Source: Candidatus Nomurabacteria bacterium (GTDB lineage Bacteria > Patescibacteriota > Patescibacteriia > HK-STAS-PATE-3). Taken from it: a stretch of 64,000 nt of DNA. The notes under the pieces were generated by a model. That model had not been told where the DNA came from, did not search any database, and saw only the letters and a program-made list of their open reading frames with translations. Shown here piece by piece: positions 1-64,000 of this stretch (positions are counted from its first letter, which is position 1; each line of letters starts with the position of its first letter). The translations under genes and the position numbers were made by a program. The stretch lies in assembly GCA_023898465.1 (NCBI GenBank), contig CP060223.1, positions 96,001 through 160,000 of the forward strand, given 5' to 3'.

Positions 1-2
1 TA

Positions 3-728
3 CTACGCCGCAAAGGCGTGGTCAGCATCGTGGTGTTATTGGCTCTGGCGATGAGCTACGGCGTGCTCTTAACTCAACCTTTTCTTTATCAGGCACGTGT
101 GGAGCTGCTTATTATTCAGCAGCAGTCAGAGAATCAAGATTTACTCTCTGCACTTCGCGCCACTGAACAGGTTGGTAAAGGCTTAGTTGATGTTATTAGC
201 ACCAGTTCATTCTTTGATAAGGTGCTGGCAACCGACTTTCCAATTACTGATGATTTCGGCACAAATCCGGAAGAGCGTCGCTTAGCTTGGCAAAAAACTG
301 CCCATGCATCTATTTCTCAGCAATCTGGAATCTTAACAGTCACCGTGCTGCACAAGAATAAAGAGCAGGCAGCGGTGATTGCCCGCGGCGTGGCGCAAGT
401 ACTTACCACCGAGAGTCAAGAGTTTCACGGTAAGGCAAATATCATTGTGAAGGTAGTAGATGATGTCTATACCAAGCAATGGCCTGTGCAACCAAACATT
501 CTTGGTACTACCGTAGCCGCGCTTTTCTTTGGCATCATTGCCGGTGTTGGAATTGTCGCCCTCCTTCCTTTGCCAAAAGCAAAAGAAGCCGCGCCAGCAA
601 TTCGTCGTACTGAAAATGATATGAGTGGAGCAGCGCCAAGTGCGCGAAAGACTTTGCATGAAATACGTATGAAGTCGACTCCGCCTCCGAGCCTACCGGG
701 CATCGATGAAGAGGAAGACGATCTCTAA
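3..728 (+). CDS. Polysaccharide chain-length determinant-like membrane protein (Wzz/CpsC-like). 5' end probably runs off the window, because the frame is open to nt 3.
   Basis: N-terminal TM followed by a PfLYqArveLLI motif typical of Wzz/CpsC, a long soluble segment, and a C-terminal TM (VAALFFGIIAGVGIVALLPLP). Reading frame is open from the window edge. GC is about 47%. Confidence 0.5.
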   Translation, partial: LRRKGVVSIVVLLALAMSYGVLLTQPFLYQARVELLIIQQQSENQDLLSALRATEQVGKGLVDVISTSSFFDKVLATDFPITDDFGTNPEERRLAWQKTAHASISQQSGILTVTVLHKNKEQAAVIARGVAQVLTTESQEFHGKANIIVKVVDDVYTKQWPVQPNILGTTVAALFFGIIAGVGIVALLPLPKAKEAAPAIRRTENDMSGAAPSARKTLHEIRMKSTPPPSLPGIDEEEDDL

Positions 729-861
729 CACGTCGTGCATTCTCAAGGGATGGAAGAGCTTCCATCCCGGAATGAGTGCGAGACCCGTACTCTGAACGTT
801 GACAATTGAACGTATCAGGACTGGTTCCTGCATACGACGAGATAAACTTGGAGGTTTCCGT

Positions 862-2085
862 ATGCGCTGTTTGACCATGGCGTTGTGCCTTTGGCTCATC
901 TTCGTGGCCAATGCGGCGCATGCAGGTGAGTATCAGAATCTCCGACCCGGTCCGCCGGTGTTGGAGCTGGGTGCGTTTTTCGCATCAACCTTTCCCGAAG
1001 CTCTACCACAGCTGCCAGCTGGCACGGTGGTAGCACACTTCCCGTGTCCGGTGCCGGCGACATTCGTGTTTGCCGATCGGAGTCTCCGCACCTACTCACT
1101 TCCGAGTGAGGCAAAGGTGGTGGCGACGGAGCTGCGTCGGGACGATGGTGGAGCGTACTACCAGTTGCTCTATCTCCTCTCGAATAAGCAGGCGAGCTAC
1201 GCGGAGCGATTCGCGTATCCGATCTGGCTGAATAGCGATCCGGTCTACGTCCCCAACAACACCAAACTCTTGGTATTGGAACGTGGTCCCGAGCAAGCGA
1301 CGGTTGTCACTTCTGCTCCTGTGACTGCGACACCGCAGCAGCAGGGTGAAGCGATCAAGACGACGCCGGTGGTGAGAAACACGCCCGTGTCCTCTGCGCC
1401 ATCGACTGGACGGGTTGAGGGTGAGCACATCATCCATCACCCCTTCATTCGCGGGCAGCTTGATTTGAGGACGGAGTTCCTCGGTGTGAAACCCGAGAAC
1501 ATCTTCACTCATCAAGTGATTCCATCGCTTTGGCTGAACCAACACCTTGGTTTGACCGGACGTTGGGAGCGGCACGAAGCGAAGGATCTCGATCCATCGC
1601 AGGGCTGGGGAGTCGGGCTCTGTTACCGGACAGCTCCTATACATCGATTGTCGGTCGAGTACGCTCGATTGACATTTGGTGAGATGAGTTCGTCCGGGCA
1701 AAGCATTCAGCTCGTGCATTTCGAATCCAGGCTACAAACCTGGTTCCTGCATCACGAGTTGGAAGCAGAGCAGCGGGATAACGACGCGAAGGAAGTTTGG
1801 ACTCGACTACGGTCGGGGCTTGCTTTCCAAGTCGGCTATCGTAGCCGGCTGCAGATGGGCGGAGAGTTAGCTAACCTGAACTACGAACTCGTAGCACAGG
1901 ACGGCTACTACTACGTGTCTGCACTTGGGACGCGCTTCAATCGATCTCACTACGGAGCATTTGCCAGCTTGGATACCCATCTGGGTGATCACTTCCCACT
2001 ACGACTTCTGGTCGGCGGCGGGAAGGGCAGTGTTCCAGAATGGAACTACATCAATGCCGAGCTGAGACTCGGAGTTGATTTCTGA
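862..2085 (+). CDS. Outer-membrane beta-barrel-like protein: signal peptide, N-terminal domain, Thr/Pro linker, C-terminal barrel ending ...LGVDF.
   Basis: ATG at 862 lies 8 nt after GGAGG. Signal peptide MRCLTMALCLWLIFVANAAHA. C-terminal Phe and alternating hydrophobic pattern. Paralogous to the protein at 4011-5207 (shared W-VGL-YR block). GC is about 60%. Confidence 0.6.
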   Translation: MRCLTMALCLWLIFVANAAHAGEYQNLRPGPPVLELGAFFASTFPEALPQLPAGTVVAHFPCPVPATFVFADRSLRTYSLPSEAKVVATELRRDDGGAYYQLLYLLSNKQASYAERFAYPIWLNSDPVYVPNNTKLLVLERGPEQATVVTSAPVTATPQQQGEAIKTTPVVRNTPVSSAPSTGRVEGEHIIHHPFIRGQLDLRTEFLGVKPENIFTHQVIPSLWLNQHLGLTGRWERHEAKDLDPSQGWGVGLCYRTAPIHRLSVEYARLTFGEMSSSGQSIQLVHFESRLQTWFLHHELEAEQRDNDAKEVWTRLRSGLAFQVGYRSRLQMGGELANLNYELVAQDGYYYVSALGTRFNRSHYGAFASLDTHLGDHFPLRLLVGGGKGSVPEWNYINAELRLGVDF

Positions 2086-2335
2086 TGTACGAATCCTGGC
2101 CACTTGGTCAGTACTCATAACTCGTCGGGTGGTCAGGAGATCCGTAAGGATTTCTACAAAAGGACCTAAGGGTCCGCGACCTGTGCCGAACGCACACGGA
2201 GGACAACATGCGAAAGCGTGCTCCGCCGACTATCTGATGAGCTTGTGTAACTGACCATGCCCCAATCAACTTGTTTGGGGCTAGGGATTAACCTGCCCCG
2301 ACAACAAAAAATTGGGGCAAGCCAAGGAGGAAGCC

Positions 2336-3625
2336 TTGTTCAAGCTTCGCATCAGCGCGATCTTCGCGCTTCTCATCCTTCTGGGTGCCGGTCTCTATGG
2401 CTGCGCTCAGGAGCCCATCGTGTTCCAGCCCGATCAGGATGTGCCGACCGATCAGCTGCCGGGCGATGGCACAGCCACGCTCAGTCTGCAGATCGGCGGC
2501 GTACCGGCCCAGCACAATGGAGGCGCTTCGAGTGCTTTCATGGTGACCAATACGGTGCAGGTGATCGGCAACATCTTCCTCACCGGTGACCGACTGGACA
2601 CCGAGTGGAAGATGCAGAACTGGAGCAGCGGCGATGTCCAAATCCAGACCATGAACGGTCGTTGGTATTCGGTCGCTCCTTCGGTCGACGGCAACGTCCA
2701 GATCACCAACTTCCTCATCAACGACATCCAGCCGCAGCATTTCGTGCAGCTGGATGAGATGAAGGGGATCTTCGCCCAGGTCAAGCTGTTGCCGGATTCG
2801 TCTGGCTTCCAGTTGTATCAGCTCGAAGACAACCGGGATCAGCTGATGACGGTGCACTACCGAGTCTACGATCCTGCCCCGGCTGACTTCCAGGGACTCC
2901 AGATCGTGGGAACTTCCACGAACTGGAATCAGATGTATCCGGAGGCGATCTACAGCTCCGACTACGGTATCTGGGAGTGGTGGGGTCCGGCGTTGAAGGC
3001 GAGCGGCAACAAGGTCGCTTTCCGGATTCGCGGAAGTGGGGCTCTGCCGACCTCGTATTTGATCACTGCCCAAGGCGAAGTGAACGGTACGCCGGTTGGT
3101 GAAGAGGTCCAGCTCGACTGTACGGAGTTGGTGGAGAACGTGAATACGTACTTCGCCAGCACGACCTGGTTCACCGACCGCGGTTGGTTGGCTGGGAAGC
3201 GAGTCTACCGACTCATCATCCACGAAGATGGTGGTATCGAACAGGGATGCGGAGGCATCCCGATTCAGACGACCATCTCGATCACGAACAACCGCATTCC
3301 GCAGGATCACCACCTGATGTGTGTCTACGACGGCTACAACGACAATCAGCCGTTCGAGATTCCTCGGGTGAGCGGCAAGTGGGAAACCACGCAGATCACG
3401 CTCCATTCTGGTCCGGCGGCTCTGTCGGTCTGGGATACGAGTGACGGAGACAAGCCGATCATCACCACGGTGAAGATCGGCAGCCAGGAAGTGAAGCACC
3501 TCGAAGTGTTTCAGGATCCTGGTTCGGAGCCGACGGTTCACTTCACCTTCGTCCTTGGCGAGGGTCCGACCCTGCAACAGGGGACGGACAATCGCACTGG
3601 TACGATCGGAGGAGAGAACTACTAA
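2336..3625 (+). CDS. Lipoprotein (lipobox LYGC) with a possible CBM/starch-binding-like segment.
   Basis: TTG start 6 nt after AGGAGG. Signal peptide plus LLGAGLYGCAQ lipobox. Segment QIVGTSTNWNQMY...WEWWGP...VAFRIRG resembles CBM20/48-type glycan-binding modules. Confidence 0.55.
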   Translation: MFKLRISAIFALLILLGAGLYGCAQEPIVFQPDQDVPTDQLPGDGTATLSLQIGGVPAQHNGGASSAFMVTNTVQVIGNIFLTGDRLDTEWKMQNWSSGDVQIQTMNGRWYSVAPSVDGNVQITNFLINDIQPQHFVQLDEMKGIFAQVKLLPDSSGFQLYQLEDNRDQLMTVHYRVYDPAPADFQGLQIVGTSTNWNQMYPEAIYSSDYGIWEWWGPALKASGNKVAFRIRGSGALPTSYLITAQGEVNGTPVGEEVQLDCTELVENVNTYFASTTWFTDRGWLAGKRVYRLIIHEDGGIEQGCGGIPIQTTISITNNRIPQDHHLMCVYDGYNDNQPFEIPRVSGKWETTQITLHSGPAALSVWDTSDGDKPIITTVKIGSQEVKHLEVFQDPGSEPTVHFTFVLGEGPTLQQGTDNRTGTIGGENY

Positions 3626-3663
3626 TCGCCAGCCCTGGGAACGCTGACGATTGCACATTCTTG

Positions 3664-3702
3664 CCCCGCCCGCTACAACACTTTGTGTTGAAGCGCGGCG
3701 GG
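3664..3702 (+). terminator. Rho-independent terminator.
   Basis: GC-rich hairpin ccccgcccgc...gcgcggcgggg followed by cTTTCTTTT. Confidence 0.6.
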
Positions 3703-3781
3703 GCTTTCTTTTACCTTGGCAGGATGGAAATGTAACTAGTCTTCAAGTTCTGATGTTTGTTGAAGCAATGTTTCGTAGGGC

Positions 3782-3810
3782 TTGACAAAATAGCACTTTT
3801 CCTGCTAAAG
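3782..3810 (+). promoter_or_regulatory. Sigma70-like promoter. Its -35 context gcTTGACAaaat is shared with the promoter at 7944.
   Basis: TTGACA at 3782 with a 17 nt spacer to cTAAAg. Confidence 0.4.
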
Positions 3811-4010
3811 TTCGCCGTTAACCAATGCGTAAAACCATCTAAAAAACGAACATTTTTACCACAACGACCTTAGTCGTTTGTGCTACTTATGGACATGAAT
3901 GGCTTGAGAAATGCCTAGCATTCCTCAACCGATTCTGGACCGGAAGTACTGCAGTAATTGTCATTCTTTGACAATTGAATTCAGAAGTCATTCTCACAGA
4001 GGAGGGTCTC

Positions 4011-5207
4011 ATGCGGACCTGGTATGTGGTTCTTGCGCTACTGGCGCTCGTCTCCTTTGGGTCCGCTCGGGCCCAGGTCATCGAAATCCCGATCGACTAC
4101 GTCGCGACGGATTCGGTGATTGCGAACTGGCCGCATCTCAACATCGGGGGCAACCCGGTGTACAAGAGCGGCTACCCGGCTGATTCCTTGGCAGTACATG
4201 CTGCTCGGGACGGCTGGTTCAAGACGACCTTCAACTTTCCCGTCGGGATCTACTGTCTCGATAAGGATGGGAAGATCATCAAGGGACGTGTCGAACCCGG
4301 ACAAACCATGAAGAATGGTGCCCGGGCCGATACGCTGATCGTGTCTATTCTAGCTGAGACGCCGGAGCAGACGCTGTATCAGATCCACGTTATTCAGGCG
4401 TGCGGTAACCCCGTGCTCTGGTCAGGCGTCGGTGTGTTGAAAGCACCGAAGCCGACTGGCCCACTGCCGCCGCCAACCCTGACTGTTCCGAAGCCCCCAG
4501 CACCACCTCCCATTGCGGAGACGGAGCCGCCGATCGTAGTAGAGCCTGAAAAACACTTCAGGCTACCGATCGATGGTTGGGCTGGAGTGGCAGGAAGTAA
4601 GTCACTCGAGTCCAAGGCTTGGTCGCTCTTCGAGGGCGTCTACATCGACTTTCCGTTGATCGTGGACAAGCTCACGTTCAAGTTTGGGGCGGCAACGTCT
4701 CAGGCAAACTACGAGAAGCTCCGTGGTCGGACGAGTTACCGAGGTGTTGGCGGCGATATGAGTCGCTGGCAAGTCGGCCTCTTCTACCGGCCTTGGGACA
4801 ACATCCAGGTTACCGGCCTGATTGGTCAGCAGTATGACCATAAGGCTGGCGACTGGCAGGATGGCGTCCAGCTGGAAGGAGTGCTGGGTTTCCCCATCGG
4901 TCGCTGGTGGAACGATGAGGATGTCAGCTACGGCACTACGACCAAAGCACTTTGGTTCCGCACTCGACATGCCTACAAGCTGTCGGGTGAAGGAATGCAT
5001 TGGTGGTCGATCGGCGGCGAGTTTGTCTATGACTCGTTCATGGACAACGATGGTCGATTCTACACTTCGCGCGTTCACGTATTTGGGAAGCGAGAGTTTC
5101 CCGGATTCTGGAATCGCGAGGCTGTCTTCATCTTCGGTGGCGGAAGAGGGAGTAAAGACGAGGCTTGGGGCCTCATAGCAGAACTAGGGCAGCGGCTCTG
5201 GTTCTAG
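4011..5207 (+). CDS. Outer-membrane beta-barrel-like protein, paralog of 862-2085; Pro-rich linker; ends ...GQRLWF.
   Basis: ATG lies 6 nt after GGAGGG. Signal peptide MRTWYVVLALLALVSFGSARAQ. PPPTLTVPKPPAPPP linker. C-terminal Phe. Motif RWQVGLFYR aligns with GWGVGLCYR of the paralog. Confidence 0.6.
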   Translation: MRTWYVVLALLALVSFGSARAQVIEIPIDYVATDSVIANWPHLNIGGNPVYKSGYPADSLAVHAARDGWFKTTFNFPVGIYCLDKDGKIIKGRVEPGQTMKNGARADTLIVSILAETPEQTLYQIHVIQACGNPVLWSGVGVLKAPKPTGPLPPPTLTVPKPPAPPPIAETEPPIVVEPEKHFRLPIDGWAGVAGSKSLESKAWSLFEGVYIDFPLIVDKLTFKFGAATSQANYEKLRGRTSYRGVGGDMSRWQVGLFYRPWDNIQVTGLIGQQYDHKAGDWQDGVQLEGVLGFPIGRWWNDEDVSYGTTTKALWFRTRHAYKLSGEGMHWWSIGGEFVYDSFMDNDGRFYTSRVHVFGKREFPGFWNREAVFIFGGGRGSKDEAWGLIAELGQRLWF

Positions 5208-5221
5208 AAGGGAGATTCCTG

Positions 5222-6385
5222 ATGCGTTTTCTCCGTTTCATGGCCGCTGCGCTGTTGCTGCTCGGTGCCTTCGGGTGCCAGAAGCTCCCCAGCGAGCCGA
5301 TCGACACCGGTGGCAGTCAGCCGCCGCAGGAGTACAACGGACCTGAGTCTGGTCTCGCGCTCAACTTCGAGCGTGGCGCCGGACAATACGAATTCGTTTC
5401 CGACATGTTCATCCATCAGGGTGGCGTGACGGATTGGGCGACTGTAACAGTCAACCCGGATAACTTCTTCCTCACCACCTACGCTGGACACTGGTATAGC
5501 GACATGCTGACCAGGGACGGTGTGCCGGTGCTGGGAGACTACACTCTGGCCGGTTCGACTCCGTCCAACTACTGGATGGATGAGAACCGCGGTGTTTTCG
5601 CGAGCCACATGGTTCTCGTCAGCGACGCTGACAGTGCCTGGGTCTGGCAGTGGCCCTCCAATGCCAGCCAGTTGGTCGACCTCGACATCGAGGTGCTCAA
5701 CTGGTCATCGGCAACGGATCTTGGCGTGGTCGGTACGCCGACGTGTTACGTCGTGCACCCGGCCATGTTGAACCACTTGCATGACAACGTCTACGGACGC
5801 TCGCTACGCCTCCTGCCCGGTGATGCCAAAATCGCTGTGATGGATATGTACGAGCGAGTTGGTCTGGGTGATGCAGTCACGGTCCGTATCAACGGCACCG
5901 AGCTGGTCGCCTACGTCGATGACTTCACGCATGACAACCAGCCGACGGTACATCGTTACTTCCGCTTTCACGTGAACGCGGATGGGACGGTGAGCTCGAT
6001 CGGTACTGAGAACCGATTCTCGTATGGGAACACGGTCTCGGTCAGCAATTCCAATATCGATCCCAGCGCTACGGTGTATCTCAACGGCACAGGCCTCACC
6101 AACGGTGAGATGATGCCGATGACCTATGTCGGCAGCTGGACCTGGCAGCTCACCGGTCTCACGACCTGGGTGGGCGAGCAGGATTTGAGGGTGAGTATGG
6201 AAGACGGGACTGGTGTGTTTCGTACCGTTCGCTTGAACGGAACGGAGTTGCACCACCTGGCTGCCGTGCCGCTCGACCCGGATCCTCCGATCCAGGTCTT
6301 CCGATGCACGCCCATGCATGACCACACGGTGATGCAGGGCGAGGACAACCGGGCCGCTGACATCGGCATGGAGACCGGCGGATGA
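5222..6385 (+). CDS. Lipoprotein (lipobox LGAFGC).
   Basis: ATG after AGAAGGGAG. Signal peptide MRFLRFMAAALLLLGAFGCQ. High GC. Confidence 0.55.
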   Translation: MRFLRFMAAALLLLGAFGCQKLPSEPIDTGGSQPPQEYNGPESGLALNFERGAGQYEFVSDMFIHQGGVTDWATVTVNPDNFFLTTYAGHWYSDMLTRDGVPVLGDYTLAGSTPSNYWMDENRGVFASHMVLVSDADSAWVWQWPSNASQLVDLDIEVLNWSSATDLGVVGTPTCYVVHPAMLNHLHDNVYGRSLRLLPGDAKIAVMDMYERVGLGDAVTVRINGTELVAYVDDFTHDNQPTVHRYFRFHVNADGTVSSIGTENRFSYGNTVSVSNSNIDPSATVYLNGTGLTNGEMMPMTYVGSWTWQLTGLTTWVGEQDLRVSMEDGTGVFRTVRLNGTELHHLAAVPLDPDPPIQVFRCTPMHDHTVMQGEDNRAADIGMETGG

Positions 6386-7869
6386 GCGAAGAAGGTGATG
6401 CGACAAGTCGTGAGGTGCCTCCCCAAGTAAGAGAGGTACTTCGCCAAATGCAACGAGTCGCGAAGAGAGATCGCAAAAAGAAGGCGAAGCATCGAGCCCG
6501 CAGAGAGGAACGGAAAAAACAGGCAAAGGCAAGAGTGAAAGCTCGAACGGGTGAGCAGTCAACAGGTTCTCCAAGGAAAGGAGATGAACCTCGTCGTCCT
6601 GTTCCGCCGCCTCAGCCTGCACCAAGTGCTTCGCCGTCCTACGCATCTCTACTGGGAGATAAGCTTGGGGGAATTCCTCAAGTAAGACGAAATCCGAAGA
6701 GAGCAGAAACAAACCTGGGAGGCTCGCCGAGCTTCCCCCAAGATGAGGAGGGTCATGTAATGCCCGAGGTGTCCATGCGCGAAGAAGGAGGATCGAGGAA
6801 GCTTTTGATTGCCACTGTGGCGATCTTGTGCGTCCTCTTGGTCGGGGTGCTGATCTACACGCATCCCTGGAGTCCTCAGCAAGGTCTGACGGAGACCGAG
6901 GTGTCGGATATGATCAGGGAGTTCGCTGATCAGATGCCGGCTCCGGTCGCTGAAATCCCCGATGACGTGGTACGCAAGGGTGACCTTGCTTCGATGCAGC
7001 CGGCGGCGATCACTCTCAGCGCTTTCGACGAGACCTATCTCGATACGCTGTGGGCGACGGTCAAGGATCCGGTGACCGGGAAGATCGACTCGACGATGGT
7101 CGTGAAGACCCGGACGAGGAATCCCATCACTGATTTGCAGAAGGACGTGAAGAGTACCAATGCCGAGGCTCGTGCAGCCAAGGTTGCGGCACGGAATGCG
7201 GAGAAGCGTCTCAAGGAGACGCCGACCCAATTCGCCGTGACCGTGCCTTCGACTTCCACATCGACTTCGCTTCACCAGCCTGGTGGAGTGCAGTTGGGTG
7301 GTACCACGACCACGACGGCGCCTGTGCAGATGACGACTCGAACGAGTACGCAAGCCGGGCTGGTGGCTGGTACGATCGGAGGTGGTTCGCCGCCCCCGCC
7401 GCCGGCTAGCAACGTCGCTGTGTCCATGACTACCACGATGGTTCCGGCCGGTGAACAGGTGATGGGTGGGGACGGCTTGATGAAGCAGGGTCCGGCCGTT
7501 GCCTTTGTCTACAACGGTCAGACCTACGTTCGTCGGGATCTGGTGCAGCGCAACAAGTACGGCGACCCGATCAACCCCAGTCGAGCTGACCAGAACTTCT
7601 ACGTGATGGCCGGCGAGCAGGGGATGAACTGGAAGCTCGTCAATCCGGCCAAGCAGAAGATGACGGTCCAGGGCGACTATTTGGTCTGGCCTGGCGTGAT
7701 CAAAGGTCCTTTCCAGGTCGGCTGGGTGGATCCGAACGACCCGGCCTACATGCCTGAAAGTGGCGTAGTCTGGGCTCCGATCGCTGAGTTCTACTCCGGC
7801 TACGACGGGACCTTCTGTCGTGACCCCGACTATCAGTTGAGGGCTGTGGCGATCCAGCAGATGCCGTAG
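6382..7869 (+). CDS. Membrane-anchored protein with a Lys/Arg-rich N-terminal tail, one TM, a Thr-rich linker and a conserved C-terminal domain shared with 8047-9225. An alternative start exists at 6760.
   Basis: ATG at 6382 overlaps the upstream stop. An in-frame ATG at 6760 has a very good GGAGGG RBS. TM LLIATVAILCVLLVGVLIY. C-terminal about 120 aa shares ~45% identity with the 8047 protein. Confidence 0.55.
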   Translation: MSEEGDATSREVPPQVREVLRQMQRVAKRDRKKKAKHRARREERKKQAKARVKARTGEQSTGSPRKGDEPRRPVPPPQPAPSASPSYASLLGDKLGGIPQVRRNPKRAETNLGGSPSFPQDEEGHVMPEVSMREEGGSRKLLIATVAILCVLLVGVLIYTHPWSPQQGLTETEVSDMIREFADQMPAPVAEIPDDVVRKGDLASMQPAAITLSAFDETYLDTLWATVKDPVTGKIDSTMVVKTRTRNPITDLQKDVKSTNAEARAAKVAARNAEKRLKETPTQFAVTVPSTSTSTSLHQPGGVQLGGTTTTTAPVQMTTRTSTQAGLVAGTIGGGSPPPPPASNVAVSMTTTMVPAGEQVMGGDGLMKQGPAVAFVYNGQTYVRRDLVQRNKYGDPINPSRADQNFYVMAGEQGMNWKLVNPAKQKMTVQGDYLVWPGVIKGPFQVGWVDPNDPAYMPESGVVWAPIAEFYSGYDGTFCRDPDYQLRAVAIQQMP

Positions 7870-7897
7870 TCCGCGACTGCAACGTTCTTTACTTCAA

Positions 7898-7936
7898 CCC
7901 CCGCTATATCTACGGATGTAGCGGGGCTTTCTTTTT
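7898..7936 (+). terminator. Rho-independent terminator.
   Basis: Hairpin ccccgctatatctacggatgtagcgggg followed by cTTTCTTTTT. Confidence 0.7.
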
Positions 7937-7943
7937 ACTATGC

Positions 7944-7972
7944 TTGACAAAATGCCAAAAATAGCATACTAT
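7944..7972 (+). promoter_or_regulatory. Sigma70 promoter.
   Basis: TTGACA, 17 nt spacer, TACTAT. Confidence 0.55.
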
Positions 7973-8046
7973 AGCCGGTTCTTTTTGCACCTCACAATCT
8001 AGTTACACAAGCGAGAGACACTACACATCCCAACCGGGAGGACTAC

Positions 8047-9225
8047 ATGCTCCAACGTTTCTTTGCGTGGTCTTTGCTGGCGCTCTTCGCCTTCGGCTGT
8101 GCCGGAGGTAGTGCCACGCTGAAGCAGCATCAGCAGCCCGTCGGGCAGGTCTACGTGGGCGACTGCGTGCCGTCGGATGGCATTCATCCGACTGGCTACC
8201 TTCGCCTGACCAAGCCGCCGGAGGACTTCAACTCGATGCTGTCGATGTGGCACGCTGTTCAGGCCGAGGGTTCATCCGAGCCCTCGAAGATCGAGGTCGA
8301 CTACATCCGGGTCTACGCCCACGTAGCCGGCCGCGATTCACTGCTCGACAGCGACGAGTACAACGACATGATCGGGGACGGAGGTCTCTATCTTCGTCAT
8401 CCCTCGTGGTTCTACAACGATGACCATACGAGTCTGCCCTGCGAGTTCGACATGGTCAACGGTTACTTGGTCTTGCGACCGAGCGACTACCCGGATCGAG
8501 TCTTTCACTGGTGGAATTCCTACCATCCAGCGGAGGATGTCTGGCGTGTCACTATTCCGGCCGGTGCTACCAACTGCTGGGCAGAGACTCGGATTCGGAT
8601 TACGGGTCCAGCCTATGTCCAGGGCGGCATTGACTACTGGCGTTCACTCACTGCTCCGTACGGCGGCGTCGAAGTGAACAACCGGGAAGCCTGCATGTCC
8701 AACTGGACTTGCTCGGCTGATCCGGGTTGGCAGACCATCGTGGTTGGTAAGGACAAGCCGCAGGGCGACAGCGCTGTGGTCGATGCCGATGAGAACGGGA
8801 AACCGAAAGTCGTCCAGGCTCCGGTCTACGATCCTTTCGAGAGCAAGGCCGACGGTCTCCTCAAGAAAGGCGCTGCTGTCTGTTTTGTACAAGACGGACG
8901 CACCTACTTCCCGAAGGAGATCGTGGCGACGAACAAGTACAGCGATCCGGCTCGCCCCAAGAATGGCAAGTACTACTTGCTGGGCGGGGTGAAGCCATGG
9001 GCTATCGCCGGCGACGATCAAGAGCTCCGGGAAAACGGGGATTACCTCTACTATCCCGGCGTGGTCGACAAGGTGTGTCAGGTGGGCTGGGAGGATCCGG
9101 CCGACGCTTCGGCCGATCCGTCCGGAACCGTATGGAGCGCTTCAGCGGAACTTTTCTCGGGTCGCCCGGGATCAGTTTCGAAGAACGGTCAGTACGGCTA
9201 CCTGCCAGTCAATCTCTCCAACTAG
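8047..9225 (+). CDS. Lipoprotein carrying the same C-terminal domain as 6382-7869.
   Basis: ATG lies 7 nt after GGGAGG. Lipobox LFAFGCAG. C-terminal block GLLKKGAAVCFVQDGRTY...NKYSDP...GDYLYYPGV...QVGWEDP...GTVW...AELFSG aligns with the 6382 protein. Confidence 0.6.
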   Translation: MLQRFFAWSLLALFAFGCAGGSATLKQHQQPVGQVYVGDCVPSDGIHPTGYLRLTKPPEDFNSMLSMWHAVQAEGSSEPSKIEVDYIRVYAHVAGRDSLLDSDEYNDMIGDGGLYLRHPSWFYNDDHTSLPCEFDMVNGYLVLRPSDYPDRVFHWWNSYHPAEDVWRVTIPAGATNCWAETRIRITGPAYVQGGIDYWRSLTAPYGGVEVNNREACMSNWTCSADPGWQTIVVGKDKPQGDSAVVDADENGKPKVVQAPVYDPFESKADGLLKKGAAVCFVQDGRTYFPKEIVATNKYSDPARPKNGKYYLLGGVKPWAIAGDDQELRENGDYLYYPGVVDKVCQVGWEDPADASADPSGTVWSASAELFSGRPGSVSKNGQYGYLPVNLSN

Positions 9226-9240
9226 GAGAAGGTGATTCAC

Positions 9241-9277
9241 CCCGGTGCATGCAATGCGTGCGCCGGGTTTTCTTATT
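9241..9277 (+). terminator. Rho-independent terminator.
   Basis: Hairpin cccggtgcatgcaatgcgtgcgccggg followed by TTTTCTTATT. Confidence 0.7.
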
Positions 9278-9304
9278 GACCATGGGCAATATTTTTGCTA
9301 TAGT
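9276..9304 (+). promoter_or_regulatory. Sigma70 promoter.
   Basis: TTGACC, 17 nt spacer, TATAGT. ATG at 9335. Confidence 0.55.
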
Positions 9305-9334
9305 CGCCTGTTCACTTTCTTTTACTGAGTTGTA

Positions 9335-11107
9335 ATGTTACGCAATATTCTTGTCATTCTCGGACTCGCCATTTCACTCACCAGCTTCACGCCAAAGCAG
9401 GAGAGTCGCGATGGCGTGTATGCGTTTACCACGCCTCCTTTAAGTATTGGTCAAGGAGTGGTGGTGACAAATGATGGCATTGTGATTGGCGATGGCGTGA
9501 CTGATTCCCGGCAAGGAATACAGGAGCTGCTTAGTGGTGATGACTTGGAACATTTTCTTGACCAAAGCTCTCAGCAGTTTGATGCCGTAGAGCTGCGTAT
9601 CTGGACATGGTTCCTGGGTCAAAACGATTTTACTATTGGCACGGTGAATAATTTCCTTGCCCGTGCTCATGCCCACGGCTTGCAAGTGTACTTAAATACT
9701 TGGGAATATCCTGGCACACATCCCGACCTTCTGCCTGCTGAGTATCAGGCATATAAACTTGCTGACACCGGACAACGCGTGCCGGCCCTAGTGAATGATG
9801 GACAAATCAGCGCGCAGCACATTGATAAAGCAAACCCCGCTGCACTGGAATGGATGAGTGGGCAACTGCGGAGTGCGCTGACTTCTTTTGACGTTTTCGA
9901 TGGATACCTCATTGTTGAGGATAGGGTTTCCGATTGGGTGCATGGGTCTTTCCCACAGTATGTACGTTATTGGGATTCACCGACCTATTCCGATGCAGCG
10001 CTTGATTCATTTCAACATTATCTCCTACTGCATGGTCAGGATGCAACACAGCGATTCCCAGTGGATCGTCCGGAGTTAGTTTCTCAATTCACCCAGTATG
10101 TTCCTTCAGCCCCAGAAAGTGCTTTATGGAAGTATTGGTATCAATGGCGCTTTGAACTTTTTGCTGACTATGTGGAGAGTCTGAGTAATGCGGTGAAGTC
10201 AGTGCAAAGGGTGCCAGTGCTTTACATGCCTTGGCAACGTGTGGTGGATGAATTTGATTACGCCTACGCTGATGATTGGTCAGCCAATCGTTGGGATGTT
10301 GGATACGGTCCGGGCAATCCCGAGAATGCCATCTTCGGCGTCTCGCTTCACACCCTGGCAAAACGCGGATCAATTGATGCCTACGTGCATGAATTTGGAG
10401 AGGATGGTACGCATGAGCTCTGGCCAATGTCTTTTAATGCGCTGCAGTTAGAAAAAGCCAAAATTGCTTTGTCAGATTCTTATGTTACCCTAGGCAGCTT
10501 TATTCAATTTTTTAATTACGAAGGTAGAGAAATAGTTTCCCCTGAACTACTTCAAGATGCCTTAGCCATCGGACGGCAAAACGAGGCAAAGATTTTTGTA
10601 GCTTACGATGTTGCCACACTGTATGATCGTTCAGGTCGCTATGATGCACATACCTCAGCGCTTTGGCAGCAAGCAAGAACACATGCATATGCCATTGATG
10701 AAGAGGAAATCCGAAACGCAAGTCAGCTAGCGCCAGCGCAGGTTTTTGCTCGAAAATTACCTGAACAGATTCCAGAAGGAGTGGCCGCCTGGACTGCCGA
10801 TGATGGGTATGTGTATGTGCGGACCGAGGCTCTGCCCGGTAACGGACCATACTATGTCGTATACGATCACTGGAATGCACCACTACTTGATGCGCAGCAC
10901 CTTATGGAATACTATCCAGAGCATGGTTTAGTCGCTATACATGCTGATGGGTTAAAAGGCGCTGCTTTTCAAATCATTACTCCGGGACCGCAGGGTAGCG
11001 TCGCGTGGTCAGAAATTCGTGAACAGCTTTGTGAGCTGGGGTATCAAGGGATCGTATGTAGCCCAAATAGTTGGCTTTATCAACCAGTGGGGCTTCATTC
11101 CATGTAG
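9335..11107 (+). CDS. Secreted hypothetical protein, 590 aa, possibly a glycoside-hydrolase-like TIM barrel.
   Basis: Signal peptide MLRNILVILGLAISLTS. No family recognised with confidence. GC about 50%, intermediate between the island and the host. Confidence 0.5.
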   Translation: MLRNILVILGLAISLTSFTPKQESRDGVYAFTTPPLSIGQGVVVTNDGIVIGDGVTDSRQGIQELLSGDDLEHFLDQSSQQFDAVELRIWTWFLGQNDFTIGTVNNFLARAHAHGLQVYLNTWEYPGTHPDLLPAEYQAYKLADTGQRVPALVNDGQISAQHIDKANPAALEWMSGQLRSALTSFDVFDGYLIVEDRVSDWVHGSFPQYVRYWDSPTYSDAALDSFQHYLLLHGQDATQRFPVDRPELVSQFTQYVPSAPESALWKYWYQWRFELFADYVESLSNAVKSVQRVPVLYMPWQRVVDEFDYAYADDWSANRWDVGYGPGNPENAIFGVSLHTLAKRGSIDAYVHEFGEDGTHELWPMSFNALQLEKAKIALSDSYVTLGSFIQFFNYEGREIVSPELLQDALAIGRQNEAKIFVAYDVATLYDRSGRYDAHTSALWQQARTHAYAIDEEEIRNASQLAPAQVFARKLPEQIPEGVAAWTADDGYVYVRTEALPGNGPYYVVYDHWNAPLLDAQHLMEYYPEHGLVAIHADGLKGAAFQIITPGPQGSVAWSEIREQLCELGYQGIVCSPNSWLYQPVGLHSM

Positions 11108-11135
11108 GGAGTTCTTTGTCAGAGGAGGAGTGAAT

Positions 11136-11600
11136 ATGCAGTGGAGGTTGTGGATCTACGTGTTGGCTTGCGTACTGTGCGCATCGCAGTCTGCGTACGG
11201 TCAGTCTGAGCAATTCCAGCCAATGTACAGCATAGCGCCAGAGTATCCACTTTCAGCGTGGATTGCTGGTGAGTCTGGGTCGGTGATGGTGGGAATGCAG
11301 ATTGACCCGGTCGGCCGTGTGGAGGAGGTCTGGGTTCAGTCTTCAACAAGCTCGTTGTTTGAGCGGTATGCGCTCGAGGCGGCGAAGCAGTGGGTTTTTG
11401 TACCGATCATGCCCATGGTGGATCTGATCGACGCGGTGGATGGCGTTATGGTCTTGCGTAGAATTCCGGAGCTTGAAACAGCGAGTTACCTGGAAACACA
11501 TCCGGGAATCATTGACAGTCTCGTCTACGAGTGGACGGAAAAACAGGACCAACCGTCCCCGGTCCGTAGCGTCAGTATCCCTTTCAATTTCAACCACTAA
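11136..11600 (+). CDS. TonB C-terminal-domain protein, short form.
   Basis: ATG 7 nt after AGGAGG. Signal/anchor MQWRLWIYVLACVLCASQSAYG. Block SIAPEYPLSAW..GESGSVMVGMQIDPVGRVEEVWVQSS..LFERYALEAAKQWVFVP matches the TonB_C fold signature (PxYP...G.V.v.f.id..G.v.dv.v..S....LD.aAl.av..w.f.P). Confidence 0.5.
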   Translation: MQWRLWIYVLACVLCASQSAYGQSEQFQPMYSIAPEYPLSAWIAGESGSVMVGMQIDPVGRVEEVWVQSSTSSLFERYALEAAKQWVFVPIMPMVDLIDAVDGVMVLRRIPELETASYLETHPGIIDSLVYEWTEKQDQPSPVRSVSIPFNFNH

Positions 11601-11634
11601 GTACGAGCCGCTTATCCTCTGGGTAGGCGGCTTT

Positions 11635-11832
11635 CTATATATTCAAATCAAGCGATTGAATCAAGACAGGCAGAAGAAGCAGTACGCCAATCAAGGGGAG
11701 TAAGAATAAGAGAAGGTTGGCAACTAAGGACCATAGGAAATATTTCCGCGTTTTTTCTGTTGACTGATAGATGGCCTTGAGTAAAGCATCTTGATCATCA
11801 AGTCGTTTTTTTAGTTCGTCGTCCATATGCAT
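11635..11832 (-). CDS. Small membrane protein, hypothetical.
   Basis: ORF with hydrophobic C-terminal half, immediately downstream of 11832-12221. Confidence 0.3.
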   Translation of the reverse strand: MHMDDELKKRLDDQDALLKAIYQSTEKTRKYFLWSLVANLLLFLLPLIGVLLLLPVLIQSLDLNI

Positions 11833-12221
11833 TAACTTAAGAAATCAAGGTAAATGCCAATAAGAATGGCCAGTGTTGAAGAGGTAAATATGACAATATA
11901 GTTCCAGCGTTCTTTCGATGAGCCAAGCGTTGTAAAGATATAACGCATTGCAGATCGCTCTTCCTCTGATAGGTTATCAAGTGATTGAATACGTTCAGCG
12001 AGCTTATATTCAGCAATGACACGCGCTCTTTTTTTCGCAACTTGGTAACGATGCAAAAAATAGAGCACAAAACCGACCGTACCAAAATACCAGACCACTT
12101 GCACCCAAACTGTTCCGATATTGTTCAGTACAATAATACTGCGATAGGCGATGGTGGCAAGTATGCCTATCCAAAAAAAGAGTAAGCGAAGTCCTGCCGA
12201 ATGAGGTTTCAAGGTTTCCAT
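11832..12221 (-). CDS. Membrane protein, hypothetical (3-4 TM).
   Basis: ORF with several hydrophobic helices, adjacent to the flavodoxin gene. Confidence 0.4.
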   Translation of the reverse strand: METLKPHSAGLRLLFFWIGILATIAYRSIIVLNNIGTVWVQVVWYFGTVGFVLYFLHRYQVAKKRARVIAEYKLAERIQSLDNLSEEERSAMRYIFTTLGSSKERWNYIVIFTSSTLAILIGIYLDFLS

Positions 12222-12700
12222 TACTTGCTGTTTGCTTTATCTAGTACATGTGTAGCCCAGGCCTGTACACGCTGACGATTTTTATCCAAATCGTAGAAAT
12301 AATGAAGCAGCCGAAGTGTTGCGCCTATCTTTTTTCCACCTACATCAGTAACCAATTTTTCGAGGTGGTCAGCAGCCGCGCAAGTTTCTTGATACGATTC
12401 GTCACCTAATCCGTAGACAGCAAAATTTTGCTTATGCAAGGAGACGCCATGAAGTTTTTCAACCAGTTCCCGCATATGTTGTTGCAGTTGACCTTCTAGA
12501 CGTTTACCATCTTCAGTAATATGTTCCCAGGTACAGGAGCCTAGGAAAACAAAATCCGGCTGGCGAAGCTCCTCTGCTTGTACAGAATCGGCCCGGCGGA
12601 TATGTACGGTGTGTCCAGCTTCTTGCCAGACTGATGCGATTTGTTTGGCCACGTCCAGCGTGCCGCCGGAATTCGTGCCATAGACAATGAAAACCTCCAT
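12221..12700 (-). CDS. Flavodoxin, short-chain.
   Basis: MEVFIVYGTNSGGT... C-terminal portion of the 232 aa six-frame ORF. The N-terminal part of that ORF overlaps the tRNA and is not coding. Confidence 0.75.
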   Translation of the reverse strand: MEVFIVYGTNSGGTLDVAKQIASVWQEAGHTVHIRRADSVQAEELRQPDFVFLGSCTWEHITEDGKRLEGQLQQHMRELVEKLHGVSLHKQNFAVYGLGDESYQETCAAADHLEKLVTDVGGKKIGATLRLLHYFYDLDKNRQRVQAWATHVLDKANSK

Positions 12701-12792
12701 ATATATATAGTGTACGGTATTTTCTCGCATTCGGCTACTGTAGGATGTTGTAAAAAAGAAAAAGAACGGACACATAGCCCATTCTTTTTCTT

Positions 12793-12867
12793 TGGCTCCG
12801 GGGACAGGGATCGAACCTGCGACCAAGTGGTTAACAGCCACCTGCTCTACCACTGAGCTACCCCGGA
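12793..12867 (-). tRNA. tRNA-Asn (anticodon GTT).
   Basis: Reverse complement TCCGGGGTAGCTCAGTGGTAGAGCAGGTGGCTGTTAACCAC...GGTTCGATCCC...CCCCGGAGCCA. Anticodon loop CTGTTAA. CCA is encoded. A promoter (TTGCCA, 17 nt spacer, TACACT) lies on the minus strand at 12883-12919. Confidence 0.9.
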
Positions 12868-13047
12868 ATACACCCACTTGAACGAAGCCTAGTGTAGCGT
12901 GCTCAGCCTTTCTTGGCAACTATAGGCTTGAAAGAATAAGGCATTGACAAATGTATCATATATAGTATGATGGAATTGCTTGTTAGCTCTTTGCATCAAC
13001 GAGACACGTTGTTCGGCAAAGCTGACATCTAGAAAAAGGAGTATGAG

Positions 13048-13230
13048 ATGAGTGAAGGTAGCTCTGGGGGCGGACTCGCTTCTTTGTTGGGCCTTCTTTT
13101 CGGCGCTCTGATTTGGCAAGGACTTGCTGAGCGAACGCACGCGAAGGACAAGCCGCCGCCCGTTCAGAAGCCTGAACCTGCACCAGCCCCAGCACCGCGT
13201 CCAGTCATTCCGTTTCGGGAGCACAAGTAA
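13048..13230 (+). CDS. Small Pro-rich membrane protein, hypothetical.
   Basis: AAAGGAG RBS 7 nt upstream. Promoter TTGACA, 16 nt spacer, TATGAT at 12944-12971. Hairpin terminator at about 13259-13300. Confidence 0.4.
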   Translation: MSEGSSGGGLASLLGLLFGALIWQGLAERTHAKDKPPPVQKPEPAPAPAPRPVIPFREHK

Positions 13231-13347
13231 CCAAGGGGTAGGGAATGCGTGTCTTATCAAAGATCCGTCACAGGGATATGACGGATCTTTTCTTTTACAC
13301 AAAACGGAGCCCGTGAGCTCCGCTTTGCCTTCGCCTGAGTATTGCGA

Positions 13348-14580
13348 CTAGTAATCTTTGAGTTTACGCATGCCTTCATGTGACTGGATTTTTTCCAGTG
13401 CCTTAGCTTCAATCTGTCGGATACGCTCACGGGTCACGCCAAATTCCTGACCCACTTCCTCCAGGGTATGTGCGACACCGTCAGTTAGTCCGAAACGCAT
13501 CTCCAGGATTTTTTGCTCGCGAGGTTGTAGCTCGCGAATGATTTGCTGCACGTGATCTTTCAGTAGTTGCATCGCTGCAACACGATCCGGCGAAACCGAT
13601 TTCACATCTTCAATGAAATCGCCCAGGGTTGAGTCTTCGTCACCTTCACCCACGGAAGTTTCCAAGGAGACAGTGTCTTGGCTGATTTTGATGATTTGGT
13701 GAATTTTCTCAACCGGTTCACCCATTTCCGCGGCGATTTCTTCTGGCAGTGGTTCACGACCCAGATCTTGGATAAGCTGCCGTTCAATCTGCTGGAATTT
13801 ATTAATCGTTTCAACCATGTGTACCGGGATGCGGATAGTTCTTGATTGATCAGCGAGAGCGCGAGTAATGGCTTGGCGAATCCACCAAGTAGCATAGGTA
13901 GAGAATTTATATCCTTTACGATAATCGAATTTCTCTACTGCGCGGAAGAGTCCAATGTTACCCTCCTGAATGAGGTCAAGCAGAGAAAGTGATCGACCAG
14001 TAAACTTCTTCGCAATGGACACGACGAGACGTAGGTTTGCTTCAACCAAGCGACGGTGCGCTTCTTGCTCACCTCGTTCTTTACGTTTTGCTAAAGCCAC
14101 CTCTTCTTCAGTGGTTAACAAAGGCACCTTGCCGATTTCTCGAAGGTACATCTGGATAGAGTCGTTGGAGATATCACCCAGGTCGAAGTGTCGTTCCTCA
14201 GTGCTGAGGCCAATTTTTTCTCGAATGCTGGATTGATCGTCGTTGAGATTGAGAATGCTTTCTCCAGTTTCCACCACACTGATGCCTTGCATCTCGAAGC
14301 GATCAAGGAGCGTATCGTAGTAGTCCAGATACTCTTCTAATTCAGGTAGGGCAAAAAGAATCTCCGTTTCAGTTACAAAACCGCGAATACGTCCCTTGTG
14401 CACAAGCTGGTCTACTGCTGCAGCATCTGGTTCAATCGGCGCCTTAGCTTTTGCGCGTGGCTTCGTAGTGGTCTTTGCTTTGCCTGTAGTTTTTTTCTTT
14501 GCTACCGCTTTTGTGCTCTTTACTTTTTTTGTTTTTTTTACACTTTTGGTCGACTTCTTGGCAGGAGACTTTTTCTTCAT
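13348..14580 (-). CDS. rpoD: RNA polymerase primary sigma factor RpoD, with a Lys-rich N-terminal tail.
   Basis: Regions 2-4 motifs present ([40 protein letters not shown]). A terminator hairpin cggagctcacgggctccg followed by TTTTG lies downstream on the minus strand. Confidence 0.95.
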
Positions 14581-14623
14581 ACGTAAAAAGTTGCGCTAGA
14601 GAGTGAGAAATGAGAGCGATGTC

Positions 14624-16411
14624 TTATTCAGACAAGGCGTTGCGGCGAGCGCTTAGCTCACTAAATTGTTCGAGCAAGTGCTGTACCTGCTCCTGATTTT
14701 GCTCTGTCTCTGCCTGACGAAGGGCTGCTTGGACTGTTGCGATGGACTGCTCGATGCTTCGTTTGAGGAGGAAATGTGCGCAAGTGCGCAGCTCTTTTGA
14801 GAGCTCTCCAGTTTGGCGTCCATCAAAATATTGTGCAGCGAATAATTGAAGCTGCGGAATCTCAGAAGCGAGTTCCGGTGCTCGGCGTGTTATTTCGCGT
14901 TGCAAATCGTCAAGACTGACAGAGTGGTTACTAGTATACTGATCTCGTAGTATCTTGTAAAGGGTGTGATAGGGGGGGTGAAGCAGCTCAGCCTGGAAGT
15001 CCGCTGGCAGCGAGTCAAGGAATTCTAGCTGATGGATGAGTAGGGCGGCGAGAAGTTGACTGACCTGCCAATGGCGACCTTGGCGTGGTTGCGCTACTTG
15101 CGCGGGATTTACTGTGCTTGCTTTTGGTCGAGGCGTTTTTCCTTTTTGCATTTGTTCTCGTAGCAACTCCTCATTCACCTGGACGGCCTGCGCAAGTTTC
15201 GAGAGATAGTGACTCTGCTCAACGGGATTTGCCACCATGGTAAGTAAAGGAAGGAGATTTTTTACTGCCTTCTTTTTATCATCAACCTTTGTCAGATCAA
15301 GCGGGGCAAAAGTGCTGCGAAGCGCATAGTCGAGATAAGGCTCTGCTTTTGCCACTGCCTCGGGCCAAGCTTTTGGATCTTGTCGAATTAATTCATCCGG
15401 GTCTTTGCCGCTTGGTACGCTGATGACCTTAATGGTAAATTCTTGCTGCAAGGCTAGCTCAATACCGCGACGGGTAGCTGATTGTCCGGCCATGTCAGTA
15501 TCAAAGCCGATGAGGAGAGTATCAGTGAAGCGTCGGATAAGCTTCAATTGATCAGTGGTAAGCGCTGTTCCACTAGCAGCGATCGCCTGCGTGACGCCAA
15601 CGCGATGTGAGGCAATCACGTCCAGATAGCCTTCCACAACAATTGCATAACCAGCACTTCGGATTGACTGCTTCGCCAGATGCAGGCCATAGAGCACTGT
15701 GCTTTTGTTATACACGTCGCTTTGCGGGGAGTTCACATACTTTGCCGCATCCTCAGGTGCTGGCGGCATTACGCGACCACCAAAGCCAATCACATTGCCG
15801 TGCACATCAGCAATTGGAAACATGAGTCGGTTGCGGAAGCGGTCATAATAGCGAGCGCTACCTTCTTTTTGCTGGAGTAGGCCAGCTCGGGCCATGTCGA
15901 GGTCCTTGATATTTTTTTTGGCTAAAGCGTTTTTTACATTTTCCCAGCCCTCTGGCGCAAAGCCGATTTGGAAGTTTTCAATGTCCTCGCTCGTAATACT
16001 CCTCTGCTCTATATACTGCCGCGCCGAGGCTGCTTCTTTCGCCCGCAGGAGGACTTGGTGATAAAAACGAGACGCAGTAGCCAGGATATCCAGCAGGTGC
16101 GTTCGTTGATCTTGCAGTTTGGGGTCAAAGCGAGGAATCTCGACATTGGCCTTCTTTGCCAGCAGGCGGAGTGTCTCAGGGAAGTCCATACCTTCCATCT
16201 CTTGGATAAAGGTAAAGAGATCACCACCTTTACCACAGCCAAAGCAGTGCCAGATGCCATTTGCTCGATCCACCATAAAGGAAGGTGTCTTTTCATGGTG
16301 AATAGGACACAGAGCCTTATGATACTTCCCGGATGGTTTGAGCGTGACGTACTCGCCAATCAGCTCAACCAGGTCCAGACGCTGCTTAATTTCATCGGTG
16401 ACTTGGGCCAT
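14624..16411 (-). CDS. dnaG: DNA primase DnaG.
   Basis: CHC2 zinc finger CPIHHEKTPSFMV..WHCFGCGKGGD, followed by TOPRIM region. Immediately upstream of rpoD, which is the classic operon arrangement. Confidence 0.95.
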   Translation of the reverse strand: MAQVTDEIKQRLDLVELIGEYVTLKPSGKYHKALCPIHHEKTPSFMVDRANGIWHCFGCGKGGDLFTFIQEMEGMDFPETLRLLAKKANVEIPRFDPKLQDQRTHLLDILATASRFYHQVLLRAKEAASARQYIEQRSITSEDIENFQIGFAPEGWENVKNALAKKNIKDLDMARAGLLQQKEGSARYYDRFRNRLMFPIADVHGNVIGFGGRVMPPAPEDAAKYVNSPQSDVYNKSTVLYGLHLAKQSIRSAGYAIVVEGYLDVIASHRVGVTQAIAASGTALTTDQLKLIRRFTDTLLIGFDTDMAGQSATRRGIELALQQEFTIKVISVPSGKDPDELIRQDPKAWPEAVAKAEPYLDYALRSTFAPLDLTKVDDKKKAVKNLLPLLTMVANPVEQSHYLSKLAQAVQVNEELLREQMQKGKTPRPKASTVNPAQVAQPRQGRHWQVSQLLAALLIHQLEFLDSLPADFQAELLHPPYHTLYKILRDQYTSNHSVSLDDLQREITRRAPELASEIPQLQLFAAQYFDGRQTGELSKELRTCAHFLLKRSIEQSIATVQAALRQAETEQNQEQVQHLLEQFSELSARRNALSE

Positions 16412-16492
16412 ACCTGCATTCTGTCTTAGCTGAGCAAAAAGAACAAGTCAAGCTTCCTTGACAGCAGGGTGATGCTACAGTAGGCTCTGAAT

Positions 16493-16700
16493 ACGCACAT
16501 TAGTATCTCACTTCATAGATGAGGAACTCCGGTGAAAATCCGGGGCACTGCCGGTACGGTATCCTACCTTCGCTAAAGCTATGGTGGGGAGCCCGATACT
16601 CAGCTATGTTGTTTCAATCGTTCTTCCTCCGAGCAGAGGACAAGGCGTGCAAGTGCACTGTGCGTTATGACTTCTGCTCGAAACAGAAGTTTTATTCTTA
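16493..16700 (+). ncRNA. Candidate cobalamin (B12) riboswitch leader ending in an intrinsic terminator.
   Basis: Promoter TTGACA(16458), 17 nt spacer, TAGGCT. Leader contains gAGGAActCCGGTGAAAATCCggggCactGCCggtACGGTA, which resembles the B12-element core. Terminator acttctg-ctcgaaa-cagaagt followed by TTTTATTCTT at 16670-16700. The downstream gene is DUF4430. Confidence 0.45.
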
Positions 16701-16712
16701 TCTCAAAAAAGT

Positions 16713-17555
16713 ATGCGAGTATTTCAGGTATTCTTGTTTGTCCTCATGATGAGTTTCAGTTTGCCCGTAGTGGCGCAGACGAGCGCTCCTCAAGTAAATG
16801 TAAGAGTTGAATCCGCGGATTCCACCTTGTTCAATAGTTCGGTGCTGGTCGACGCCTGTACGGTGACTGATACCAGTGGAGATGTGCATGAGTATGCTGC
16901 TGGCGCAGGAGTTTGTGCAATGGTGGCAGCGGCCGATCAAGCGGGAATCAGCTACAGTTTTCAAAATTTTGATTTTGGTCTTTTGTTGGCTGCGGTGAAT
17001 GGTGTAGATAATGGAACTGATGAAAACTGGATCTATTGGGTGAATGATAAGGCGGCAACAGTTGGGATGACAGACTATGTATTGCAAGAAGGTGATGAGT
17101 TTCTATTAGCGTACGTGCCCTGGACTGCCTCACCACTTCGCTTAACGCTTGAAGAAAGTGCAACACAGGCAGGTGAAGCTATCGCGCGGGTGACTGCGTA
17201 TTCGATTGATGATGATGCTTTTCTCCCAGTCGATGGAGCAAAGGTGAAGGTAGGAGAAGTCGAGGGTGTAAGCAACGCAGCTGGTGAAGTAACCCTGCGA
17301 GCAAGTGCAGCTGGTCGCTATATGGTGCAAGCGGAAAAAGAAGGATATGTCCGCAGCACTATGCAAGATTTTCATCCAGAGGATGTTGCGACAGATGCCG
17401 AATCTGATGAAGAAGGTGTAGTGGTGCTCAGCTCAGCCGATGCTACGGCCTCAGAGTCTGATCAATTCTCTACTACGCAAAGAACCGTGCTTTGGTTAGC
17501 CGGAATCGGCGTCCTACTTGCCTTTAGTATTGGCTTTTTCCGTCGAAACGGATAA
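16713..17555 (+). CDS. DUF4430-family surface protein (B12-binding BtuG-like family) with a C-terminal TM anchor.
   Basis: Signal peptide. Core ...LVDACTVTD...ENWIYWVNDKAATVGMTDYVLQEGDEFLLAYV matches the DUF4430 signature (W.Y.VNg..a.vG...Y.l.dGD.i.f.Y). C-terminal hydrophobic anchor. Confidence 0.6.
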   Translation: MRVFQVFLFVLMMSFSLPVVAQTSAPQVNVRVESADSTLFNSSVLVDACTVTDTSGDVHEYAAGAGVCAMVAAADQAGISYSFQNFDFGLLLAAVNGVDNGTDENWIYWVNDKAATVGMTDYVLQEGDEFLLAYVPWTASPLRLTLEESATQAGEAIARVTAYSIDDDAFLPVDGAKVKVGEVEGVSNAAGEVTLRASAAGRYMVQAEKEGYVRSTMQDFHPEDVATDAESDEEGVVVLSSADATASESDQFSTTQRTVLWLAGIGVLLAFSIGFFRRNG

Positions 17556-17600
17556 GGGTTTGGTCAGGGCAGTATCAACTTGATATACTGATACTGCCCT

Positions 17601-18599
17601 ATGACCACCTTATCAAAAAACGAACAGGGGATACTCGCCACCTTGGCATATTTTGATGTATTTGATTATCCTTTGCGTGAAGAGGAAATACTGCGCTGGT
17701 TTTACGTCACCTCTCCAAGCGAGCATTGGGAAAAGTCGACCGTCCAAGAAACCCTACGACACAGTCAGGCTTTGTCCGAGTATATTGAGCAGCGTGAGGG
17801 TTGGTATACCTTAAAACATCGAGGTCAGCTCATTGAACGTCGAGTTCAGCGAAGGAGGATAAGTATGCGAAAATGGCGAATCGCTCGTTTTGCTACTCGC
17901 TTGCTTCGGGTTATTCCTTTTATTCGCATGGTGGCGGTTTGCAACACGCTGGCTTTAAATAATGCCAGAGAAGAGAGTGACATTGATTTTTTCATTATTG
18001 CGCGTCAGGGTCGTATGTGGACCATGCGTTTCCTCACAACGACCCTGCTTGATTTTGCTCGCATACGGCGCAAGGGCGCGGCGATTAAGGATAAAATTTG
18101 TCTGAGTTTCTATGTAACTGACGCGGCTATGAATTTGGAGCCTTTGCGTTTGCAGCCGGTTGACCCGCACTTTGTGTATTGGGCTGATCAGTTTGTCCTG
18201 TTGTATGACACTGCCGCAGTGTTTCAGGACTACCAGCAGGCGAATGTCTGGGGCAAGCAATATTTGCCCTTTGCCTTTTCTCAGTCTTCCCAGCCACAGA
18301 TACGAGATACCTTATTGACCAGCATGATGAAGCAAAGCGCGGAGTGGATTTTAGGTGGGCGTATTGGCGATTGGTTTGAGAAGTTCTTCCGTCGCATTCA
18401 GCTGCGCAAGATGGATCGGAATGTGCATAGCCGAGCATGGGAGAATGACAGTCAGGTGATTATCTCTGACAACATCCTCAAATTTCATGAGCAAGATCGA
18501 CGCGAAGAATATCGCCGTCTTTTTGAAGGCCGCTTATGGGAAATTTTGCGCAAGCCACGACCCGTAGTAGGGGAAGAGCATAGACCGCCTTTGGAGTGA
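17601..18599 (+). CDS. Hypothetical protein with a nucleotidyltransferase-fold-like motif.
   Basis: CNTLALNNAREESDIDFFII resembles the pol-beta NTase G[SG]..(D/E)h(D/E)h motif. No confident family assignment. Confidence 0.45.
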   Translation: MTTLSKNEQGILATLAYFDVFDYPLREEEILRWFYVTSPSEHWEKSTVQETLRHSQALSEYIEQREGWYTLKHRGQLIERRVQRRRISMRKWRIARFATRLLRVIPFIRMVAVCNTLALNNAREESDIDFFIIARQGRMWTMRFLTTTLLDFARIRRKGAAIKDKICLSFYVTDAAMNLEPLRLQPVDPHFVYWADQFVLLYDTAAVFQDYQQANVWGKQYLPFAFSQSSQPQIRDTLLTSMMKQSAEWILGGRIGDWFEKFFRRIQLRKMDRNVHSRAWENDSQVIISDNILKFHEQDRREEYRRLFEGRLWEILRKPRPVVGEEHRPPLE

Positions 18600-18619
18600 G
18601 TTTTCAATTATCTCTTAAC

Positions 18620-18648
18620 TTGACAGGGATTTTGCTTTTTCTTATACT
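18620..18648 (+). promoter_or_regulatory. Sigma70 promoter of groESL.
   Basis: TTGACA(18620-18625), 17 nt spacer, TATACT(18643-18648). Confidence 0.7.
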
Positions 18649-18661
18649 GCGAACGCAGTAT

Positions 18662-18688
18662 TTAGCACTCTATAAATTTGAGTGCTAA
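18662..18688 (+). promoter_or_regulatory. CIRCE operator (HrcA binding site).
   Basis: TTAGCACTC-N9-GAGTGCTAA, a perfect match to the CIRCE consensus, between the promoter and groES. Confidence 0.9.
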
Positions 18689-18734
18689 TTTACTCCCTTA
18701 GATACTTATCTCATTAGTAATACCGTAATCTACT

Positions 18735-19010
18735 ATGCAATTACGTCCTCTCGGAGATCGGATTGTAGTGAAGCCTTCCACCGAGGAAGAAGTCACTAAG
18801 TCCGGTATTGTCTTACCTGACACTGTTGAAAAAGAAAAAAAGGAGCAAGGTGAAATCGTTGCCATTGGCAGCGGTGAAAAAATTCAAAAGCTCGGCCTCA
18901 AAGTTGGTGATATGGTCGTCTTTGGTAAATATGCCGGAGATGAATTCGAGCATGAAGATGTCGAATACAAAATCCTCAAGGAAGAGGATGTCTTAGCCGT
19001 ACTAGAATAA
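18735..19010 (+). CDS. groES: Co-chaperonin GroES.
   Basis: 91 aa with the characteristic sequence; immediately followed by groEL. Confidence 0.95.
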   Translation: MQLRPLGDRIVVKPSTEEEVTKSGIVLPDTVEKEKKEQGEIVAIGSGEKIQKLGLKVGDMVVFGKYAGDEFEHEDVEYKILKEEDVLAVLE

Positions 19011-20678
<1,668 letters not shown>

Positions 20679-20702
20679 TTTTGCTCTGACGAATTGAATA
20701 GA

Positions 20703-20740
20703 CATAGGCGAGGATGATCATCCTCGCCTATGTTGTATTT
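20703..20740 (+). terminator. Rho-independent terminator after groEL.
   Basis: 12 bp stem cataggcgagga/tcctcgcctatg followed by a T-rich tract. Confidence 0.65.
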
Positions 20741-20786
20741 ACTCCTTCAAGCACTTCACGCTATACTGCAAGTGAAGCGGGGAAGT

Positions 20787-21266
20787 ATGGAACAAGCAAC
20801 ATCACAAAATACATCCGAGCAAGAAGTCTACGTAGCTGGTCTACGTTTGAGTGATTATTGGCGTATGGCTAGATGGCCAGTAGCCGCCGCAACGCTTGTG
20901 AACGCGGCGCTTCTCGCTGCCCAGCAGCCCTGGCCTTATCTCTGGGGAATAAATGTCCTAAGCTTTCTAGGTTTAGCCTATTGGCTGCAGCTAAAAAAGC
21001 GTCTTACTTTTGGCAGCGCCAGTGCGATGGGAATTGTCGCTGGTCTCAGTTTAGGTTTCTTTGTTGCGATATTCCGCTTAGTGATTGAGCGACACGCCTA
21101 CCTCTTCTTCAATCTGATTACCGAGCCGCTACTCACCGCGGCTGGCGGCTTTCTTTTTTCTACGCTACTCTATAGTCTCTTACATCGGAAGCCAAAAAAA
21201 CCGGCCACCGATGTCAAAATGCGAAAGGAGGTGAAAACGAATGAGCGAACCAATGACCAAGAATAA
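20787..21266 (+). CDS. Hypothetical membrane protein.
   Basis: ATG after a GCGGGGA RBS. Several TM helices. The ORF start at 20730 overlaps the terminator, so I used the later ATG. Confidence 0.4.
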   Translation: MEQATSQNTSEQEVYVAGLRLSDYWRMARWPVAAATLVNAALLAAQQPWPYLWGINVLSFLGLAYWLQLKKRLTFGSASAMGIVAGLSLGFFVAIFRLVIERHAYLFFNLITEPLLTAAGGFLFSTLLYSLLHRKPKKPATDVKMRKEVKTNERTNDQE

Positions 21267-21540
21267 TAATGACGACCGACTGCTTGCTTTAGCTTCGTAT
21301 GTTTGGATACTCAGCGTGTTGATCTTATTGTTGAAGAAGGACAGTGACTTTGTACGTTTTCATGCGCGACAGGGTTTTGTTCTCTTTATTATCTCAGTAA
21401 TCTGCTCCATCTTGGCAATTTTCTGGTGGGTGAATCTTATTGTCGCCGTGATGGCGTTAATAGGTATGTACAAGGCCTACCAAGGCGAGAAATGGAAAAT
21501 GCCTTTAGTTGGCATGTTAGCAGAAAAAATAAATTTCTAA
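21241..21540 (+). CDS. Small membrane protein, DUF4870-like.
   Basis: Perfect RBS AAAGGAGGTG. LALASYVWILSVLILL...DFVRFHARQGFVLF pattern. Confidence 0.5.
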   Translation: MSEPMTKNNNDDRLLALASYVWILSVLILLLKKDSDFVRFHARQGFVLFIISVICSILAIFWWVNLIVAVMALIGMYKAYQGEKWKMPLVGMLAEKINF

Positions 21541-21687
21541 CCCAAGCTTTATCAAGGCAATCAGCGTCCTTATCGATTCTCTGTGTGCGTAGAATCGTTC
21601 GGGGCGCTTTGGGTTTGACTCCGTTGTTGCTCAAGCGATTTTCGCGTATACTAAGCATGTTTCTACTATTGAGATTATTAGGGGACT

Positions 21688-24099
21688 ATGGCACAACGCG
21701 CAAAAGAACACATCCTTTGGTTCAACCAGGTAAGTAATAAGGACGTAGGATTAGTTGGAGGCAAGAATGCAAGCTTGGGTGAAATGTATCGTCGTTTAAC
21801 CAAGAAGGGCGTGTATGTGCCAAATGGCTTCGCTATCACGGCTGAGGCCTACCAGCATTTTATTACCAAGGGCGGCATTAAGAAGGAAATTCGCCGCATT
21901 TTAAAGACCCTCAATACGCGAGATACTCGTAACTTGATGGCGCACGGTGAAAAAGTGCGTGCACTGTTACTAAAGACTCCAATGCCAGCTGACCTGGAGG
22001 AGGAGATTAAGCTAGCCTATGACAAGCTTTCGAAGGAGTTTGGGACGGCTAACGTGGATGTCGCCGTCCGTTCGTCGGCAACAGCTGAGGATTTGCCTGA
22101 TGCTTCTTTCGCTGGCCAACAAGAGACCTATTTGAATATTCGAGGTCATGAGGCTTTACTCGATGCCTGCCGCAAAGGTTTTGCCTCACTCTTCACTAAC
22201 CGTGCAATTTCTTATCGCGAAGATAAGGGCTTTGATCACTTCAAAATCTCCCTTTCCCTTGGCGTGCAAAAGATGGTCCGATCTGACTTGTCATCCTCTG
22301 GTGTGATGTTCTCGATTGATACCGAGTCTGGTTTCCGCGATGCTGTATTGGTCAGCGGTTCCTACGGTCTAGGTGAAAACATTGTCCAGGGCGCTGTGAC
22401 GCCAGATGAGTGGTATGTATTTAAGCCAACCCTAGCTCAAGGCTATCAGGCGATTATCTCCCGCAAGTTGGGCGATAAGAAGATTAAAATGATCTACACA
22501 AAGGATTTGAAAAATCCAACTAAGAATGTTCCTGTTCCAACGGTAGATCGTCCAAAATATTGTTTAACAGATAAAGAAGTCACGCAGTTGGCAAAGTGGG
22601 CCGTGCTCATTGAAAAGCACTATAAGAAGCCAATGGATATGGAGTGGGCTAAGGATGGTCAGACTGGTCAGCTCTATATTGTGCAGGCTCGACCGGAAAC
22701 GGTTATGAGTCAGCGTGATACCAGCGTGCTTGAGGAATACAGCATTGGCAAGCGTGGCCGTGTCCTAAGCGAAGGTACGAGCGTCGGCAGTAAGATCGGC
22801 GTGGGTAAAGTACGAGTCATTAAGGATGTTTCCCAAATTCACAGCTTCAAAGCCGGCGAGGTTTTGGTAACGCGCATGACAGATCCGGACTGGGAACCAA
22901 TTATGAAAATCGCCAGCGCGATTGTTACTGAAGAGGGTGGACGCACTTCGCACGCGGCAATTGTTTCTCGTGAGTTAGGTTTACCAGCTGTGGTTGGTAC
23001 AGGAAACGCCACCAAGAAGCTGAAGACCGGCCAAATGGTCACGATAAGCTGTGCGGAAGGTGAGCGTGGATATATTTACGCTGGCAAGCTTCCTTTCACG
23101 GTGAATACAACCAATTTGAAGAATCTCAAAAAGCCAAAGACCAAGATACAAATTATCTTTGGTACGCCGGAATTCGCCTTCCAGACCTCGCAGATTCCAA
23201 ACGATGGCGTGGGGTTGGCTCGTGAAGAAGTAATCACTGCTTCACACATTCAGGTCCACCCGCTTGCTTTGATTCACTTTGCGAAATTGAAGGACCAAGA
23301 GGCAAAGAAGAAAATTGAAGCGCTGACCGTAGGCTACGACAACAAGAAGCAATACTACGTTGATACTTTGGCGCAAGGTATTGCCATGATTGCGGCAGCC
23401 TTTTATCCCAAAGAAGTTATTCTACGTTTGGCTGACTTCCGATCAAACGAATATGCTGAGTTAATCGGTGGGCATGAATTTGAGCCGGAGGAGCGTAACC
23501 CGATGATTGGTTGGCGCGGCGCTTCCCGCTACTATGATCCAAAATACCGACCAGCCTTTGATCTGGAGTGTAAGGCAATTAAAAAAGTGCGTGATGAGAT
23601 GGGTCTGAAAAACCTCAAGATCATGGTGCCGTTCTGCCGTACCGTAGAAGAGGGTAAAAAGGTTATCGCTATTTTGAAGGAGAATGGCCTGGTCCAGCAC
23701 AAAGATGGTTTGGAAATCTTCGTCATGTGTGAAATTCCTTCCAACGTTGTTTTAGCTGATAAGTTTGCTGATATCTTTGATGGCTTCTCCATTGGTTCGA
23801 ACGACCTGACGCAGTTAACTCTAGGACTCGACCGTGACTCCGCCCTGATTGCGCACGTGGGGAATGAAAACAACGAGGCAGTGCATCGACTCCTCGCTCA
23901 GGTGATTGAAGTAGCGAAGCGCCGTAAGAAAAAGATCGGTATTTGCGGACAAGGTCCATCAGACTATCCGCAGCTAGCTCGCTTCCTGGTTGAGCAAGGT
24001 ATTGATGCGCTCTCGATTAACCCTGATACGGTTTTGAAGACCATGGTTGATATAACAAAGTTTGAGAAGCGCAAACGCGGGAAGCGCCGTAAGAAGTAA
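21688..24099 (+). CDS. ppsA: Phosphoenolpyruvate synthase (pyruvate, water dikinase).
   Basis: About 800 aa with N-terminal ATP-grasp, a central phospho-His swivelling domain, and a C-terminal PEP-utilising TIM domain (GGRTSHAAIVSRELGLPAVVG). Confidence 0.92.
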   Translation: MAQRAKEHILWFNQVSNKDVGLVGGKNASLGEMYRRLTKKGVYVPNGFAITAEAYQHFITKGGIKKEIRRILKTLNTRDTRNLMAHGEKVRALLLKTPMPADLEEEIKLAYDKLSKEFGTANVDVAVRSSATAEDLPDASFAGQQETYLNIRGHEALLDACRKGFASLFTNRAISYREDKGFDHFKISLSLGVQKMVRSDLSSSGVMFSIDTESGFRDAVLVSGSYGLGENIVQGAVTPDEWYVFKPTLAQGYQAIISRKLGDKKIKMIYTKDLKNPTKNVPVPTVDRPKYCLTDKEVTQLAKWAVLIEKHYKKPMDMEWAKDGQTGQLYIVQARPETVMSQRDTSVLEEYSIGKRGRVLSEGTSVGSKIGVGKVRVIKDVSQIHSFKAGEVLVTRMTDPDWEPIMKIASAIVTEEGGRTSHAAIVSRELGLPAVVGTGNATKKLKTGQMVTISCAEGERGYIYAGKLPFTVNTTNLKNLKKPKTKIQIIFGTPEFAFQTSQIPNDGVGLAREEVITASHIQVHPLALIHFAKLKDQEAKKKIEALTVGYDNKKQYYVDTLAQGIAMIAAAFYPKEVILRLADFRSNEYAELIGGHEFEPEERNPMIGWRGASRYYDPKYRPAFDLECKAIKKVRDEMGLKNLKIMVPFCRTVEEGKKVIAILKENGLVQHKDGLEIFVMCEIPSNVVLADKFADIFDGFSIGSNDLTQLTLGLDRDSALIAHVGNENNEAVHRLLAQVIEVAKRRKKKIGICGQGPSDYPQLARFLVEQGIDALSINPDTVLKTMVDITKFEKRKRGKRRKK

Positions 24100-24104
24100 G
24101 GGTT

Positions 24105-24809
24105 ATGCCAACTCAATCTGAACATATTCATGAGCGATACGGGGATGACTCGTATCGCTCAGTGGAATTACGAAACCCGGAAGAACTTCGAGAGTTTGCA
24201 TTAGCATTTCGTCAGTACTACGGTAAGTCTATAGCGGATGTGACACAGGAAGAGAAAGAGGTAGATGCTTTGACTGAGCGTTTACTTGAGCAGCAAAAGG
24301 ATTCGGCGGCGAGTGTGCGTTTCTATGGTATGCGATACGGCACGAAGTTGGTTGCTACTGGACGCTTAAAAGTGAGCACTGATCCAAGTACTGGAGAGCG
24401 AGTTGCTTTACTTTCGCATTTGTCAGTTGATCCAGATCATCGTGGCAAAAAAATAAGCACTCGATTAAGTGTTGAACGTATTGCAGAAGCGCAGCACCTA
24501 GGGGCAAGTCGTATCCTGGCTCATGTAGCGCAGCATAATGTTGCCTCACTAAGCTTGAAGCTGCGTGAAGGATTTCAGGTGACCGGATTTGTCTATTATG
24601 ATGCAGCGAAGCAGCACGGTCGTTTTGAGCTATCGCAAAACCTTCCCAGCAATAAGGCCGGCTCAGTTTCATTTGAACAACGTGAAGTGTTGCTGAGCGA
24701 CACAAAAACGCTTGATGAGCTATTACACTCGGACTGGGTGGGGATTGCGCTTAGGGGCACTAGAGAGGAACCAAGCCTGGAGATTCGCAAACATCTCTCT
24801 TCCCAATAG
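24105..24809 (+). CDS. GNAT-family acetyltransferase-like protein.
   Basis: LLSHLSVDPDHRGKKISTRL resembles GNAT motif A. Confidence 0.45.
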   Translation: MPTQSEHIHERYGDDSYRSVELRNPEELREFALAFRQYYGKSIADVTQEEKEVDALTERLLEQQKDSAASVRFYGMRYGTKLVATGRLKVSTDPSTGERVALLSHLSVDPDHRGKKISTRLSVERIAEAQHLGASRILAHVAQHNVASLSLKLREGFQVTGFVYYDAAKQHGRFELSQNLPSNKAGSVSFEQREVLLSDTKTLDELLHSDWVGIALRGTREEPSLEIRKHLSSQ

Positions 24810-24812
24810 ATA

Positions 24813-24902
24813 TGGCGGAGAGGGGGAGATTCGAACTCCCGAAGGGCTTTCACCCTTACTTGCTTTCCAAGCAAGCGCACTAGGCCACTATGCGACCTCT
24901 CC
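24813..24902 (-). tRNA. tRNA-Ser (anticodon GGA), class II with a long variable arm.
   Basis: Reverse complement GGAGAGGTCGCATAGTGGCCTAGTGCGCTTGCTTGGAAAGCAAG-TAAGGGTGAAAGCCCTTC-GGGAGTTCGAATCTCCCCCTCTCCGCCA. Anticodon loop TTGGAAA. Confidence 0.9.
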
Positions 24903-25207
24903 ACGAATTATTTTTTTCTTATCGTGCCGTTCAGTAAGGCGTGAAATTGCACACCGCCTTTGTATTTCTTTATTCTTAACTCTGCTTTTCGTGCCTCGCT
25001 CCTTGTTCCATACTTTTCCGCATATATTATTTCCAGGGAACTCCAGACTTCGTTGATCGAACACGAGACGCATTGTGCTCAATTATTCTTGTGGATATAT
25101 TTTCACAATGGCCTATATAATACCTTCCTGTTTTTTCGCTTTGTAGAATATATGTTATAAACATACATTTTGCTTTCTGCCGCGGAGCGGCATCCCGCCC
25201 CGCGGGA

Positions 25208-25242
25208 CAAGCAAGCGCACTAGGCCACTATGCGACCTCTCC
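25208..25242 (-). repeat. 35 nt direct copy of the 5' half of tRNA-Ser, a pseudo-tRNA fragment.
   Basis: caagcaagcgcactaggccactatgcgacctctcc is identical to 24868-24902. The match continues upstream (ttgctttc) across a 30 nt GC-rich hairpin insertion at 25178-25207. Confidence 0.8.
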
Positions 25243-25346
25243 AGGTTGCGTGATTTGTAACGGGACAATCCTAGCGAAAAATTACCTATTTGGCAAGGCG
25301 AAAATACAGAGTAAAATTCGACAAACAGGTCCCGCTCGGCTAGGAT

Positions 25347-25922
25347 ATGGATATGCGCGTAGAAGCAAGTCCAGAAACCCAGGTAGTAAAAAAGAAAAAA
25401 GGGAGCTGGCGGAAACTCGTCCTTTCGCTCTTTGTGTTGACCGCTCTAGTAGTAATCGTGCAGCAAGCTTTTGACACTTCCACATCCTCAAGCGAAACAG
25501 ACACTCAGGAGCAAAACGTCTTAGGTGAGAGTACGAGTCAACCCGAAAATACTGTTCGAGTACGTTTGAGTGAGGAAGAATTGAATAACCGTTTACAAGA
25601 ACAGATTGGACAGAGTAGTCAGGGAAATACTTTAGCTGATGCACATATAGAGATCCAAGACAGCCTCGGCATTTTACGTATGCGCTGGGAGGGAGGACAA
25701 ACTCTCGAAGCGCAAATTGTGGTAGGTGATTCTCAAAAGGAATTAGTTGTACGTAATGCGAGAGTTGAGGGTGCCGGAATTCTCAATAGCGTTTTTGAAA
25801 CGCTGGCCAAAAGTACGATTGATCAAGCATTGAAGATTATTACCAATAAGCAGGGAGATCGATTGGTTTCTCTGGCGATGGTGGATGGTGCACTTCACGC
25901 GTATTATCGCTTAGCACAATAA
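25347..25922 (+). CDS. Hypothetical membrane-anchored protein.
   Basis: Lys-rich N-terminus followed by a TM helix. Confidence 0.4.
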   Translation: MDMRVEASPETQVVKKKKGSWRKLVLSLFVLTALVVIVQQAFDTSTSSSETDTQEQNVLGESTSQPENTVRVRLSEEELNNRLQEQIGQSSQGNTLADAHIEIQDSLGILRMRWEGGQTLEAQIVVGDSQKELVVRNARVEGAGILNSVFETLAKSTIDQALKIITNKQGDRLVSLAMVDGALHAYYRLAQ

Positions 25923-26185
25923 TGCCTCGCACATTGCCGAAGGACGTGTTGCTAGAAATCCCCGGTGTAGGAAAAAGTATTGCAAAGGATTTACACGAAT
26001 TAAACATCCATAAGGTAGAAGATTTGCGCCGGCAAAACCCGGAACAACTTTATGAAAACCTGCAGCGTCAGCAAGGAGCGCCAATTGATCGTTGTATACT
26101 CTATGTATTTCGTTGTGCAGTGTATTACGCGAGTCATACTCGTCACGATGTAGAAAAATTGAAATGGTGGAATTGGAAAGATTAA
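25922..26185 (+). CDS. Helix-hairpin-helix protein, Cdd1-like (PF11731-type).
   Basis: LLEIPGVGKSIAKDL...NPEQLYENL pattern. Confidence 0.5.
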   Translation: MPRTLPKDVLLEIPGVGKSIAKDLHELNIHKVEDLRRQNPEQLYENLQRQQGAPIDRCILYVFRCAVYYASHTRHDVEKLKWWNWKD

Positions 26186-26189
26186 AAAT

Positions 26190-27395
26190 ATGTGGAAGCA
26201 TTCATTTATAGTTATCCTTACCTGCCTCTTCTTCCTTTTCGGTGTAGGTTTTGCAATACAAACTTCTACCTTTAACGCCCCAGATGAGCGAGGGCATTAT
26301 TTATATGTGCAATACGTGCATGAGACCGGGTTATTGCCGGTGCTCTCGGCTGATTCACCAAATAAGGAGGCGCATCAACCACCCTTGTACTATTGGCTGA
26401 GTCAGCCAGTCTTTTCTTTGACCCAGCATTGGTCAGAGCGGGCGCAGGTACTAGCACTTCGTTTTTGGTCGCTTATACTCAGTAGTGGTGTGGTCTTGCT
26501 GACCTATGCGGCAATTCGCCGACTCCTCCCAACCCGTCGACTCCTTGCCTACCTCGCCACGGTTTTTGTGGCCCTAAATCCTCAGTTTCTTTTCATGAGC
26601 AGCGTGATTAATAATGATGCGCTCACAAATCTTCTGGGTGCAGCATGGGTCTTTGCCATTGTTTTTCTTTTTACGCGACAAAGTGTTTTATTAAAAAAAT
26701 CTACCAATGTTTGGATGGTGCTTTTAGCTGCGGCAATGTTTCTCACAAAAGCATCACTCTGGCCATTAGTCGCGCTTCTTGGTCTTGTGCATTTTTTCCG
26801 AGTGCCCATCTCAGAGCGTAAACGTGTAGCGTTGTATTGGATACCCGCCCTTCTGATTATGCTTTGGTGGCTGACTCGAAATACTCTTATCTACGGTGAT
26901 CCGACGGTACATCAAGTGCAGCATGATTTGTGGTATGCTGAGCAGCATCGAAATTTTCTTAGCCCTTCAGGTGTATGGCAGTGGCTAGTTACCCTGGTTG
27001 AAAGTTTTTGGGCGAGATTTGCCTATTTTAATATTGCCCTGCCTGGGATTTTTTATCTTTTTATCAAGCTAGGTCTCATGATGGGGGCGATTGGTTTTCT
27101 GCGCTACACCTTCCAGCATTGGAGTGAAAAATGGCAGCCTCGAATGCAAGCGATCTGGATACTTTGTTTGGGCGCGCTGAGTGTTTTTGTCGGTGTGTTC
27201 TGGTATAGCTTGAGTTTTTATCAGCCACAAGGGCGTTATCTCTTTGCTGTCCTGCCCGTTTTTAGTGCGCTGCTTAGTCTGGGTCTCCTGGTATGGTTGC
27301 CAAAAAAACTTCAATGGTTAGTATTTGCTCTTATCGTTGTTGCTCTCGTCCTGGCTGATGTGAAGAGCTATGCATTGCTCAGTAAGTACGGATAA
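26190..27395 (+). CDS. Membrane glycosyltransferase, GT39/GT83-like (PMT/ArnT family).
   Basis: Multi-TM protein. NAPDERGHYLYVQYV...PPLYYWL matches the family's conserved N-terminal loop. Confidence 0.6.
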   Translation: MWKHSFIVILTCLFFLFGVGFAIQTSTFNAPDERGHYLYVQYVHETGLLPVLSADSPNKEAHQPPLYYWLSQPVFSLTQHWSERAQVLALRFWSLILSSGVVLLTYAAIRRLLPTRRLLAYLATVFVALNPQFLFMSSVINNDALTNLLGAAWVFAIVFLFTRQSVLLKKSTNVWMVLLAAAMFLTKASLWPLVALLGLVHFFRVPISERKRVALYWIPALLIMLWWLTRNTLIYGDPTVHQVQHDLWYAEQHRNFLSPSGVWQWLVTLVESFWARFAYFNIALPGIFYLFIKLGLMMGAIGFLRYTFQHWSEKWQPRMQAIWILCLGALSVFVGVFWYSLSFYQPQGRYLFAVLPVFSALLSLGLLVWLPKKLQWLVFALIVVALVLADVKSYALLSKYG

Positions 27396-27525
27396 ACTTC
27401 GAAACCTCAATACCGAAATACTAAGCAAATTCTAAATAAGAACTTCAAAATACGCCAAATTACTTTGGGAAGCATGTTTAGATATAGTTTTTGTTTCGAG
27501 ATTCGAACTTAGAATTTAGGAATTA

Positions 27526-28661
27526 TTATTCGCATTCCGGATCGTCGTAGCGATGTACGATTCCATGAATAACTTGTCCCAGCATGAGTAGGCTAAGTGC
27601 GAGAAGGAAGAAAGTGGCACCAAGTCGTGGAGCAAAAGTTCCTACGAGGATAATAAGCAGTGCGCCACCAAAGCGAATGCCGCGATCGCTTTTTTTATGC
27701 TCAACATCGTGTTGGTCAGGCACCAGAGTCAGCTCTAGTAAGCCATTAAAGAGGAGAGTAATAGCTGCTCCGCCACAGAGGAGCCATATGATTTCGCTGC
27801 GCAGGAGATTAGCCCCATTTGCAATGATGGCTAACATGGCAGCTCCAATTGCGCCAGTGCCGATATGCAAGGGCAAATGTCCATAGCCCCAAGCTGCCTT
27901 AACCCATTCGTTCTGTCTCACTCGGCGTACCGGTATGGTATTGAAGTAGAGCCACCATAATCCAAATGCGAGTAACATTCCTAGACCGCCAATGAGGAGA
28001 GAGTGAGTAGTCATAACAGGAAGGTCAGCAATTTTTTCTGCTGTTGCGATAATGGTCTCACCTAGGACAATAATCACTAATAAACCAAAACGTTCAGGTA
28101 GATGAGAGTTGCTGAAGCGTGGAAGCTTGCTTTGCTCTCCAAAGGTAAGCGCTGGAGTAAACAGGTCGATAGCGAGTCCAAGTCCTCGTAATATAAGTTG
28201 GAGTGGGGCTGGGACAAAGAGTGAAATGGTCCACAGGATAACTGAGGTGCTGAAGCCAATGGAATAGATACCGGTAGTTTTTCGGATTTCTGGATTATGA
28301 TATCCGCCCCGTATCCAAAGGAAGATGAGTACAAGTCGGGCAAGAATATATGAGACCCCGAAGCCAAATGCGGTACTATCGAGTCCATCGCGTGCAAATA
28401 TTGCCAATCCAGCGATCGGCAGCATCATCAGGAAGGTCAGGAGCTTGTGACTCACATCGTCTGTCTCAAAGCGATCGTTGTAGAGCGTGTGTCCAATCCA
28501 AACCCACCAGATTGGGATAAAGAGTAAAACAAAGCGAAGTACGCCGCTCCAGTCTGGCTGGTCAGCGAGAGCATGGATAAGCTCTCTGATTGCCGCAACA
28601 AAAACAAGGTCAAAAAATAGCTCTAATCACGTTGCTCGACGCTCTTGATTTTCATCTTCAT
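27526..28661 (-). pseudogene. ltrA: Low-temperature-requirement LtrA-family membrane protein gene with an apparent 1-nt frameshift near its 5' end.
   Basis: The long frame LELFFDLVFVAAI...FIPIWWVWIGHTLYNDRFETDD...ERFGLLVIIVLGE carries LtrA signatures. It has no in-frame start before an upstream TGA at 28627-28629. The predicted N-terminus MKMKIKSVEQRD sits in the -1 frame starting at 28661. Confidence 0.55.
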
Positions 28662-28807
28662 CACGCCGTAAAACCGGATGTTGCCACCAGTGTTTGTGAG
28701 GATTCCATTCGTGTCCCGTATGCATTGCGCGCCGATTGTAGCACATATTTTTAAGCTTGTCATGGCTGGCCTGAGCGATAAAAATGTGTTAAAGTTGTGA
28801 TGAAAAT

Positions 28808-29194
28808 ATGCCACGAGTCATTCATTTTGAAATTCATGCCAGTGATCCAGAACGAGCTGCGCAGTTTTATGCACGCGTTTTTGATTGGGATATACAGAAG
28901 TGGGATGGTCCAGAAGAGTACTGGCTAGTAAACACCGGTGCAGATACGCAAGCCGGTATCAATGGCGCAATTTTTAGGCGTCAGGGTGAATTAAGCCAGC
29001 ATGATGCGGTGATCGCCTTTGTGTGTACTATTGATGTGCCGAATGTTGATGCGTATATAGAGAAAGTGAAGCAACATGGTGGACATGTCGAATTGCAAAA
29101 AATGGCCGTGCCCGGAGTGGGCTGGATGGCATATTGCAAAGACACCGAAGGAAATATTTTTGGGATGATGCAAGCTGACCCGGAGGCAGTTTAA
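28808..29194 (+). CDS. VOC/glyoxalase-family protein.
   Basis: 128 aa, beta-alpha-beta(3)-like. FYARVFDW...GNIFG. Confidence 0.7.
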   Translation: MPRVIHFEIHASDPERAAQFYARVFDWDIQKWDGPEEYWLVNTGADTQAGINGAIFRRQGELSQHDAVIAFVCTIDVPNVDAYIEKVKQHGGHVELQKMAVPGVGWMAYCKDTEGNIFGMMQADPEAV

Positions 29195-29195
29195 G

Positions 29196-29774
29196 ATGCA
29201 ACACGAACTACTCGATATTATCAATGAAGAGGACGAGGTAATAGGCCAAGCAACTCGGCAAGAGTTGTATGATAAGGGCCTTACTTGTCGCATCGTGCAT
29301 GTGTTTGTGCAAAATAGCCAAGGCCAGTTTGCCATTCAGAAACGCAGTGAAGTGGTGAGCTTTCTCCCGGGCCACTGGAGCTCCTCGGCCAGTGGACATG
29401 TCAAAAAAGGCGAGTCATATGACGAAGCGGCTGCACGTGAACTGCAAGAAGAGTTAGGCATTGAAGCACCTTTAGAAAATGCCTTAACAACTTGGTACAC
29501 CGTGCCAGACCGAAATATCCGCCGTCGTATTGGCGTTTACCTTGCTAAGCACGAGGGACCTTTTGAGCTTGAGGCAATTGAAGTGGCTGAAGTTGTTTGG
29601 CATGAGCCTGAAGAAGTCTTAGCAATGGCCAAGAAAGGCGAGCCATTCCAACCGGAATTGGCAATTAGGAAATCATATTCACCCTATCGAAAGAGTATCT
29701 GGTCATTACATTGCTTTATTGCTCGTAATTGTCAGAAGGCAGGCGAACCACAATTGGACGGGGGAGAAAAATAG
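29196..29774 (+). CDS. NUDIX hydrolase. Its last ~39 aa are specified by the adjacent AT-rich insertion.
   Basis: Nudix box GHVKKGESYDEAAARELQEELGI. Nucleotide identity with the copy at 30595-31061 ends at 29659. Confidence 0.8.
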   Translation: MQHELLDIINEEDEVIGQATRQELYDKGLTCRIVHVFVQNSQGQFAIQKRSEVVSFLPGHWSSSASGHVKKGESYDEAAARELQEELGIEAPLENALTTWYTVPDRNIRRRIGVYLAKHEGPFELEAIEVAEVVWHEPEEVLAMAKKGEPFQPELAIRKSYSPYRKSIWSLHCFIARNCQKAGEPQLDGGEK

Positions 29775-30596
29775 AAGACCAGCTTATTACTTTTGAAGAC
29801 TTCTCGCGTGTAATGATTATGTTTACTGAGCGCGAGACTTGTTCCAGGTTTTACCAGATGCGACTGGATCCACAGAAGAAGAAAGAATTCTATAAGATTC
29901 TTTTAATACCTAAAATGGAAGAATCCGGAAATATTAAAATATTCGGCATGGATTGGCTGAAATTTGCACGATCTTTTAATTTTCACTTGCAGGGGCTGGG
30001 TGTGATGTTATTTTACAATCAAAAACTCATAAAGATAAACGATTGAATATTGATTTTTATCTCCATCAATTCTTTTTAACATTAAACATTCATTAGAGTT
30101 GTTTGTAAAAATGACAATGGAGATATTAGATCAAAAAGTTAAAAGACAACACAATACATTAAGCAATTTAATAATAGTCGAAGGTGTTATAAGGAAGTTG
30201 GATAATATCGTTTGTAGATATTTGGCTTCAAAGCAGACTAAGTAAATCAAAAGGTAAGTATGATACGTATTATCTAGACACATGGAGGAACGGATGGAGG
30301 GAAATTCGAGTGATGGTGGAGTACTACAGCAATTTAAACTTTTGAAAGATCGTGGACTTTCTCAAAAATTATTAAAAGATACTGAGAACACCTTATTTCG
30401 ATATCCTGATTCCAGCATGATAAAGAAGTTGAAGTATAATGAGGTTTTTGCAAAAATTAATATTCTTGACGTTAAAAACTTTAAGAAAGACGTTAATAAT
30501 TCCGGAACACTATTTACAGATCTTTTTCTCATACTTTTATTTTTTCGATACGAGATAGTCGAAGGTGTTGATTAGAGAGTTATTATATAAATATGT

Positions 30597-31110
30597 ATGC
30601 AACATGAACTACTCGATATTATCAACGAAAGGACGAAATGTCAGGCCAAACAACTCGGCAAGAGTTGTATGATAAGGAGCCTTACTTGTCGTATCGTGCA
30701 TGTGTTTGTGCAAAATAGCCAAGGCCAGTTTGCCATTCAGAAACGCAGTGAAGTGGTGAGAGCTTTCTCCCGGGCCACTGGAGCTCCTCGGCCAGTGGAC
30801 AGTCAAAAAGGCGAGTCATATGACGATGCGGCTGCACGTGGAGTGCAAGAAAGAGCTAGGCATTGAAGCACCTTTAGAAAATGCCTTAACAACTTGGTAC
30901 ACCGTGCCAGATCGAGATATTCGTCGTCGTATTGGTGTTTATCTTGCCAAGCACGAGGGACCATTTGAGCTTGAGGCAATTGAAGTGGCCGAAGTTGTTT
31001 GGCATAAGCCCGAAGAAGTCTTAGCAATGGCTAAGAAAGGTGAGCCATTCCAACCAGAATTTCTCGACATGTTTAAGCTTGTTATTGAGAGGGACACCAA
31101 TGAAAATTAA
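30597..31110 (+). pseudogene. Frameshifted second copy of the NUDIX gene.
   Basis: About 93% nt identity to 29194-29659 with several indels (+1, +2, -2), which splits it into ORFs 30597-30866 and 30820-31110. Confidence 0.8.
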
Positions 31111-31750
31111 AAAGTATCTTCATTCCTGTCTCCTCATTGAAGAAAATGGAAAGCGCTTGTTGATTGATCCGGGCAAGTTTTCTTTTGGAGATGAGGGGAT
31201 AAAAGCTGAAGAAGTAGGTGCAGTGGATGCAATACTAATCACGCACGAACATCAGGATCATTACTTTCCCGAAGCACTACGCGCTTTTAAAAACCTAGGC
31301 GATTGCGAGATTATCACCCATGCAGCAATTGGTAAGCTGCTTGATGAGGAAGGAATCGCTCATACACTTCTACAGGATGGTGAAGAAAGGGAGGTGGTTG
31401 GTTTTCATGTAAAGGGCTTTGCACGAAGTCACGGTCCTCTACCTTTACCTGTGCCAGACAACTTTGCATATCTTATTAATAGTAGATTATTGCATCCAGG
31501 TGATTCCTATGAGGCAAGTGATATTAGCTGCGAAGTGCTCGCCTTACCAGTCGTCGCGCCCTGGGCCAAGCTGACCGAAACAGTGGAATATGCAAAAGCG
31601 GTTGGCGCAAAAACAGTTATTCCAATTCACGACGCCTTTCTCAAAGACTTTATGCGTCACGGCGTGTACTACAATGTAGCAAAGATGAAGCTTGAGGAGC
31701 AGCATATTGCTTTTCAGGTTTTAGAAAGCGGCGACGAATTCGAGATCTAA
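31100..31750 (+). CDS. MBL-fold metallo-hydrolase.
   Basis: ILITHEHQDHYF (HxHxDH) motif. Confidence 0.75.
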   Translation: MKIKKYLHSCLLIEENGKRLLIDPGKFSFGDEGIKAEEVGAVDAILITHEHQDHYFPEALRAFKNLGDCEIITHAAIGKLLDEEGIAHTLLQDGEEREVVGFHVKGFARSHGPLPLPVPDNFAYLINSRLLHPGDSYEASDISCEVLALPVVAPWAKLTETVEYAKAVGAKTVIPIHDAFLKDFMRHGVYYNVAKMKLEEQHIAFQVLESGDEFEI

Positions 31751-32043
31751 AATGAGTTAAAAAGACGGCAGTTGAGACAAGCCCAACTGCCGCGTGGACG
31801 CCTTCTCTGTGTTTCAGAGATGGTGTGGACCTGTTTGGTCCAACTCGACTGTAGTACAGTTGAGGGGATTTGTATAGCGGCATTTTTATTAGAAAAAGTC
31901 CCATACCACACTGGAATGTAAGGTATCTTTTTAAGCGGGACAGGAAACGCTGACATTTTTGCTTGACGACTTCCTTCTTAAGGAGTATGTAAAGAAGGCT
32001 AGTTTTTTGTTCTTTGCATTTCAGAGTAACAGGAGGTTGGGGA

Positions 32044-32369
32044 TGCATATATGTGGGGTACGTCCGGCAGCTCAAGTTGTGAGAGAGGCTCCTGGAGCAC
32101 GAGTGCCTGTTGGTCGGAGCGTTTACTACTATTCTCAGCTGAAAGTAGCGGCGCTTTCCTTGGATCCAGGTGCTATGGTCAAGGTTGGTGATGTGATCGA
32201 ATTCGAGGCGAGCAGGAGACGAAGGTTGTGTATTGTGGTTGGAGAAATGGAGGTCAACGGAAGACGTGTCGAGGAAGTTTCAGGCCCTTGCGAGGTCGGT
32301 GTCCAGGTCGGAAGGTGGATTCGCTGGGGTCAGCATCCGATTTACCGTATCGATGCTCCCTCCGCATGA
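32044..32369 (+). CDS. Hypothetical small high-GC protein.
   Basis: CAGGAGG RBS 7 nt upstream of ATG. 58% GC. No confident family. Confidence 0.35.
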
Positions 32370-32446
32370 AGCGCGTACGAGCCGTCAGCATTTTGTTGGC
32401 GGCTTTTTCATTGACTAAGCTTAGGGAAAACTGCTAGCGTGCACAT

Positions 32447-34192
32447 ATGGAAATTTTCTTTCGTGCCCTCAAACAATACAAAAAGATTGCTATTAGCGCG
32501 CTTGTGCTTGCAGCTATTAATCAGGTTTTTTCCTTACTTGATCCCCAGATATTCAGAATCCTAGTTGATCGCTATGCCAGTCGACCAGAGGAATATAGTT
32601 CACCTGACTTTTTCCGAGGAGCTTTCCTGTGGGCGCTCGGCATTATCGGCGTTGCGTTTATTTCTCTAGTCGCGAGAAGCTTCCAGGATTATTACGTCAA
32701 TGTTATTAGTCAGAGAGTAAGTACCAATCTTTACGCACAGAGTGTAGGATATGCCTTTGCATTGCCTTTTGCCGTGTTTGAGGACCAGCGTTCCGGTGAG
32801 CTGCTTCAAAAGATGCAGAAGGCAAAGACCGACATTGAAAAGGTGATTCGTAGTTTTGTAAATGTGGTTTTCTTGTCAGTCATCGGAATGCTCTTTGTAC
32901 TTGTCTATGCCTTTTTTGTGCATTGGCTGGTTGGTTTGGTCTATACGCTCATTATTCCGACGATTGCTTTCTCTGTGTTAACGCTTAGTCGTCGTATTAA
33001 GAAGGCGCAGTCAGCTATTGTGACAGAGACCGCCGCATTATCTGGGTCCACCACGGAAACATTGCGCAATGTTGAGTTAGTAAAGAGCTTGGGATTGGAA
33101 GAGCAAGAAGTGAGTCGATTGAATCAAGTGAATGATCGCATTCTTGATTTGGAGCTTAAAAAAGTGCGCCTCGTCCGAGCGCTGAGTTTTGTGCAAGGCA
33201 CTTTATTGAATGCTTTACGATCCGGACTCATCCTGCTTATGCTTTGGCTTATCTACCAAGGCAACATTTCCATTGGCGAATTTCTAAGTTTATTTATTTA
33301 TTCCTTCTTTGTATTTCAACCGTTGACTGAGCTTGGCACTGTTATAACTGATTTCCAAGAAGCTCGGGCCAGCAGTGAAAAGCTGCAGGAGATTCTAGCC
33401 ATGCCCGAGGCGCCTAAGCCCGAGCAGCCGGTTTCACTGAATGCGCTGCAGTCAATTATTTTTGACAATGTAGTATTTCAATATCAATCTAATAGCGTGA
33501 GTTCAGTCGAGCATATTCACGCGGAGGTTCACTCGGGTGAAACCATTGCTTTTGTCGGTCCGTCTGGCTCGGGTAAGACGACGCTCATGAAATTAGTCTT
33601 GGGTTTATACCAACCAAGCCAAGGACAACTTCGTTATAATGATATACCCGGATCGGCTATTCAGATTGATGAGCTGCGGAAGAAAATTGGTTTTGTCGGG
33701 CAGGAGACGCAACTTTTTGCCGGGACCATCCGTGAGAATTTGCAGTTTGTCCAGCCCGAGGCTGATGAGGTTACGTGTTTGGAGGCGCTTAAAAAAGCCG
33801 CGGCCATGAATATTATTGAGCGAGGCAAGCAAGGGCTAGACACAAAGATCGGCGAAGGTGGTTTGAAACTTTCCGGTGGCGAGCGTCAACGTCTAGCCAT
33901 TGCACGGGCACTGTTGCGTAATCCAGAGCTCCTCATTTTTGATGAAGCTACCAGCAGCCTTGATTCCCTGACTGAAAAAGAAATCACCCAGACTATCCAG
34001 GAGCTCGGAAAAGAAAATAATCAGCGCATGACTTTATTGATTGCGCATCGACTCTCAACAGTTGCTCACGCTGATCGCATTTATGTTTTAGAGAAGGGGA
34101 AGATTGTTGAGCAGGGTAAGCATGAGGAATTGGTCCAAGCTGGCGGATTGTATGCAGCGTTGTGGCGTCAGCAAAGCGGCGCGACTGAATAA
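32447..34192 (+). CDS. ABC transporter, fused permease and ATPase (type I exporter, MsbA-like).
   Basis: Six TM helices followed by Walker A GPSGSGKTT, signature LSGGERQRLAIARAL, and Walker B LLIFDEATSSLD. Confidence 0.9.
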   Translation: MEIFFRALKQYKKIAISALVLAAINQVFSLLDPQIFRILVDRYASRPEEYSSPDFFRGAFLWALGIIGVAFISLVARSFQDYYVNVISQRVSTNLYAQSVGYAFALPFAVFEDQRSGELLQKMQKAKTDIEKVIRSFVNVVFLSVIGMLFVLVYAFFVHWLVGLVYTLIIPTIAFSVLTLSRRIKKAQSAIVTETAALSGSTTETLRNVELVKSLGLEEQEVSRLNQVNDRILDLELKKVRLVRALSFVQGTLLNALRSGLILLMLWLIYQGNISIGEFLSLFIYSFFVFQPLTELGTVITDFQEARASSEKLQEILAMPEAPKPEQPVSLNALQSIIFDNVVFQYQSNSVSSVEHIHAEVHSGETIAFVGPSGSGKTTLMKLVLGLYQPSQGQLRYNDIPGSAIQIDELRKKIGFVGQETQLFAGTIRENLQFVQPEADEVTCLEALKKAAAMNIIERGKQGLDTKIGEGGLKLSGGERQRLAIARALLRNPELLIFDEATSSLDSLTEKEITQTIQELGKENNQRMTLLIAHRLSTVAHADRIYVLEKGKIVEQGKHEELVQAGGLYAALWRQQSGATE

Positions 34193-34907
34193 GCTTGCCT
34201 CACTATAGGTATCTTGCTAGGCTCTAGATACCGTTCTTTCGTATTGAGTGATGATCAGCTCAGATTCTGGCTTTCTTCCCCGAGCCGTTCAGAGTCAGCT
34301 TATCATTACTCATACCGCGCAGTCTCAACTTGCACCTCCTCATGCGGCTCCCGCCCATGTCGCAAGAACCAGACTGCGCGGTTTTTTCATACACCAAAGA
34401 AGAAGAGGCGGCTGAATCTAGGAGATCCAGCCGCCGAGAGAAGCTCGCACAGATCTGCGCGAGCGCCATTGTTCCCCGTACGTAGGGGAGTTAGGCGCTA
34501 TTGCAGAACCGACGAGCCAGTTTCGGGATCTTCATCGTGCGTCTCCTTGTGGATTGCATCGAGTCTTGTCCCTCGCTTTTGTTCAGAGAACGCAAGCGGT
34601 AGTGCCTAAGGTACACTGCATAAAAGTAGGTGTCAAGTGTGGGTGTGTTTCTTGACTACACCTCTTTTTTCAACTAGAGTAGCACAGCACATTAATCAAC
34701 GTGGGACTGCGTCATGGTGGAACGGGTGTTGAGTCCACTGCCGCCAGCTCAGCGCCTTGTTACGCAGTCCCACCCCTTTCCCGCCGCGCAGCTTGTTGTG
34801 AGTCTACCTACCGACACGCTCCTTAGACTCATGACACTGCGCGGCTTTTTCTTTTCCACTTGAATTATTGCGTCGGAGTGCTATACCAAAAGAGTTAGGA
34901 AAACATT

Positions 34908-35975
34908 ATGCGCCAAGTACTACTTCTCCTCACTTTGATTTTATTATGTACAGGAGGATTGTATCTAGCGAATACTGCGCAAGCCCAGGAAAAGCCCGAG
35001 CTGTTGTTTTTTTACGGCCAAGGTTGTCCGCACTGCGCTGTAGTTGAGCAATATATTGAGGATGAAAATCTTGACGAGCGTTTTCGTATTATAGCGAAAG
35101 AGGTGTATGGAGACCCGGAAAATGCTCGCGACCTTACCCAGCAGTTTCAAGTTTTTCACGTGCCAGAGTCAAAGCAAGGAGTTCCCTTTATGGTGCTTGG
35201 GGCTAAATATTATGTTGGGGACGTGTATATTATTGAGGCAATAGAAAACTATGCGGATTCGGAAATTATTCATACCGAAGCGCCGAATGTTGCTGAAGAG
35301 CAAGGAGACGATCAGCTTCATTTTTTTCCGGTAGTTGGCGCCGCCTTGGTTGATGCTATCAATCCATGCGCTTTTGCTGTTCTGATTATTCTTATGGCTA
35401 CAGTGATTGCCTCGCAAGACAGGCGACGAGCCTTGCTGGCTGGCTTAAGTTTTTCTTTCGCTATATTCCTTTCATATTTGGCAATGGGCTTTGGTCTGTA
35501 TTCAGCAATTGCCGCAGCCAGTGCGACGACTTGGGTCACAAAGCTGGCCGCCGGGATGGCAATCTTGCTCGGGTTATTCAATCTCAAAGATGCGCTTTGG
35601 TATGGAAAAGGTGTGTTGATGGAAGTGCCAATGTCATGGCGACCTCGGATGAAAAAATTAATTCGCTCAGTCACGCATCCGCTGAGCGCCTTTGGAGCAG
35701 GCATTTTGGTAAGCTTATTTCTCTTACCCTGCACCTCTGGTCCCTACATTGTTATTATTGGTATGTTGAGCTCTACGGAATCAATAAACGCGGCAGTCCT
35801 TTGGTTGATACTCTACAATGTTATTTTTATCTTACCGATGTTGGGATTAACCTTAGCAGTATATTTCGGATTACAACCGAGTCGGCTTGAAGAAATACGG
35901 CAAAGTCGCCTGCGCCTACTTCATGCCATTGCCGGAATCATTTTACTAAGCTTAGGTTTGTATTTGTTGTTGTAG
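34908..35975 (+). CDS. Thioredoxin-like domain fused to a CcdA/DsbD-type membrane thiol-disulfide transporter.
   Basis: Signal peptide, then a YGQGCPHCAV CxxC motif, then TM domain with ..INPCAF.. and ..LLPCTSGP.. conserved Cys pairs of CcdA/DsbD. Confidence 0.75.
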   Translation: MRQVLLLLTLILLCTGGLYLANTAQAQEKPELLFFYGQGCPHCAVVEQYIEDENLDERFRIIAKEVYGDPENARDLTQQFQVFHVPESKQGVPFMVLGAKYYVGDVYIIEAIENYADSEIIHTEAPNVAEEQGDDQLHFFPVVGAALVDAINPCAFAVLIILMATVIASQDRRRALLAGLSFSFAIFLSYLAMGFGLYSAIAAASATTWVTKLAAGMAILLGLFNLKDALWYGKGVLMEVPMSWRPRMKKLIRSVTHPLSAFGAGILVSLFLLPCTSGPYIVIIGMLSSTESINAAVLWLILYNVIFILPMLGLTLAVYFGLQPSRLEEIRQSRLRLLHAIAGIILLSLGLYLLL

Positions 35976-36023
35976 ATAAACCAAAACCGACCTGAGCGGC
36001 CGGCTTTAGTTTTGACGCGAGAC

Positions 36024-36212
36024 TTAGTAGAGCCCAGCCAAATGGAGCAGGAGGATGAAGACTCCGATAGAGATCAGAAAGAGTCCGAGCCCCGTGGCTG
36101 ATCCCCAACTGTACCAGGAGCCCCAGGCGCGCCAGGGGAGTTGCGGGTAAGCCTCTCGGTAGCGCTTCCAGTCCTCGAGTTGCTCTTCTTGTTTTTTATC
36201 CATAGTTGCCAA
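36024..36212 (-). CDS. Small membrane protein, hypothetical.
   Basis: 62 aa ORF with a C-terminal TM helix. Weak evidence. Confidence 0.25.
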   Translation of the reverse strand: MATMDKKQEEQLEDWKRYREAYPQLPWRAWGSWYSWGSATGLGLFLISIGVFILLLHLAGLY

Positions 36213-36393
36213 TGTTTGCTTGATAAGTCGACCTTTGGCAACCCATCTGTGCGGAATGATGTGCCCGTCTGTATGTTCAGGGTTGGAGAACGCGGGCGTG
36301 GTGTCAGTTCGCGCATTCGGAGTATAGCGGATGGCAATATTCTGTCAAAAAAGGATAGTAGCGCAGAAGGGGAAATAAGGCTATGCTTCAATC

Positions 36394-37086
36394 ATGAGCT
36401 ACTATGCTGAGCAAAAAAAGGCTTTTGAAAGGGTAGAAAATGCTGTAAAAAAAGGAAAGGCAGAAGGATCGGTAGTTGACCCGGTACAAGACTATGTTCA
36501 GGATAAGCGCTTATCGCTTACGAGCTTGAGTTTTTTGCCTCCGGCAGTGCAGCAAAAAATCTATCATACACTCATTATTCCGCTTCAGGTGGTAGACTCG
36601 CAGCAGGCGTATTTTGAAGCACGTAGTCTCCATGTCACGGTGCAAAATATTCGGACAGTCGCTGATCCGCCTCTGTATACTTCAGCTGACATAGAAAAAG
36701 CACGCGAGATATTTCATAACATAGTTCCTAAATACCCATTGCTAAAATGTCGACTTGAAGGTTTAAATATCTTTCCTGCAAGCGTTGCGATCCGTGCATT
36801 CGTGAGCGAGGAGTTTCGGGATCTGGTGCTTGAGCTGCGCGAAGCTCTACGACGTAATGGTGTGCCAGATAATAAAGTGTATGCTTCTGGAAATGTTATT
36901 TTTGGTAATGTTACTTTTGTTCGTTTTACGACTACTCCTAACAAGGATTTTTTTGCCAAAGTCGAGGAGTTAAAAGAGTGTTCATTTGGCGAAGTGCATT
37001 TAGAAAAAGTTTCCCTCATGGAGGTCAATGCGCTGTGTCATCCGAGCAGTATGCGGGTCATTGATACTTATTCTTTCCAGAAATAA
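36394..37086 (+). CDS. Hypothetical protein, possibly 2H-phosphoesterase (LigT)-like.
   Basis: One HxTx motif (SLHVTVQN). The second motif is not clear. Confidence 0.35.
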   Translation: MSYYAEQKKAFERVENAVKKGKAEGSVVDPVQDYVQDKRLSLTSLSFLPPAVQQKIYHTLIIPLQVVDSQQAYFEARSLHVTVQNIRTVADPPLYTSADIEKAREIFHNIVPKYPLLKCRLEGLNIFPASVAIRAFVSEEFRDLVLELREALRRNGVPDNKVYASGNVIFGNVTFVRFTTTPNKDFFAKVEELKECSFGEVHLEKVSLMEVNALCHPSSMRVIDTYSFQK

Positions 37087-37090
37087 ATAC

Positions 37091-37624
37091 ATGCTATATA
37101 TCACATACTTTGTTCATGGCACCACAACTGACAATGAGCATGATCTTTGTATGGGTTGGGCGCCGGGTCAACTGTCTGAATTAGGGAAGCGGCAAGCAAA
37201 AGATCTTGGAGAGCAGGTTGACGCGTCACAGTTTGCAGTCATGTTTTGTTCTGATTTGCAACGGGCAGTTGATTCAGCTGAGCTAGGTTTTGGAGGGATG
37301 TTGAAGATAATTCAAGATCAGCGTTTGCGTGAATGCAACTATGGTGACTTAACACAGAGGTCTGAGGATCTTGTGGACTACGCCAAGCATATTGCAGAAC
37401 CATTTCCAAATGGTGAGAGCTTACATGACGTTGAGCAGCGGATGCGGGAATTTTTAGAAATGCTTAACACTGGCTATGCAGATAAACATGTGGCCCTTAT
37501 GGCCCACAAGGCACCTCAACTTGCGCTCGAAGTGCTCCTGAATGGAAAAACGTGGGAGCAAGCGATTACGGAAGACTGGCGTAAAAAGAAAGCTTGGCAA
37601 CCGGGGTGGAGCTATTTGTTTTAG
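37091..37624 (+). CDS. Histidine phosphatase family protein (phosphoglycerate-mutase-like).
   Basis: N-terminal ITYFVHGTTTDNE (RHG-like motif) plus a downstream His. Confidence 0.6.
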   Translation: MLYITYFVHGTTTDNEHDLCMGWAPGQLSELGKRQAKDLGEQVDASQFAVMFCSDLQRAVDSAELGFGGMLKIIQDQRLRECNYGDLTQRSEDLVDYAKHIAEPFPNGESLHDVEQRMREFLEMLNTGYADKHVALMAHKAPQLALEVLLNGKTWEQAITEDWRKKKAWQPGWSYLF

Positions 37625-37672
37625 TTGCTATTTTTTTCATAGAGCGCATAATAACATAAGGAGGAAAATTAT

Positions 37673-38026
37673 ATGGAAAAAATATTTGGGGTCGACCCGA
37701 AAAGTAAGTTCACAGCAGAAGATGTTCGAGACGCTATTGTGGAGTGTTTCTATCAAGCCCATAAAGAGGTGGCTGAGAAGCAATTCCAATTTGCAGGCGA
37801 GGATTTTGGTGAAGAAGCATTGAAGAAGATGACCTCTAATTTCACTGAAGGCATAGTACGCCGCGCGTTTACAGAAACAAGTGGTGACTTTTCCCAGCCT
37901 ACTAAGGCATCTCTACAGAAGGCCATAGATTATATGAAGGAGTTTGCTATGGAATTTCGCACTAAGGAAATTATTGACGCGAATTATCAACAGATTAAAA
38001 GCTTGATAGACGGGTTGTCGGAGTAG
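37673..38026 (+). CDS. Hypothetical protein.
   Basis: 117 aa ORF preceded by a GGAGG RBS. Confidence 0.4.
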   Translation: MEKIFGVDPKSKFTAEDVRDAIVECFYQAHKEVAEKQFQFAGEDFGEEALKKMTSNFTEGIVRRAFTETSGDFSQPTKASLQKAIDYMKEFAMEFRTKEIIDANYQQIKSLIDGLSE

Positions 38027-38091
38027 CCTTGGGAGCTTGCGAAAAAAGGAAAAACAAGTATACTTCGCATACGTAGTGTTCTGATTTTGCT

Positions 38092-39075
38092 ATGCCATAT
38101 TTTTTCCGTGGACCATTTCTCATAATGATTGCGGCTATGCTGTGGGCCTTAGACGGTTTACTGCGCTCACAGCTTACTGCGTCAATTCCCTCCACCGCCA
38201 TTGTTTTTTATGAGCACCTGGTAGGCTTTGTCCTTCTTCTCCCTTTTTTCTGGAGAGCTCTACCTAAAGTAAAAACATTGCATCGAGCTGATTGGTTTCG
38301 ACTCATTTTACTTACCATAGTGAGTAGTGTGCTTGGCACTATTCTTTTTACCGAGGCATTTGCCCGGAGCGCTGTTTCTTATGACTTCATCACTCCAACC
38401 TTACTGCAAAAACTCCAACCAGTTTTTGTGGTGCTACTCTCAGCTATTCTCTTACGCGAGCGAGTGACATGGCGTTTCATTGGTTTAGCCATACTCGCTT
38501 TAGTAGGTAGCTATATGGTTACTTTTGGATCCGAATCTGTTTCGCTAAGCTGGAGCGGTAAAGAGATAGTGTTTCTCTTATCTATCGGCGCTGCCTTAGC
38601 CTGGGGATCGGGTACTATTTTGAGCAAGAAGATTTTAGAGAAGCTTTCATTTAGCGAGGCGACTTCCTTGCGTTTCTTATTAGCCATTCCTATTAGTGCT
38701 ATCGCGATGCTAACACTTAATCATGGCTATAGTCCGGTGGAAATTTCCGGGGCTTCTTGGCTCCGCTTCGTCGCTATTGGTTTGACTACTGGAGCAGCGG
38801 CGATTCTTATCTACTACCGTGGCTTGCGAATTACACCAGCGAAAGTCTCCACTTTTGCTGAGTTGATGTTTCCCGTCACAAGTATTCTCATAGCCGTGAC
38901 AGCGCTTAATCCCTTTGGCGCGCCGCAGCCCATTAGCTTTGGCCAGGGCCTAGGTATTCTTATCCTCATCGTTTCCATTTTACTTATTGGAACGAGTGAG
39001 CTACCCGCGCCTAAAGTAAAAGAGAGTGAAGCATATGAAGGAGCTACCCAGTCCGAGCCAGTATCTACAACATAA
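38092..39075 (+). CDS. EamA/DMT-family transporter.
   Basis: Ten TM helices in two EamA-like halves. Confidence 0.7.
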   Translation: MPYFFRGPFLIMIAAMLWALDGLLRSQLTASIPSTAIVFYEHLVGFVLLLPFFWRALPKVKTLHRADWFRLILLTIVSSVLGTILFTEAFARSAVSYDFITPTLLQKLQPVFVVLLSAILLRERVTWRFIGLAILALVGSYMVTFGSESVSLSWSGKEIVFLLSIGAALAWGSGTILSKKILEKLSFSEATSLRFLLAIPISAIAMLTLNHGYSPVEISGASWLRFVAIGLTTGAAAILIYYRGLRITPAKVSTFAELMFPVTSILIAVTALNPFGAPQPISFGQGLGILILIVSILLIGTSELPAPKVKESEAYEGATQSEPVSTT

Positions 39076-40078
39076 ACTTGAAACCTGCGGTCAGTATACA
39101 TTGACCGAGTCTGATCACGCTCTTCTCAAAGAAAAAGGCATGGAGGAGTTTTTGTACGCAAAACTTACTTCCAAGAAATTTCGGAAGTGGAGAATAACTC
39201 AAAAAGCAGAAGACCGCATCCGTAATGCACTTTCTGTCACGGTGCCAAAGAATAAGCCACTACAGTTACGTTTTCCCTTTGGGGCATATAAACTTTGGCG
39301 CTTGCCATCAAGTCCAGAAGTGGACTGGGCTGAGTTTTTTACCTTGGCGTATTTCTCAGAGTTCCTCGCACCAATTTTAGCCGCATATCAACCGGGGGTG
39401 GAGTTGTATTTTTCTTCAGATGAGGTAATTGTCGAACCTATGAACAATGTATCTCGAGAAGAAACAGATGCATACCAAGAATCATTCAGGCGTTTGTTGG
39501 CAGAATTTAAAAAGTATTGGCCAAATAATTTCATTGTTGATATTCGACCTGTGCGCAATCTCTATAACAATGCAGAAGAAATTTTCAATGAAGCTCAGCA
39601 AATGATTCCGATAATTGAAGAAAGATATGCGGCCATGTCAAAAGAGGAAGTCGCTTCTGCTGAAAAAACCTCAGCCATGAATATTCGCTGGGATGGAGTT
39701 CAGGATTGGCAGAAGCTTACTGAGGATGAAAAGAAGGAAAAAATTCACTACGGCACAATATTACACGATGCCTATTGCGCGATTAGCAAACGACAACAAT
39801 TCATGCGTAGTGACGATACGATTTTACTTTTTGTAAATAGACAAGTTTCTGATGGTATTCCACTAGGTAGCACTAAGAATTCAATTGCGAAGTTTTGGCC
39901 GGGCTACGGAGTGTTGGAACAAAAAGAAGCAGGCTATATAGAGAGAGTGCTGACCCCGCAACAACTTACTTCATTGCAGCATGAGAAAGCTCAAATTGAA
40001 GCAATCGATTGGCTGCCAATGAAAAACTTTCACGAGATCCAAGTGTATCCTGAGCTGAATTTTACGCTTACTAAATAG
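39035..40078 (+). CDS. Hypothetical cytoplasmic protein, paralog A of a tandem pair.
   Basis: The N-terminal ~45 aa and the C-terminal 25 aa (QIEAIDWLPMKNFHEIQVYPELNF) are nearly identical to those of 40141-41181. Confidence 0.55.
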   Translation: MKELPSPSQYLQHKLETCGQYTLTESDHALLKEKGMEEFLYAKLTSKKFRKWRITQKAEDRIRNALSVTVPKNKPLQLRFPFGAYKLWRLPSSPEVDWAEFFTLAYFSEFLAPILAAYQPGVELYFSSDEVIVEPMNNVSREETDAYQESFRRLLAEFKKYWPNNFIVDIRPVRNLYNNAEEIFNEAQQMIPIIEERYAAMSKEEVASAEKTSAMNIRWDGVQDWQKLTEDEKKEKIHYGTILHDAYCAISKRQQFMRSDDTILLFVNRQVSDGIPLGSTKNSIAKFWPGYGVLEQKEAGYIERVLTPQQLTSLQHEKAQIEAIDWLPMKNFHEIQVYPELNFTLTK

Positions 40079-40140
40079 TTCTAGACAGGATCCATCAGAA
40101 CACTTAGTATGCACTAGGAGAACTTTCTTATTGCAGTCGT

Positions 40141-41181
40141 ATGTCACATTTTAGTCCGAGTCAGTATTTACAACATAGACTCGAAAGTTGTGGTCACTAC
40201 GAGTTGACCGCGTCAGACCATGTTCTACTCAAAGAAAAAGGCATGGAAGAGTTCTTGTACGCCAAGCTTACTTCCAAGAAATTTCGGAAGTGGAGAATTC
40301 AAGAAAGTTACCAAAAAGAGATTCGTGAACAGATTCGCTATTGTGTAGAAAAAAATATTCCAATAGAGCCAACTTGGTTTTTTGGTGGATATAAATTATG
40401 GAGCTTACCCGGCTCGCCTGAACCAAACTGGGCTGAGTTTTTTACTATCGCATATTTTCTACAATTTATTTCTCCAATCGCGGCGGCTTATTCTCCCGGT
40501 GTGACTTTCAAATTTTGGGTTGCTCATGCTTCAATTATGCTGCAGCAAAGCAATATACCCATTAAAGAGTGTATAAAATATAGAGAGGAATTTAATCGAT
40601 TGCTTTCCTTTTTTAGAAAGTACCTTCCCTCAAATATTGTTGTAGAGCTTCATGACTATTCTGAACTTTATCCAGATCAAAACGAATACGAGCAAGAATT
40701 AGAGCAATGTATCCTAAATACAGAAAGAAAATATCACGAAGAATGGACTGAGGATAGAAAAAGAATTAAGAGAACAACTTCAGAATTAAATATACAGTGG
40801 TCTGGAGCAGAGGATTGGACCAAGTTGGGTGAAAGTGAAAGAGAAGAAAAGATTTTTCGTGGACCATTGGTTCATGATGGGTATTGTGCTTTATCAAGAG
40901 TGAACGAAGCATTACGCGGGTCAGGTAAACTTGACTTGAGTGCTACGCCTTTGCCTTCAGGATCAATTCCAGTTGGCACAAGTGCAAGTTCCGTGACTAA
41001 ATTCTGGACCGGAGTTGGTGTGCTTGAAAAACATGATAGTCGCTATGTGGAGCGAATTTTATCCCCTCAGCAATGGAATGCTGTTCAGGGTCTATCTGTT
41101 CAAATTGAAGCAATCGATTGGCTGCCAATGAAAAACTTTCACGAGATCCAAGTGTATCCTGAGCTGAATTTTTCTCGCTAG
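40141..41181 (+). CDS. Hypothetical cytoplasmic protein, paralog B of a tandem pair.
   Basis: See paralog A. The middle region is divergent. Confidence 0.55.
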   Translation: MSHFSPSQYLQHRLESCGHYELTASDHVLLKEKGMEEFLYAKLTSKKFRKWRIQESYQKEIREQIRYCVEKNIPIEPTWFFGGYKLWSLPGSPEPNWAEFFTIAYFLQFISPIAAAYSPGVTFKFWVAHASIMLQQSNIPIKECIKYREEFNRLLSFFRKYLPSNIVVELHDYSELYPDQNEYEQELEQCILNTERKYHEEWTEDRKRIKRTTSELNIQWSGAEDWTKLGESEREEKIFRGPLVHDGYCALSRVNEALRGSGKLDLSATPLPSGSIPVGTSASSVTKFWTGVGVLEKHDSRYVERILSPQQWNAVQGLSVQIEAIDWLPMKNFHEIQVYPELNFSR

Positions 41182-41237
41182 ATAAGACTGGACAATTTTA
41201 TCCTCTCTACGTACTATGCAAGTAGTCCGTCTTCAGA

Positions 41238-41966
41238 ATGGCTGTACACAATATTAAGGGGCATAGCATGTTTTCTCGTAATATCTTGATCGCCCTTTCT
41301 CAACCTGAGGATGGGGACATGCGGGCGCAAGCGTCCGATGGAAACGGCCTAGAACGCCGTAGGATTTTTTTGGAGTCCGAGGGCTTTAGGTCTGATCAGG
41401 CTGTCTACGCTGGACTTGATCATGGCACGAATGTGATTGCAGTCCGCGGGACAGACGCTGGTCAAACTGTTCCAGACGTGGACGGTTTAGTAACGAACGA
41501 AGCAGGTCTAGTCCTGGGTCTGACCGTAGCTGATTGTTTGCCAGTTTATTTGTATGACCCAAGGACCGAGGCGATTGGACTCCTCCATGCCGGGTGGCGC
41601 GGCTTGGAGCAAGGTGTGCTGAGGCAGGGGATTGAACGAATGCAGCAAAGCTTCCGAGTGCACCCAGAGGATGTATTCGCAGCAATTGGTCCGAGTATCC
41701 GATCCTGCCACTATCAAGTAGGCGAGGAAGTGGCGAGACGATTTCGGGCACGCTATTCACTAGCTTTGGAACAGCGGGGACTCGAAACAAGACTGGATCT
41801 TACCAGGGTTGCTCGTATGCAGCTCGGTGAGGTAGGAGTCATTGCGCGTCACATCGAGGTTCATCCTCATTGCACCTACTGTCGGCCGGGTTTGTACTTT
41901 TCTCGTCGGAGGCAGGGCACAGGCTTTGGTCTGATGCTTGCTACAATCGCACGCTTACCAAGTTAG
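41238..41966 (+). CDS. PgeF/YfiH-family (DUF152, laccase-domain, purine-nucleoside-phosphorylase-like) protein.
   Basis: ADCLPVYLYD...GLLHAGWRGL motif. Local GC about 57%. Confidence 0.75.
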   Translation: MAVHNIKGHSMFSRNILIALSQPEDGDMRAQASDGNGLERRRIFLESEGFRSDQAVYAGLDHGTNVIAVRGTDAGQTVPDVDGLVTNEAGLVLGLTVADCLPVYLYDPRTEAIGLLHAGWRGLEQGVLRQGIERMQQSFRVHPEDVFAAIGPSIRSCHYQVGEEVARRFRARYSLALEQRGLETRLDLTRVARMQLGEVGVIARHIEVHPHCTYCRPGLYFSRRRQGTGFGLMLATIARLPS

Positions 41967-42188
41967 TCCACCTCAGGTAAAAGCAATCCTTCGGGATTGC
42001 TTTTCGCTAATCCTAGCAGAATTTTTTTGGCGTCTTTTCCATTTTGCTCTTTTATTTTTGCACTCTCTTGACAAAGTTTCGTACCGTAGAGGGGCTGTGG
42101 ATGATTTTACCCCTATAAACATTGGCGGAAATTAACTTTTCGGTTATACTATCTCAAGAACTTTCGATAATTAATTTAAGGAGATGCT

Positions 42189-42470
42189 ATGGCAAAAATG
42201 ACCAAATCTCAACTCCTCACCATGTTGGCTGAAAAGAGCAACATGTCAAAGAAGGATGTTGGCGAGTTTCTCGACATGCTGGCCCAGATGGCCTATGACG
42301 AGACCAAGCGAAATGGCGAGTTTACCCTCCCAGGTCTTGGTAAGCTGGTGAAGAAGCACCGTGCTGCTCGTTCCGGTCGTAACCCTGCTACTGGCGAAAC
42401 GATCCAGATCCCGGCCAAGACCGTGGTGAAGTTCCGTGTTGCCAAGGCAGCCAAAGAAGCAATTCTGTAA
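42189..42470 (+). CDS. DNA-binding protein HU.
   Basis: 93 aa, GFGKF-arm-like region RNPATGETIQIPAKTVVKF. Confidence 0.9.
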   Translation: MAKMTKSQLLTMLAEKSNMSKKDVGEFLDMLAQMAYDETKRNGEFTLPGLGKLVKKHRAARSGRNPATGETIQIPAKTVVKFRVAKAAKEAIL

Positions 42471-42495
42471 TTTCAACAAGATAGTTTCTGATCAA

Positions 42496-42519
42496 GATCC
42501 CCGCGAGGGGATTTTGGTT
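42496..42519 (+). terminator. Rho-independent terminator after the HU gene.
   Basis: gatcccc-gcga-ggggat followed by TTTTGGTT. Confidence 0.65.
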
Positions 42520-42533
42520 ATGTAGAATAAACT

Positions 42534-42561
42534 TGATACAAAGGAATTTTTGTGGTATACT
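42534..42561 (+). promoter_or_regulatory. Sigma70 promoter with an extended -10.
   Basis: TTGATA, 16 nt spacer, TGgTATACT. Confidence 0.55.
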
Positions 42562-42659
42562 TTATGTGAAATAAAAATATGCGGGGGATTTGCAGCTAAC
42601 AATCAAAACTTCCGAACTCACCAAATGGTGGGGTTTTCGTTCTGTGATAGTAATTTTTT

Positions 42660-44894
42660 ATGCCAAATAAATCATTAAAAAAATCTATGCCAAGTACAAA
42701 AGGATCACGCACGGAGGAGGTTGGAGTAAAGACTCGCACTCGAGTTGATACCGCATTTGGTTTGTTGTTGATAGGTGGAGCACTTAGCGTTGGTATGTTT
42801 GCCTTTTTCTTCTTTAGCCAGGGATTCTCAAAGGAAGCTACTTCATTTGGCAATAAGGTGAACGAGCAACATCGCGCATCAAGCCTTTGGCCACATGTGA
42901 GAACGGCGATTCACTTCAATCATCGGCCTGTAAATAGCACAACAGAGGCAAATTTCTTAGCCACGCACTTTGACTATTATGTTGGTCAAGTCGGTACTTA
43001 TGCAAATTATTTACGTCAGGTTAATCCAAACATCAATCTGGCCTTTATGCGCAGCGTACGAGCTATTAACAGCGTGCCGGAATTAGAAACTTGGCTGGCA
43101 GATCATCCTGAATATGATGAGGAAGAATTTTTCTTGCACTACACCCAAGATACCTTGGTTGGACCTAGTGGAAATCAGATTCTCGTAAAGGGTTGGCGAG
43201 AGGAGTGCTCACCAAATTGTGAGCCAGCCGCAACGGCAACTACACGTGAAGAGAGTCGAGTGCCAGATTCTGGTGAGTTTGCCCGGGGTTGGTATGTGCC
43301 AAATCCAAACTATGAAGGTCTGCCTGTTTTTCAAGCTGACATGCTTGCTTTGCGACAAAGTTGGTACGGAATTGATGGCACTTTCTTTGATTGGTGTGCT
43401 GGAGCATCTGTACAAAGCGAGAATCACCTGAGTCGCACTGCTGAGTATGCCGACATAGATGATTCAGATAATTTTCGCCATCCTTTTGTAGGTGATTCAA
43501 TCGCTATCATGGATAAGGTTTTGGATCGCTATAACGAGGAATATGCCGATCAGTATGGATCAATTGATTGGATTCCTTGTAACACGGTAGCTGGATATTG
43601 GACCTATGATCACGGCAACATTGAAAACAATGACTACCGAGACGCTTTACTTGCCAGCGAGTCAAACAGCGAGTTTTTCTGGGAAGTGTGGATGCAATAT
43701 AATGATACTTATCCACTTACCTCAGGGCCAAGTCGAGATGTGCATTTGAAGTATCTCAAAGATACCATTGCGCTATCAAACCAGAAACAAACTGGACTCG
43801 AATTGGTTGCCCTGGGTGATCAGGCTAGCGATCGAACAAACACCTTCTTACTCGGCTTAGCGTATCTCGTCCAAACACCTGATCGCTCGGTAGTGTCATA
43901 TCGACTTGATGTGCCAGCTCATAATTCAGATGAGCATCTACAAAATTGGGCCTGGTTACCACAGTTAGCTTACGACATTGGCCAACCTGCTCAGAACCCA
44001 GCTGGTATTCGAGATGTCTTTGGCAATCAAAACACCAGTGAATTCTATGAATGGGCGACCGGAGCTGATCCGGGAAATTCAGGACATACCTATTCGATTT
44101 ATGCTCGACAATACGAGAATGCATTGGTGCTTACCAAAATGCGTCAGGCTCGTGAGGATGCTTGGGGAGATGCAACCGCGACCACGCATGAGCTTGATCA
44201 GCCATATCGAGTCTTACGGGCAGATGGAAGTGTAGGAGATGAAGTGAGTCAAGTTACTTTGCGTGATAACGAAGCAGTTATCCTCATTCGTACAGAAGCT
44301 CCATTAATCCAAAATGTGCAGACCGACCGTGTCTGGAGCACCCGAGCTTTAATTAGCGCTAAGGTGCAGGACGCACAATCAGTTGTTGTGCAGTACGGTA
44401 AGACCACCCAGTATGGCAATGAACTGGTTTTGAAGCGCTCACGGGTTGATGGTACTTACTCCGTCAATATTAATCGCCTCACTCAAGGCACGCTCTATCA
44501 CTATCGAATAAAGGCAACGGGTCAAAACGGCGCGACAGTGTATTCAAACGATTACAACTTCCGCACGCTGCAGAATTCCTTATCTTTGAAAGATGTTATT
44601 CATGTTTTACGAGATGATGGGACCATCGATGTCACCGTGGAATCGCCAAATGCGGATTTAGTCCAGCTGACGTATAACTCAAAGAAAACACCAAACGTTA
44701 CTGTTACCCTTGAGGAAGCGAGTGAGGGCGTCTTCACCACAACACTTTCTGGATTATTGCCTAATGAGCAATATACCTACAAGGTGCTCACACAACAGGG
44801 AAAAACAAAAGCGTATGCCTCGGGCAGTTTTACCCCTCGGAAGATAGATGAAGATATGTTCCCCAGCATCACACGCACGACAGTAGAAGAATAA
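42660..44894 (+). CDS. Large secreted/anchored hypothetical protein with C-terminal FN3-like beta-sandwich repeats.
   Basis: N-terminal TM. Two C-terminal FN3-like modules (VQYGKTTQYGNEL... and ...YTYKVLTQQGKTKAYASGSF). Confidence 0.55.
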   Translation: MPNKSLKKSMPSTKGSRTEEVGVKTRTRVDTAFGLLLIGGALSVGMFAFFFFSQGFSKEATSFGNKVNEQHRASSLWPHVRTAIHFNHRPVNSTTEANFLATHFDYYVGQVGTYANYLRQVNPNINLAFMRSVRAINSVPELETWLADHPEYDEEEFFLHYTQDTLVGPSGNQILVKGWREECSPNCEPAATATTREESRVPDSGEFARGWYVPNPNYEGLPVFQADMLALRQSWYGIDGTFFDWCAGASVQSENHLSRTAEYADIDDSDNFRHPFVGDSIAIMDKVLDRYNEEYADQYGSIDWIPCNTVAGYWTYDHGNIENNDYRDALLASESNSEFFWEVWMQYNDTYPLTSGPSRDVHLKYLKDTIALSNQKQTGLELVALGDQASDRTNTFLLGLAYLVQTPDRSVVSYRLDVPAHNSDEHLQNWAWLPQLAYDIGQPAQNPAGIRDVFGNQNTSEFYEWATGADPGNSGHTYSIYARQYENALVLTKMRQAREDAWGDATATTHELDQPYRVLRADGSVGDEVSQVTLRDNEAVILIRTEAPLIQNVQTDRVWSTRALISAKVQDAQSVVVQYGKTTQYGNELVLKRSRVDGTYSVNINRLTQGTLYHYRIKATGQNGATVYSNDYNFRTLQNSLSLKDVIHVLRDDGTIDVTVESPNADLVQLTYNSKKTPNVTVTLEEASEGVFTTTLSGLLPNEQYTYKVLTQQGKTKAYASGSFTPRKIDEDMFPSITRTTVEE

Positions 44895-44901
44895 GCTAAT
44901 C

Positions 44902-44934
44902 AAAAAAACGCCTCGGTCATCCGGGGCGTTTTTC
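44902..44934. terminator. Bidirectional intrinsic terminator between convergent genes.
   Basis: A-run, then hairpin acgcctcgg-tcat-ccggggcgt, then T-run. Confidence 0.6.
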
Positions 44935-44937
44935 GTA

Positions 44938-45465
44938 TCAAACTTTGGGAAGAATGCGTAGAGCGAGTAATACTAAACCTAGACTCAGACTTACAAAAAG
45001 CAATTGATCAATGAACCCACCAGTACGAATCCGCAGCATTTTTGGTGGACGCACCCGTAACTTCCATGGATAAAAAAGTGGAATGCCTGATGGCGTAACT
45101 CCATCAAGAAGTAGGTGGCTTGCATATCCTATGGCAACCGCAATGATGATAGCAATGGGTGGCTGCCAGAGGCTTGTCAGCGCGATAACTATGCCGAGGG
45201 CGAGAAGTGAATGCAGTAGGCCACGATGACCAAAAAGCGCATGGAGGAGCATTCCAAGAGGTCGCAAAAGTGGCAGACGTGGTCCTCGTCGACCAAGCTG
45301 AATACTGCTTTGTTGGAGCATTGAATTCGAGGCATCGAGATCAGGCAGGAGTGCGGCCACCCCTCCTATCAGCGTAATGAGAGCGACCTCCTGGCCAGGA
45401 AGGCTTGCAGCAAAAGTCCAGGCCGCTGCATTCGCGCCAGCTAAGAAGTGCGTTTTACCGGTCAT
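44938..45465 (-). CDS. Membrane-bound metal-dependent hydrolase (YdjM/DUF457-like).
   Basis: MTGKTHFLAG... with several TM helices and His residues. Confidence 0.55.
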   Translation of the reverse strand: MTGKTHFLAGANAAAWTFAASLPGQEVALITLIGGVAALLPDLDASNSMLQQSSIQLGRRGPRLPLLRPLGMLLHALFGHRGLLHSLLALGIVIALTSLWQPPIAIIIAVAIGYASHLLLDGVTPSGIPLFYPWKLRVRPPKMLRIRTGGFIDQLLFVSLSLGLVLLALRILPKV

Positions 45466-45467
45466 AC

Positions 45468-46412
45468 TTATTCGTGAGAAAGATTGTTGAGGTAACTCAC
45501 GGCTGAGAGGGCGGCGGCAACTCCTTGACCAACTGCCACGCCGATTTGCTTGTACGGAGTATTTGTTACATCACCAGCAGCAAAAATGCCAGGCACGCTT
45601 GTTTTCGCAGCCATGTCGGTGATAATCTCTCCGGCCTTATTTTTCTCAATATCCTGGATAAAGTCAGCATTAGGAATAGTGCCGATGTGAATAAAGACGC
45701 CATCAGCCTCAACGGTTTTTTCCTCACCACTTGCACTGTCTGTATAGCGTACACTTTTTACCTGAGCGTCACCTTCAATTGCCTGAGTAAGTGCGTTATA
45801 GCGAATATCTACATTTTGACATTTACTAAGCTTATCAATGAGGACTTGCTCACCTTTAAAGTGGTCGTTCTTATTAATAACAGTAACCTGACTGGCTAGT
45901 TCGCTCATCATCAGTCCTGACTCAAGGGCTGAGTTGCCGCCGCCAATAGTTACGACGCGCTTACCTTTAAACAGTGGGCCATCGCAGGTGGTGCAATAGG
46001 TTACCCCTTTGCCGCGCAGTTCAGTTTCACCTGCCACACCGAGATGCCGTGGATGAGCTCCTGTGGCAATAATAATTGCTTTGACTTGCCACTGAGCTGG
46101 GCCCTGTAGAGTGTCTGCTTCAACTAGGAATCCTTTATCCTGTTTTTGGATGGATTTCACTGTCACGCCTTCTTGTACAGGAATATTGTTATGCTGCAGC
46201 TGTTTACGAAATTGTTCAGTCAGAGTGAATCCGTCTGTCGAAGGGAATCCGGTATAGTTTTCAATCTCGCCACTAGTAAAAACCTCACCGCCAATATCCA
46301 AACTGACATGAGTGAATTTTAGAGAACGTCGAGCAGCATAGACTGCCGCGGTCACGCCGGCGGCTGATCCGCCAATAATCAAAAGGTCGCTTTGGGTTGG
46401 GGTTGAGCTCAT
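45468..46412 (-). CDS. trxB: Thioredoxin-disulfide reductase.
   Basis: GGSAAG FAD motif, redox CTTC, GGGNSA NADPH motif. 314 aa. Confidence 0.9.
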   Translation of the reverse strand: MSSTPTQSDLLIIGGSAAGVTAAVYAARRSLKFTHVSLDIGGEVFTSGEIENYTGFPSTDGFTLTEQFRKQLQHNNIPVQEGVTVKSIQKQDKGFLVEADTLQGPAQWQVKAIIIATGAHPRHLGVAGETELRGKGVTYCTTCDGPLFKGKRVVTIGGGNSALESGLMMSELASQVTVINKNDHFKGEQVLIDKLSKCQNVDIRYNALTQAIEGDAQVKSVRYTDSASGEEKTVEADGVFIHIGTIPNADFIQDIEKNKAGEIITDMAAKTSVPGIFAAGDVTNTPYKQIGVAVGQGVAAALSAVSYLNNLSHE

Positions 46413-46558
46413 ACAGGGTAAAACTAAGGAATGAAGCAGTAGGAGTATAGCAGATACTTCCCACCTAATCGAGCGAAAGCAGCACTTTCACTAGTAAAGT
46501 AAGGCTTTTTCTGCTATACTACTTATATCAATCATTGATTTTAAAGGTAAGGAACGAT

Positions 46559-46918
46559 ATGGACAGCGCAACTCTTGAACAAATCAAAGCCAAATTATTG
46601 CAACAAAAGGAGCAGCTACAATCTGAGTTACAGCGAGAATCTTCGCCAACTCCGGATGAGGTAGATGGTCGCACCGCATCTTTCCCTGACTATGGCGATC
46701 ATGATGATGAAAACGCCTCTGAGGTAGCAGATTATGCGACCAATATGCAGGTGGAGGAAAACCGGGAGGAATTGCTTGCTTCGATAGAAAAAAGCTTGAC
46801 CGAAATTGAGCAGGGTAGCTATGGGAAGTGTCAGAGCTGCGGCAAAGAAATTGCAGCTGAACGGCTCTTAGCAAATCCAACCGCGCAAACGTGTCTGAGC
46901 TGCGCCAATCAAGCTTAA
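46559..46918 (+). CDS. DksA/TraR-family C4 zinc-finger protein.
   Basis: Coiled-coil N-terminus followed by CQSCGKEI...CLSC. Confidence 0.7.
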   Translation: MDSATLEQIKAKLLQQKEQLQSELQRESSPTPDEVDGRTASFPDYGDHDDENASEVADYATNMQVEENREELLASIEKSLTEIEQGSYGKCQSCGKEIAAERLLANPTAQTCLSCANQA

Positions 46919-47376
46919 GTCTCTTTAGCAGCACACATCGGTTTAGCATAGTACTAGGCCTTTGCCTTTTGGTGCTTGATCGTTTTTTTAAAGCCCTAGT
47001 GCTGCATGGGTTTACTTGGCCAAACCCTGATGCTTGGTTAAGTATTGGATATTATCCAAATCCAAATTTTTTTGCAGATACTAATTTAGCTTACCCGCTC
47101 ATCATTGGTATTACCACAGTTGTTCTCTTGTTCGTCATTGGACTATTTGTGTATGGCATACGCTATCGTTATCCAGGGATTGTGGCAGCTGGTGTGTGGA
47201 TTATTCTGGGAGGAATGAGCAATTTTTGGGATCGACTCAAGTATCAGCACGTGCTTGATTATGTTGGTGTCGCACATTGGCCGGTATTTAACATTGCCGA
47301 TATCCTTATTTTTATCGGCGTGATTTGGTATGGTGTGATTATCCTACGTAGTTGGAAAAGTCAGGGGATGCGTTGA
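46891..47376 (+). CDS. lspA: Lipoprotein signal peptidase (signal peptidase II).
   Basis: GGMSNFWDR plus VFNIADILIFIGV, which are the LspA C-terminal motifs GNxxDR and FNxAD. Four TM helices. Confidence 0.65.
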   Translation: MSELRQSSLSLFSSTHRFSIVLGLCLLVLDRFFKALVLHGFTWPNPDAWLSIGYYPNPNFFADTNLAYPLIIGITTVVLLFVIGLFVYGIRYRYPGIVAAGVWIILGGMSNFWDRLKYQHVLDYVGVAHWPVFNIADILIFIGVIWYGVIILRSWKSQGMR

Positions 47377-47442
47377 CATCCTCGCCAAGTTAAGGTTAAT
47401 GTATAGACAGACAAGACGGTGGCGCAAAAAGGCCATCGTATT

Positions 47443-48957
47443 ATGTTTCAGAGGATTCGTAGCGCCGCGGTCTATGGTTTAGACGCAGAGTTGGTTGAGG
47501 TAGAAGCGTATATTGCGGCAGGGTTGCCGAAATTTTTAGTTGTGGGCTTGCCTGATGCCGCGGTGCAGGAAGCTCGTGAGCGAGTCCGATCAGCAATACT
47601 GAGCTCGGGTTTTGATTTTCCCAATCATCATGTGATTGTGAATTTGGCGCCGGCTGATATGCGTAAGGCAGGACCGGCCTATGATTTACCGATTGCTCTG
47701 GCTATTCTCTTAGCCTCAGGTCAGATTCCAGCACCTGAGGGTGAGTTGTGCTTTATAGGTGAGCTTGCGCTGGATGGTAGTCTCCGCTCAGTACGAGGCG
47801 CTTTACCGATTGCTGAACATATATCTCGCTCAGGTATTCGTGAATTGTTTTTACCAGCTTGTAATGCCCGAGAGGCATCAATCATCTCCGGTTTTGCTAT
47901 CCGGCCGGTTACAACACTTCAAGACATTGTCGCACATATTCGTGGACAAAAAGAGCTTCCGGTACTACGCGAGCATCTCGACTTTGCTCAGATTCGGAGT
48001 GAAGAAAGTTTCCCAGTTGACTTTAGTGAAATACGCGGTCAGCAATTTGGTAAACGAGCCCTAGAGGTCGCGGCAGCCGGCGGCCACAATGTGCTCTTCA
48101 CCGGTCCACCAGGGTCTGGAAAAACTATGTTGGCCCGCGCTTTACCGAGCATCCTCCCGCCCTTAGAATTTACCGAAGCACTGGAAGTAACCAAGCTCTA
48201 TAGCGTTGCCGGATTACTCGACGAAAAAGAGCCGCTCAAAATTACCCGGCCATTTCGCCAACCGCATCATACGGCTTCCTCAGCAGCAATTGTAGGTGGA
48301 GGGAGGATTCCTAAGCCCGGTGAGATTTCCTTAGCGCATCGGGGAGTGTTATTTCTTGACGAGTTGCCTGAATTTCCTCGACCCGTTTTAGAAACTTTGC
48401 GACAGCCCCTAGAAGAAGGTCGAGTTACTATTGCACGTGTTTCAGCGACCTTACAATATCCAGCTGCACATATCTTCTTAGCAGCTCGTAATCCTTGTCC
48501 CTGCGGTTTTGCCGGTGATCCTGAGCGTGCGTGTACTTGTCATCCTAGTGCTCGTGTACGATATGCCAAGAGAATTTCCGGCCCATTACTCGATAGGATA
48601 GATTTGCACGTGACTATTCCCCGCTTACCAGTTGAGGAGCTTCTCCACACTGAAAAAGGTGAGTCATCGTCAATTATTCGTTCGAGGGTAATAAATGCCC
48701 GGAAACGGCAGCTTCATCGGGCTGCGCGCACGCAGGTACAAACAAACAGTGAGCTTCGAAACCGACAGCTAGAAAAGCTCGTGCAGGTAGATGCAGATGC
48801 TCGCGCTTTACTTGAAACGGCGGTACAGCGTTTCCAACTATCAGCTCGGGCTTATTACCGCCTCTTAAAAGTAGCACTCACCATTGCAGATTTAGCCAGC
48901 AGTGATGAAATAAAAAGTGAACACGTAGCAGAAGCGGTGCAATATAGAGGAAATTAA
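47443..48957 (+). CDS. comM: YifB/ComM-family Mg-chelatase-like AAA+ ATPase.
   Basis: N-terminal Lon-like domain and AAA+ module GPPGSGKTMLA. Confidence 0.85.
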   Translation: MFQRIRSAAVYGLDAELVEVEAYIAAGLPKFLVVGLPDAAVQEARERVRSAILSSGFDFPNHHVIVNLAPADMRKAGPAYDLPIALAILLASGQIPAPEGELCFIGELALDGSLRSVRGALPIAEHISRSGIRELFLPACNAREASIISGFAIRPVTTLQDIVAHIRGQKELPVLREHLDFAQIRSEESFPVDFSEIRGQQFGKRALEVAAAGGHNVLFTGPPGSGKTMLARALPSILPPLEFTEALEVTKLYSVAGLLDEKEPLKITRPFRQPHHTASSAAIVGGGRIPKPGEISLAHRGVLFLDELPEFPRPVLETLRQPLEEGRVTIARVSATLQYPAAHIFLAARNPCPCGFAGDPERACTCHPSARVRYAKRISGPLLDRIDLHVTIPRLPVEELLHTEKGESSSIIRSRVINARKRQLHRAARTQVQTNSELRNRQLEKLVQVDADARALLETAVQRFQLSARAYYRLLKVALTIADLASSDEIKSEHVAEAVQYRGN

Positions 48958-49058
48958 ATGAGAAATAAGAATTTACAAATGCGAAACAAGCACTAATGAC
49001 ACAATCACTAAATTCAAAACTCCTATTTGTTTAGGAATTCGATTTTCTTATTTAGAGC

Positions 49059-50402
49059 TTAGAAGTAGTTGAACGGATTGGTGCGTCGGCCGTTTACCCA
49101 GACTTCGAAGTGCAGGTGGTCGCCAGTACACCAGCCAGTACAACCGGAAATGCCGATAGTTTCGCCCTTGCTCACTGTTTGGCCTACGCTGACATAGGAC
49201 TTGCTTAGGTGAGCATAGAGGGTTTGCAGACCATTACCGTGGTCGATGATGATGTTATTGCCGTAGCCAGTTCCCCAGTTTGTGCGGACAACTCGTCCTC
49301 CATCTGATGCATAAATAGGTGAGGTGCGAGTATGAATATCAATACCGGTGTGACGTGCGCTATAACCCTGGTTAATTTTGTGACTGACCGTAGGCCAGAA
49401 CATTCCAGCACCAACGTTGGTGGCGGAGGCTGGTCGAGGACCACTGCTGACGCTGCTGGCAACTTGAGTGGAACTAACAGTTGTTTTAGGCGCTGGAGGA
49501 GGTTCAATTTTACCGCCCGGAATGATGAGTTGCTGCCCAACTTCAATAGCACTTGCATCAGCCAATTGGTTAAACTCTAGGATATCATCAGCGTTTGCTT
49601 CGTACTTCTTTGCGAGCGATGCAATGGTATCGCCGCTTTGTACTGAGTGGACAACACCGCTGACCGGAGGGATTTTTAATGTTTGACCAGGCTTAATGAC
49701 TGAGGAGTCGTTAAGGTTATTTGCCCAGAGGAGCGTGTTGGTGCTGACAGAAAATTGTGAGGCAATGATACTGATAGTATCGCCACCCTCAACGACATAT
49801 TCACGGACCTGGTCGCGGGGCACTCCTAATTCGCTGGTGCTTGGGATATTTGCCTTGGCTAGCGCTTCACCACTTCCTTCATTTCGGGCGATAGCTAAGA
49901 GCTGACGCTGCTGTTCAGATTCCTCGGTATTTCGATGATAGCGGTCAATTGCTCCGTCGCGGGTGATTGAGCTCAGTGCAGAATTCGGCGCCACCACCGC
50001 GTACTCGACATATTCTTCGTCAGTTTCTTGATTATGCAGAATAGTATTTACTAAAGTGCCACTGGCAAAGTCTTCAATAGCGGCTTCTCGAGCTAATACA
50101 TTATTAGTAAGTACTCCGAAGATTACGACAATAACGACCACGTGAAGCAAATAGCGCGTGGTGATTGGATACCACCATGAGGACTTACTTCCGGCAAGAG
50201 ATTTCTCAAGCCGTTGGGTTACACGTAAATATTGTCGATAGATTGGAACTGCCAATACCATAAAGGTGGCATTCCAAAACCACGCCAGAGGTTTAAAAAT
50301 TCCGTAGATAACAATAAGCACGACCAACTTCCAAAGATAGCGGACGAGATGGTAGACGCCAAAAGCTAATTTGAGTACCTGCGATTTGAGCTGTAAACTC
50401 AC
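49059..50402 (-). CDS. M23-family metallopeptidase with two LysM domains and an N-terminal TM region.
   Basis: LysM motifs (GDTISIIASQFSV..., GDTIASLAKKYEA...). M23 HxxxD/HxH (GIDIH...GDHLHFEVW). Confidence 0.85.
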   Translation of the reverse strand: MSLQLKSQVLKLAFGVYHLVRYLWKLVVLIVIYGIFKPLAWFWNATFMVLAVPIYRQYLRVTQRLEKSLAGSKSSWWYPITTRYLLHVVVIVVIFGVLTNNVLAREAAIEDFASGTLVNTILHNQETDEEYVEYAVVAPNSALSSITRDGAIDRYHRNTEESEQQRQLLAIARNEGSGEALAKANIPSTSELGVPRDQVREYVVEGGDTISIIASQFSVSTNTLLWANNLNDSSVIKPGQTLKIPPVSGVVHSVQSGDTIASLAKKYEANADDILEFNQLADASAIEVGQQLIIPGGKIEPPPAPKTTVSSTQVASSVSSGPRPASATNVGAGMFWPTVSHKINQGYSARHTGIDIHTRTSPIYASDGGRVVRTNWGTGYGNNIIIDHGNGLQTLYAHLSKSYVSVGQTVSKGETIGISGCTGWCTGDHLHFEVWVNGRRTNPFNYF

Positions 50403-50613
50403 GCGGGGCCTATGTGCCGATCCAGTGTCGACTTGCTTGCAACCGTTTTTTTTCTGCGCAAGGATTAAGGGAACAGCTTACGGGAAAACGCAAAGAACTA
50501 TACCAGTCTAGGCAATAACTGTCAATCGTATATCGTATGACCTTTTTCCTAAGTTTAGCAGCCGTACTATATAGTTGCGAAAACAGGGGATTTTCAGGTA
50601 GACTGAGCCTAGT

Positions 50614-53600
50614 ATGAGTATGAAAAACGTTGTACCGGAAGGGGAATACAACCCAGCAAGTATTGAAGCAAAATGGCAGGAGCACTGGAACAAAAAACCA
50701 GATCAGGCTAAGGATTTTGCGCATGATCCAAAGCGCTATCTTCTCATTGAATTTCCTTACCCCTCAGGTGATGGACTGCATGTGGGGCATGTGCGAAGCT
50801 ATGCCGCTCTCGATGTGTTGGCGCGTTATTCTCGCTTAAAGGGTTTTAATGTGCTTTACCCCATCGGCTGGGATGCTTTTGGTTTACCCACCGAGAATTA
50901 TGCGATTAAGACTGGCGTACACCCACGTGTTGCGACTGATAAGAATATTGCCACCTTTCGCCGCCAGCTTAAGGCGCTAGGCCTTTCATTTGATTGGTCT
51001 CGAGAAGTGGATACAACAGATCCAAAATACTATCGATGGACACAGTGGATTTTTTTGCAGTTCTATAAGGCAGGCTTAGCCTATCAGGCAGAGATTCCTA
51101 TTAACTGGTGTCCAAAAGATAAAATCGGTTTGGCCAATGAAGAAGTGGTTGATGGCAAATGCGAACGCTGCGGCACTGAAGTAACGCGTAAAATGCAAAA
51201 GCAGTGGATGTTAAAAATCACCGCCTATGCAGATCGCTTACTACGTGATCTCGATACAGTTGAGTACGTTGAAAAAATTAAAACACAGCAGAAAAACTGG
51301 ATAGGTAAGAGCGAGGGTGCTGAAATATCTTTTCAAATAGCTAGTAAGGAGTCGCAAAAACCTCGCTTCGTACTTCTCCATGGTTTTCAGGGCTCAGCTA
51401 AAGGTAACTTTTTCCCATGGCTAAAAGATGAGTTGGTCGCAAAGGGCTATGAGGTGGAAGTACCTGAATTACCAAACAGCGCTCATCCGACTGAAGAGGA
51501 ACAGGTAAGTTATGTACTTGAACATTGTCGCTTTGATGAAAACACCATCGTGTTTGGTCATTCGCTTGGTACAGTCGTGGCCATGAAGGTTATAGAAAAG
51601 CTTCCCACAAAAGTAGCTGGCTTGGTTATGGCCGGTGGATTTACCCAGGCTGATTTTTCTGATCACGATCGACCATTCCGCGATACCTTTACATGGAATT
51701 TTGATTTCCAGGCGATTCGAGATAAAGCAGGTTTTATAAAAGTGCTACATGACGTGCATGATGATGCCGTGCCCGAGGGAGCTGGAGAGGCTTTAGCAAA
51801 AGCGCTCGAAGTGCCGTGCTACAAGGTGACCGCAAATGAAGAGCATTTCTGCGCAAAGCAAGAGCCTTATCTATTAGCGCATCTCATGCCAAACACACTT
51901 TTGGTTGGTACGCAAAATCAGGCAAAGGTGGAAATGCTTCGACGAGCATTGGCCCCTTACCCAAATATTCACCTCATCAGTTTAAGTGATATTGGTAAGG
52001 TCGATGATCAGGCTTTAGTAGAGGGCGATGACTTTCGTGCTAATGCAAAAATGAAAGCAGATTTTTATCACCGAGCCACAGGTTTACCAACCATATCGAC
52101 GGATCATATTCTTTGGATAGAGAAATGGCCTGAGGATAATGGCTTCATTACGCATATTCGCAAATTAGCAAATCCGAAATCTGGACGAGCAACAGATGAA
52201 GAACTAGCAGAATGGATAAAAAAATTTATCGATAAAAATGGTGAGTCGCGTACAGCCTTTCATTATGCTATTGGTTATGCCGATGAGAAGGGAGTGCAGG
52301 GCTTTGTGAGTATTCAGCGCGAATACATGTTGAAGGCTAATCCGGCTAAAGCACGATGGGAAGGCTATGCGGTCGGTGCATTTTTGCGTGACCCCGTGAC
52401 TGATGCGTATCGAGAAGAGATGCCCGCAGAGATCGCTTTTGATCGCTTCTTCGCCACAGTGCGCAATGAAATTGTGCCGCAGGTTTTCGATATGAGCACC
52501 TTGACGGTCTTTACCACACGACCCGATACCATCTTCGGTGTCACGTATATGGTTGTAGCCCCTGAACATGAACTCCTTGCCAAGTATCAATCACACATTA
52601 CAAATTGGGATGAAGTTCAAAAGTATGTGCGAGAGGCCGCCAAGAAATCCGATATGGAGCGGACCGAGTTGGCCAAAGAAAAAAGTGGCGTTGAGCTCAA
52701 AGGTATTCAGGCAGTAAATCCGGCAAATGGTGAAGTAATCCCGATTTGGGTAGCTGACTATGTGCTGAGTTCTTATGGCACCGGAGCGATAATGGCTGTG
52801 CCGGCGCATGATCAGCGAGACAATGAGTTTGCAAAAAAGTACTCCCTGCAAATAAGAGAAGTAGTAAGAGGTTTTAATCGTGTAGGAGAGAAAAAAGATA
52901 TTGTATATTCTGGCGAGGGGGTCCTAGTAAATTCTCAGGACTTTGATGGAGAAAAAAGCGAAGACGCAAAAAAGAACATTGTAAGGTGGTTAGAAGAAAA
53001 AGGACTCGGTCATTCAGCAGTCAATTTTAAACTTCGCGACTGGGTATTTTCACGTCAGCACTACTGGGGCGAGCCGATTCCGATTATTCATTGTCCTAAG
53101 TGCGGAGCTGTTCCAGTGCCGGAGAAAGACCTACCAGTGGAATTGCCTCATGTAGAAAAATACCAACCCACTAATACTGGGGCTTCACCATTAGCTGCGA
53201 TCGAGGATTGGGTGCAGGTGAAATGTCCGAAGTGTAAGGGCGAAGCGAGTCGAGAAACCGACACCATGCCGAATTGGGCCGGGAGCTCGTGGTATTTCCT
53301 GCGCTATTCGGATCCGCACAATAGTAAAGCCTTTGCTGATAAGAAAAAGCTAGAGTATTGGCTGCCGGTGGATATTTACAATGGTGGCAATGAGCACACC
53401 ACCCTCCATTTACTCTACTCGCGTTTCTGGCATAAGTTTTTATTTGATCAGGGCTTGGTACCAACTCCAGAACCATACCAGCATCGTCATTCGCATGGGA
53501 TTGTGTTAGCTGAGGATAATCGCAAGATGTCAAAGAGTTGGGGGAACGTGGTCAATCCGGATGATTATGTGCAGGAGTACGGTGCAGATAGCGTGCGCAT

Positions 53601-54198
53601 GTACGAGTTATTTATGGGACCATTTGAGGATATGATTCCGTGGTCAACCAAGGGTATCGTGGGTGTGCATCGCTTCTTAAATCGTGTGTGGGAACTTTAT
53701 CGTAAAGTTACAGAAGAGACGGCCCAAGTAACAGAAGAGAGGGACATTCACAAAGCTGTGAAAAAGGTTGGGGAAGACCTCGAGGCTTTTCGTTTCAACA
53801 CCGCGGTGAGCACTTTGATGGAATATTTTAATCACTTCCGTGATGAAGTGCAGCAGGGTAGGCTCGATAAAGAAGCAGCAGAAAAGTTTCTCGTGATCCT
53901 TTTCCCATTTGCGCCGCACCTTGCCTCAGAGCTCTGGGAGCAGTTAGGAAAGAAGAGCGATATTCGCGAACAATCATGGCCAAACTTTGATCCAAACGCT
54001 TTACAAGCGGAGACCGTCACGATCGGTGTGCAGATTAATGGCAAAGTGCGCGCCTCCATAAGCCTTTCACCAGAAGCAAGCGAAGCAGAAGCGCTGGAGC
54101 TAGCCTTAGCCGAAGAAAATATTCAACGCTATCTTCAAAAGGGACAGCCCAAGAAGGTTATTTATCGTGCAGGAAAAATTCTCAATCTGATCGCCTGA
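50614..54198 (+). CDS. leuS: Leucyl-tRNA synthetase carrying a ~385 aa insertion (YdeN/RBBP9-like serine hydrolase plus Ham1/ITPase-like domain) at about aa 243-627, nt 51340-52495.
   Basis: HIGH (HVGHVRSY), KMSKS, CP1 editing domain TTRPDTIFGVTYMVVAPEH, C-terminal tRNA-binding domain. The insertion lies between KNWIGKSEGAEISF and TVFTTRPDT, where E. coli LeuRS has about 9 aa. Confidence 0.93.
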   Translation: MSMKNVVPEGEYNPASIEAKWQEHWNKKPDQAKDFAHDPKRYLLIEFPYPSGDGLHVGHVRSYAALDVLARYSRLKGFNVLYPIGWDAFGLPTENYAIKTGVHPRVATDKNIATFRRQLKALGLSFDWSREVDTTDPKYYRWTQWIFLQFYKAGLAYQAEIPINWCPKDKIGLANEEVVDGKCERCGTEVTRKMQKQWMLKITAYADRLLRDLDTVEYVEKIKTQQKNWIGKSEGAEISFQIASKESQKPRFVLLHGFQGSAKGNFFPWLKDELVAKGYEVEVPELPNSAHPTEEEQVSYVLEHCRFDENTIVFGHSLGTVVAMKVIEKLPTKVAGLVMAGGFTQADFSDHDRPFRDTFTWNFDFQAIRDKAGFIKVLHDVHDDAVPEGAGEALAKALEVPCYKVTANEEHFCAKQEPYLLAHLMPNTLLVGTQNQAKVEMLRRALAPYPNIHLISLSDIGKVDDQALVEGDDFRANAKMKADFYHRATGLPTISTDHILWIEKWPEDNGFITHIRKLANPKSGRATDEELAEWIKKFIDKNGESRTAFHYAIGYADEKGVQGFVSIQREYMLKANPAKARWEGYAVGAFLRDPVTDAYREEMPAEIAFDRFFATVRNEIVPQVFDMSTLTVFTTRPDTIFGVTYMVVAPEHELLAKYQSHITNWDEVQKYVREAAKKSDMERTELAKEKSGVELKGIQAVNPANGEVIPIWVADYVLSSYGTGAIMAVPAHDQRDNEFAKKYSLQIREVVRGFNRVGEKKDIVYSGEGVLVNSQDFDGEKSEDAKKNIVRWLEEKGLGHSAVNFKLRDWVFSRQHYWGEPIPIIHCPKCGAVPVPEKDLPVELPHVEKYQPTNTGASPLAAIEDWVQVKCPKCKGEASRETDTMPNWAGSSWYFLRYSDPHNSKAFADKKKLEYWLPVDIYNGGNEHTTLHLLYSRFWHKFLFDQGLVPTPEPYQHRHSHGIVLAEDNRKMSKSWGNVVNPDDYVQEYGADSVRMYELFMGPFEDMIPWSTKGIVGVHRFLNRVWELYRKVTEETAQVTEERDIHKAVKKVGEDLEAFRFNTAVSTLMEYFNHFRDEVQQGRLDKEAAEKFLVILFPFAPHLASELWEQLGKKSDIREQSWPNFDPNALQAETVTIGVQINGKVRASISLSPEASEAEALELALAEENIQRYLQKGQPKKVIYRAGKILNLIA

Positions 54199-55385
54199 TG
54201 TCACATCATTTTCCACATACGCAAAGTTTAGAGTATTCGCTTCGACGAGAAGTGACCGAAATTTATCTCAGCGTGACAATCAAGCACTTTGGCTTGGCGC
54301 TTTTGTCAGTCTTCGAGGTCATTTATCTTTTCGAGTGGTTTGGATCTTCTCTAGCTTTATTGCTCTTATTCTACGGCATGAATTATGTGCTGCACGCGCT
54401 TTTTACTCCTTTTGCTGCCATGCTCGTAAATCGGATTGGCGTGAAAAAGAGTATCCTCCTGGCCAATCCATTTATTATACTGTTTTTCGTTTCATTACTT
54501 TTTCTACCTAGCTGGCCCTGGTTAATTATTCCTGCATTACTCAGTATCGCGATTTATCACGCGATTTTTTGGTTGGCCTTTCACATTGATTTTTCGCGAT
54601 TTGCCAATCCAGAGCACCGAGGTCGGCAGACGAGCATGCTCCTTGCTATACCAATGATTGCGCACGCCATTGGGCCTTTGCTCGGGGGCTTTCTTATTAC
54701 AGAGTTCGGCTTCTCAGTGCTTTTTCTCGTTGTCATTATTTGTTTAGGAGTTTCCGTTCTTCCGCTTTTCTTTTCTCGAGAGGTACATGAGCCATTTCAC
54801 TTACACTGGCGACAGACTTTTCACTACGCTTTTTCTTTTCGTCATTGGCGCCGGAATCTTGTTTTTATAGGCGATGGCATTAGCGGAAAGATTAGCGTTG
54901 TTGTGTGGCCGGTTTTTCTTTTTCTCGCCATTACAAATTTTGTTGACTTAGGTGTTATTAATTCCGTAGCCTTTTTACTCACGCTATTGATGGGTTTATA
55001 TATTGGACATTTGACTGATTCGCCACGTCGCCGAGTGGTTTTGACTCTTGGGGCAATTTTTACTTCCTTTGGCTGGCTTGCCCGAATTTTACTCAAAACA
55101 CCTTGGCAACTTTTTGCCTTTGACGCATATGGTCGGGTTTCTCGCCGGATCATTGATGTACCCTATAATGCACTTTTTTATAAAAGCGCCTATGAACATG
55201 GCGAAAATAAAGCAGCTTTTATTGCTTCCTACGAAATAGTAACAAATCTTTTCGGTGGATTTTTCCTTATTCTCCTCGCGGCATTAGCAAATATGGTGGA
55301 TCCCTTTATTGCCGCTTTTGTTACCGCTGGTATTTTTACGGCCTTTTTCCCAATTATGCCTGACAGTAATAAGAAGGAAAAATAA
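54198..55385 (+). CDS. MFS-type transporter.
   Basis: About 12 TM helices. ATG overlaps the leuS stop (ATGA). Confidence 0.6.
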   Translation: MSHHFPHTQSLEYSLRREVTEIYLSVTIKHFGLALLSVFEVIYLFEWFGSSLALLLLFYGMNYVLHALFTPFAAMLVNRIGVKKSILLANPFIILFFVSLLFLPSWPWLIIPALLSIAIYHAIFWLAFHIDFSRFANPEHRGRQTSMLLAIPMIAHAIGPLLGGFLITEFGFSVLFLVVIICLGVSVLPLFFSREVHEPFHLHWRQTFHYAFSFRHWRRNLVFIGDGISGKISVVVWPVFLFLAITNFVDLGVINSVAFLLTLLMGLYIGHLTDSPRRRVVLTLGAIFTSFGWLARILLKTPWQLFAFDAYGRVSRRIIDVPYNALFYKSAYEHGENKAAFIASYEIVTNLFGGFFLILLAALANMVDPFIAAFVTAGIFTAFFPIMPDSNKKEK

Positions 55386-55999
55386 TGCGACGCTTGCTAA
55401 TCCATGACCCAGAAGCATTATCTACTGCTGTTCGTGCGCTCAAAAACGGACAACTTATTATCTATCCTACTGACACTGCCTATGCTATTGGCGCAGATGC
55501 GACAAATGCGGCGGCTGTCCGGGCAGTCCAACAAGTGAAACAGCGTAGCGAGGCAAAACCACTTCCATTAATTGCTGCTGATAGTGCCCAAGTTGCTCAG
55601 GTGGCTATTTTACACCCTGATGAAGAGCTGCTGGCGAAGAAACATTGGCCCGGTCCGCTCAGCCTCTTACTTGACCGGAAAGGTGGATTACCAGAAGAAG
55701 TCACGTTAGGCCTGCCAAAAGTAGCCATTCGAGTACCACATATGCCGTTTGCTCGTGAGTTAGCCTTGCGACTCGGTCATCCAGTTGTGGCAACTTCAGC
55801 AAATATGGCTGGCATGGGCCCAAAGTATGATCCTGATGAGGTGCTGCATGAGCTAGTAAATAATAACCACAGCCCGGTCGTACTGATAGACGGAGGAGTA
55901 TTAGCAGAAGTACCGCCCTCAACCATTGCGGAGTGCCATAACGGAGAAGTGAAGATACATCGTCAGGGGCCAATTGTGATCCCGGGCGCCACAATATGA
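55385..55999 (+). CDS. tsaC: L-threonylcarbamoyladenylate synthase (YrdC/Sua5 family).
   Basis: LIIYPTDTAYAIGADATNAAAV...KPLPLIAAD motif set. Confidence 0.8.
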   Translation: MRRLLIHDPEALSTAVRALKNGQLIIYPTDTAYAIGADATNAAAVRAVQQVKQRSEAKPLPLIAADSAQVAQVAILHPDEELLAKKHWPGPLSLLLDRKGGLPEEVTLGLPKVAIRVPHMPFARELALRLGHPVVATSANMAGMGPKYDPDEVLHELVNNNHSPVVLIDGGVLAEVPPSTIAECHNGEVKIHRQGPIVIPGATI

Positions 56000-56823
56000 G
56001 CGTGTATTCGCCAACTCAGTTGCAAGCCCTTTGCCGTCAATTTGGCATACGGCCTCAGCGACGTCGCGGGCAAAACTTTGTTATTGATCAACATTTGATT
56101 GATCGTATGCTGCAAGCGGCTGAAATAGACTCCGAGCATCCGATATTAGAAATTGGGCCGGGTTTTGGCGTTTTAACAGAAGCATTAGTGCAAAAAGCGT
56201 CTCAGGTAATAGCAATTGAACTAGAAAAAAAGCTAGCTGAACATTTGCAAAAGCGTTTTTCTTCCCAAAAAAATTTGACCATAGTGCAGAATGATTTTCG
56301 TTTTACTGATCTTGCTGCGCTGGGTCTCCAAGAGGCGGCATATGATGTAGTGGCTAATTTGCCGTATCAAATAACCTCCTTAGTTATTCGGCGTTTATGT
56401 AGCACGCATCCTCGTCCACGTCGTATCACCCTGCTCGTGCAAAAAGAAGTAGCTGAAAGGATTATTGCGCCATCAGGAGAGGCAAGCACGTTAAGTATTG
56501 CGGTGGCTTTTTATGCTCAGGCAAAGCTGGTCAGAACCGTTTCTCCGGCAGCTTTTTGGCCGCGGCCTCAGGTGAAATCAGCTATTCTGCGTCTTGATTT
56601 GCATAGTACCATTCCAAATGTTGACGAAAAACGCTTTTTCTCCATTGTGCGTTCGGCCTTTCAAGGTAAGCGCAAAAAATTGCGCAATTCACTTGCTTCA
56701 GTACTCGGAGTTGAACCAATAAAAGTCGAGGAAATATTGAGAAAACAGGGTATAAATCCAGAAGTACGAGCTCAAGATCTCTCACTTGAGAACTGGTTGA
56801 CAATCGCACAAGAAAAGCTTTGA
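55996..56823 (+). CDS. rsmA: 16S rRNA (adenine1518/1519-N6)-dimethyltransferase.
   Basis: GQNFVIDQHLIDRM...ILEIGPGFGVLTEAL SAM motif. Confidence 0.9.
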   Translation: MSVYSPTQLQALCRQFGIRPQRRRGQNFVIDQHLIDRMLQAAEIDSEHPILEIGPGFGVLTEALVQKASQVIAIELEKKLAEHLQKRFSSQKNLTIVQNDFRFTDLAALGLQEAAYDVVANLPYQITSLVIRRLCSTHPRPRRITLLVQKEVAERIIAPSGEASTLSIAVAFYAQAKLVRTVSPAAFWPRPQVKSAILRLDLHSTIPNVDEKRFFSIVRSAFQGKRKKLRNSLASVLGVEPIKVEEILRKQGINPEVRAQDLSLENWLTIAQEKL

Positions 56824-56848
56824 CGTAGCGGGACGAAAGTGCTATAAT
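56820..56848 (+). promoter_or_regulatory. Sigma70 promoter upstream of the 56887 and giant-protein genes.
   Basis: TTGACG, 17 nt spacer, TATAAT. Confidence 0.6.
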
Positions 56849-56886
56849 GATGGGGATTTCAAAAGGATTTTTTTCACTACACGATT

Positions 56887-57759
56887 TTGGCTTTTCAGGG
56901 GGAACAACCAGGGGAGAATGACAATACAAAGCTTTTCAATAATGCCCCAGAGCAAGGTAATCAGGTTCCGCCTGAGCAAAGTGGCTCGCGGGGCTTTTTT
57001 ATTGCGTTAATTTCCTTTGGCGCAGTTGGGCTTTTGCTCGGAATTGTGAGCTTGGCAAAGAATATTCAGTCACCTTTTGTACCAAATGCCAACCTCATTG
57101 CGGTGCAGCAGGACACCAATCAAGAAAACATCTCTGATTTGCAGCAAAGAGACACGGATGGAGATGGGTTAAGTGATTACGAAGAACTTTATCAATACAA
57201 CACTAGCCCGTATTTAGCTGATTCTGACTCGGATACCATTGATGATAAGAAAGAAATCGAGAGTGGAAACGATCCGAATTGTCCAAGTGGCCAGGATTGT
57301 ACCGGATTAGGCGTAAATACAAACACGAGTACAGTTGACGATGCATTGGGGCTTACTAATAGCTCCACCAATACATCCGCGACAAATACCAGTACGAGCA
57401 CGAGTGCGGTTGATATGGCACAGTTGCGTGAAGTGTTAAAGGCCTCGGGTGCTCCTGCCTACGTCGTGGATTCAACCGATGATGCTACTTTGCTTGAGCT
57501 TTACAACGAATTAGTAGCTGAGCAGGGTGGTGACTCGCTTGATACCAACTCGACAGATACAAATGCGAGTAACACGTCGACTGTTGATGACGCTACCACC
57601 TTACAACTTCTGCAAAGCTTATCAGCCAGCGAGATACGCGCACTTCTCATTCAAAGTGGCGTTGATCAATCATTAATCGATCAAGTAGACGATTCTGAGC
57701 TGCAGCAAATATTCCTTGATGCAGTGCAATCCGAGTTTTCCTCTGACTCCTCATCATGA
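56887..57759 (+). CDS. Secreted/anchored acidic Ser/Thr/Asp-rich protein with a thrombospondin-type-3-like Ca-binding repeat.
   Basis: TTG start. TM FFIALISFGAVGLLLGIV. DTDGDGLSDYEELYQYNTSPYLADSDSDTIDD. Confidence 0.5.
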   Translation: MAFQGEQPGENDNTKLFNNAPEQGNQVPPEQSGSRGFFIALISFGAVGLLLGIVSLAKNIQSPFVPNANLIAVQQDTNQENISDLQQRDTDGDGLSDYEELYQYNTSPYLADSDSDTIDDKKEIESGNDPNCPSGQDCTGLGVNTNTSTVDDALGLTNSSTNTSATNTSTSTSAVDMAQLREVLKASGAPAYVVDSTDDATLLELYNELVAEQGGDSLDTNSTDTNASNTSTVDDATTLQLLQSLSASEIRALLIQSGVDQSLIDQVDDSELQQIFLDAVQSEFSSDSSS

Positions 57760-60700
57760 TTCTGCCTTCTGAGCAATCAAAGAAGAAAAAGAGCGTGCGA
57801 GCAATCGCTAGTTTTCTGTTGCCAATGGTTTTACTGGTGACAGTGTTGGGAGTTGCCTTACCACGAGAAAGCAAAGCTCAAATTGGCGCAGTTGGCAGTT
57901 TGGCGGGATTTATTTGGAAGGAAGTAAAAGATTCAGCCCGTTATATTGCCACGCAGGCAAAAGCTGCTTTTGAAAAAGCTCAGGATACCAGTTACGCCAT
58001 TGCGTTTAAGAATAGCTTACGAGTTTTCTTAGGTAAGGTGGCAGAAGATACCGCCGTGTGGGTTTCCAGTGCCGGGACGGGCCAAAAGCCGCTCTTCATC
58101 ACTGATCCGCATTATTGGCGAAATTTGACCGATGCGGCTGGCGGCGACTTTTTGGATTCTATTTCCAAAGATGTTTTTGGAGTAAGTCTGTGTGAGCCGC
58201 TCGATGTGCAAAAGAAGGTTCAACTAGAAATTGCCACCCGCAATCTTATCAATCCTTTAAACGTGTGTGAGAACAGTTGTAACACGACATACAACAATAC
58301 AGCCGAGCAGCTAGGGAACATGAAATCGTATCTTGATCTTCAAGAACGTAAATCACAAGCAAGTCCGAATGCGCTTACCTATTGTCCTGATGAAGAGTTT
58401 CTGCTTGGCATTAGCACTCCAGACAATCCGAATGATCCCTCAACCTATGGCACACAGATGTCAGAGCTTGAGTGTTTTCAACTCATCTCAAACAACTACA
58501 ATCGTCGAAGGCAGCAGGCGACTTCAGAATTGACCTCATGTTTGCAAGATTGTAATCGCGGATCTCGTAAGTCATCCTGTACCGCAACCGCAGTATGGGG
58601 AAACATTCGAGACATTCAGGATTTCTCAGTAGAATTTCAAACTTACTTTAAGCCTGAGCAAAATGATATTGGTCAGATTCTTACCCTTTTCGGCTTGACT
58701 CAGCAAGCAGAAGAAGAGGCGAAGATTGCCGAAGAGACAATTCAGAATAGTAAGTTAGGCGCGGTAACTTCAACGCTTCGTACAGACATCCTTACCCCGG
58801 CCAGCTTGGTAGAAGAAAAAGCAGCCCAGCCTATTCGAGAGTCTTCAACAATTGATACTACGCAAACCGGATCCTTACTCGCTGATGTGGGTAATATTTT
58901 TGCGAACACCTTAACGCAGCGTTTAATGGAGAGATTCTTCCGCAGTAAGTGTGGATTAAATCCAAGCGCATGCGAGGGCCCAGGCCAAACAGACTCCAAA
59001 CTCGGCTCCTTACTCTTTAGCACACGGACTCCAAGCGGTCTGGCAGCTGCGCGACTCCAGTTCGCCAGCTTAGCTCGAATCGATTACACAACAGGAGATC
59101 CAGGTCGTTCACAAATAGCAGTATCAAATCAATTAGAAGCGCAAGGTATAATTAATTCCGGTTTCCGACAGGCTATTGATGAGCACATGACAGTGCGAGA
59201 AGCGTTGAACGCCGGCTTGCTAAATGCCAGCGCAACCTTTGGCTACGACGAAACAGACAATGAAGCGGAAAATGGAATTCCATACCGCTCCATCCTTTAT
59301 CTGCGTAAATATCGAGTCGTCCCTGTTGGCTGGGAGTTGGCCGCTGTGTATATCGGTTCAGATGCAGATAGACAGTCACATGGCTTAGGCGAACTCGTCG
59401 ACCTCTATGATTGGTGTGGACAGGACGCTGCACATGGTTTACCAAATCCAGATGATCCAGAGACACCATTGCCTTCACCATTCTGCGGATTGGTTGACCC
59501 GAGTTGGGTATTAAAAGCTCCTGACACGTACTGTCGACGTCAGGGCGCTGGTGATGAAATTATCCAACGTCGCTATGTGTGTGACACTGATACCAATGGC
59601 GATGGTCGAATTAATTGTAGCCTGAGCGATTTGGGTGGAGGGGATATTGGCTCCTGGATTATTTCACGAAATCAAGATACCTGCGTTGATGAGCCTAGCT
59701 GTGTGGCCGAAGATAGTGATGGGAATTGTCTCGCCTATGGATATTGCTATGAAGAAAAGCCGATTTGGCGTTTCGGCGGTGAAACCTGTAACGGGTACTA
59801 TGCTTCTTGTCGATCTTATACAAATTCAAGTGGCATTCAACTCGCTTACTTAAAAGATACCCTTGATGAGGGCGATTGTAATCCAGAGAATGCCGGTTGT
59901 CGCGCGTACTGCAGCGATGGCGAATACAATGCCGTAAATCAGACCTGGAGTTGTCGCTCTGATTCAGGTGATACTATATACTTTGATCGGGACGCGAGCT
60001 CATGTCCAGATGGTGCGGTTGGATGTACTGAATTAATTCGCACCGAAGCTGGATCAAACGTTTTAGCAAACGCTGGATTTGAATACTATACAGGTACCAG
60101 CGATGACGGCACTCGAGATACTTTTGGCTTCTGCAGTAATAATGGCGCTGCCTGTCAAACCAATGGAGACTGTGGACTCGGGGCAAGTTGTGAAGGTTGG
60201 AAAACTGATAACGGTGCCGTCCAACTACAAGCAGTCAGCGATGATGTGAGTGGCGTTGGTTCACCAGACACCATTGCAGTGCAAATGAGCGCCGGGGTTG
60301 GCAAGCTCATTCACGAAGCTGATGCCTATCAAGATTTGAGCGGCATGCAGATGACTTTCTCATACTACGCAAAAGCGCTTGGAGCAAGTTGTAGCGGCAC
60401 CTTTGGCGTACAAAGCGCTGATGCAATTTATGTGCCAGCCGCTGATGAAGAGGGTAGCGCTGAGTACACCGATCTCTGGCAGCAATATGCTGGAGTCTTC
60501 ACCTTCCCAGAATCAGCTTATACTAAGAGTAAGGTGCAGGCGTACATAAATAATCCGGGCTGCGGTATTTTGGTTGACTCAGCTAAATTAGAATTTAGTG
60601 CTGCGCAAACAGTGTACTCGGATTATCAGACGGTGAATGAAATTTCCATGCAAGTTCCACAGACCACTCTGCTGTCCAACGGAGACTTCAGCTTAGATGA

Positions 60701-63700
60701 TGGAACTGACTTCTTTAGCTACCCAGCCCCAGTTGATGGAGATAACTCTACCGCAGATGACAATATTCCAGACGGCTGGACACCACGAGCAGTAGGAAGT
60801 ATCGCAATTGATCGCACGCAAGGCCACTTTGATGATGAATCACTTCGGATTGACGCTAGTGGAGTGCGTAGCTATGCGGGCCAGCTTGTTCCAGTTGAAC
60901 AAGGTAAAACCTATGAAGTGAGCGGTTGGGTAAAGAGTCAATTGACTCCAAGTGGTGGTGATACTCCATTTGGCGCACTCATGACCGAATGTGTGTACAG
61001 TGCCAGCCATCCAAATGCTTACGAAACATTTAATCCTTCGGCTGATGAGCCAAGCGAGTGTCTCTTGTCTAACTTCGAAACCTACATTCGTCCTTCAGTT
61101 GAAGACGGTAACAATTATTATGTAACAACTGGGACGAGCGACTGGACTTATCTCCGCTATACCGTGACCGCAAATAATCCTGATATCGGCTTTATGCGAG
61201 TTGCTTGTACAAATGTGTCTCAGGATACAGGAGGCATTCAAGCTGATGGTTCTGGTACGGTTTGGTGTGATGATGTGAAGGTGGTGGAAACTCCACTAAG
61301 TTGTGACCGCGAAGAAGTTGGTTGTCAAAAATATCGACCAGTTGGGGCTGGTGATGCCGTAAATGGCGTAGTGCGTTCCAGCGACATTTGTCCGCTTGAT
61401 CAGGTTGGTTGCCGCCAATTCCGTGAAATGCCGATTGAACATGTGCCTCAGCGTGATGGCATTGATCCAGTCTACATTATTGAAAGTTCGGGAAACCAAT
61501 GTACAGCTGCCAGTGTGGGTTGTGAGGAATACACTAACCTTGACCTGGGTGAGTCAGGCGGAGAAGCCTTAGCGTACTTCTCACAAATTAAACAGTGTGT
61601 GAAGCCGACAGATCCAAACGCAGGTAACTTCTATACTTGGGAAGGTAGCGAACAAGCTGGTTATAACCTTCGTGCATACAAACTTCTCACGAGTAATGTT
61701 GATCAAGGTCCATGTACAAATCTTTCGGTCGGTACAACTACCAGCGATCCAATCTGTGAAGACGATAGCAATCCAATCGCTGAGTGTAGTGTGGATGACC
61801 TAGGCGTGAACCCTGATTGTACTGAATACTTTAACGATTCCGGCGAAGTCTTTTATCGCTTGAAGAGTCGAACAGTCACCGTCTCCAATGATTGTCACCC
61901 ATTCCGTAATTCAATTGACGCAGCTGCAGGTGAGGATAGTGTGTATCACGTGATTCCGAGCGAAGCAGTCACTTGTTCCGCCGCTGCAGCTGGTTGTCGT
62001 CAGTACAAGGGAACAACTGCAGATAGTAGCCGTACCGTCTACAATGAGAATTTTGAAAACGGCTCGGTGAACGGTTGGAGTGGGGGCGTGACCTATTCAA
62101 ATGAGTCAGTTAACTTAGGCGGTCACTCCATGCGCACGAGCGACGACACTCTTTTCTCAATCGATCTCTCAAACACCATTACTAACGGCCGAACCTACAG
62201 TATTCAGTTCTCCTATAAGGCTCGGCAGACCGGTGACCTAGCCTTTCAAATTCGCGATGAGCTAGGCGAGAGCTTTGGCAGCACGGTAGCTATTCGGCCG
62301 GGTGAAGAATGGGCGCAGTATGAGCTCGGACCAGTCTTTGTGAATTCAACCGGCGACCCGACCGAGTTTATCTTAGAATTTACCACTCCTTCAAGCCTAC
62401 CAGGCGGGTGGATCGATAATATTAAATTACGCGAATCAGTTGACAGTATTTATCGTATCAAGGGTACGACCTCGTCCTGTGATCCAGCAAATGCCGGATG
62501 TCGCCTCTATGTTGATAGCGCAAATAGCCCGGTGGCAGTTACCTCATTTAGTCATCTCTGCTCTGATCGGGCAGTCGGCTGTGAGGCAATGACAGTGACG
62601 CAAAATTCAGATTATCCTTTTGTGCAGGATGTACAAGATAATCCTGATAAGTTTATTCAAGGTGATCTGACTCTCGCGTATGTAAACTCCTCAAGCGCTT
62701 ATTGTCGGGCAGAGTACCAGGGCTGTACTGAGTATGGCGTTGCTTCCTATGATCAAAATAATGAAGTACTTGCATGGTCAAGCACGAATTTGATTAATGA
62801 TCCAGACACTTATCCGGTAGCACTTTGTCATCCGAGTCAGAATCGCTGTGAAGAGTACACCGAGAGTATTAGTGGCAGTAAGGCCTATTTCCGCGATCCA
62901 GGCAATCAAACCTGTGAATATCGTGAATCAGCTGCCTATGCTGGATTATTAGTAGACGGTTGGTTTATCACGGGCACAAATGAGCCATGTCCATCACAGT
63001 CGTTGACTTGCTTCGGCGGCACTCTGGCTGGTGAACCGTGTATGACGTCGGATCAGCAGCAAGCTTGTCTAAACAATAATGGCTACTGTATCGCCTATCC
63101 ATTAGACGGAGAAGTGAAAGAGGTAAATCTTATCTGTGGTTCAACCTGTTCAACTGGTGGATCAGTTGGTCAGGCTTGTGTGAATAATGGTCAATGCTCG
63201 AATGTGTGTGTAGGCGGCACGAATGCTGGTGCATCTTGTCTACGCAATGATGATTGTGGTGGAGGTGGTACCTGTGAGATAGGGCAGTGCGGTGATGGTG
63301 GTGTGCGGCCTTTCTGTGATGGTCGTCAAACCGGATCAACTCGACAAGATCAGGAAAATTGTTTGGCTGATGATGGGCTCTGTACGGCCATTCCTCAGGT
63401 AGGTCAGCCAGGGCGAACCTGTCAGGGTGGTCCAAACGACGGCCTGTCTTGTGCCAATGATGCATACTGTTCCAGTGTTTGTGCTGGTGGTACAAATGCT
63501 GATAACGCTTGCTTTAACGATAGCGATTGTCCAGGGAGTACCTGTGGCGTGGAAGCGAGTTGTGCAAATTACTGGGTTGGCACCTGCGAGCCGGCCGCTG
63601 CGGGATGTACGGAATTCCGTGACCCTCTTGATCCGCCGCAACAAGGAGCCTATCCAAATGGTTGTCAGGTGAATTGTACGCTGGCCACTGACCGTAATGA

Positions 63701-63896
63701 TAATCTCATTGAGGTAGATGCTGAGTGTCGACCTGGCTCAACAGCAGCGTCACAACCTGGCTGTCAGCCTTACTACATCTTGCGGCAAAGTATTACTTCG
63801 CAAGTTTCCGAATGTAATTCAACTATTGATTTCACTACCGGGTGTCAGCCATTCTATGACACCGCTAATCCAAATGCTAATTTTATAGGGGGTTAA
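57756..63896 (+). CDS. Giant (2046 aa) secreted Cys-rich protein with a reiterated C-x4-GC-x2-[YF] motif and at least two CBM/galactose-binding-like beta-sandwich domains.
   Basis: Signal/TM at the N-terminus. More than 10 copies of the motif (CDREEVGCQKY, CPLDQVGCRQF, CTAASVGCEEY, CSAAAAGCRQY, CDPANAGCRLY, CSDRAVGCEAM, CPDGAVGCTEL, CNPENAGCRAY...). CBM-like segments around nt 60050-60900 and 62040-62430. Cys-dense C-terminal 350 aa. Confidence 0.85.
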   Translation: MILPSEQSKKKKSVRAIASFLLPMVLLVTVLGVALPRESKAQIGAVGSLAGFIWKEVKDSARYIATQAKAAFEKAQDTSYAIAFKNSLRVFLGKVAEDTAVWVSSAGTGQKPLFITDPHYWRNLTDAAGGDFLDSISKDVFGVSLCEPLDVQKKVQLEIATRNLINPLNVCENSCNTTYNNTAEQLGNMKSYLDLQERKSQASPNALTYCPDEEFLLGISTPDNPNDPSTYGTQMSELECFQLISNNYNRRRQQATSELTSCLQDCNRGSRKSSCTATAVWGNIRDIQDFSVEFQTYFKPEQNDIGQILTLFGLTQQAEEEAKIAEETIQNSKLGAVTSTLRTDILTPASLVEEKAAQPIRESSTIDTTQTGSLLADVGNIFANTLTQRLMERFFRSKCGLNPSACEGPGQTDSKLGSLLFSTRTPSGLAAARLQFASLARIDYTTGDPGRSQIAVSNQLEAQGIINSGFRQAIDEHMTVREALNAGLLNASATFGYDETDNEAENGIPYRSILYLRKYRVVPVGWELAAVYIGSDADRQSHGLGELVDLYDWCGQDAAHGLPNPDDPETPLPSPFCGLVDPSWVLKAPDTYCRRQGAGDEIIQRRYVCDTDTNGDGRINCSLSDLGGGDIGSWIISRNQDTCVDEPSCVAEDSDGNCLAYGYCYEEKPIWRFGGETCNGYYASCRSYTNSSGIQLAYLKDTLDEGDCNPENAGCRAYCSDGEYNAVNQTWSCRSDSGDTIYFDRDASSCPDGAVGCTELIRTEAGSNVLANAGFEYYTGTSDDGTRDTFGFCSNNGAACQTNGDCGLGASCEGWKTDNGAVQLQAVSDDVSGVGSPDTIAVQMSAGVGKLIHEADAYQDLSGMQMTFSYYAKALGASCSGTFGVQSADAIYVPAADEEGSAEYTDLWQQYAGVFTFPESAYTKSKVQAYINNPGCGILVDSAKLEFSAAQTVYSDYQTVNEISMQVPQTTLLSNGDFSLDDGTDFFSYPAPVDGDNSTADDNIPDGWTPRAVGSIAIDRTQGHFDDESLRIDASGVRSYAGQLVPVEQGKTYEVSGWVKSQLTPSGGDTPFGALMTECVYSASHPNAYETFNPSADEPSECLLSNFETYIRPSVEDGNNYYVTTGTSDWTYLRYTVTANNPDIGFMRVACTNVSQDTGGIQADGSGTVWCDDVKVVETPLSCDREEVGCQKYRPVGAGDAVNGVVRSSDICPLDQVGCRQFREMPIEHVPQRDGIDPVYIIESSGNQCTAASVGCEEYTNLDLGESGGEALAYFSQIKQCVKPTDPNAGNFYTWEGSEQAGYNLRAYKLLTSNVDQGPCTNLSVGTTTSDPICEDDSNPIAECSVDDLGVNPDCTEYFNDSGEVFYRLKSRTVTVSNDCHPFRNSIDAAAGEDSVYHVIPSEAVTCSAAAAGCRQYKGTTADSSRTVYNENFENGSVNGWSGGVTYSNESVNLGGHSMRTSDDTLFSIDLSNTITNGRTYSIQFSYKARQTGDLAFQIRDELGESFGSTVAIRPGEEWAQYELGPVFVNSTGDPTEFILEFTTPSSLPGGWIDNIKLRESVDSIYRIKGTTSSCDPANAGCRLYVDSANSPVAVTSFSHLCSDRAVGCEAMTVTQNSDYPFVQDVQDNPDKFIQGDLTLAYVNSSSAYCRAEYQGCTEYGVASYDQNNEVLAWSSTNLINDPDTYPVALCHPSQNRCEEYTESISGSKAYFRDPGNQTCEYRESAAYAGLLVDGWFITGTNEPCPSQSLTCFGGTLAGEPCMTSDQQQACLNNNGYCIAYPLDGEVKEVNLICGSTCSTGGSVGQACVNNGQCSNVCVGGTNAGASCLRNDDCGGGGTCEIGQCGDGGVRPFCDGRQTGSTRQDQENCLADDGLCTAIPQVGQPGRTCQGGPNDGLSCANDAYCSSVCAGGTNADNACFNDSDCPGSTCGVEASCANYWVGTCEPAAAGCTEFRDPLDPPQQGAYPNGCQVNCTLATDRNDNLIEVDAECRPGSTAASQPGCQPYYILRQSITSQVSECNSTIDFTTGCQPFYDTANPNANFIGG

Positions 63897-63897
63897 T

Positions 63898-64000
63898 ATG
63901 CATAATGCGCAGAAAGGAATTTTTACTCGATTCTCGATAAGCTTGGTTGCGGTTGCTACCCTCGCATTATTTGGAATTATAGGGTGGAGTGCGCCTACGC
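63898..64000 (+). CDS. Start of a further secreted/membrane protein, truncated by the window end.
   Basis: MHNAQKGIFTRFSISLVAVATLALFGIIGW... has a signal-peptide-like N-terminus. Confidence 0.4.
   Translation, partial: MHNAQKGIFTRFSISLVAVATLALFGIIGWSAPT

Follow-up and report, generated by a model that had tools for sequence, protein, structure and literature searches.

The stretch of DNA analyzed here (the window, 64,000 nucleotides of a Candidatus Nomurabacteria genome, a member of the CPR) contains, on the minus strand, a promoter-like site, a partial copy (stub) of a tRNA-Ser(GGA) gene, a GC-rich double hairpin, a short leader, a small frameshifted nuclease gene and the intact tRNA-Ser(GGA) gene itself (Table 1). 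The identity of these parts is practically beyond doubt.

Table 1. Features of the tRNA-Ser(GGA) locus in the window.
Feature	Position	Strand	Basis or remark
tRNA-Ser(GGA), intact, downstream of cassette	24813..24902	-	ARAGORN; Rfam RF00005, 56.1 bits, E 1e-10
GIY-YIG nuclease gene (Slx1-like, catalytic domain only), 85 codons, frameshifted	24908..25164	-	Translation, tblastn, Pfam
Short 5' UTR	25165..25177	-	25177->25170 (GAAAGCAA) matches tRNA nt 35-42
GC-rich nested palindrome (double hairpin), at tRNA position 34/35	25178..25207	-	Folds; unique in window
Displaced partial tRNA-Ser(GGA) copy (stub), nt -1..34	25208..25243	-	Exact 36-nt repeat
Promoter-like site TTGCCA, 17 nt, TAGGAT; ~25 nt upstream of stub	25268..25296	-	Consensus match only, weak

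The stub and the 5' part of the intact gene form an exact direct repeat of 36 nt (24868-24903 and 25208-25243, spacing 340, found by repeat search), for which our own arithmetic gives a chance expectation of ~1e-12 within 64 kb. An earlier note on this DNA had described this repeat as 35 nt long; the base at tRNA position -1 belongs to it as well. The stub comprises the 5' strand of the acceptor stem, the D arm, the 5' strand of the anticodon stem and the loop up to G34, and it is 100% identical to the intact gene over the repeat. On the minus strand, it is followed by the 30-nt insert TCCCGCGGGGCGGGATGCCGCTCCGCGGCA and then by GAAAGCAA. As the note had proposed, similarity to the tRNA resumes beyond the insert, with nt 35-42, and the insert is located at anticodon nt 34/35, i.e., between G34 and G35 of the upstream copy. 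No second 3' half besides that of the intact gene was found in the window by ARAGORN or by repeat search. A split tRNA or BHB-intron tRNA of the archaeal type was rejected, since the sole 3' half belongs to the intact gene and the organism is bacterial. In a relative (L001), the 5' end of the tRNA gene adjoins the same conserved upstream flank and the same neighbor gene as the stub does in the window. By this comparison, the stub occupies the ancestral position of the tRNA gene. The downstream copy is the functional gene, regenerated or retained 3' of the cassette.

The spacer of ~300 bp between both copies, previously taken to be non-coding, contains a gene in the same orientation as the tRNA gene. 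Three-frame translation revealed a first part running from the ATG at 25164 to K45, where it is ended by a TAA (25029-25027), and a second part in a shifted frame, which ends with a TAA (24910-24908) 5 nt ahead of the tRNA. Two HSPs in different frames were obtained with tblastn (25164-25030 and 25033-24911), and alignment with intact homologs showed a single-base gap after TGG, i.e., a 1-nt deletion at ~25030-25033 that distributes the gene over two frames. With this deletion repaired, the product matches the GIY-YIG family of Pfam (PF01541; E 1.3e-12, 48.3 bits with a cut-off of 22.6), as does the intact ORF of the relative L068 (E 6.6e-15). Thirteen family members, with the copy in the window among them, all share the catalytic residues Y5, Y16, G18, R26, H30, and E50, which represent the Tyr of the GIY and YIG motifs, Gly, Arg, His and the metal-binding Glu. 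The frameshift in the window either marks a copy in decay, at a late stage in the life cycle of a homing gene, or is an assembly indel.

The proteins of this family are 81-94 aa long, and the GIY-YIG profile spans residues 1-68 of the 85. No DNA-binding module and no further Pfam domain above the cut-off were detected in the nuclease; a sub-threshold match to T5orf172 (PF10544; 19.4 bits with a cut-off of 20) covers the same residues as GIY-YIG. In NCBIfam, nothing scored above threshold, the sole match being a group I intron endonuclease family (18 bits with a cut-off of 56). A sequence search of the PDB matched 1ZG2 alone, a minimal protein of the Slx1 family, with weak similarity (E 0.0018). 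Since the 85-aa nuclease has no DNA-binding domain, sequence-specific cleavage is not expected from the protein alone, and target choice would have to rest on, e.g., DNA structure, a partner or RNA.

A consensus scan of the minus strand over 24600-25500 yielded the promoter-like site upstream of the stub as the sole candidate, and none directly ahead of the intact tRNA gene. Both hexamers of this weak match are conserved in L001. It is probably the original tRNA promoter, which now would serve the stub, the ORF and the tRNA.

The 30-nt insert can fold either into one hairpin of 11 bp or into two hairpins of 6 bp (H1, TCCCGC-GGG-GCGGGA; H2, TGCCGC-TCC-GCGGCA). Its sequence is unique within the window (0/100 shuffles match), which also contains no other site with two adjacent 6-bp GC hairpins; with this single occurrence in 64 kb, a dispersed repeat was rejected. 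An intrinsic terminator was rejected as well, because the hairpins are not followed by a T-run. A search of Rfam at E<=10 over 23500-26500 returned the tRNA itself and chance matches, and the hairpins are covered by no family. The 11-bp GC stem reported in the earlier note can form, and a single long hairpin is energetically competitive in single sequences, but it lacks covariation. When the two models were tested explicitly on a gapless set of 35-nt sequences, the stems of the double hairpin covaried family-wide, with 33 cells changed on both sides versus 9.4 in shuffles and 0/500 shuffles reaching the observed value, in a set preselected by motif and by pairing, which inflates the paired fraction and may inflate the covariation. 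On this basis, two 6-bp hairpins describe the insert better than a single long one does. A central helix alone, as suggested by RNAalifold on a MAFFT alignment of hairpin sequences of unequal length, was discarded as an alignment artefact.

The double hairpin is nearly invariant in the window, L068, L124, and L221, whereas the third codon positions of the ORF vary. In these loci, the motif GAAAGC is likewise invariant despite differing anticodon stems of the tRNAs, and the alignment of window-type cassettes shows that hairpins and GAAAGC are better conserved than the ORF. As all window-type cassettes conserve GAAAGC(A), regardless of the stem of the host tRNA, this motif belongs to the cassette. 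In the family, the hairpins are located ~20 nt upstream of the start codon of the ORF. By its conservation, the double hairpin is a cis element of the cassette and is located at its left border.

The same architecture with intact ORFs was found in independent CPR assemblies (L068, L124, L113, and L221). The shared order is a partial 5' copy of a tRNA, the GC double hairpin, a few bases with which the tRNA sequence resumes, the GIY-YIG ORF and the intact tRNA; L124 and L139 have the same ordered architecture as the window. L068 is the closest relative found (78% identity in PEP synthase, 85% in GroEL). For two flanking proteins of the window, exact-sequence look-ups gave no match, and the neighbor was identified by homology search alone. 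In L113, the 34/35 site is the same but the hairpin sequence differs, and in L010, L125, L135, L136, and others, the tRNA is broken in the D loop or elsewhere. One metagenome scan yielded 313 relatives of the nuclease. In the 80 loci that were fetched, a tRNA gene on the same strand adjoins 64 of the 82 distinct ORF copies, mostly one for Ser or Tyr, and the tRNA mostly starts between -9 and +27 nt from the last aligned codon of the ORF, which often ends with a TAG inside the D loop of the tRNA. In most loci, a partial 5' copy of the same tRNA and hairpins precede the ORF. The cassette is joined to many different tRNAs with differing breakpoints. These are concentrated in the D, anticodon and T loops, which only hints at where cuts may occur.

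Variants of this arrangement exist. Mirror forms, in which the hairpins and a displaced 3' half are located downstream of the intact tRNA, were found in L203, L213, L161, and L173, and both the 5' and the 3' stub in L052 and L208. Tandem arrays or degenerate copies are present in L211, L153/L171, and L141, and the ORF is pseudogenized or missing in the window, L045, L141, and L153. The stub is sometimes derived from another tRNA type than the neighboring gene. Among 50,697 phage records, two weak matches were found, and IMG/VR contained two distant loci; a phage origin was rejected, as the family is essentially absent from phage collections. Full-text searches of the literature found no description of either the arrangement or the family. 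The window appears to contain one member of a large family of tRNA-linked elements in ultra-small (CPR) bacteria that has apparently not been described before.

Near the PEP synthase gene, the tRNA-Ser(GGA) locus is occupied in the window, L068, L124, L010, and L052, carries an ORF-less remnant with stub and hairpins in L045, and is empty in L013, L042, L118, L015, L111, and L069. Hence, as is characteristic for homing genes, occupied and empty versions of the site exist in related genomes, in a comparison between species or higher taxa in which the gene orientation differs in some cases. No presence/absence polymorphism within a species was found among the loci compared. That the region might simply be a conserved sequence upstream of the tRNA, which the earlier note had named as a refutation, is contradicted by these relatives, which carry the cassette, the ORF-less remnant, or simply a tRNA preceded by an AT-rich leader. 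Between the window and L124, the identity is 73% for the nuclease and 66.5% for PEP synthase, and between the window and L068, 62% and 78%, respectively, which may be taken as a weak incongruence. As the window, L068, and L124 share neighbor genes, their cassettes could be vertically inherited.

The empty sites, the ORF-less remnants, the mirror forms with 3' halves and the tandem arrays together lead us to read the locus as a selfish, target-restoring cassette within the tRNA-Ser(GGA) gene of this bacterium, with a probability of about 0.7. The cassette would consist of the GC double hairpin, the short leader, the gene for the 85-aa GIY-YIG protein and a copy of the 5' part of the tRNA. Upon insertion at 34/35, the resident 5' part (nt -1..34) would be stranded upstream, with the old promoter beside it and the hairpins as its cap, whilst the 5' part brought by the cassette would join the resident 3' part to rebuild an intact tRNA gene, so that nothing is lost to the host. 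The old promoter may then produce a single RNA containing the stub, the hairpins, the nuclease mRNA and the tRNA, from which RNase P could free the tRNA. The nuclease presumably cuts within a loop region of a tRNA gene that is still uninterrupted, after which repair of the break may copy the occupied allele by synthesis-dependent strand annealing, as happens in intronless homing, a specific pathway that we propose only tentatively. Depending on where the new strand re-anneals, a 5' stub as in the window, a mirror 3' stub, both stubs, or a tandem array would arise, the latter if the regenerated tRNA gene is hit again.

Homing genes generally confer immunity on the occupied site. Here, the stub is interrupted by the hairpins, yet over the 5' half and the anticodon arm, the rebuilt tRNA does not differ from the tRNAs at the empty loci L013, L015, L111, and L069. 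Thus, unlike classical homing elements, the cassette neither destroys nor mutates its target there. A chromosome with an active copy should therefore be open to re-cutting, which fits the tandem arrays but leaves the cost to the host unexplained. Homing in one step was rejected as the full story, because the stub in L052, L045, and L221 differs from the 5' half of the downstream tRNA, being of a different sequence type. Such mismatched stubs require that the whole tRNA is co-converted or that the stub is carried along. By another insertion route, a minicircle integrating in the Campbell manner, through recombination inside the tRNA's 5' segment, would lead to the same end product.

The alternative that survives best, although we consider it unlikely, is a host-beneficial, domesticated module, in which a vertically inherited Slx1-like factor for repair or RNA metabolism is co-transcribed with certain tRNAs, the stub and hairpins form a regulating or stabilizing leader, and the duplications result from local recombination. 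Prokaryotic Slx1-like stand-alone GIY-YIG proteins are indeed regarded as vertically inherited repair proteins (PMC1564403), and the synteny of the window, L068, and L124, the strong conservation of the hairpins ~20 nt ahead of the start codon and the near absence from phage collections would all fit. However, such a module does not sit well with the patchy distribution and the empty sites in related genomes, with the pseudogenized and ORF-less copies (window, L045, L141, and L153) and the tandem arrays, or with the involvement of many different tRNAs with varied breakpoints, the displaced 3' halves and the stubs of another tRNA type than the neighboring gene.

Even less probable, in our judgment, is that the stub and the double hairpin are a working cofactor of the 85-aa nuclease rather than a scar. 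In an RNA version, the target-matching 5' segment and a hairpin scaffold might steer the nuclease to tRNA genes, in a layout analogous to that of the guide-plus-scaffold RNAs encoded at transposon ends. In a DNA version, the nested palindrome and a cloverleaf-forming tRNA gene might both be structure-specific substrates of an Slx1-like enzyme. A cofactor would explain why the stub has remained the same as the live tRNA despite divergence of the ORF, why the breakpoints are located in tRNA loops, and how one protein family serves many different tRNAs.

There is little to recommend a remnant of an integrase island, i.e., a larger anticodon-loop element that was mostly deleted, or a decayed tandem duplication of the tRNA. 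It is true that tRNA genes are common integration targets, where one incomplete and one full copy are left as direct repeats, as stated in PMC9897764. However, no recombinase is encoded by the eight ORFs spanning 19029-28455 (Pfam: GroEL, PEP synthase, GNAT, Cdd1, DUF2142, LtrA), and it is the 5' part (nt -1..34) that is duplicated and not the 3' part, so that the earlier view that this is not an integrase att remnant stands. Furthermore, the spacer consists of one complete small gene with the same borders in dozens of loci, and the stub is 100% identical to the gene and shows no decay. Decayed duplication, one of three options in the earlier note, thus fails on the conserved foreign gene between the copies. 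A second option, a relic of an anticodon-loop insertion, comes closest to what was found. The third, an assembly artefact by a collapsed or chimeric join around the repeated tRNA sequence, can practically be dismissed: short-read contigs of the same or related organisms do break near here (L002 and L003), L001 stops precisely 30 nt inside the tRNA, just as a k=31 graph would at a repeat, and the 1-nt deletion after TGG is at the start of an A run (TGG-AAAT), a typical place for long-read indels, but a genuine 36-nt repeat would cause such breaks, and the same architecture, with homologous insert and ORF, recurs in five or more independent assemblies, which come from different studies and were made with different assemblers (including L068, L124/L139, L113, and L221).

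If the reading as a selfish, target-restoring cassette is correct, the chromosomes of CPR/Patescibacteria carry abundant selfish cassettes of ~300 nt that colonize tRNA genes and yet rebuild them. They would represent a compact natural case of a mobile gene that invades an essential, ultra-conserved gene without cost to the host. They would also account for puzzling tRNA fragments and for annotations as "GIY-YIG nuclease family protein" in CPR genomes, and should then be considered by tRNA-gene predictors and pseudogene filters.

The anticodon loop can reportedly serve as a crossover site for integrative elements that target tRNA genes. Such elements, which use tyrosine integrases, resemble the cassette in their target, in carrying a tRNA piece that restores the gene and in the partial copy at the other end (Williams 2002, as cited in PMC9897764). 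The cassette differs in having no integrase, in its size of ~300 nt versus kilobases, in the usual duplication of the 5' part and in the hairpins that mark the junction. Group I introns have been described in tRNA genes of Patescibacteria, thus in the same phylum, at position 35/36, nearly the same position in the anticodon loop (PMC13011429); neither GIY-YIG nor tRNA-Ser appears in the text of that paper. In contrast, the cassette contains no ribozyme, with 30 nt alone between the tRNA pieces and then 8 nt of tRNA, and no intron family of Rfam was found at E<=10 over 23500-26500. As the interrupted copy has no 3' half, it cannot be spliced into a tRNA. The stand-alone GIY-YIG proteins of the Slx1 family/UPF0213 (PDB 1ZG2 and 1YWL) have the same size and domain content as the nuclease, which is a minimal variant. 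1ZG2 has been assigned to the bacterial Slx1 family (PMC1564403). The same paper describes this family as vertically inherited, with a predicted role in repair, and reports neither a linkage to tRNAs nor target duplication nor a hairpin element.

The closest known behavior is that of the free-standing GIY-YIG homing endonucleases of T-even phages (SegB, SegF, and SegG), i.e., intronless homing. They share the GIY-YIG catalytic domain and the location of the gene between host genes, beside the presumed target and outside introns, and they spread through double-strand-break repair that co-converts the flanks, which is also how we suppose the cassette to move. SegB is located in the tRNA gene cluster of T4, and the Seg proteins, which contain DNA-binding domains, are more than twice as long as the nuclease in the window. 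In contrast, the family described here consists of a bare catalytic domain of 81-90 aa, with an Slx1-like protein as the nearest structure. Seg elements are not known to leave a target fragment with a conserved double hairpin as its cap. They belong to phages, SegB being a phage homing endonuclease (PMC13096335), whereas the cassette family resides in CPR chromosomes and is essentially absent from phage collections.

A further likeness is to the endonuclease ORFs in mitochondria of fungi and chytrids, which carry a replacement for a piece of their target, so that the gene stays intact and the resident piece is displaced as a pseudo-fragment. In the atp6 gene of Allomyces, a mobile endonuclease ORF is said to bring a duplicate of part of the gene that it invades. 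Partial gene duplications beside free-standing GIY-YIG genes are widely reported in mitogenomes. The mitochondrial ORFs differ from the cassette in that they are found in organelles and target protein-coding genes, usually at the 3' end, whereas the cassette resides in bacterial chromosomes, where its target is a tRNA gene and mostly the 5' part of it, and has its double hairpin at a fixed place inside the displaced fragment. GC-rich double hairpins in mitochondria are short and regarded as mobile, and they stay in the transcripts, according to the work cited in PMC2800124 (Paquin, Laforest & Lang 2000). The likeness to both the endonuclease ORFs and these double hairpins suggests a convergent or shared strategy in organelles and reduced bacteria.

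The partial copy of tRNA-Ser upstream of the intact gene is real, and the earlier note had correctly placed both this displaced copy, here called the stub, and the insert at position 34/35, with the upstream copy read on the minus strand. On this strand, the sequence that follows the resumed tRNA nucleotides 35-42 of the stub is unrelated to the tRNA, and the 30-nt insert occurs only once within the 64-kb window. The 266 nt between the copies, which had been described as non-coding, are a frameshifted GIY-YIG gene. On the minus strand, this spacer translates into MFITYILQSEKTGRYYIGHCENISTRIIEHNASRVRSTKSGVPWK, followed by a stop, and in the next frame into IIYAEKYGTRSEARKAELRIKKYKGGVQFHALLNGTIRKK, with a stop 5 nt short of the tRNA; Pfam recognizes the two joined frames as a GIY-YIG catalytic domain (E = 1.3e-12). 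Alignment with intact homologues revealed that one base is absent directly after TGG in the window ORF, which retains every invariant catalytic position of the nuclease family. The nuclease does not contain a DNA-binding module, and its sole sequence match in the PDB is 1ZG2 (E = 0.0018), which has been grouped with the minimal, stand-alone bacterial Slx1-family proteins (Dunin-Horkawicz et al., PMC1564403). The earlier suggestion of a relic of an anticodon-loop insertion agrees with this reading of the locus, but the gene had been overlooked.

Features of the tRNA-Ser locus, in window coordinates
Feature	Position	Strand	Basis
tRNA-Ser(GGA), intact	24813-24902	minus	ARAGORN; Rfam tRNA, 56 bits
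Exact 36-nt direct repeat, tRNA positions -1 to 34	24868-24903 = 25208-25243		Repeat search
30-nt insert TCCCGCGGGGCGGGATGCCGCTCCGCGGCA, 3' of stub	25207 to 25178	minus	Sequence reading
GAAAGCAA = tRNA nt 35-42, 3' of insert	25177 to 25170	minus	Sequence reading

As judged from sequence comparisons, the window cassette, i.e., the GC double hairpin, a short leader, the GIY-YIG ORF and the tRNA 5' part, is a member of a widespread family of tRNA-associated GIY-YIG cassettes in CPR bacteria, and probably one that is decaying. When one genome per species was scanned with a 28-mer from the 5' half of the tRNA, at least 120 loci matched, and at least two of them contain two copies at a window-like spacing (L068, 358 nt; L113, 325 nt). 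L068, the closest relative among the matches listed (PEP synthase 78%, GroEL 85%, gene order as in the window), shares the stub; its insert differs from that of the window at two bases and is followed by GAAAGCA, an intact 85-aa GIY-YIG ORF and an intact tRNA. The loci L124/L139 and L221 show the window layout with the same type of insert, whereas L113 has this layout with another GC hairpin sequence at the identical 34/35 site. tblastn placed GIY-YIG homologues next to tRNA-Ser at about a dozen of the listed 120 loci, all of CPR lineages, and one metagenome scan with a 13-sequence alignment as the query revealed 313 relatives of the nuclease.

In 80 fetched loci with 82 distinct ORF copies, a tRNA on the same strand comes after 64 copies and mostly starts between -9 and +27 nt from the last aligned codon; the remaining 18 include at least six that lie upstream within tandem arrays. 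Ser (four anticodons) and Tyr predominate among the linked tRNAs, and Gly, Pro, Thr, Trp and Ala are also represented. Most ORFs in these loci are preceded by a partial 5' copy of the same tRNA that ends near nt 8-16, 20-31 or 35-38 and is followed, in most loci, by GC hairpins, 6-12 resumed tRNA bases, a short leader and ATG. The ORF often ends with a TAG within the tRNA D loop, resulting in the C-terminus ...GEVA; thus, protein and tRNA genes have bases in common on the same strand. An overlap of 15 nt, with the TAG of D-loop sequence GCATAGTGG as the stop, was seen in L113, L010, L005 and L062 and in more than 20 metagenome loci, e.g., L144, L147 and L149.

The tRNA-Ser(GGA) gene with PEP synthase nearby is common in CPR genomes. 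Since gene orientation differs in some of them, neighborhoods were compared rather than strict orthologous sites. Among these loci, the cassette is present in the window, L068, L124, L010 and L052, whilst L045 is a remnant, in which stub, double hairpin and GAAAGCA are present and the ORF is lost. The site is empty in L013, L042, L118, L015, L111 and L069, where a plain tRNA follows an AT-rich leader. In mirror forms (L203, L213, L161, L173), the order is ORF, intact tRNA, a few tRNA bases, the double hairpin at 34/35 and, last, a displaced 3' half, and L052 and L208 contain both a 5' and a 3' stub. L211 carries a tandem array of two identical 311-nt units and a truncated one, L153 and L171 have two units each, at ~85% identity and with a stop codon in one of the two, and L141 has one degenerate copy. 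L045 (JAYUIJ010000070.1, ~300 nt on each side of tRNA-Ser) and L052:260-1100 look like graveyards of 5' and 3' tRNA-Ser fragments, with GC hairpins interrupting the D, anticodon or T loop, e.g., between GGTTC and GAATCC.

The 191-aa protein encoded next to the locus aligns over 99% of its length, at 100% identity, with a hypothetical protein from a Candidatus Nomurabacteria MAG, and its counterpart in contig L001, from a relative, is 76% identical to it. In L001, the tRNA 5' end adjoins the conserved upstream flank that meets the stub in the window; hence, the stub, and not the intact gene, is at the ancestral tRNA position. In a consensus scan of 24600-25500, the tRNA strand gave a single promoter-like site, which precedes the stub by ~25 nt, and both its hexamers are kept in L001. 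This contig (Logan SRR32105342; L001:1-30) contains exactly the first 30 nt of the tRNA and then stops, as would be expected of an assembly graph with k=31 if the 5' half were repeated in this relative too; contigs L002 and L003 of the window species also stop shortly before the stub. In the subfamily of proteins P0008/P0010 (L125:2290-2800; L138:1160-1620), the duplication reaches ~45-60 nt upstream of the tRNA and, therefore, includes the leader. By eye, L125 has a strong promoter-like TTGCTT-16-TATAAT upstream of the stub copy only.

The family consensus of the hairpins is CCACCGCC-NNN-GGCGGGG-TCCCGCC-NNN-GGCGGGA, and the window variant is TCCCGC-GGG-GCGGGA-TGCCGC-TCC-GCGGCA. Every sequence can fold as one long or two short hairpins of similar energy. 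The single long GC stem proposed earlier is, thus, energetically acceptable, but covariation was found only for two hairpins. In 26 distinct, gapless 35-mers, preselected for the hairpin 1 motif and at least 6/7 pairs in hairpin 2, so that pairing is inflated and covariation perhaps too, the two-hairpin model showed 33 both-side changes with pairing kept (shuffles 9.4; reached in 0/500), and the one-long-hairpin model 9 (shuffles 6.6; reached in 110/500). The two-hairpin signal was lost when partners were slid by one to three columns. In the window, L068, L124 and L221, hairpins and GAAAGC are almost invariant whereas codon third positions are free, which marks them as a constrained cis element. 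GAAAGC(A) belongs to the cassette and not to the host tRNA, since it is kept despite differing anticodon stems in L124, L221 and L045. In L068 and L221, an ATG within the double hairpin (GGGATGCC) shares the frame of the ORF and was taken as the start by gene callers (protein P0005 begins MPLRGRKHNIK). Since the frames do not agree in the window and L124, this ATG is probably not the true start. In the P0008/P0010 subfamily, the contigs L136 and L138 code for one identical protein and are set apart by an indel in hairpin 1 that leaves a hairpin in place. The hairpins of a D-loop class (e.g., L183, L178, L191, L218) form a near-perfect overall palindrome, of which the reverse complement matches the same motif, with a bulged A in hairpin 1 and a bulged T in hairpin 2; two-fold symmetry of this kind would be well matched to a DNA-binding protein that acts as a dimer, or to the extrusion of a cruciform.

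As a whole, the cassette is best read as a selfish, target-restoring element (probability approximately 0.7) that appears to behave as an intronless homing element. An uninterrupted tRNA gene would be broken, and an occupied allele would serve as the template for its repair. The left end would pair with the stub, the hairpins, ORF and tRNA 5' part would be copied, and the new strand, with tRNA nt 35 onwards, would anneal to the right end, generating the window form. Longer copying, or a start from the other end, could produce mirror and double forms, and renewed cutting of the regenerated tRNA could produce tandem arrays. Stub, nuclease mRNA and tRNA may be expressed jointly from the old tRNA promoter. 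A minicircle integrating by a Campbell-type route would yield the same product as homing. Over its 5' half and anticodon arm, the regenerated tRNA does not differ from the tRNAs of empty sites and, thus, classical immunity is missing. Breakpoints are located in D, anticodon and T loops. One may speculate that the nuclease recognizes DNA structure rather than sequence, considering these positions, the missing DNA-binding module and the Slx1-like fold family. In L052, L045 and L221, the stub is of another tRNA type than the adjoining gene, and homing would need whole-tRNA co-conversion or stub carriage there. Incongruence between the nuclease tree and PEP synthase is mild and, with only 85 residues available, weak evidence.

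Among the closest behaviors to that of the cassette is the intronless homing of free-standing GIY-YIG genes in T-even phages. SegB is located in the T4 tRNA cluster. Similarly close are mitochondrial endonuclease ORFs, which, like the cassette, supply a substitute for part of the gene that they invade, and the hairpins resemble mitochondrial GC double-hairpin elements (PMC2800124). No description of a tRNA-associated GIY-YIG cassette family was found in full-text searches of a literature library, an absence that does not prove novelty. Integrase islands have only the tRNA target and a restoring duplicate in common with the cassette, and Pfam detected no integrase among the eight ORFs of 19029-28455, in line with the earlier view that it is not a simple att remnant. 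Group I introns in Patescibacteria tRNAs sit at 35/36, but Rfam detected no ribozyme at the window locus. An assembly artefact is contradicted by the recurrence of the layout in L068, L124/L139, L113 and L221.

A distant GIY-YIG subfamily (~31-46% identity to the L068 and window proteins; N-termini MYYVY... or MWYFY...) is encoded downstream of tRNA-Ser in L008:1640-1940, L091:7160-7500, L020:6790-7060 and the second ORF of L005, and may represent a sister lineage on the tRNA 3' side. GC hairpins are located upstream of it in L008 and L091, in L008 without a following tRNA.

Follow-up and report, generated by a model that had tools for sequence, protein, structure and literature searches.

In a 64,000-nt stretch (the window) of the 1.08-Mb contig of a 'Candidatus Nomurabacteria' MAG, a gene of the NUDIX superfamily occurs twice, with an AT-rich segment between the two copies and with frameshifts in the second copy. 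This arrangement raises the question of how it came about, i.e., from where the AT-rich segment was derived, how the two copies are related, and whether the frameshifts exist in the cells or in the assembly. The first-pass annotation had proposed that foreign DNA was inserted with duplication of the target gene, and that this left a chimeric NUDIX enzyme and a decaying copy.

The two NUDIX segments and their neighbours

The locus begins with a gene of the VOC/glyoxalase family (28808–29194, plus strand; Pfam PF00903, E = 4e-7). Its stop codon TAA is located 1 nt upstream of the ATG of the first NUDIX copy, and a Shine-Dalgarno-like motif, GGAGG (29181–29185), lies inside the 3' end of the VOC gene. 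Copy 1 of the repeated gene, designated NUDIX-B, comprises its nt 1–464 (29196–29659, plus strand; aa 1–155), with a complete NUDIX domain and a Nudix box. Copy 2 (30597–31110, plus strand) is of full length, and its stop overlaps the start of a gene for an MBL-fold hydrolase (31100–31750, plus strand; Pfam PF13483, E = 7e-22), a translational overlap with the end of NUDIX-B. The MBL protein has a 100% identical match (P0130), which is also in Logan.

Alignment confirmed two head-to-tail segments of ~93% identity, as had been described from the letters alone, and placed them at 29196–29659 and 30597–31061, with a distance of 1400–1403 nt from start to start. The homology begins exactly at the ATG and stops at ...CCAACC(G/A)GAATT. 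The repeat is real in the sequence and far exceeds what could be expected by chance. Between the copies 30 substitutions were counted, and five or six indel events, which are in copy 2 (-1, +1, +2, -2, +1) and all fall in its first ~255 nt. The claim that copy 2 is frameshifted as assembled and has kept its native C-terminus was therefore correct; its tail is an ORF of 96 aa, annotated as USN53648.1.

Copy 1 belongs to the NUDIX superfamily (Pfam PF00293, E = 2.3e-18; 66.9 bits versus a cut-off of 21.1; residues 32–154), and the Nudix box GHVKKGESYDEAAARELQEELGI is legible in its translation, the consensus used being GX5EX7REUXEEXGU. The best NCBIfam match of NUDIX-B was YfcD and that of NUDIX-A, a second NUDIX gene of the locus, was NudE, both below the curated equivalog cut-offs; with 97.8 bits against NF011922 (the YfcD equivalog, cut-off 152), NUDIX-B should be called YfcD-like only. 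It has the NUDIX fold in common with the YfcD/IDI-like family, together with a canonical Nudix box, and the same fold is common to NUDIX-A and the NudE/ADP-ribose-pyrophosphatase-like family. An assignment of NUDIX-B as a type 1 isopentenyl-diphosphate isomerase was rejected (NF002995, 62.8 bits versus 127; TIGR02150, 44.8 versus 105.8). Proteins of the NUDIX-B type are very rare, with 6 matches in 5.8 billion clusters; the NUDIX-A family is large in Patescibacteria (689 matches). An Rfam scan of positions 28000–32600 at E ≤ 0.1 showed no RNA element, and in a scan for promoters and terminators the sites were not more numerous than in shuffled sequence.

The spacer and its counterparts in related contigs

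The spacer (29660–30596) is 937 nt long and has a GC content of 32.7%, compared with a window mean of 47.9%, so that its AT-rich character stands and the earlier figures of 936 bp and 30% GC need a slight revision. The first 246 nt have 39.8% GC and the remainder 30.7%. It contains three small ORFs, at 29729–30046 (105 aa), 30099–30245 (48 aa) and 30282–30575 (97 aa), and not two as reported at first.

Two short-read contigs with the same genes were available for comparison. The first, L066, which is near-identical and stems from another dataset, has an unrearranged locus in the order VOC – NUDIX-A – ORF219 – NUDIX-B, where NUDIX-A (192 aa) and ORF219 (219 aa) are both intact and lie between the end of VOC and the start of NUDIX-B; it is colinear with the window from 29657 to 30656. 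The second, L001, is from a more distant relative and has the order VOC – NUDIX-A – NUDIX-B – MBL. ORF219 is absent there, the distance between NUDIX-A and NUDIX-B being ~70 nt, and NUDIX-B is a pseudogene, with its ATG lost and a deletion of 2 nt. Copy 2 is the positional orthologue of NUDIX-B in both contigs, and the 200 nt upstream of it are identical to L066. The VOC protein of the window has 80% amino acid identity to the partial VOC of L001; relative to L066, comparison of the last 6 codons showed synonymous differences only.

The spacer is resident sequence, since it consists of the last ~45% of NUDIX-A and of ORF219, both of which L066 has in intact form with identical order and position. 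The NUDIX-A remnant (29660–29905, plus strand; ADP-ribose-pyrophosphatase-like family) represents the 3' ~45% of the gene, is without the Nudix box and has 7 indel events, including a patch of -5; it matched NUDIX-A of L001 (BLASTP, E = 1e-17 and 1e-12; tblastn was also used) and was also compared base by base with L066. ORF219 (29915–30575, plus strand), an AT-rich orphan gene with ~31% GC and 219 aa when intact, is fragmented in the window. Relative to the intact copy of L066 it is broken by 6 indel events (+1, -1, +2, -1, +1, -1), and the only substitutions are 4 isolated exchanges between A and G. The match was obtained by tblastn over 30054–30572 (E = 4e-83), plus segments in other frames. 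The ORF219 family has 3 members among 1.84 billion representatives, and these can be aligned over their full length. Because ORF219 is absent from L001, it may be an older horizontal acquisition in the sub-lineage of the window.

Although the GC content falls to ~31% over ORF219 and L001 is without this gene, both of which would suit an insertion of foreign DNA, intact resident genes of L066 are colinear with the spacer and occupy the corresponding position, and NUDIX-A is resident in L001 as well. A blastn search with the spacer as query in collections of phages and plasmids, which had been recommended as a check, gave no match, and the supposed insert corresponds to ordinary sequence of the host lineage. 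The ORF219 family is encoded by no viral contig; the spacer ORFs and the intact ORF219 had no match in Pfam, PHROG, PADLOC or NCBIfam, and no recombinase was present. The 15-nt direct repeat ATAGTCGAAGGTGTT exists, with its first copy at 30174–30188 as noted before and its second at 30555–30569, not from ~30558 (both plus strand). Since both copies are in the reading frame of ORF219, the second at its C-terminus, where each encodes IVEGV, and both occur also in L066, the repeat was rejected as a target-site duplication or att site.

The contig ends were informative as well. Logan contigs are graph contigs with k = 31. The first 30 nt of L066 are found in the window at 29149–29178 (plus strand), and the next base is C in the window and T in L066; because of the graph construction, this 30-mer is a branch node, from which a long path and a short path depart. 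At either end, L066 extends exactly 30 nt (k-1) past bases that differ from the VOC|copy 1 path of the window. In the Logan graph of run SRR12358676, three nodes with alternative branches fall on window positions 29149–29178, 29226–29255 and 29480–29509/30882–30911. A further contig from the same sample, L067, which is independent of the window's assembly, is identical to the window over 1597 of 1597 nt (30882–32478, plus strand), comprising the 3' half of copy 2, MBL and the downstream region. Its first 30 nt are present in both copies (at 29480 and 30882), and its base 31 is the variant of copy 2. The end positions of L066 and the start of L067 on a shared 30-mer imply that two haplotypes would coexist in nature, and in this independent sample: a "long" form (VOC – NUDIX-A – ORF219 – NUDIX-B – MBL) and a "short" form (VOC|NUDIX-B|MBL). 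The window appears to be a composite of the two. Among GTDB representative genomes, only distant MBL relatives (≤43%) and no synteny were found, and scans of JGI metagenomes with a 29-mer of ORF219 and a 29-mer of NUDIX-B gave no match. Exact-product look-ups for VOC, LtrA, DUF2142 and the ABC transporter found nothing, and the left side of the locus was therefore not recovered from short-read contigs.

Junction, alleles and indel-rich tract

The transition 29659|29660 is the single point at which the tandem unit is not colinear with L066, L001 and copy 2. At this sole novel (illegitimate) junction (29657–29667, plus strand), nt 464 of NUDIX-B is followed by nt ~315 (codon ~105) of NUDIX-A, with a microhomology of 3 nt, ATT. 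A deletion of 1 nt located 8 nt past the junction (TTATGG to TTAGG, at 29667) brings the fusion into the frame of NUDIX-A, and a difference of A6 to A5 at ~29766 produces its stop codon TAG. The resulting chimeric ORF of 192 aa (29196–29774, plus strand; USN53647.1) consists of residues 1–155 of NUDIX-B and 37 aa from the NUDIX-A remnant; the statement that copy 1 is chimeric with a new, non-native end thus holds, except for the length of that end, which had been given as 39 aa. An exact-product search of ~15 billion proteins detected the chimera in no other assembly. Neither L066 nor L067 contains or requires the join-point, and since L066 passes unbroken through the site where a junction path would merge, the junction is absent or rare in the sample of L066.

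The two copies share their 5' part and differ in their 3' halves, where almost all differences are synonymous (dS 0.35, dN/dS 0.036). For this reason the 3' halves are, as judged from substitution patterns, old, selected alleles and not a fresh duplicate which decayed later. With NUDIX-B of L001 as outgroup, derived changes were seen in both copies; at column 29, a C is common to copy 2 and L066, and copy 1 has a private T. The presence of two alleles therefore speaks against an origin of the tandem copies from a single template. The proposal of duplication with subsequent decay was accordingly abandoned: the comparison of dN/dS between the copies, which had been suggested for its verification, points to old alleles, and the frameshifts are confined to a single block. 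A diversity-generating retroelement with template and variable repeat was also considered; as the differences show no specificity for adenine (C>T 10, T>C 6, G>A 5, and others), this idea was dropped. The NUDIX-B alleles are mosaic and far more alike between lineages than the flanking genes, which suggests exchange at the level of the gene.

That block is a contiguous tract of ~1.2 kb (29660–30856), in the following called the noisy block, to which all 19 indel events are restricted and whose substitutions are random with respect to codon position. Its left edge is the junction, and its right edge lies just short of the stretch validated by short reads (30882). Insertions as well as deletions occur, in a proportion of 19 indel events to 23 substitutions, a ratio ~23 times higher than that of the natural NUDIX-B pseudogene of L001 (2 indels to 55 substitutions; Fisher p = 5e-7); all natural comparisons together yielded 4 to 487 (p = 9e-20 versus the noisy block). 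For five or six of the indels the context is a run of 5–6 A or T; several are outside of homopolymers or repeats (e.g., GGG to GGAG), and there are three messy multi-base patches. A decaying pseudogene should have many more substitutions than indels, with indels mostly in repeats, and this spectrum was not seen in copy 2, ORF219 or the NUDIX-A remnant. Copy 1 has no indels (P = 6e-4 at the rate of the noisy block).

In the rest of the 64-kb window, of which 91% is covered by long ORFs, there was no evidence for frameshifts; five to eight overlapping pairs of ORFs on the same strand were considered as such and turned out to be separate genes. LtrA has an in-frame TGA and is another example of a pseudogene. 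Exact-product look-ups for the frameshifted fragments of 97 and 89 aa were negative, and frameshifted products were in no other assembly. Because the ratio of indels to substitutions is unlike that of natural decay, the frameshifts of the noisy block most likely represent a poorly supported consensus. It may therefore be wrong to label copy 2, ORF219 or the NUDIX-A remnant a pseudogene, or to annotate the product of 192 aa as a genuine enzyme.

Possible origins of the locus

With moderate confidence, the locus is regarded here as a rearranged native two-NUDIX cluster, a recombinant of the long and the short form in which the noise is mostly consensus error. The ancestral arrangement would be the long form, the short form being also natural. 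Inside NUDIX-B there would be a unit of ~1401 nt, consisting of the 3' part of NUDIX-B up to nt 464 joined to NUDIX-A from nt ~315, then ORF219, the intergenic region and the 5' part of NUDIX-B. In formal terms, a segment would be duplicated in tandem, with a single illegitimate junction by which the catalytic domain of NUDIX-B is fused to the C-terminal part of NUDIX-A. Since the 3' halves of the copies are different old alleles and their 5' part is common to both, recombination of a long with a short haplotype is the most likely source of the unit, rather than copying within one genome. A possible route would start from a piece of the long form, circularised or duplicated, which integrates by homology into the shared 5' part of NUDIX-B. 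The frameshifts of 29660–30856 would then be uncorrected errors in a consensus of few reads, derived from an unstable or minority variant or from a long-read bridge over a tangled graph, and in the real molecule both ORF219 and the native NUDIX-B would be intact, with the B::A chimera encoded in addition.

Tandem segmental duplication by illegitimate (microhomology) recombination, which creates a chimeric gene, is the classical join-point of bacterial duplications. The head-to-tail unit, the single join-point, the microhomology of 3 nt and the in-frame fusion are shared with it, and the repeat could collapse by homologous recombination to one intact gene, as in the classical case. In contrast to the latter, the 3' halves of the copies are old alleles (with the dS given above), and two haplotypes must have contributed. 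Moreover, copy 1 borders on VOC with its left end, which is the arrangement of the short haplotype and would not be expected if only the long form had been duplicated. Homology-facilitated illegitimate recombination and Campbell-type integration of small circles occur in the exchange between related strains. Similarly, the 5' part of NUDIX-B, which is identical, serves here as the homologous anchor in which one side of the incoming DNA is resolved, and at the sole non-homologous join there is microhomology over a few bases; the donor would be ~99.5% identical (at the level of substitutions) to the co-occurring haplotype L066, and a Campbell-type route is read here from allele patterns only. 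Locally unpolished long-read consensus, or a bridge, arises at strain-variable, repeated loci of metagenomes. The sharp edges of the block, its ~1.6% indels of both signs and its messy patches are of this kind, as are the perfect match of the flanks to short-read contigs and the tangle which the locus forms in short-read graphs; the clean 3' end of copy 1, which is part of the extra unit, is different.

Some observations are at variance with the recombinant of long and short form. The B::A junction is found in no independent data and is absent or rare in the sample of L066; the 3' 150–210 nt of copy 1, although part of the extra unit, are clean (P = 0.04–0.09 under uniformly low read support); and short reads of the long haplotype, if available to the assemblers, should have polished the noisy block. 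A real composite would be a clean natural fusion of two different NUDIX genes via one microhomology join. The locus also advises caution, as a seeming insertion in a MAG may be a group of resident genes rearranged at a strain-variable locus, probably with a consensus of low quality on top.

It is possible, though rather doubtful, that the true strain has the short form, and that the 1401-nt unit with its junction originated from a chimeric molecule or read with a near-raw consensus. The source community would in that case, which is to be viewed with the same reserve, also hold the long haplotype, the chimera having been formed, e.g., during amplification or long-read sequencing. The error-like appearance of the noisy block, beginning 8 nt after the junction, would be explained, and the sample with L067 (100% over 1597 nt) supports short and long paths with no sign of the junction; except for the latter, all path segments of the window are accounted for by two haplotypes. 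However, the two points joined in such a chimera would have had to share locus and orientation, with 1.4 kb between them, and the product would have had to become the backbone of the assembly, which would be a coincidence. Standard assemblers make no non-homologous joins from two colinear haplotypes, and the 3' part of copy 1 is clean up to the junction and a coherent, selected allele.

A real duplication with real decay, an explanation near to that of the first-pass annotation, is unlikely. Copy 1 would be a functional NUDIX gene, and the NUDIX-A remnant, ORF219 and the 5' half of copy 2 would be pseudogenes; indels by slippage and a 3' part of copy 2 kept as an ORF of 96 aa (30820–31110), with translational coupling to MBL preserved, are equally improbable parts of this explanation. 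The edges of the noisy block do match functional edges, as it starts right past the intact NUDIX domain of copy 1 and its last indel (+1 at 30850) gives the ATG at 30820 the reading frame of the NUDIX-B tail. Indels in runs of A or T would be in agreement with slippage, and pseudogenes exist here (NUDIX-B of L001, LtrA). The excess of indels over that in a natural pseudogene of the same gene argues against decay, as do the many indels outside of repeats, the messy patches and the restriction of the frameshifted products to this assembly. Moreover, since ORF219 is only 4 isolated substitutions away from L066, against 6 indel events, there would have been too little time for such decay.

Very improbable is the assumption that the indel-rich tract is a real scar of error-prone template-switching repair (MMBIR-like, or translesion gap filling), which made the duplication. 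The course would be no less speculative: an end broken at nt 464 of NUDIX-B would prime on the ATT of NUDIX-A, NUDIX-A 3' part, ORF219 and NUDIX-B 5' part would be copied with low fidelity, and resolution would occur by homology in NUDIX-B. Such a scar would explain why the noise extends from the junction into copy 2 and why both flanks are clean; if true, the tract would document mutagenic break repair as it occurs naturally in the genome of an uncultured member of the Patescibacteria.

An insertion of AT-rich phage, plasmid or mobile-element DNA with duplication of the target gene, the first model for this locus, is scarcely credible, as the "insert" is the 3' ~45% of NUDIX-A plus ORF219, resident in L066, and as two different alleles make up the "target duplication", whose length is 464 nt. 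Prophages, islands and other integrative elements in tRNA genes or gene ends, by which a part of the target gene is copied or replaced, likewise have a partial gene copy on each side of an AT-rich segment, one of them with a new end; unlike with these elements, there is neither an integrase nor att-like ends here, the segment is resident in relatives, and the duplication covers the first 464 nt of the gene, with copies that are deeply divergent at synonymous sites. The VOC–NUDIX–MBL cluster of this Nomurabacteria lineage appears to be present in at least two structural haplotypes within one community.

A rearranged NUDIX locus

The 1.08-Mb 'Candidatus Nomurabacteria' MAG contig containing the window carries two head-to-tail segments of a NUDIX gene (NUDIX-B) at 29196–29659 and 30597–31061, as described in the first-pass annotation; they can be aligned from the ATG to ...CCAACC(G/A)GAATT with 30 substitutions. 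Copy 1 (annotated as USN53647.1) ends in a non-native tail of 37 codons, instead of the 39 counted before, and TAG at 29772–29774. Copy 2 retains the native tail, its stop overlapping the start of the MBL-fold hydrolase gene, and is indeed frameshifted as assembled (−1, +1, +2, −2 and +1 relative to copy 1); a 96-aa ORF at 30820–31110 is annotated as USN53648.1. At the end of the VOC (glyoxalase family) gene, a CCG variant of the window gives rise to a GGAGG motif, 10 nt ahead of the ATG of copy 1.

Relatives of NUDIX-B are very few (6 hits in a homology search of 5.8 billion clusters). One hit led to L001, a Logan short-read contig from SRR32105342, in which a second, different NUDIX gene (NUDIX-A, 195 aa) is located between VOC and NUDIX-B. 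NUDIX-A belongs to a large family of Patescibacteria (~190 aa, 689 hits); its closest other member, protein P0008, is encoded on L066, a Logan contig from SRR12358676 (69% identity between NUDIX-A of L001 and L066). L066 contains the VOC 3' end, ~80 nt of intergenic sequence, intact NUDIX-A (192 aa), intact ORF219 (706–1365; 219 aa, 31% GC), a 21-nt intergenic region and the first 60 nt of NUDIX-B; beyond the junction it is almost identical to the window, in the unrearranged state.

The spacer between the copies (29660–30596) is AT-rich, as noted before (32.7% GC vs. 47.9% for the window). Positions 29660–29905 correspond to the 3'-terminal ~45% of NUDIX-A, beginning at nt ~315 (codon ~105) and thus downstream of its Nudix box; BLASTP aligns the tail of copy 1 and the next ORF with the C-terminal part of this protein ( E=1e-17 and 1e-12), and 29915–30575 is ORF219 (tblastn E=4e-83, with pieces in other frames). 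The reported 15-nt repeat is exact, with copies at 30174 and, slightly shifted from the ~30558 first given, at 30555, both in frame within ORF219 and both also present in L066. The proposed insertion of foreign DNA is rejected, since the spacer is colinear with resident genes of L066, no match was found in phage and plasmid collections, and ORF219 is encoded by none of the viral contigs searched; the interpretation in the first-pass annotation is thus largely refuted.

Compared with the ancestral order (VOC, NUDIX-A, ORF219, NUDIX-B, MBL), the window has, in this order, VOC, nt 1–464 of NUDIX-B, NUDIX-A from nt 315 to its end, ORF219, the intergenic region, NUDIX-B and MBL. The sole non-colinear point is 29659|29660, with a microhomology of ATT; a 1-nt deletion 8 nt downstream places the fusion in the NUDIX-A frame. 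No further NUDIX-A copy is present in the 64-kb window. The finding is a local rearrangement, a segmental duplication with gene fusion, which is a well-known type of event, at a locus that is structurally polymorphic. No synteny is shared with the more distant loci that contain MBL; the arrangement is therefore specific to a narrow lineage.

ORF219 has only two homologues among 1.84 billion representatives, both distant (41% and 31% identity); the alignment of the three members is full-length and has 34 invariant columns and conserved motifs (AWDWL, NIKHALE, FRYPD, DVKxFKKD, ILLFF). ORF219 is a genuine, though very rare, family. No assignment was obtained in Pfam, NCBIfam, PHROG or PADLOC; one distant homologue, P0129, gave a weak PADLOC BrxB hit (E=2e-5), which ORF219 itself did not. 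The stop of NUDIX-A and the start of ORF219 are tightly coupled (TAAAATG). ORF219 may be an older acquisition in this sub-lineage, in favor of which are its AT-richness and its absence from the more distant L001. In L001 (1009–1561), NUDIX-B is independently broken (start ATG to AAG, 2-nt deletion near position 1160), the gene caller giving a 145-aa product that begins out of frame; NUDIX-B appears either dispensable or prone to repeated loss.

Alleles and haplotypes

Third codon positions account for 19/30 substitutions between the copies. Their 3' halves (columns 256–462) show 13 synonymous and 2 non-synonymous differences (dS=0.35, dN=0.013, dN/dS=0.036), nearly as deep as copy 1 vs. the L001 orthologue (dS=0.47), and rooting with L001 NUDIX-B places derived changes in both copies; between the 5' parts there is essentially no difference, apart from the noise of the block described below. 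This pattern is incompatible with a recent in situ duplication followed by decay, as had been proposed; two long-separated functional alleles must have been brought together. At the nucleotide level, NUDIX-B (29196–31110) is 86–88% identical to L001 1054–1561; the flanking VOC (28903–29194) and MBL (31100–31750) genes show just 73% identity, with a dS of 1.7 for MBL, and NUDIX-B seems to have moved between lineages at a later date than its neighbors.

Logan contigs are k=31 de Bruijn graph contigs, in which each 31-mer is present only once. L066 begins with 30 nt identical to 29149–29178, base 31 being different, and its last 30 nt equal 29226–29255 of copy 1, which has a private T at the differing base before. 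Both ends are at divergent bases, and L066 is thus the longer of two branches in a graph bubble, the other being compatible with the direct VOC|NUDIX-B path of the window, a "short" haplotype. L067, from the same dataset, starts with a 30-mer common to both copies, follows copy 2 and is 100% identical to 30882–32478 over 1597 nt, which validates MBL and the sequence downstream of it as well as the 3' half of copy 2 with every one of its private variants. L066 is unbroken where the path of the NUDIX-B::NUDIX-A junction would merge, and likewise at the copy 2 start; SRR12358676 therefore supports the long and short haplotypes and gives no support for the junction.

Short-type alleles are found in the VOC end, the 5' part of copy 1 (T) and the 3' part of copy 2 with MBL; long-type alleles in the NUDIX-A remnant, ORF219, the intergenic region and the 5' part of copy 2 (C at column 29). 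These assignments fit a composite of both haplotypes. The incoming DNA may have been a circularized or duplicated long-form fragment carrying the illegitimate junction, which would have integrated homologously within the shared 5' part of NUDIX-B.

Directly after 30 identical bases, the last six VOC codons (29179–29194) show four differences from L066, each of them synonymous (TAA vs. TGA among them), which looks like a haplotype (recombination) boundary. L067 ends (32449–32478) 30 nt into an ABC transporter gene starting at 32447; this may be another branch node, at which the haplotype-variable region would end on the right (~3.3 kb from 29179).

Frameshifts and status of the assembled structure

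All indels are confined to one contiguous block, 29660–30856. Compared with L066, isolated substitutions in the NUDIX-A remnant and ORF219 number just 4, all A<->G, next to 13 indel events and one messy patch of substitutions; compared with copy 1, the first 255 nt of copy 2 contain 5–6 indel events, and the 13 substitutions there, some of them in a messy patch, are random with respect to codon position. Together this gives 19 indel events (~12 deletions, 7 insertions) to 23 substitutions, and several indels are not in repeats (TTATGG to TTAGG, AAGGGCC to AAGGAGCC, GCGAACT to GCGAGACT). The natural NUDIX-B pseudogene of L001 has a ratio of 2:55 (Fisher p=5e-7 against the block), pooled natural comparisons 4:487 (p=9e-20). 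Long ORFs cover 91% of the rest of the window, where suspicious ORF pairs are distinct genes; the 464 nt of copy 1 are free of indels, for which P=6e-4 at the rate of the block, and 26 nt separate the end of the block from the sequence that L067 confirms. On these grounds, the probable cause is consensus error left uncorrected where few reads support the segment, although the last 150–210 nt of copy 1, also part of the extra unit, are clean (P = 0.04–0.09). Real decay is rather improbable, and a scar of error-prone repair very much so.

This probable problem of consensus quality is superimposed on the rearrangement, whether the latter is a recombinant or a chimeric assembly. Chances are about even that the structure is a real recombinant, probably in a minority or unstable form; with the variants of real decay and repair scar included, a real recombinant is likely. 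A chimeric assembly is considered doubtful.

Neighboring genes

An LtrA family gene (minus strand, 27526–~28740) has an in-frame TGA at 28627–28629, ~570 nt ahead of the locus, in precisely the position of the conserved Trp of its N-terminal motif (...ERRAT*LELFFDLVFVAAI...); this TGG to TGA nonsense change would represent a pseudogene, a polymorphism or a base error. In the ORF of annotated length (309 aa), about 60 positions of the profile are missing at the N-terminus. Precomputed Pfam hits for the MBL-fold hydrolase (31100–31750) include a weak "Anti-Pycsar_Apyc1" (PF23023) label beside Lactamase_B families, and both NUDIX proteins gave weak hits to PDC-S07, a PADLOC candidate; it is conceivable that the VOC-NUDIX-MBL cluster has a role in nucleotide signaling or anti-defense. 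A very large ORF of 2046 aa is located at the end of the window (57756–63896).

Follow-up and report, generated by a model that had tools for sequence, protein, structure and literature searches.

The 715-bp gap at positions 34193-34907, which extends from the stop codon of an ABC exporter gene to the ATG of a gene for a thioredoxin/CcdA-like membrane protein, is best read from its sequence as an orphan cluster of terminators and candidate small RNAs. We tentatively favour the interpretation that it is non-coding DNA with signals that would act at the RNA level, organized in three modules on alternating strands. Two of these modules may encode divergent, lineage-specific structured small RNAs (a minus-strand RNA of ~205 nt and a plus-strand RNA of ~167 nt) with the inverted repeat T as a common control site, a narrower proposal that we consider possible and would not press. 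The window, i.e., the whole stretch of DNA that was analysed, comprises 64,000 nt of Candidatus Nomurabacteria bacterium, an uncultured member of the Patescibacteria (CPR) (GCA_023898465.1, CP060223.1 positions 96,001-160,000).

The products of the two flanking genes have consecutive NCBI protein accessions, and the gene calls of near-identical Logan contigs also leave 34193-34907 empty. The genome (locus tags H6760_*) belongs to an activated-sludge or enrichment community, and the organism is present in sequencing runs SRR12358675, SRR12358676 and SRR23493594. The original prediction had put the GC content of the gap at about 56%; we measure 51.6%, compared with a window mean of 47.9%, and within the gap 54% is reached only by 34400-34625. 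Its description as the largest non-coding stretch of the window is roughly right, but 29775-31039 (1.26 kb), which holds no intact gene and contains a broken NUDIX duplicate, is longer. This duplicate is the frameshifted second copy (30597-31110, 93-100% identical) of the NUDIX gene at 29196-29774, separated from it by an AT-rich insert (~30047-30575, 27-37% GC), and the pair has the appearance of a recent tandem duplication in which one of the copies is in decay. Two mutually adjacent paralogous genes at 39026-40078 and 40141-41181, which include stretches of 85-100% identity and one of which has a weak DIT1_PvcA match, are evidently a recent tandem duplication as well. Positions 1-9000 of the window, at ~57% GC against ~46% in the rest, may be of foreign composition or may hold a set of highly expressed genes.

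The gap and its neighbours contain the following features:

32447-34192, plus strand: ABC exporter gene (Pfam ABC_membrane and ABC_tran).
34208-34232, plus strand: small hairpin GGTATCT...AGATACC, the first 3′ UTR element directly past the ABC stop (-8.8 kcal/mol, no U-tract).
34245-34312, plus strand: hairpin A, a 68-nt rod with apical loop UCUUCCCC and three G-U pairs on this strand, part of the ABC 3′ UTR.
34314-34387, plus strand: hairpin B with T6, putative intrinsic terminator of the ABC gene, its U-tract on the plus strand only.
34394-34435, minus strand: hairpin C (34407-34435, 13 bp) followed by UCUUCUUCUUU, an intrinsic terminator predicted by the terminator scan and convergent with B.
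34398-34602, minus strand: putative small RNA of ~205 nt with F2 and F1 (5′), the ~80-nt rod D/E (34443-34518) and terminator C, its ends placed from motifs.
34443-34464, no strand assigned: palindrome D, 22 bp and near-perfect (GCTCGCACAGATCTGCGCGAGC), from the inverted-repeat search.
34608-34636, minus strand: promoter-like TTGACA (34636-34631), 17 nt, TACCTT (34613-34608), 9/12 matches.
34628-34671, no strand assigned: inverted repeat T, AGGTGTCAAG...CTTGACTACACCT with CTTTTTTC, a weak hairpin (-9 kcal/mol).
34652-34680, plus strand: promoter-like TTGACT-17-TAGAGT, 9/12 matches.
34687-34857, plus strand: putative small RNA of ~167 nt with hairpin G, a linker, hairpin H and a U-tract, suggested by fold z-scores and motifs.
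34860-34887, plus strand: promoter-like TTGAAT-16-TATACC, which, as read from the sequence, probably serves the CcdA-like gene alone.
34860-34907 (including this promoter), plus strand: putative short leader with AGGAAAA ahead of the CcdA-like ATG at 34908.
34908-35975, plus strand: gene for the thioredoxin/CcdA-like membrane protein (355 aa).

The earlier view of the gap as non-coding is borne out by ORF frameshifts between strains and by the absence of protein similarity. The 131-aa ORF at 34214-34609, previously judged implausible, indeed has no Pfam match and no real homolog. When 1.84 billion representative proteins were searched exhaustively with HMMER, a single one matched it, a ten-fold Calx-beta-type repeat protein, whose score is summed over repeats with 14-18 identities each and which we regard as a spurious compositional repeat artefact. 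The five other frames are full of stops, and every ORF that spans a between-strain indel is frameshifted in a 98%-identical strain. In the corresponding Logan contigs (L081-L083), the final 19 residues of the 131-aa ORF are different owing to one extra nucleotide after 34550, two ORFs of 41 and 49 aa are thrown out of frame by two extra nucleotides after 34815, and a 69-aa minus-strand ORF loses its ATG through the substitution A34468G.

All four inverted repeats described in the original prediction are present within a few bases of their predicted positions, and the gap contains four more structured elements than were listed there: hairpins A, C, D/E and F, the last of which consists of two small hairpins, F1 and F2. 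The 64-kb window has 24 perfect inverted repeats with stems of 9 bp or more and loops of up to 80 nt, and three of them sit in the gap. The arms of B (34314-34325 and 34371-34382) form 12 perfect base pairs around 45 nt and run into T6 at 34382-34387; those of G (34701-34712 and 34762-34773) form 12 perfect pairs around 49 nt; and those of H (34783-34791 and 34837-34845) form 9 perfect pairs around 45 nt, followed on the plus strand only by the U-tract TTTTTCTTTTCC (34846-34857). G and H are joined by the C/U-rich linker CCCCUUUCCC at 34773-34782. As had been noticed before, two of the hairpins have a core and a T-run in common: B and H share the 16-mer ACTGCGCGGYTTTTTC at 15/16 positions, which is too long for chance at that position and suggests a terminator duplication. 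The terminator-like match that the scanner reports inside the gap is hairpin C on the minus strand, with the U-rich tail UCUUCUUCUU, and C stands back to back with B at a distance of 24 nt. Palindrome D extends together with E into the D/E rod of ~76-80 nt, and it is possible that D serves as the base of this rod or as a protein-binding site. The arms of T (34628-34637 and 34651-34663) are followed by CTTTTTTC, with short T runs on both sides, and T could conceivably work as a bidirectional terminator or an operator.

A stable G+C-rich hairpin with an adjoining U-rich tract is found in B, H, C (on the minus strand) and T. B, H and C resemble intrinsic terminators in that this tract lies on one strand, and the opposed arrangement of B and C recalls the convergent terminator pairs at the ends of convergent units. 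In contrast to ordinary terminators of this genome, which measure ~30-42 nt (e.g., 3663-3704 and 11605-11633), B and H are rods of 63-69 nt with structured interiors; a further difference is the stacking of three terminator-like hairpins of the plus strand in one spacer. The earlier suggestion of stacked terminators fits B, H and possibly T, which are terminator-like on the plus strand, but does not extend to C, which would terminate transcription on the opposite strand.

Folding energies compared with dinucleotide shuffles show that the gap is strongly structured on both strands, with -281.5 kcal/mol and z = -7.8 on the plus strand and -279.0 kcal/mol and z = -9.5 on the minus strand. In a crude survey of the other gaps of the window, none fell below z = -6.1. 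When the gap is divided into three segments, the favoured strand alternates from plus to minus to plus:

34193-34388: z = -6.99 on the plus strand and -4.14 on the minus strand.
34398-34602: z = -7.06 on the minus strand (MFE frequency 0.16) and -4.01 on the plus strand.
34687-34853: z = -6.56 on the plus strand and -3.78 on the minus strand.

G-U pairs favour the same strands, namely the plus strand for hairpins A and G and the minus strand for C, D and the D/E rod, with B and E as exceptions. Hairpin A folds with -30.0 kcal/mol on the plus strand against -19.9 on the minus strand, and G with -38.8 against -34.1. For C, where a mismatch is closed by a G-U pair on the minus strand only, the values are -23.9 on the minus strand and -19.9 on the plus strand. 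D and the D/E rod are likewise stabler on the minus strand, E alone is slightly stabler on the plus strand, and B is 5 kcal/mol stabler on the minus strand.

Other well-folding spacers of the window are found at 2086-2287 (z = -5.7 on the plus strand), 3659-3974 (z = -6.1 on both strands) and 31751-31958 (z = -5.2 on both strands); the region 31740-32460, which spans the last of these, has no Rfam match. In the divergent spacer at 46444-46520, a stem of 11 bp encloses 55 nt (z = -3.1 on the minus strand). The 418-nt spacer past the CcdA-like gene (35976-36393) shows no unusual degree of structure (z = -1.6 and -0.4). On its minus strand, an ORF of ~60 aa with a hydrophobic C-terminus (~36024-36203), which probably encodes a missed small membrane protein, is preceded by the strong promoter TTGACA-16-TATACT at 36348 and followed by a terminator hairpin at ~35979-36010. 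This spacer is unstructured and probably protein-coding, and is therefore unrelated to the gap at 34193-34907.

The promoter-like sites at 34608-34636 and 34652-34680 follow the consensus TTGACA/TAnnnT, which also precedes several genes of the window (at 3782, 7944, 18620, 42533, 50525 and others) and is thus a fair promoter model for this organism. Their -10 boxes, TAGAGT and TACCTT, are weak compared with the usual TATACT of the genome. The arms of T coincide with the two -35 boxes, which lie 15 bp apart, and the two sites have the appearance of a divergent promoter pair.

On these grounds, we propose the following architecture. Module 1 (34193-34388, plus strand) would be the 3′ UTR of the ABC mRNA, with the rod-like hairpin A and an end at terminator B and its U6. 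Module 2 (from 34602 to ~34398, minus strand) would be an independent RNA of ~205 nt that starts from TTGACA-17-TACCTT and ends at terminator C. Module 3 (~34687-34857, plus strand) would be an independent RNA of ~167 nt from TTGACT-17-TAGAGT, in which hairpin G and an exposed C/U-rich linker precede terminator H. Both internal promoters would diverge from T, and the CcdA-like gene would start from its own promoter just past H. A minus-strand terminator such as C, placed between two plus-strand genes, would require a transcript that starts inside the gap. Against this layout speak the weak -10 boxes of both internal promoters, the slightly better fold of B on the minus strand and the possibility that T is a real plus-strand terminator, in which case a plus-strand transcript would cross the middle module. 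We infer that the modules are transcribed with these ends, and that the internal RNAs would act as stable regulators in trans. The original idea of one or more structured sRNAs is the reading that best accounts for the strand-specific z-scores, the U-tracts, the promoter-like boxes and the sparing of stems described below, and it stands as a proposal and not as a demonstration.

We compared the allele of the window with that of Logan contigs L081-L083, which derive from a strain with 99.7% identity over 7.9 kb. The alleles show 20 differences, every one of them within 32634-34824, and the flanks (1.3 kb on the upstream side and 4.3 kb on the downstream side) are free of them. The differences occur in small clusters (e.g., 32667/32674/32676 and 33985/33988), and the segment resembles a recombination tract that stems from a more divergent lineage. 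The ABC gene carries five synonymous (in 1746 nt) and three non-synonymous changes, and the gap carries 12 differences, i.e., 10 substitutions (1.4%) and two indels. The gap thus diverges at about the synonymous rate of the adjoining ABC gene, and any constraint on it must be limited to the stems. In line with such a constraint, only 3-4 of the 12 differences fall on positions with a pairing probability >0.5, where the expectation is 63% (plus-strand fold, p = 0.03; minus-strand fold, p = 0.009).

The effect is most pronounced in the minus-strand module, where none of the seven differences is paired in the minus-strand fold of the window allele (p = 0.0013), and two of the seven are paired in the plus-strand fold. 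The other allele of this module has the same architecture, with -92.6 compared with -90.0 kcal/mol, and the change at 34573 adds a pair. The fold of G-H is also kept in the other allele, its indels lying in the apical loop of H, and C34309T in hairpin A converts a G-C into a G-U pair. Clustering of proteins at 90% identity yields only the two known alleles, which are near-identical and show no compensatory pair between them. As the differences are few (12) and clustered, the sparing of stems is supportive rather than conclusive.

Searches for known RNAs agree with the original prediction, which had found no RNase P, tmRNA or SRP RNA signatures. The Infernal scan that it had suggested gave no Rfam family match in the gap: at the gathering threshold, Rfam 15 reports only two tRNAs in the whole window, and at E <= 10 the region 34100-35000 yields only two C/D-box snoRNA noise matches (17 and 12 bits), both on hairpin A. 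ARAGORN likewise finds no tmRNA and only two tRNAs, both elsewhere in the window. The same E-value scan recovers a sub-threshold AdoCbl riboswitch, which shows that the method works on this genome. This likely AdoCbl (cobalamin) riboswitch (16497-16650, plus strand) is a full-length match to RF01482 with 43.5 bits (cut-off 50) and a local E of 6e-7; it is preceded by TTGACA-17-TAGGCT at 16458 and followed by a gene at 16713-17555.

We also considered an integron attC site (CALIN), for which the R′′/R′ cores would stand at the base of an imperfect hairpin of 57-141 nt; no pair of R′′ RYYYAAC and R′ GTTRRRY is present on either strand, and no integrase is encoded by the neighbouring ORFs. Elsewhere in the window, the tRNA-Ser(GGA) gene at 24813-24902 (minus strand) has 36 nt of its upper-coordinate end (24868-24903) repeated exactly 340 nt away, at 25208-25243, and this repeat may be a scar left at an att site by an element that integrated there or was excised.

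Relatives of the gap could not be detected by blastn, six-frame tblastn and nhmmer in ~110 fetched loci (up to ~0.9 Mb) and the rest of the window, or by distant blastn in phage and plasmid collections. A metagenome search with the pattern CCGCGCAG-N40-50-CTGCGCGGYTTTTT, which represents the closing stem of B/H with its T-run, gave 18 matches, all of them unrelated long terminators or coding sequence; five (L087, L089, L091, L098 and L100) contain one unrelated element of ~68 nt. Patterns for the G stem and palindrome D in viral contigs gave chance matches in high-GC DNA or none. A search of genome contigs with the ABC protein found only relatives of <=62% identity. The spacers 3′ of ABC homologs are shorter than ~300 nt, an apparent case of 724 nt (L050) being really a gene, and CcdA relatives of 57-61% identity have other neighbours. 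As relatives at ~60% protein identity have neither the gap nor the synteny, the gap is lineage-specific as far as current data show, and its structure may have arisen as a lineage-specific accident.

Several other explanations of the gap have to be weighed against the three-module reading. The hairpins may be non-functional or merely insulating, that is, palindromic debris such as MITE/REP-like insertions or a duplicated terminator, which stops transcription between genes and gives rise to no functional RNA. Such an origin would account for the near-identity of the 3′ arm and tail of B and H, which suggests duplication, for the lack of the gap in all relatives, for its overall divergence near the synonymous rate and for the TA that is read on each side of hairpin A. 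However, neither the remaining 63 kb of the window nor the fetched loci (~0.9 Mb) contain a further copy of any of the hairpins; target-site duplications are absent from B, G and H, and the TA dinucleotides around A do not make a convincing one; and both the preference of G-U pairs for one strand and the scarcity of strain differences in stems point to selection at the RNA level. We rate this explanation as rather unlikely.

A lower probability is given to the view that G-H, or perhaps everything from T on, belongs to the CcdA-like gene as a 5′ leader that acts in cis. Transcription would then begin at the plus-strand promoter at 34652, and H would be a conditional terminator, similar to that of an attenuator or riboswitch, which controls read-through into the gene. 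Here, a promoter, a structured element, a terminator with a U-tract and a gene 50 nt downstream follow each other in the classic layout of riboswitch and attenuator leaders, and hairpin G folds better on the plus strand. Unlike such leaders, G-H has no riboswitch or leader match in Rfam even at E <= 10 and no convincing antiterminator, its best alternative pairing of G with H covering ~6 bp compared with stems of 12 and 9+13 bp. Moreover, the stretch from H to the ATG contains TTGAAT-16-TATACC, a plausible promoter in its own right, and in relatives the spacers ahead of the CcdA homologs are short and lack a leader of this kind.

The very strong z-scores of the whole gap on both strands, its slightly raised GC content and its length in a compact genome could also reflect one large structured non-coding RNA of ~600-700 nt, a new class on the scale of OLE, GOLLD and ROOL. 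This is improbable given that strong hairpins of the terminator type, with U-tracts, interrupt either strand and that the favoured strand changes between modules, and the gap has no notable long-range helices, no homolog and no Rfam match. Even less is to be said for a pseudogene, a form of the decayed gene that had also been suggested originally; it might be what is left of a second ABC half-transporter or of some gene that once lay between ABC and CcdA. The 131-aa ORF and a gap unusually long for this genome would fit a pseudogene. A clear match to one, which the original prediction had named as evidence against itself, was searched for and not found: six-frame tblastn of the gap against the surroundings of 80 ABC homologs gave a best E of 0.06, there is no Pfam match or other protein similarity in any frame, the only HMMER match is artefactual, the ORF is frameshifted between strains and the five remaining frames are rich in stops. 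The perfect stems of 9-12 bp also argue against decay, which is not expected to leave such stems, and we reject this reading.

We give the least credence to a TIGR-like array of stem-loop guide RNAs. TIGR arrays, which occur in CPR bacteria and phages, have edges of variable palindromic sequence that enclose two spacers and motifs resembling box C/D (Faure et al, 2025; PMC12045711); we took as their hallmarks an adjoining gene for a Nop-domain Tas protein and box C/D-like motifs flanking two 8-12-nt spacers per hairpin. The gap resembles these arrays in its tandem hairpins with variable palindromic closing stems (9-12 bp) and interiors of ~45 nt (45-49 nt), in its patescibacterial (CPR) host and in a weak C/D-box sRNA match over hairpin A (minus strand, E = 1.8). 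In contrast to them, it has no Nop-domain (Tas) protein nearby, as judged by a Pfam scan of 19 ORFs in 25347-44894, and no dual-spacer layout. Box C (RUGAUGA) occurs once, inside the stem of A, and B, G and H contain no C/D pair; the hairpin interiors are strongly base-paired, and no motif is common to the units.

Returning to the cluster of terminators and candidate small RNAs, its closest counterparts may be orphan trans-acting sRNAs. The Rsa- and RoxS-type orphan sRNAs of Firmicutes consist of two hairpins and a terminator. The internal modules of the gap are comparable in being intergenic, 165-205 nt long and equipped with a predicted promoter and intrinsic terminator of their own, and the plus strand exposes C/U-rich segments in the loop of A (UCUUCCCC) and in the G-H linker (CCCCUUUCCC). 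Anti-SD pairing by these segments is speculative, since many genes of the window lack a clear Shine-Dalgarno sequence. The gap differs from the Rsa- and RoxS-type sRNAs in having no sequence or Rfam relationship to them.

Patescibacteria have tiny genomes with short spacers. To our knowledge, no trans-acting regulatory RNA has been characterized in Patescibacteria (CPR), and we are aware of almost nothing on RNA-based regulation in this group. The gap described here is valued as a concrete, cheaply testable candidate from a single lineage and not as a discovery, and it would be a reasonable place to seek the first dedicated small RNAs of Patescibacteria.

Follow-up and report, generated by a model that had tools for sequence, protein, structure and literature searches.

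Probable segmental gene conversion at the ends of two tandem isonitrile-synthase-fold paralogs in a Nomurabacteria genome

Introduction

It is known that bacterial paralogs can evolve in concert through gene conversion, as do tufA and tufB of Salmonella, and models of partial conversion under divergent selection exist for duplicated genes. We analysed a 64,000-nucleotide stretch of DNA (the window) from a Candidatus Nomurabacteria bacterium, a tiny-genome member of the CPR (Patescibacteria) (contig CP060223.1, positions 96,001 to 160,000), in which two neighbouring genes, here called A and B, resemble such pairs in having identity tracts that include synonymous sites, in being closer to each other within a genome than to orthologs, and in giving different trees for different segments. 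They differ from the tufA/tufB type in that the apparent conversion is confined to both gene ends, the cores are saturated and fall into two deep clades, and the mosaic occurs in three lineages.

In fold, the closest described proteins are IsnA, PvcA and PIsnA (PF05141; PDB 3E59, 9DH4 and 9DHM). A-type proteins share with them the F-P/G-x-K, D-x-A-E, Y-x-P-G and S-D motifs, but the CPR family to which A and B belong is only 12-17% identical to them and carries an N-terminal KLTSKKFRKW motif of its own, the B-type is without Ser-Asp, and, unlike for IsnA and PvcA, no Fe/2OG dioxygenase (PvcB/IsnB) was detected next to the CPR family genes. Yeast Dit1, another PF05141 member, forms formyl-tyrosine, indicating that members of this Pfam family need not make isonitriles (PMC7345447); it differs from the present pair in being eukaryotic and in working with the P450 Dit2, which has no counterpart at the A/B locus. 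The class Ic aminoacyl-tRNA synthetases (TyrRS/TrpRS) and the cyclodipeptide synthases are more distant, with only about 170-200 residues that superpose; unlike the synthetases, A and B have no anticodon or tRNA-binding domain, and no positionally equivalent HIGH or KMSKS was identified. A literature search on CPR bacteria and isonitrile chemistry found no paper linking the two.

Results

Layout and neighbourhood of the gene pair

The features of the locus are listed in Table 1. No terminator-like site was found in the spacer between the two genes, which makes cotranscription likely, and A and B are probably a cotranscribed tandem. The neighbours of the pair in the window were His_Phos_1, EamA, Cu-oxidase_4 and HU genes. 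Among 80 GTDB loci no conserved operon partner was found, each neighbour family being common to at most 10 of the 80, and the commonest neighbour clusters were ABC ATPase, RuvB and His_Phos_1. A PvcB-like or Fe(II)/2-oxoglutarate dioxygenase partner was found neither among the window neighbours nor among the neighbour-family clusters of the 80 loci, at which the neighbours were compared as clusters and only some were annotated one by one.

Table 1. Coordinates of the features of the A/B locus in the window
Feature	Position	Strand	Description
EamA-family transporter gene	38092..39075	+	Upstream; overlaps the gene A start with its 3' end
Gene A	39035..40078	+	A-type (A' clade) PvcA/IsnA-fold protein, 347 aa
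Gene A, alternative start	39026	+	GTG; 350 aa from there
5' similar block, gene A	39050..39196	+	aa 9-57; ends at the family-wide KLTSKKFRKW motif
3' gene-conversion tract, gene A	39991..40063	+	73 nt, identical to the gene B tract
A/B spacer	40079..40140	+	62 nt, unique sequence
Gene B	40141..41181	+	Equals P0002, annotated "hypothetical protein"; B-type paralog, 346 aa
5' similar block, gene B	40153..40299	+	aa 5-53; partner of the gene A block
3' gene-conversion tract, gene B	41100..41172	+	73 nt, identical to the gene A tract
Cu-oxidase_4 (YfiH/PgeF-like) gene	41238..41966	+	Downstream of B; Pfam E-value 8.8e-58

A and B belong to a remote branch of the isonitrile-synthase fold

Within the DIT1/PvcA/IsnA isonitrile-synthase fold, the family of A and B forms a remote branch that is specific to the CPR. 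The AF2 model of gene B (pLDDT 91) had the PvcA/IsnA three-dimensional fold (Foldseek against PIsnA, 6.7e-9). A profile HMM search, as suggested in an earlier note on this DNA that did not recognise the family, gave a divided answer: gene A scored just over the gathering cutoff of PF05141 (DIT1_PvcA; 29.6 against 26.4 bits), with only 132 of the 273 profile positions aligned, whereas gene B had no Pfam match. The same division was seen across the family, with PF05141 matches at E<=0.01 in 33 of the 44 members of alignment A2 but in only 3 of the 18 members of the B-type alignment A3. Against the NCBIfam PvcA equivalog NF045653 (L-tyrosine isonitrile synthase), gene A reached 11.9 bits, far from the cutoff of 600, and gene B had no match. 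When 1.84 billion cluster representatives were searched with a profile of the CPR family itself, only 516 matched at E<=1e-3.

In the profile alignment, all four of the motifs that align with PIsnA (FP.K, D.AE, Y.PG and SD) were kept in the A-type, and gene A retains the F-SSDE/D...N motif of the family. The B-type kept FP.K, D.AE and Y.PG, and its S-D was replaced by A-H (FWVAHASIML, alignment A3); gene B is also altered around residues 250-280. Gene B retains nearly all of the family-invariant residues, and the B-type is the sole copy in most B-type genomes (loci L001-L006, L016, L084, L085 and L087). Probably A and B both function as enzymes and differ in their substrate or reaction specificity; as in IsnA, the ligands would be an amine resembling an amino acid and a phosphorylated cosubstrate.

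Similarity is concentrated at the two ends

BLASTP aligned A and B at 50% identity over 341 aa, and the identity was distributed very unevenly. In the N-terminal block, residues 9-57 of A (ORF numbering from 39026) matched residues 5-53 of B at 43 of 49 positions (88%), and in the C-terminal block residues 323-346 of A and 321-344 of B (QIEAIDWLPMKNFHEIQVYPELNF) were identical at 24 of 24. Beyond this block each protein has its own tail of 2-4 residues. The cores were about 39-44% identical in amino acids and about 50% identical in nucleotides. The earlier note had described tandem paralogs with near-identical termini and divergent cores, and this description held (88% in the N-terminal block, 100% over the last 24 residues and ~39% in the core), except that the identical C-terminal stretch comprises 24 residues and not 25. 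Uniform nucleotide divergence, which the note had named as the outcome that would speak against it, was not what the alignment gave; the divergence was strongly non-uniform.

The 3' tract was recently converted

The two genes share an uninterrupted identical run of 73 nt near their 3' ends, a length that was reached in none of 5000 codon-column shuffles, in which the longest run averaged 15 nt and had a maximum of 32 nt. The C-terminal block has 21-22 degenerate codons, every one of which was identical, versus 47 of 100 in the core (P about 1e-7), and dS was 0.07 over codons 322-347, while the core dS was saturated. The identity does not reach the stop codons but ends a few codons short of them, still within the genes. 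On the sequence evidence, the identical 3' ends are due to recent gene conversion, the direction of which is ambiguous in the window pair. Identity of synonymous sites over 73 nt refutes purifying constraint at the protein level as the cause at this end.

Another account of the shared tract is that it is an artefact, in which two strain alleles were misassembled side by side, or a functional RNA or DNA element of 73 nt carried by both genes. Misassembly gains some plausibility from L081 and L082, which show that strain or species alleles can differ in their cores, but the two copies in the window are separated by a unique spacer and have distinct 5' ends, and the independent assembly of L007 contains the same tandem pattern with a different sequence. 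A nucleic acid element is opposed by the end of the identity within the coding sequence, and a functional RNA element was rejected, since the tract had no Rfam match and no stable fold, folding worse than shuffled sequence (z +1.94). We regard the artefact or element account as extremely improbable.

The 5' similarity is older

The 5' block gave a different picture, with dN of 0.06-0.08, a near-saturated dS of about 1.0-1.6 and dN/dS of about 0.05. Identical runs of 20 nt (39125-39144) and 32 nt (39164-39195) were found in the gene A block, and many synonymous differences occurred elsewhere. These values show that the 5' similarity did not arise by recent conversion, and it mainly reflects older shared ancestry and strong purifying selection; conversion at this end is inferred only from the phylogeny and the 20- and 32-nt runs. 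Lineage-specific co-constraint at the protein level could contribute. The earlier note had offered gene conversion or constraint at both ends, and the two ends divided this proposal between them, conversion applying to the 3' end (dS 0.07, 73-nt run) and constraint to the 5' end (dN/dS about 0.05). Conversion at both ends, as far as the note entertained it, agrees with the incongruence of both termini with the core described below, but recent conversion fails at the 5' end (dS about 1-1.6).

Termini group by genome and cores group by type

Across 44 family members, the first ~40 and the last ~25 residues were variable and among the least conserved parts of the protein, and KLTSKKFRKW (aa 46-55) was the only stretch conserved family-wide within the terminal regions. 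With termini that rank among the most variable regions in the family, the pattern is not explained by generic constraint. The closest non-paralog identity of the termini was only 0.50-0.56. In the core NJ tree the B-type was monophyletic in 100 of 100 bootstraps and coresident genes were never paired. The tree of the termini paired genes A and B of the window (bootstrap 99), P0136 and P0134 (94), and P0005 and P0108 (90). Thus the core groups by type and the termini group by genome, an incongruence that indicates segmental gene conversion.

Purifying constraint without any conversion, with conservation simply highest at the two ends, has in its favor the family-wide conservation of KLTSKKFRKW and the many synonymous differences in the 5' block. 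The low conservation of the terminal residues (first 40 and last 25), the low identity to the nearest non-paralog termini and the clustering of termini by genome at 90-99% bootstrap all argue against it, and we give it hardly any credence.

The mosaic recurs in other genomes

A second tandem pair, at locus L007, has the order B then A and contains a 91-nt identical run (again reached in none of 5000 shuffles), with the last 38 aa identical. Its shared C-terminus looks B-like, which suggests conversion from B to A there. Two further loci of different species, L081 and L082, are orthologous, one with a B core and the other with an A core; their flank and gene termini had dS of about 1, and their downstream pepC39 genes were 80% identical in amino acids. 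In L007 and in P0005/P0108 the block boundaries coincided with the two conserved motifs, KLTSKKFRKW and GTTK.S.TKFWTG. Tandem pairs were also found in metagenomes at L148 and L156, both in divergent branches of the family. No terminal homogenisation was seen in the L148 pair, and the L156 pair had only modest terminal similarity and an identical 38-nt upstream element, indicating that tandem pairs in the family do not as a rule carry the mosaic.

The three A-types associated with a B-type formed an exclusive clade (A'), with a bootstrap of 58%. This value and the gene order, A-B in the window and B-A in L007, leave a single ancient tandem origin not secure.

These data bear on replacement of core cassettes, in which a resident gene, single or recently duplicated, received a core of the other type from elsewhere by recombination anchored in KLTSKKFRKW and GTTK.S.TKFWTG and kept its original ends. 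The alternative cores of L081 and L082 between shared ends and beside a shared downstream gene speak for such swaps, as do block boundaries at both motifs and the unlike order of the two tandem pairs. However, L081 and L082 are equally well explained if a tandem pair with homogenised ends underwent differential loss. The Cu-oxidase_4 gene is the syntenic anchor of the B-type, following B in the window and in the B-only relatives L084 and L085, so B looks like a resident gene and not an import; the exclusive clade of B-linked A-types fits long co-inheritance better than repeated imports; and the tracts of one gene pair differ in age (dS 0.07 versus at least 1), which points to repeated events. 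We consider cassette replacement very doubtful.

A different reading, for which the earlier note gave a partner-binding interface as an example, attributes the shared termini to selection for a lineage-specific interface, by which A and B would hetero-oligomerise or dock a common fast-evolving partner. The termini evolve fast between species and are alike within a genome in three lineages, and the N-terminal similarity survives near-saturated synonymous sites. At similar dS, the dN/dS of the N-terminus was 0.05-0.08 within genomes versus 0.20 between species (P0005 versus P0108), but this comparison rests on about 37 codons. Most B-type genomes have no nearby A-type copy, indicating that B does not need A. 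No enrichment of couplings between the N- and C-termini was detected by mfDCA (344 sequences, Meff 288), the output of which was dominated by gap artefacts and contained 9 such pairs in the top 340, as expected by chance. The data fit a neutral model without selection, in which conversion continues wherever homology is retained, and we view a selected interface as unlikely.

Discussion

The results are best explained, with good though not full confidence, by ancient paralogs in a CPR-restricted enzyme family, which have diverged in function and whose ends were homogenised by segmental gene conversion while their cores stayed separate. The cores represent two deep lineages, the A' clade with the IsnA-like Ser-Asp and the B clade with Ala-His and a remodelled segment at ~250-280. 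The last 73 nt would stem from a very recent conversion, and the first ~150 nt from an earlier one that purifying selection has preserved since. The core is probably spared because its DNA, at about 50% identity, is too divergent for homologous pairing, and probably also because conversions that erase the difference between A and B were selected against.

Gene conversion is an ordinary, known mechanism, here found in a poorly known enzyme family, and the value of the finding is moderate. The A/B pair is a clean case, with conversion tracts of unlike age at both ends and saturated cores, and the end-conversion mosaic recurs in independent CPR genomes and in the form of alternative cores at one orthologous locus. 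The analysis also defines a B-type subfamily, previously unannotated, in which the putative active-site motif is altered. For CPR biology, it brings out a conserved, unstudied family of the isonitrile-synthase fold whose genes stand alone, without the usual dioxygenase partner. In a wider reading, which we think quite unlikely, the family would be a new enzyme class with types A (Ser-Asp) and B (Ala-His), its fast-evolving termini a genome-specific docking or oligomerisation module needed in common by both types, so that concerted evolution of the ends is selected, and its cores interchangeable cassettes at one locus, lying side by side in one genome or replacing each other from one related species to the next. 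If that were true, it would point to undescribed small-molecule chemistry, possibly of isonitriles or formyl-amino acids, in episymbiotic ultra-small bacteria.

Identity profile of the tandem paralogs

Genes A and B, a tandem pair of the PvcA/IsnA (isonitrile synthase) fold family, are separated by a 62-nt spacer of unique sequence, and their products are 50% identical over 341 residues by BLASTP. The near-identical ends and divergent middle described in the earlier note were borne out, with 43 of the 49 residues of the N-terminal block (A residues 9-57) and all 24 residues of the C-terminal block, QIEAIDWLPMKNFHEIQVYPELNF, identical to B. Across the core, identity is ~39% in A residues 58-282 and 44% in residues 283-321. 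Only the quoted block lengths needed small corrections, the identical C-terminal block being 24 residues. Divergence is thus not uniform along the genes; identity is strongly non-uniform in both protein and DNA. DNA comparison revealed a perfectly identical 73-nt run near the 3' ends; in the 5' block the runs of identity are shorter, at 20 and 32 nt. In 5000 codon-column shuffles the longest chance run averaged 15 nt and never exceeded 32 nt.

The two ends differ in age

Every one of the 21 degenerate codons that encode identical residues in the C-terminal block is the same in both genes, versus 47 of 100 in the core (P about 1e-7), and dS (Nei-Gojobori) is 0.07 there, versus saturation in the core. 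Gene conversion at the 3' end was very recent. The N-terminal block has a dS of ~1.0 (1.6 over residues 9-45) and a dN of 0.06-0.08, and its identical-codon usage (27/41) exceeds that of the core only slightly. The ancestry of the 5' end is far younger than that of the core, with synonymous sites already near saturation, and its similarity has since been maintained by purifying selection. Of the two alternatives in the earlier proposal, gene conversion therefore applies to the 3' end and strong constraint to the 5' end, where purifying selection acts on older shared ancestry.

Alignment of 44 family members placed the first ~40 and last ~25 residues among the protein's most variable regions, KLTSKKFRKW (aa 46-55) being the sole conserved motif in the terminal blocks. 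The best non-paralog identity of the terminal segments was 0.50-0.56, versus 0.74 and 0.96 for A against B. The variability of the termini and the synonymous identity of the 73-nt run effectively exclude pure constraint. Segment-wise neighbor-joining trees (65 taxa, 100 bootstraps) were built from core and terminal columns. In the core-column tree, the B-type core lineage was monophyletic in 100 of 100 replicates and co-resident genes were never paired; in the terminal-column tree, the window's two genes (winA and winB) grouped together in 99 of 100.

An Rfam search for an RNA element in the identical tract gave no match, the 73-mer folded worse than shuffled sequence (z +1.94), and other genomes carry the pattern in different sequences; an embedded RNA or DNA element as the cause of identity is effectively excluded. 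An assembly artefact is likewise effectively excluded. The shared termini may be under selection as an interface common to both paralogs, a possibility suggested by an N-terminal dN/dS of 0.05-0.08 within genomes versus 0.20 between species at similar dS, although these numbers are small and B stands alone in most genomes. We propose an ancient origin for the two paralogs, whose cores have diverged and whose ends would have been homogenised through repeated segmental gene conversion; sequence divergence, and also selection to hold the two types distinct, would have shielded the core.

Recurrence in other genomes

A GTDB-wide scan with ORF screening identified a second tandem pair, at locus L007 of another Patescibacteria MAG, in which B (P0134) precedes A (P0136). 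The N-terminal ~35 aa of this pair are near-identical and the last 38 aa identical, with a 91-nt identical run, a length reached in 0 of 5000 shuffles, and a C-terminal dS of 0.15-0.38. Since the shared C-terminus resembles that of other B-types, the sequences suggest conversion from B to A. The third case is that of P0005 (A-type core, L082/L083) and P0108 (B-type core, L081), which are alike in their unusual termini and in position, each being followed at the same locus by an orthologous Peptidase_C39_2 gene. Their gene ends and the neighbouring gene are equal in synonymous divergence (dS about 0.9-1.2), and their cores share no DNA homology. Two histories fit this case: a homogenised tandem pair from which different members were lost, or a core replaced as a cassette, the latter being possible for L081/L082.

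End-homogenisation was absent from two tandem pairs of more divergent branches, L148 and L156, the latter having only modest terminal similarity and an identical upstream 38-mer. This L156 element, GCTTACGATGGAGTCGTGTCCATCCCGCATCTCCAA, includes a GATGGA-N6-TCCATC hairpin. Its two copies, at ~1903-1940 and ~2953-2990, each sit immediately before a probable start codon and could serve both genes as a 5' regulatory element.

In the core tree, the three B-associated A-type proteins (A') group to the exclusion of all others (58% bootstrap, 65 taxa), and they do so among 153 taxa as well, which suggests that the A'-B partnership is old. B is independent of A, because the majority of B-type loci lack an A-type neighbour. 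B adjoins Cu-oxidase_4 in the window and in the B-only relatives L084 and L085, and looks like the resident gene at that locus.

Features of the window

Features of the window and their coordinates
Feature	Position	Strand	Description
Gene A	39026 (GTG) or 39035 (ATG, public annotation)-40078	+	ORF
Gene B	40141-41181	+	ORF
Identical run in A	39991-40063		73 nt
Identical run in B	41100-41172		73 nt
His_Phos_1 gene	37088-37621	+	Histidine phosphatase
High-GC segment	1-9225		GC 57-59%; remainder of window about 45-47%
Low-GC segment	30001-31000		Local dip to 36.5%
744-aa protein	42660-44894	+	C-terminal CBM_48, fn3 and purple-acid-phosphatase-N-like domains; N-terminal transmembrane-like segment
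Leucyl-tRNA synthetase	50614-54195	+	1194 aa
2046-aa ORF	57756-63893	+	CBM_4_9 carbohydrate-binding domain the sole Pfam match

The leucyl-tRNA synthetase is unusual in architecture: its N-terminal catalytic part and its editing domain are separated by an inserted alpha/beta-hydrolase domain (Abhydrolase_1/6, Ser_hydrolase; aa ~250-450). The eight large ORFs (236-495 aa) in the high-GC segment had no Pfam match at 1e-5, and the segment is possibly a foreign island that codes for unknown proteins. The 2046-aa product is probably a giant surface protein, and the domains of the 744-aa protein make it probably a surface glycan-binding protein.

A stand-alone PvcA-fold family

On the 1.08-Mb contig of this Candidatus Nomurabacteria MAG, gene A is annotated as 'L-tyrosine/L-tryptophan isonitrile synthase family protein' and gene B as hypothetical. 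PF05141 (DIT1_PvcA) scored 29.6 bits against A and gave no match to B, the PvcA equivalog score (11.9) did not reach the cutoff of 600, and the family profile matched PIsnA in the PDB (E 0.003). This sequence evidence is weak; the predicted structures are decisive for the fold. The AF2 models were confident (pLDDT 92 for A and 91 for B, pTM 0.91) and share a single topology. In the profile alignment, the family motifs FGxYK, DWAE, YxPG and SSD align with FPTK, DMAE, YPPG and SDG of PIsnA. The family is small, a profile search of 1.84 billion proteins giving 516 representatives at E<=1e-3, and every named source belongs to Patescibacteria. B-types keep nearly all family-invariant residues, have FWAAHPSIMKRQSN in place of F-SSDDxIIERMDN, and have a remodelled HDAYCALSKRR...FTT segment.

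No conserved gene neighbourhood was found at 80 GTDB loci and the window, and no PvcB-like dioxygenase among the neighbours annotated there. In the window, the His_Phos_1 gene lies <5 kb from a family gene, and in 5 of the 80 loci (L011, L019, L024, L029 and L031) so do genes of one neighbour cluster, whose representative reads as His_Phos_1-like. This weak association may matter if a phosphosugar is among the enzyme's substrates.

Tandem paralogs are well known to undergo gene conversion, and by structure the proteins fall within a known superfamily. In the literature searched, no stand-alone PvcA-fold family was found described for CPR bacteria. New at a modest level are the existence of this family, the delineation of the B-types as a subfamily whose putative active-site motif is altered, and a recurrent mosaic restricted to gene ends, with tracts of different ages. 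As yeast Dit1 illustrates, PF05141 membership need not mean an isonitrile product (PMC7345447). A and B would be two active enzymes of IsnA-like architecture that differ in specificity.
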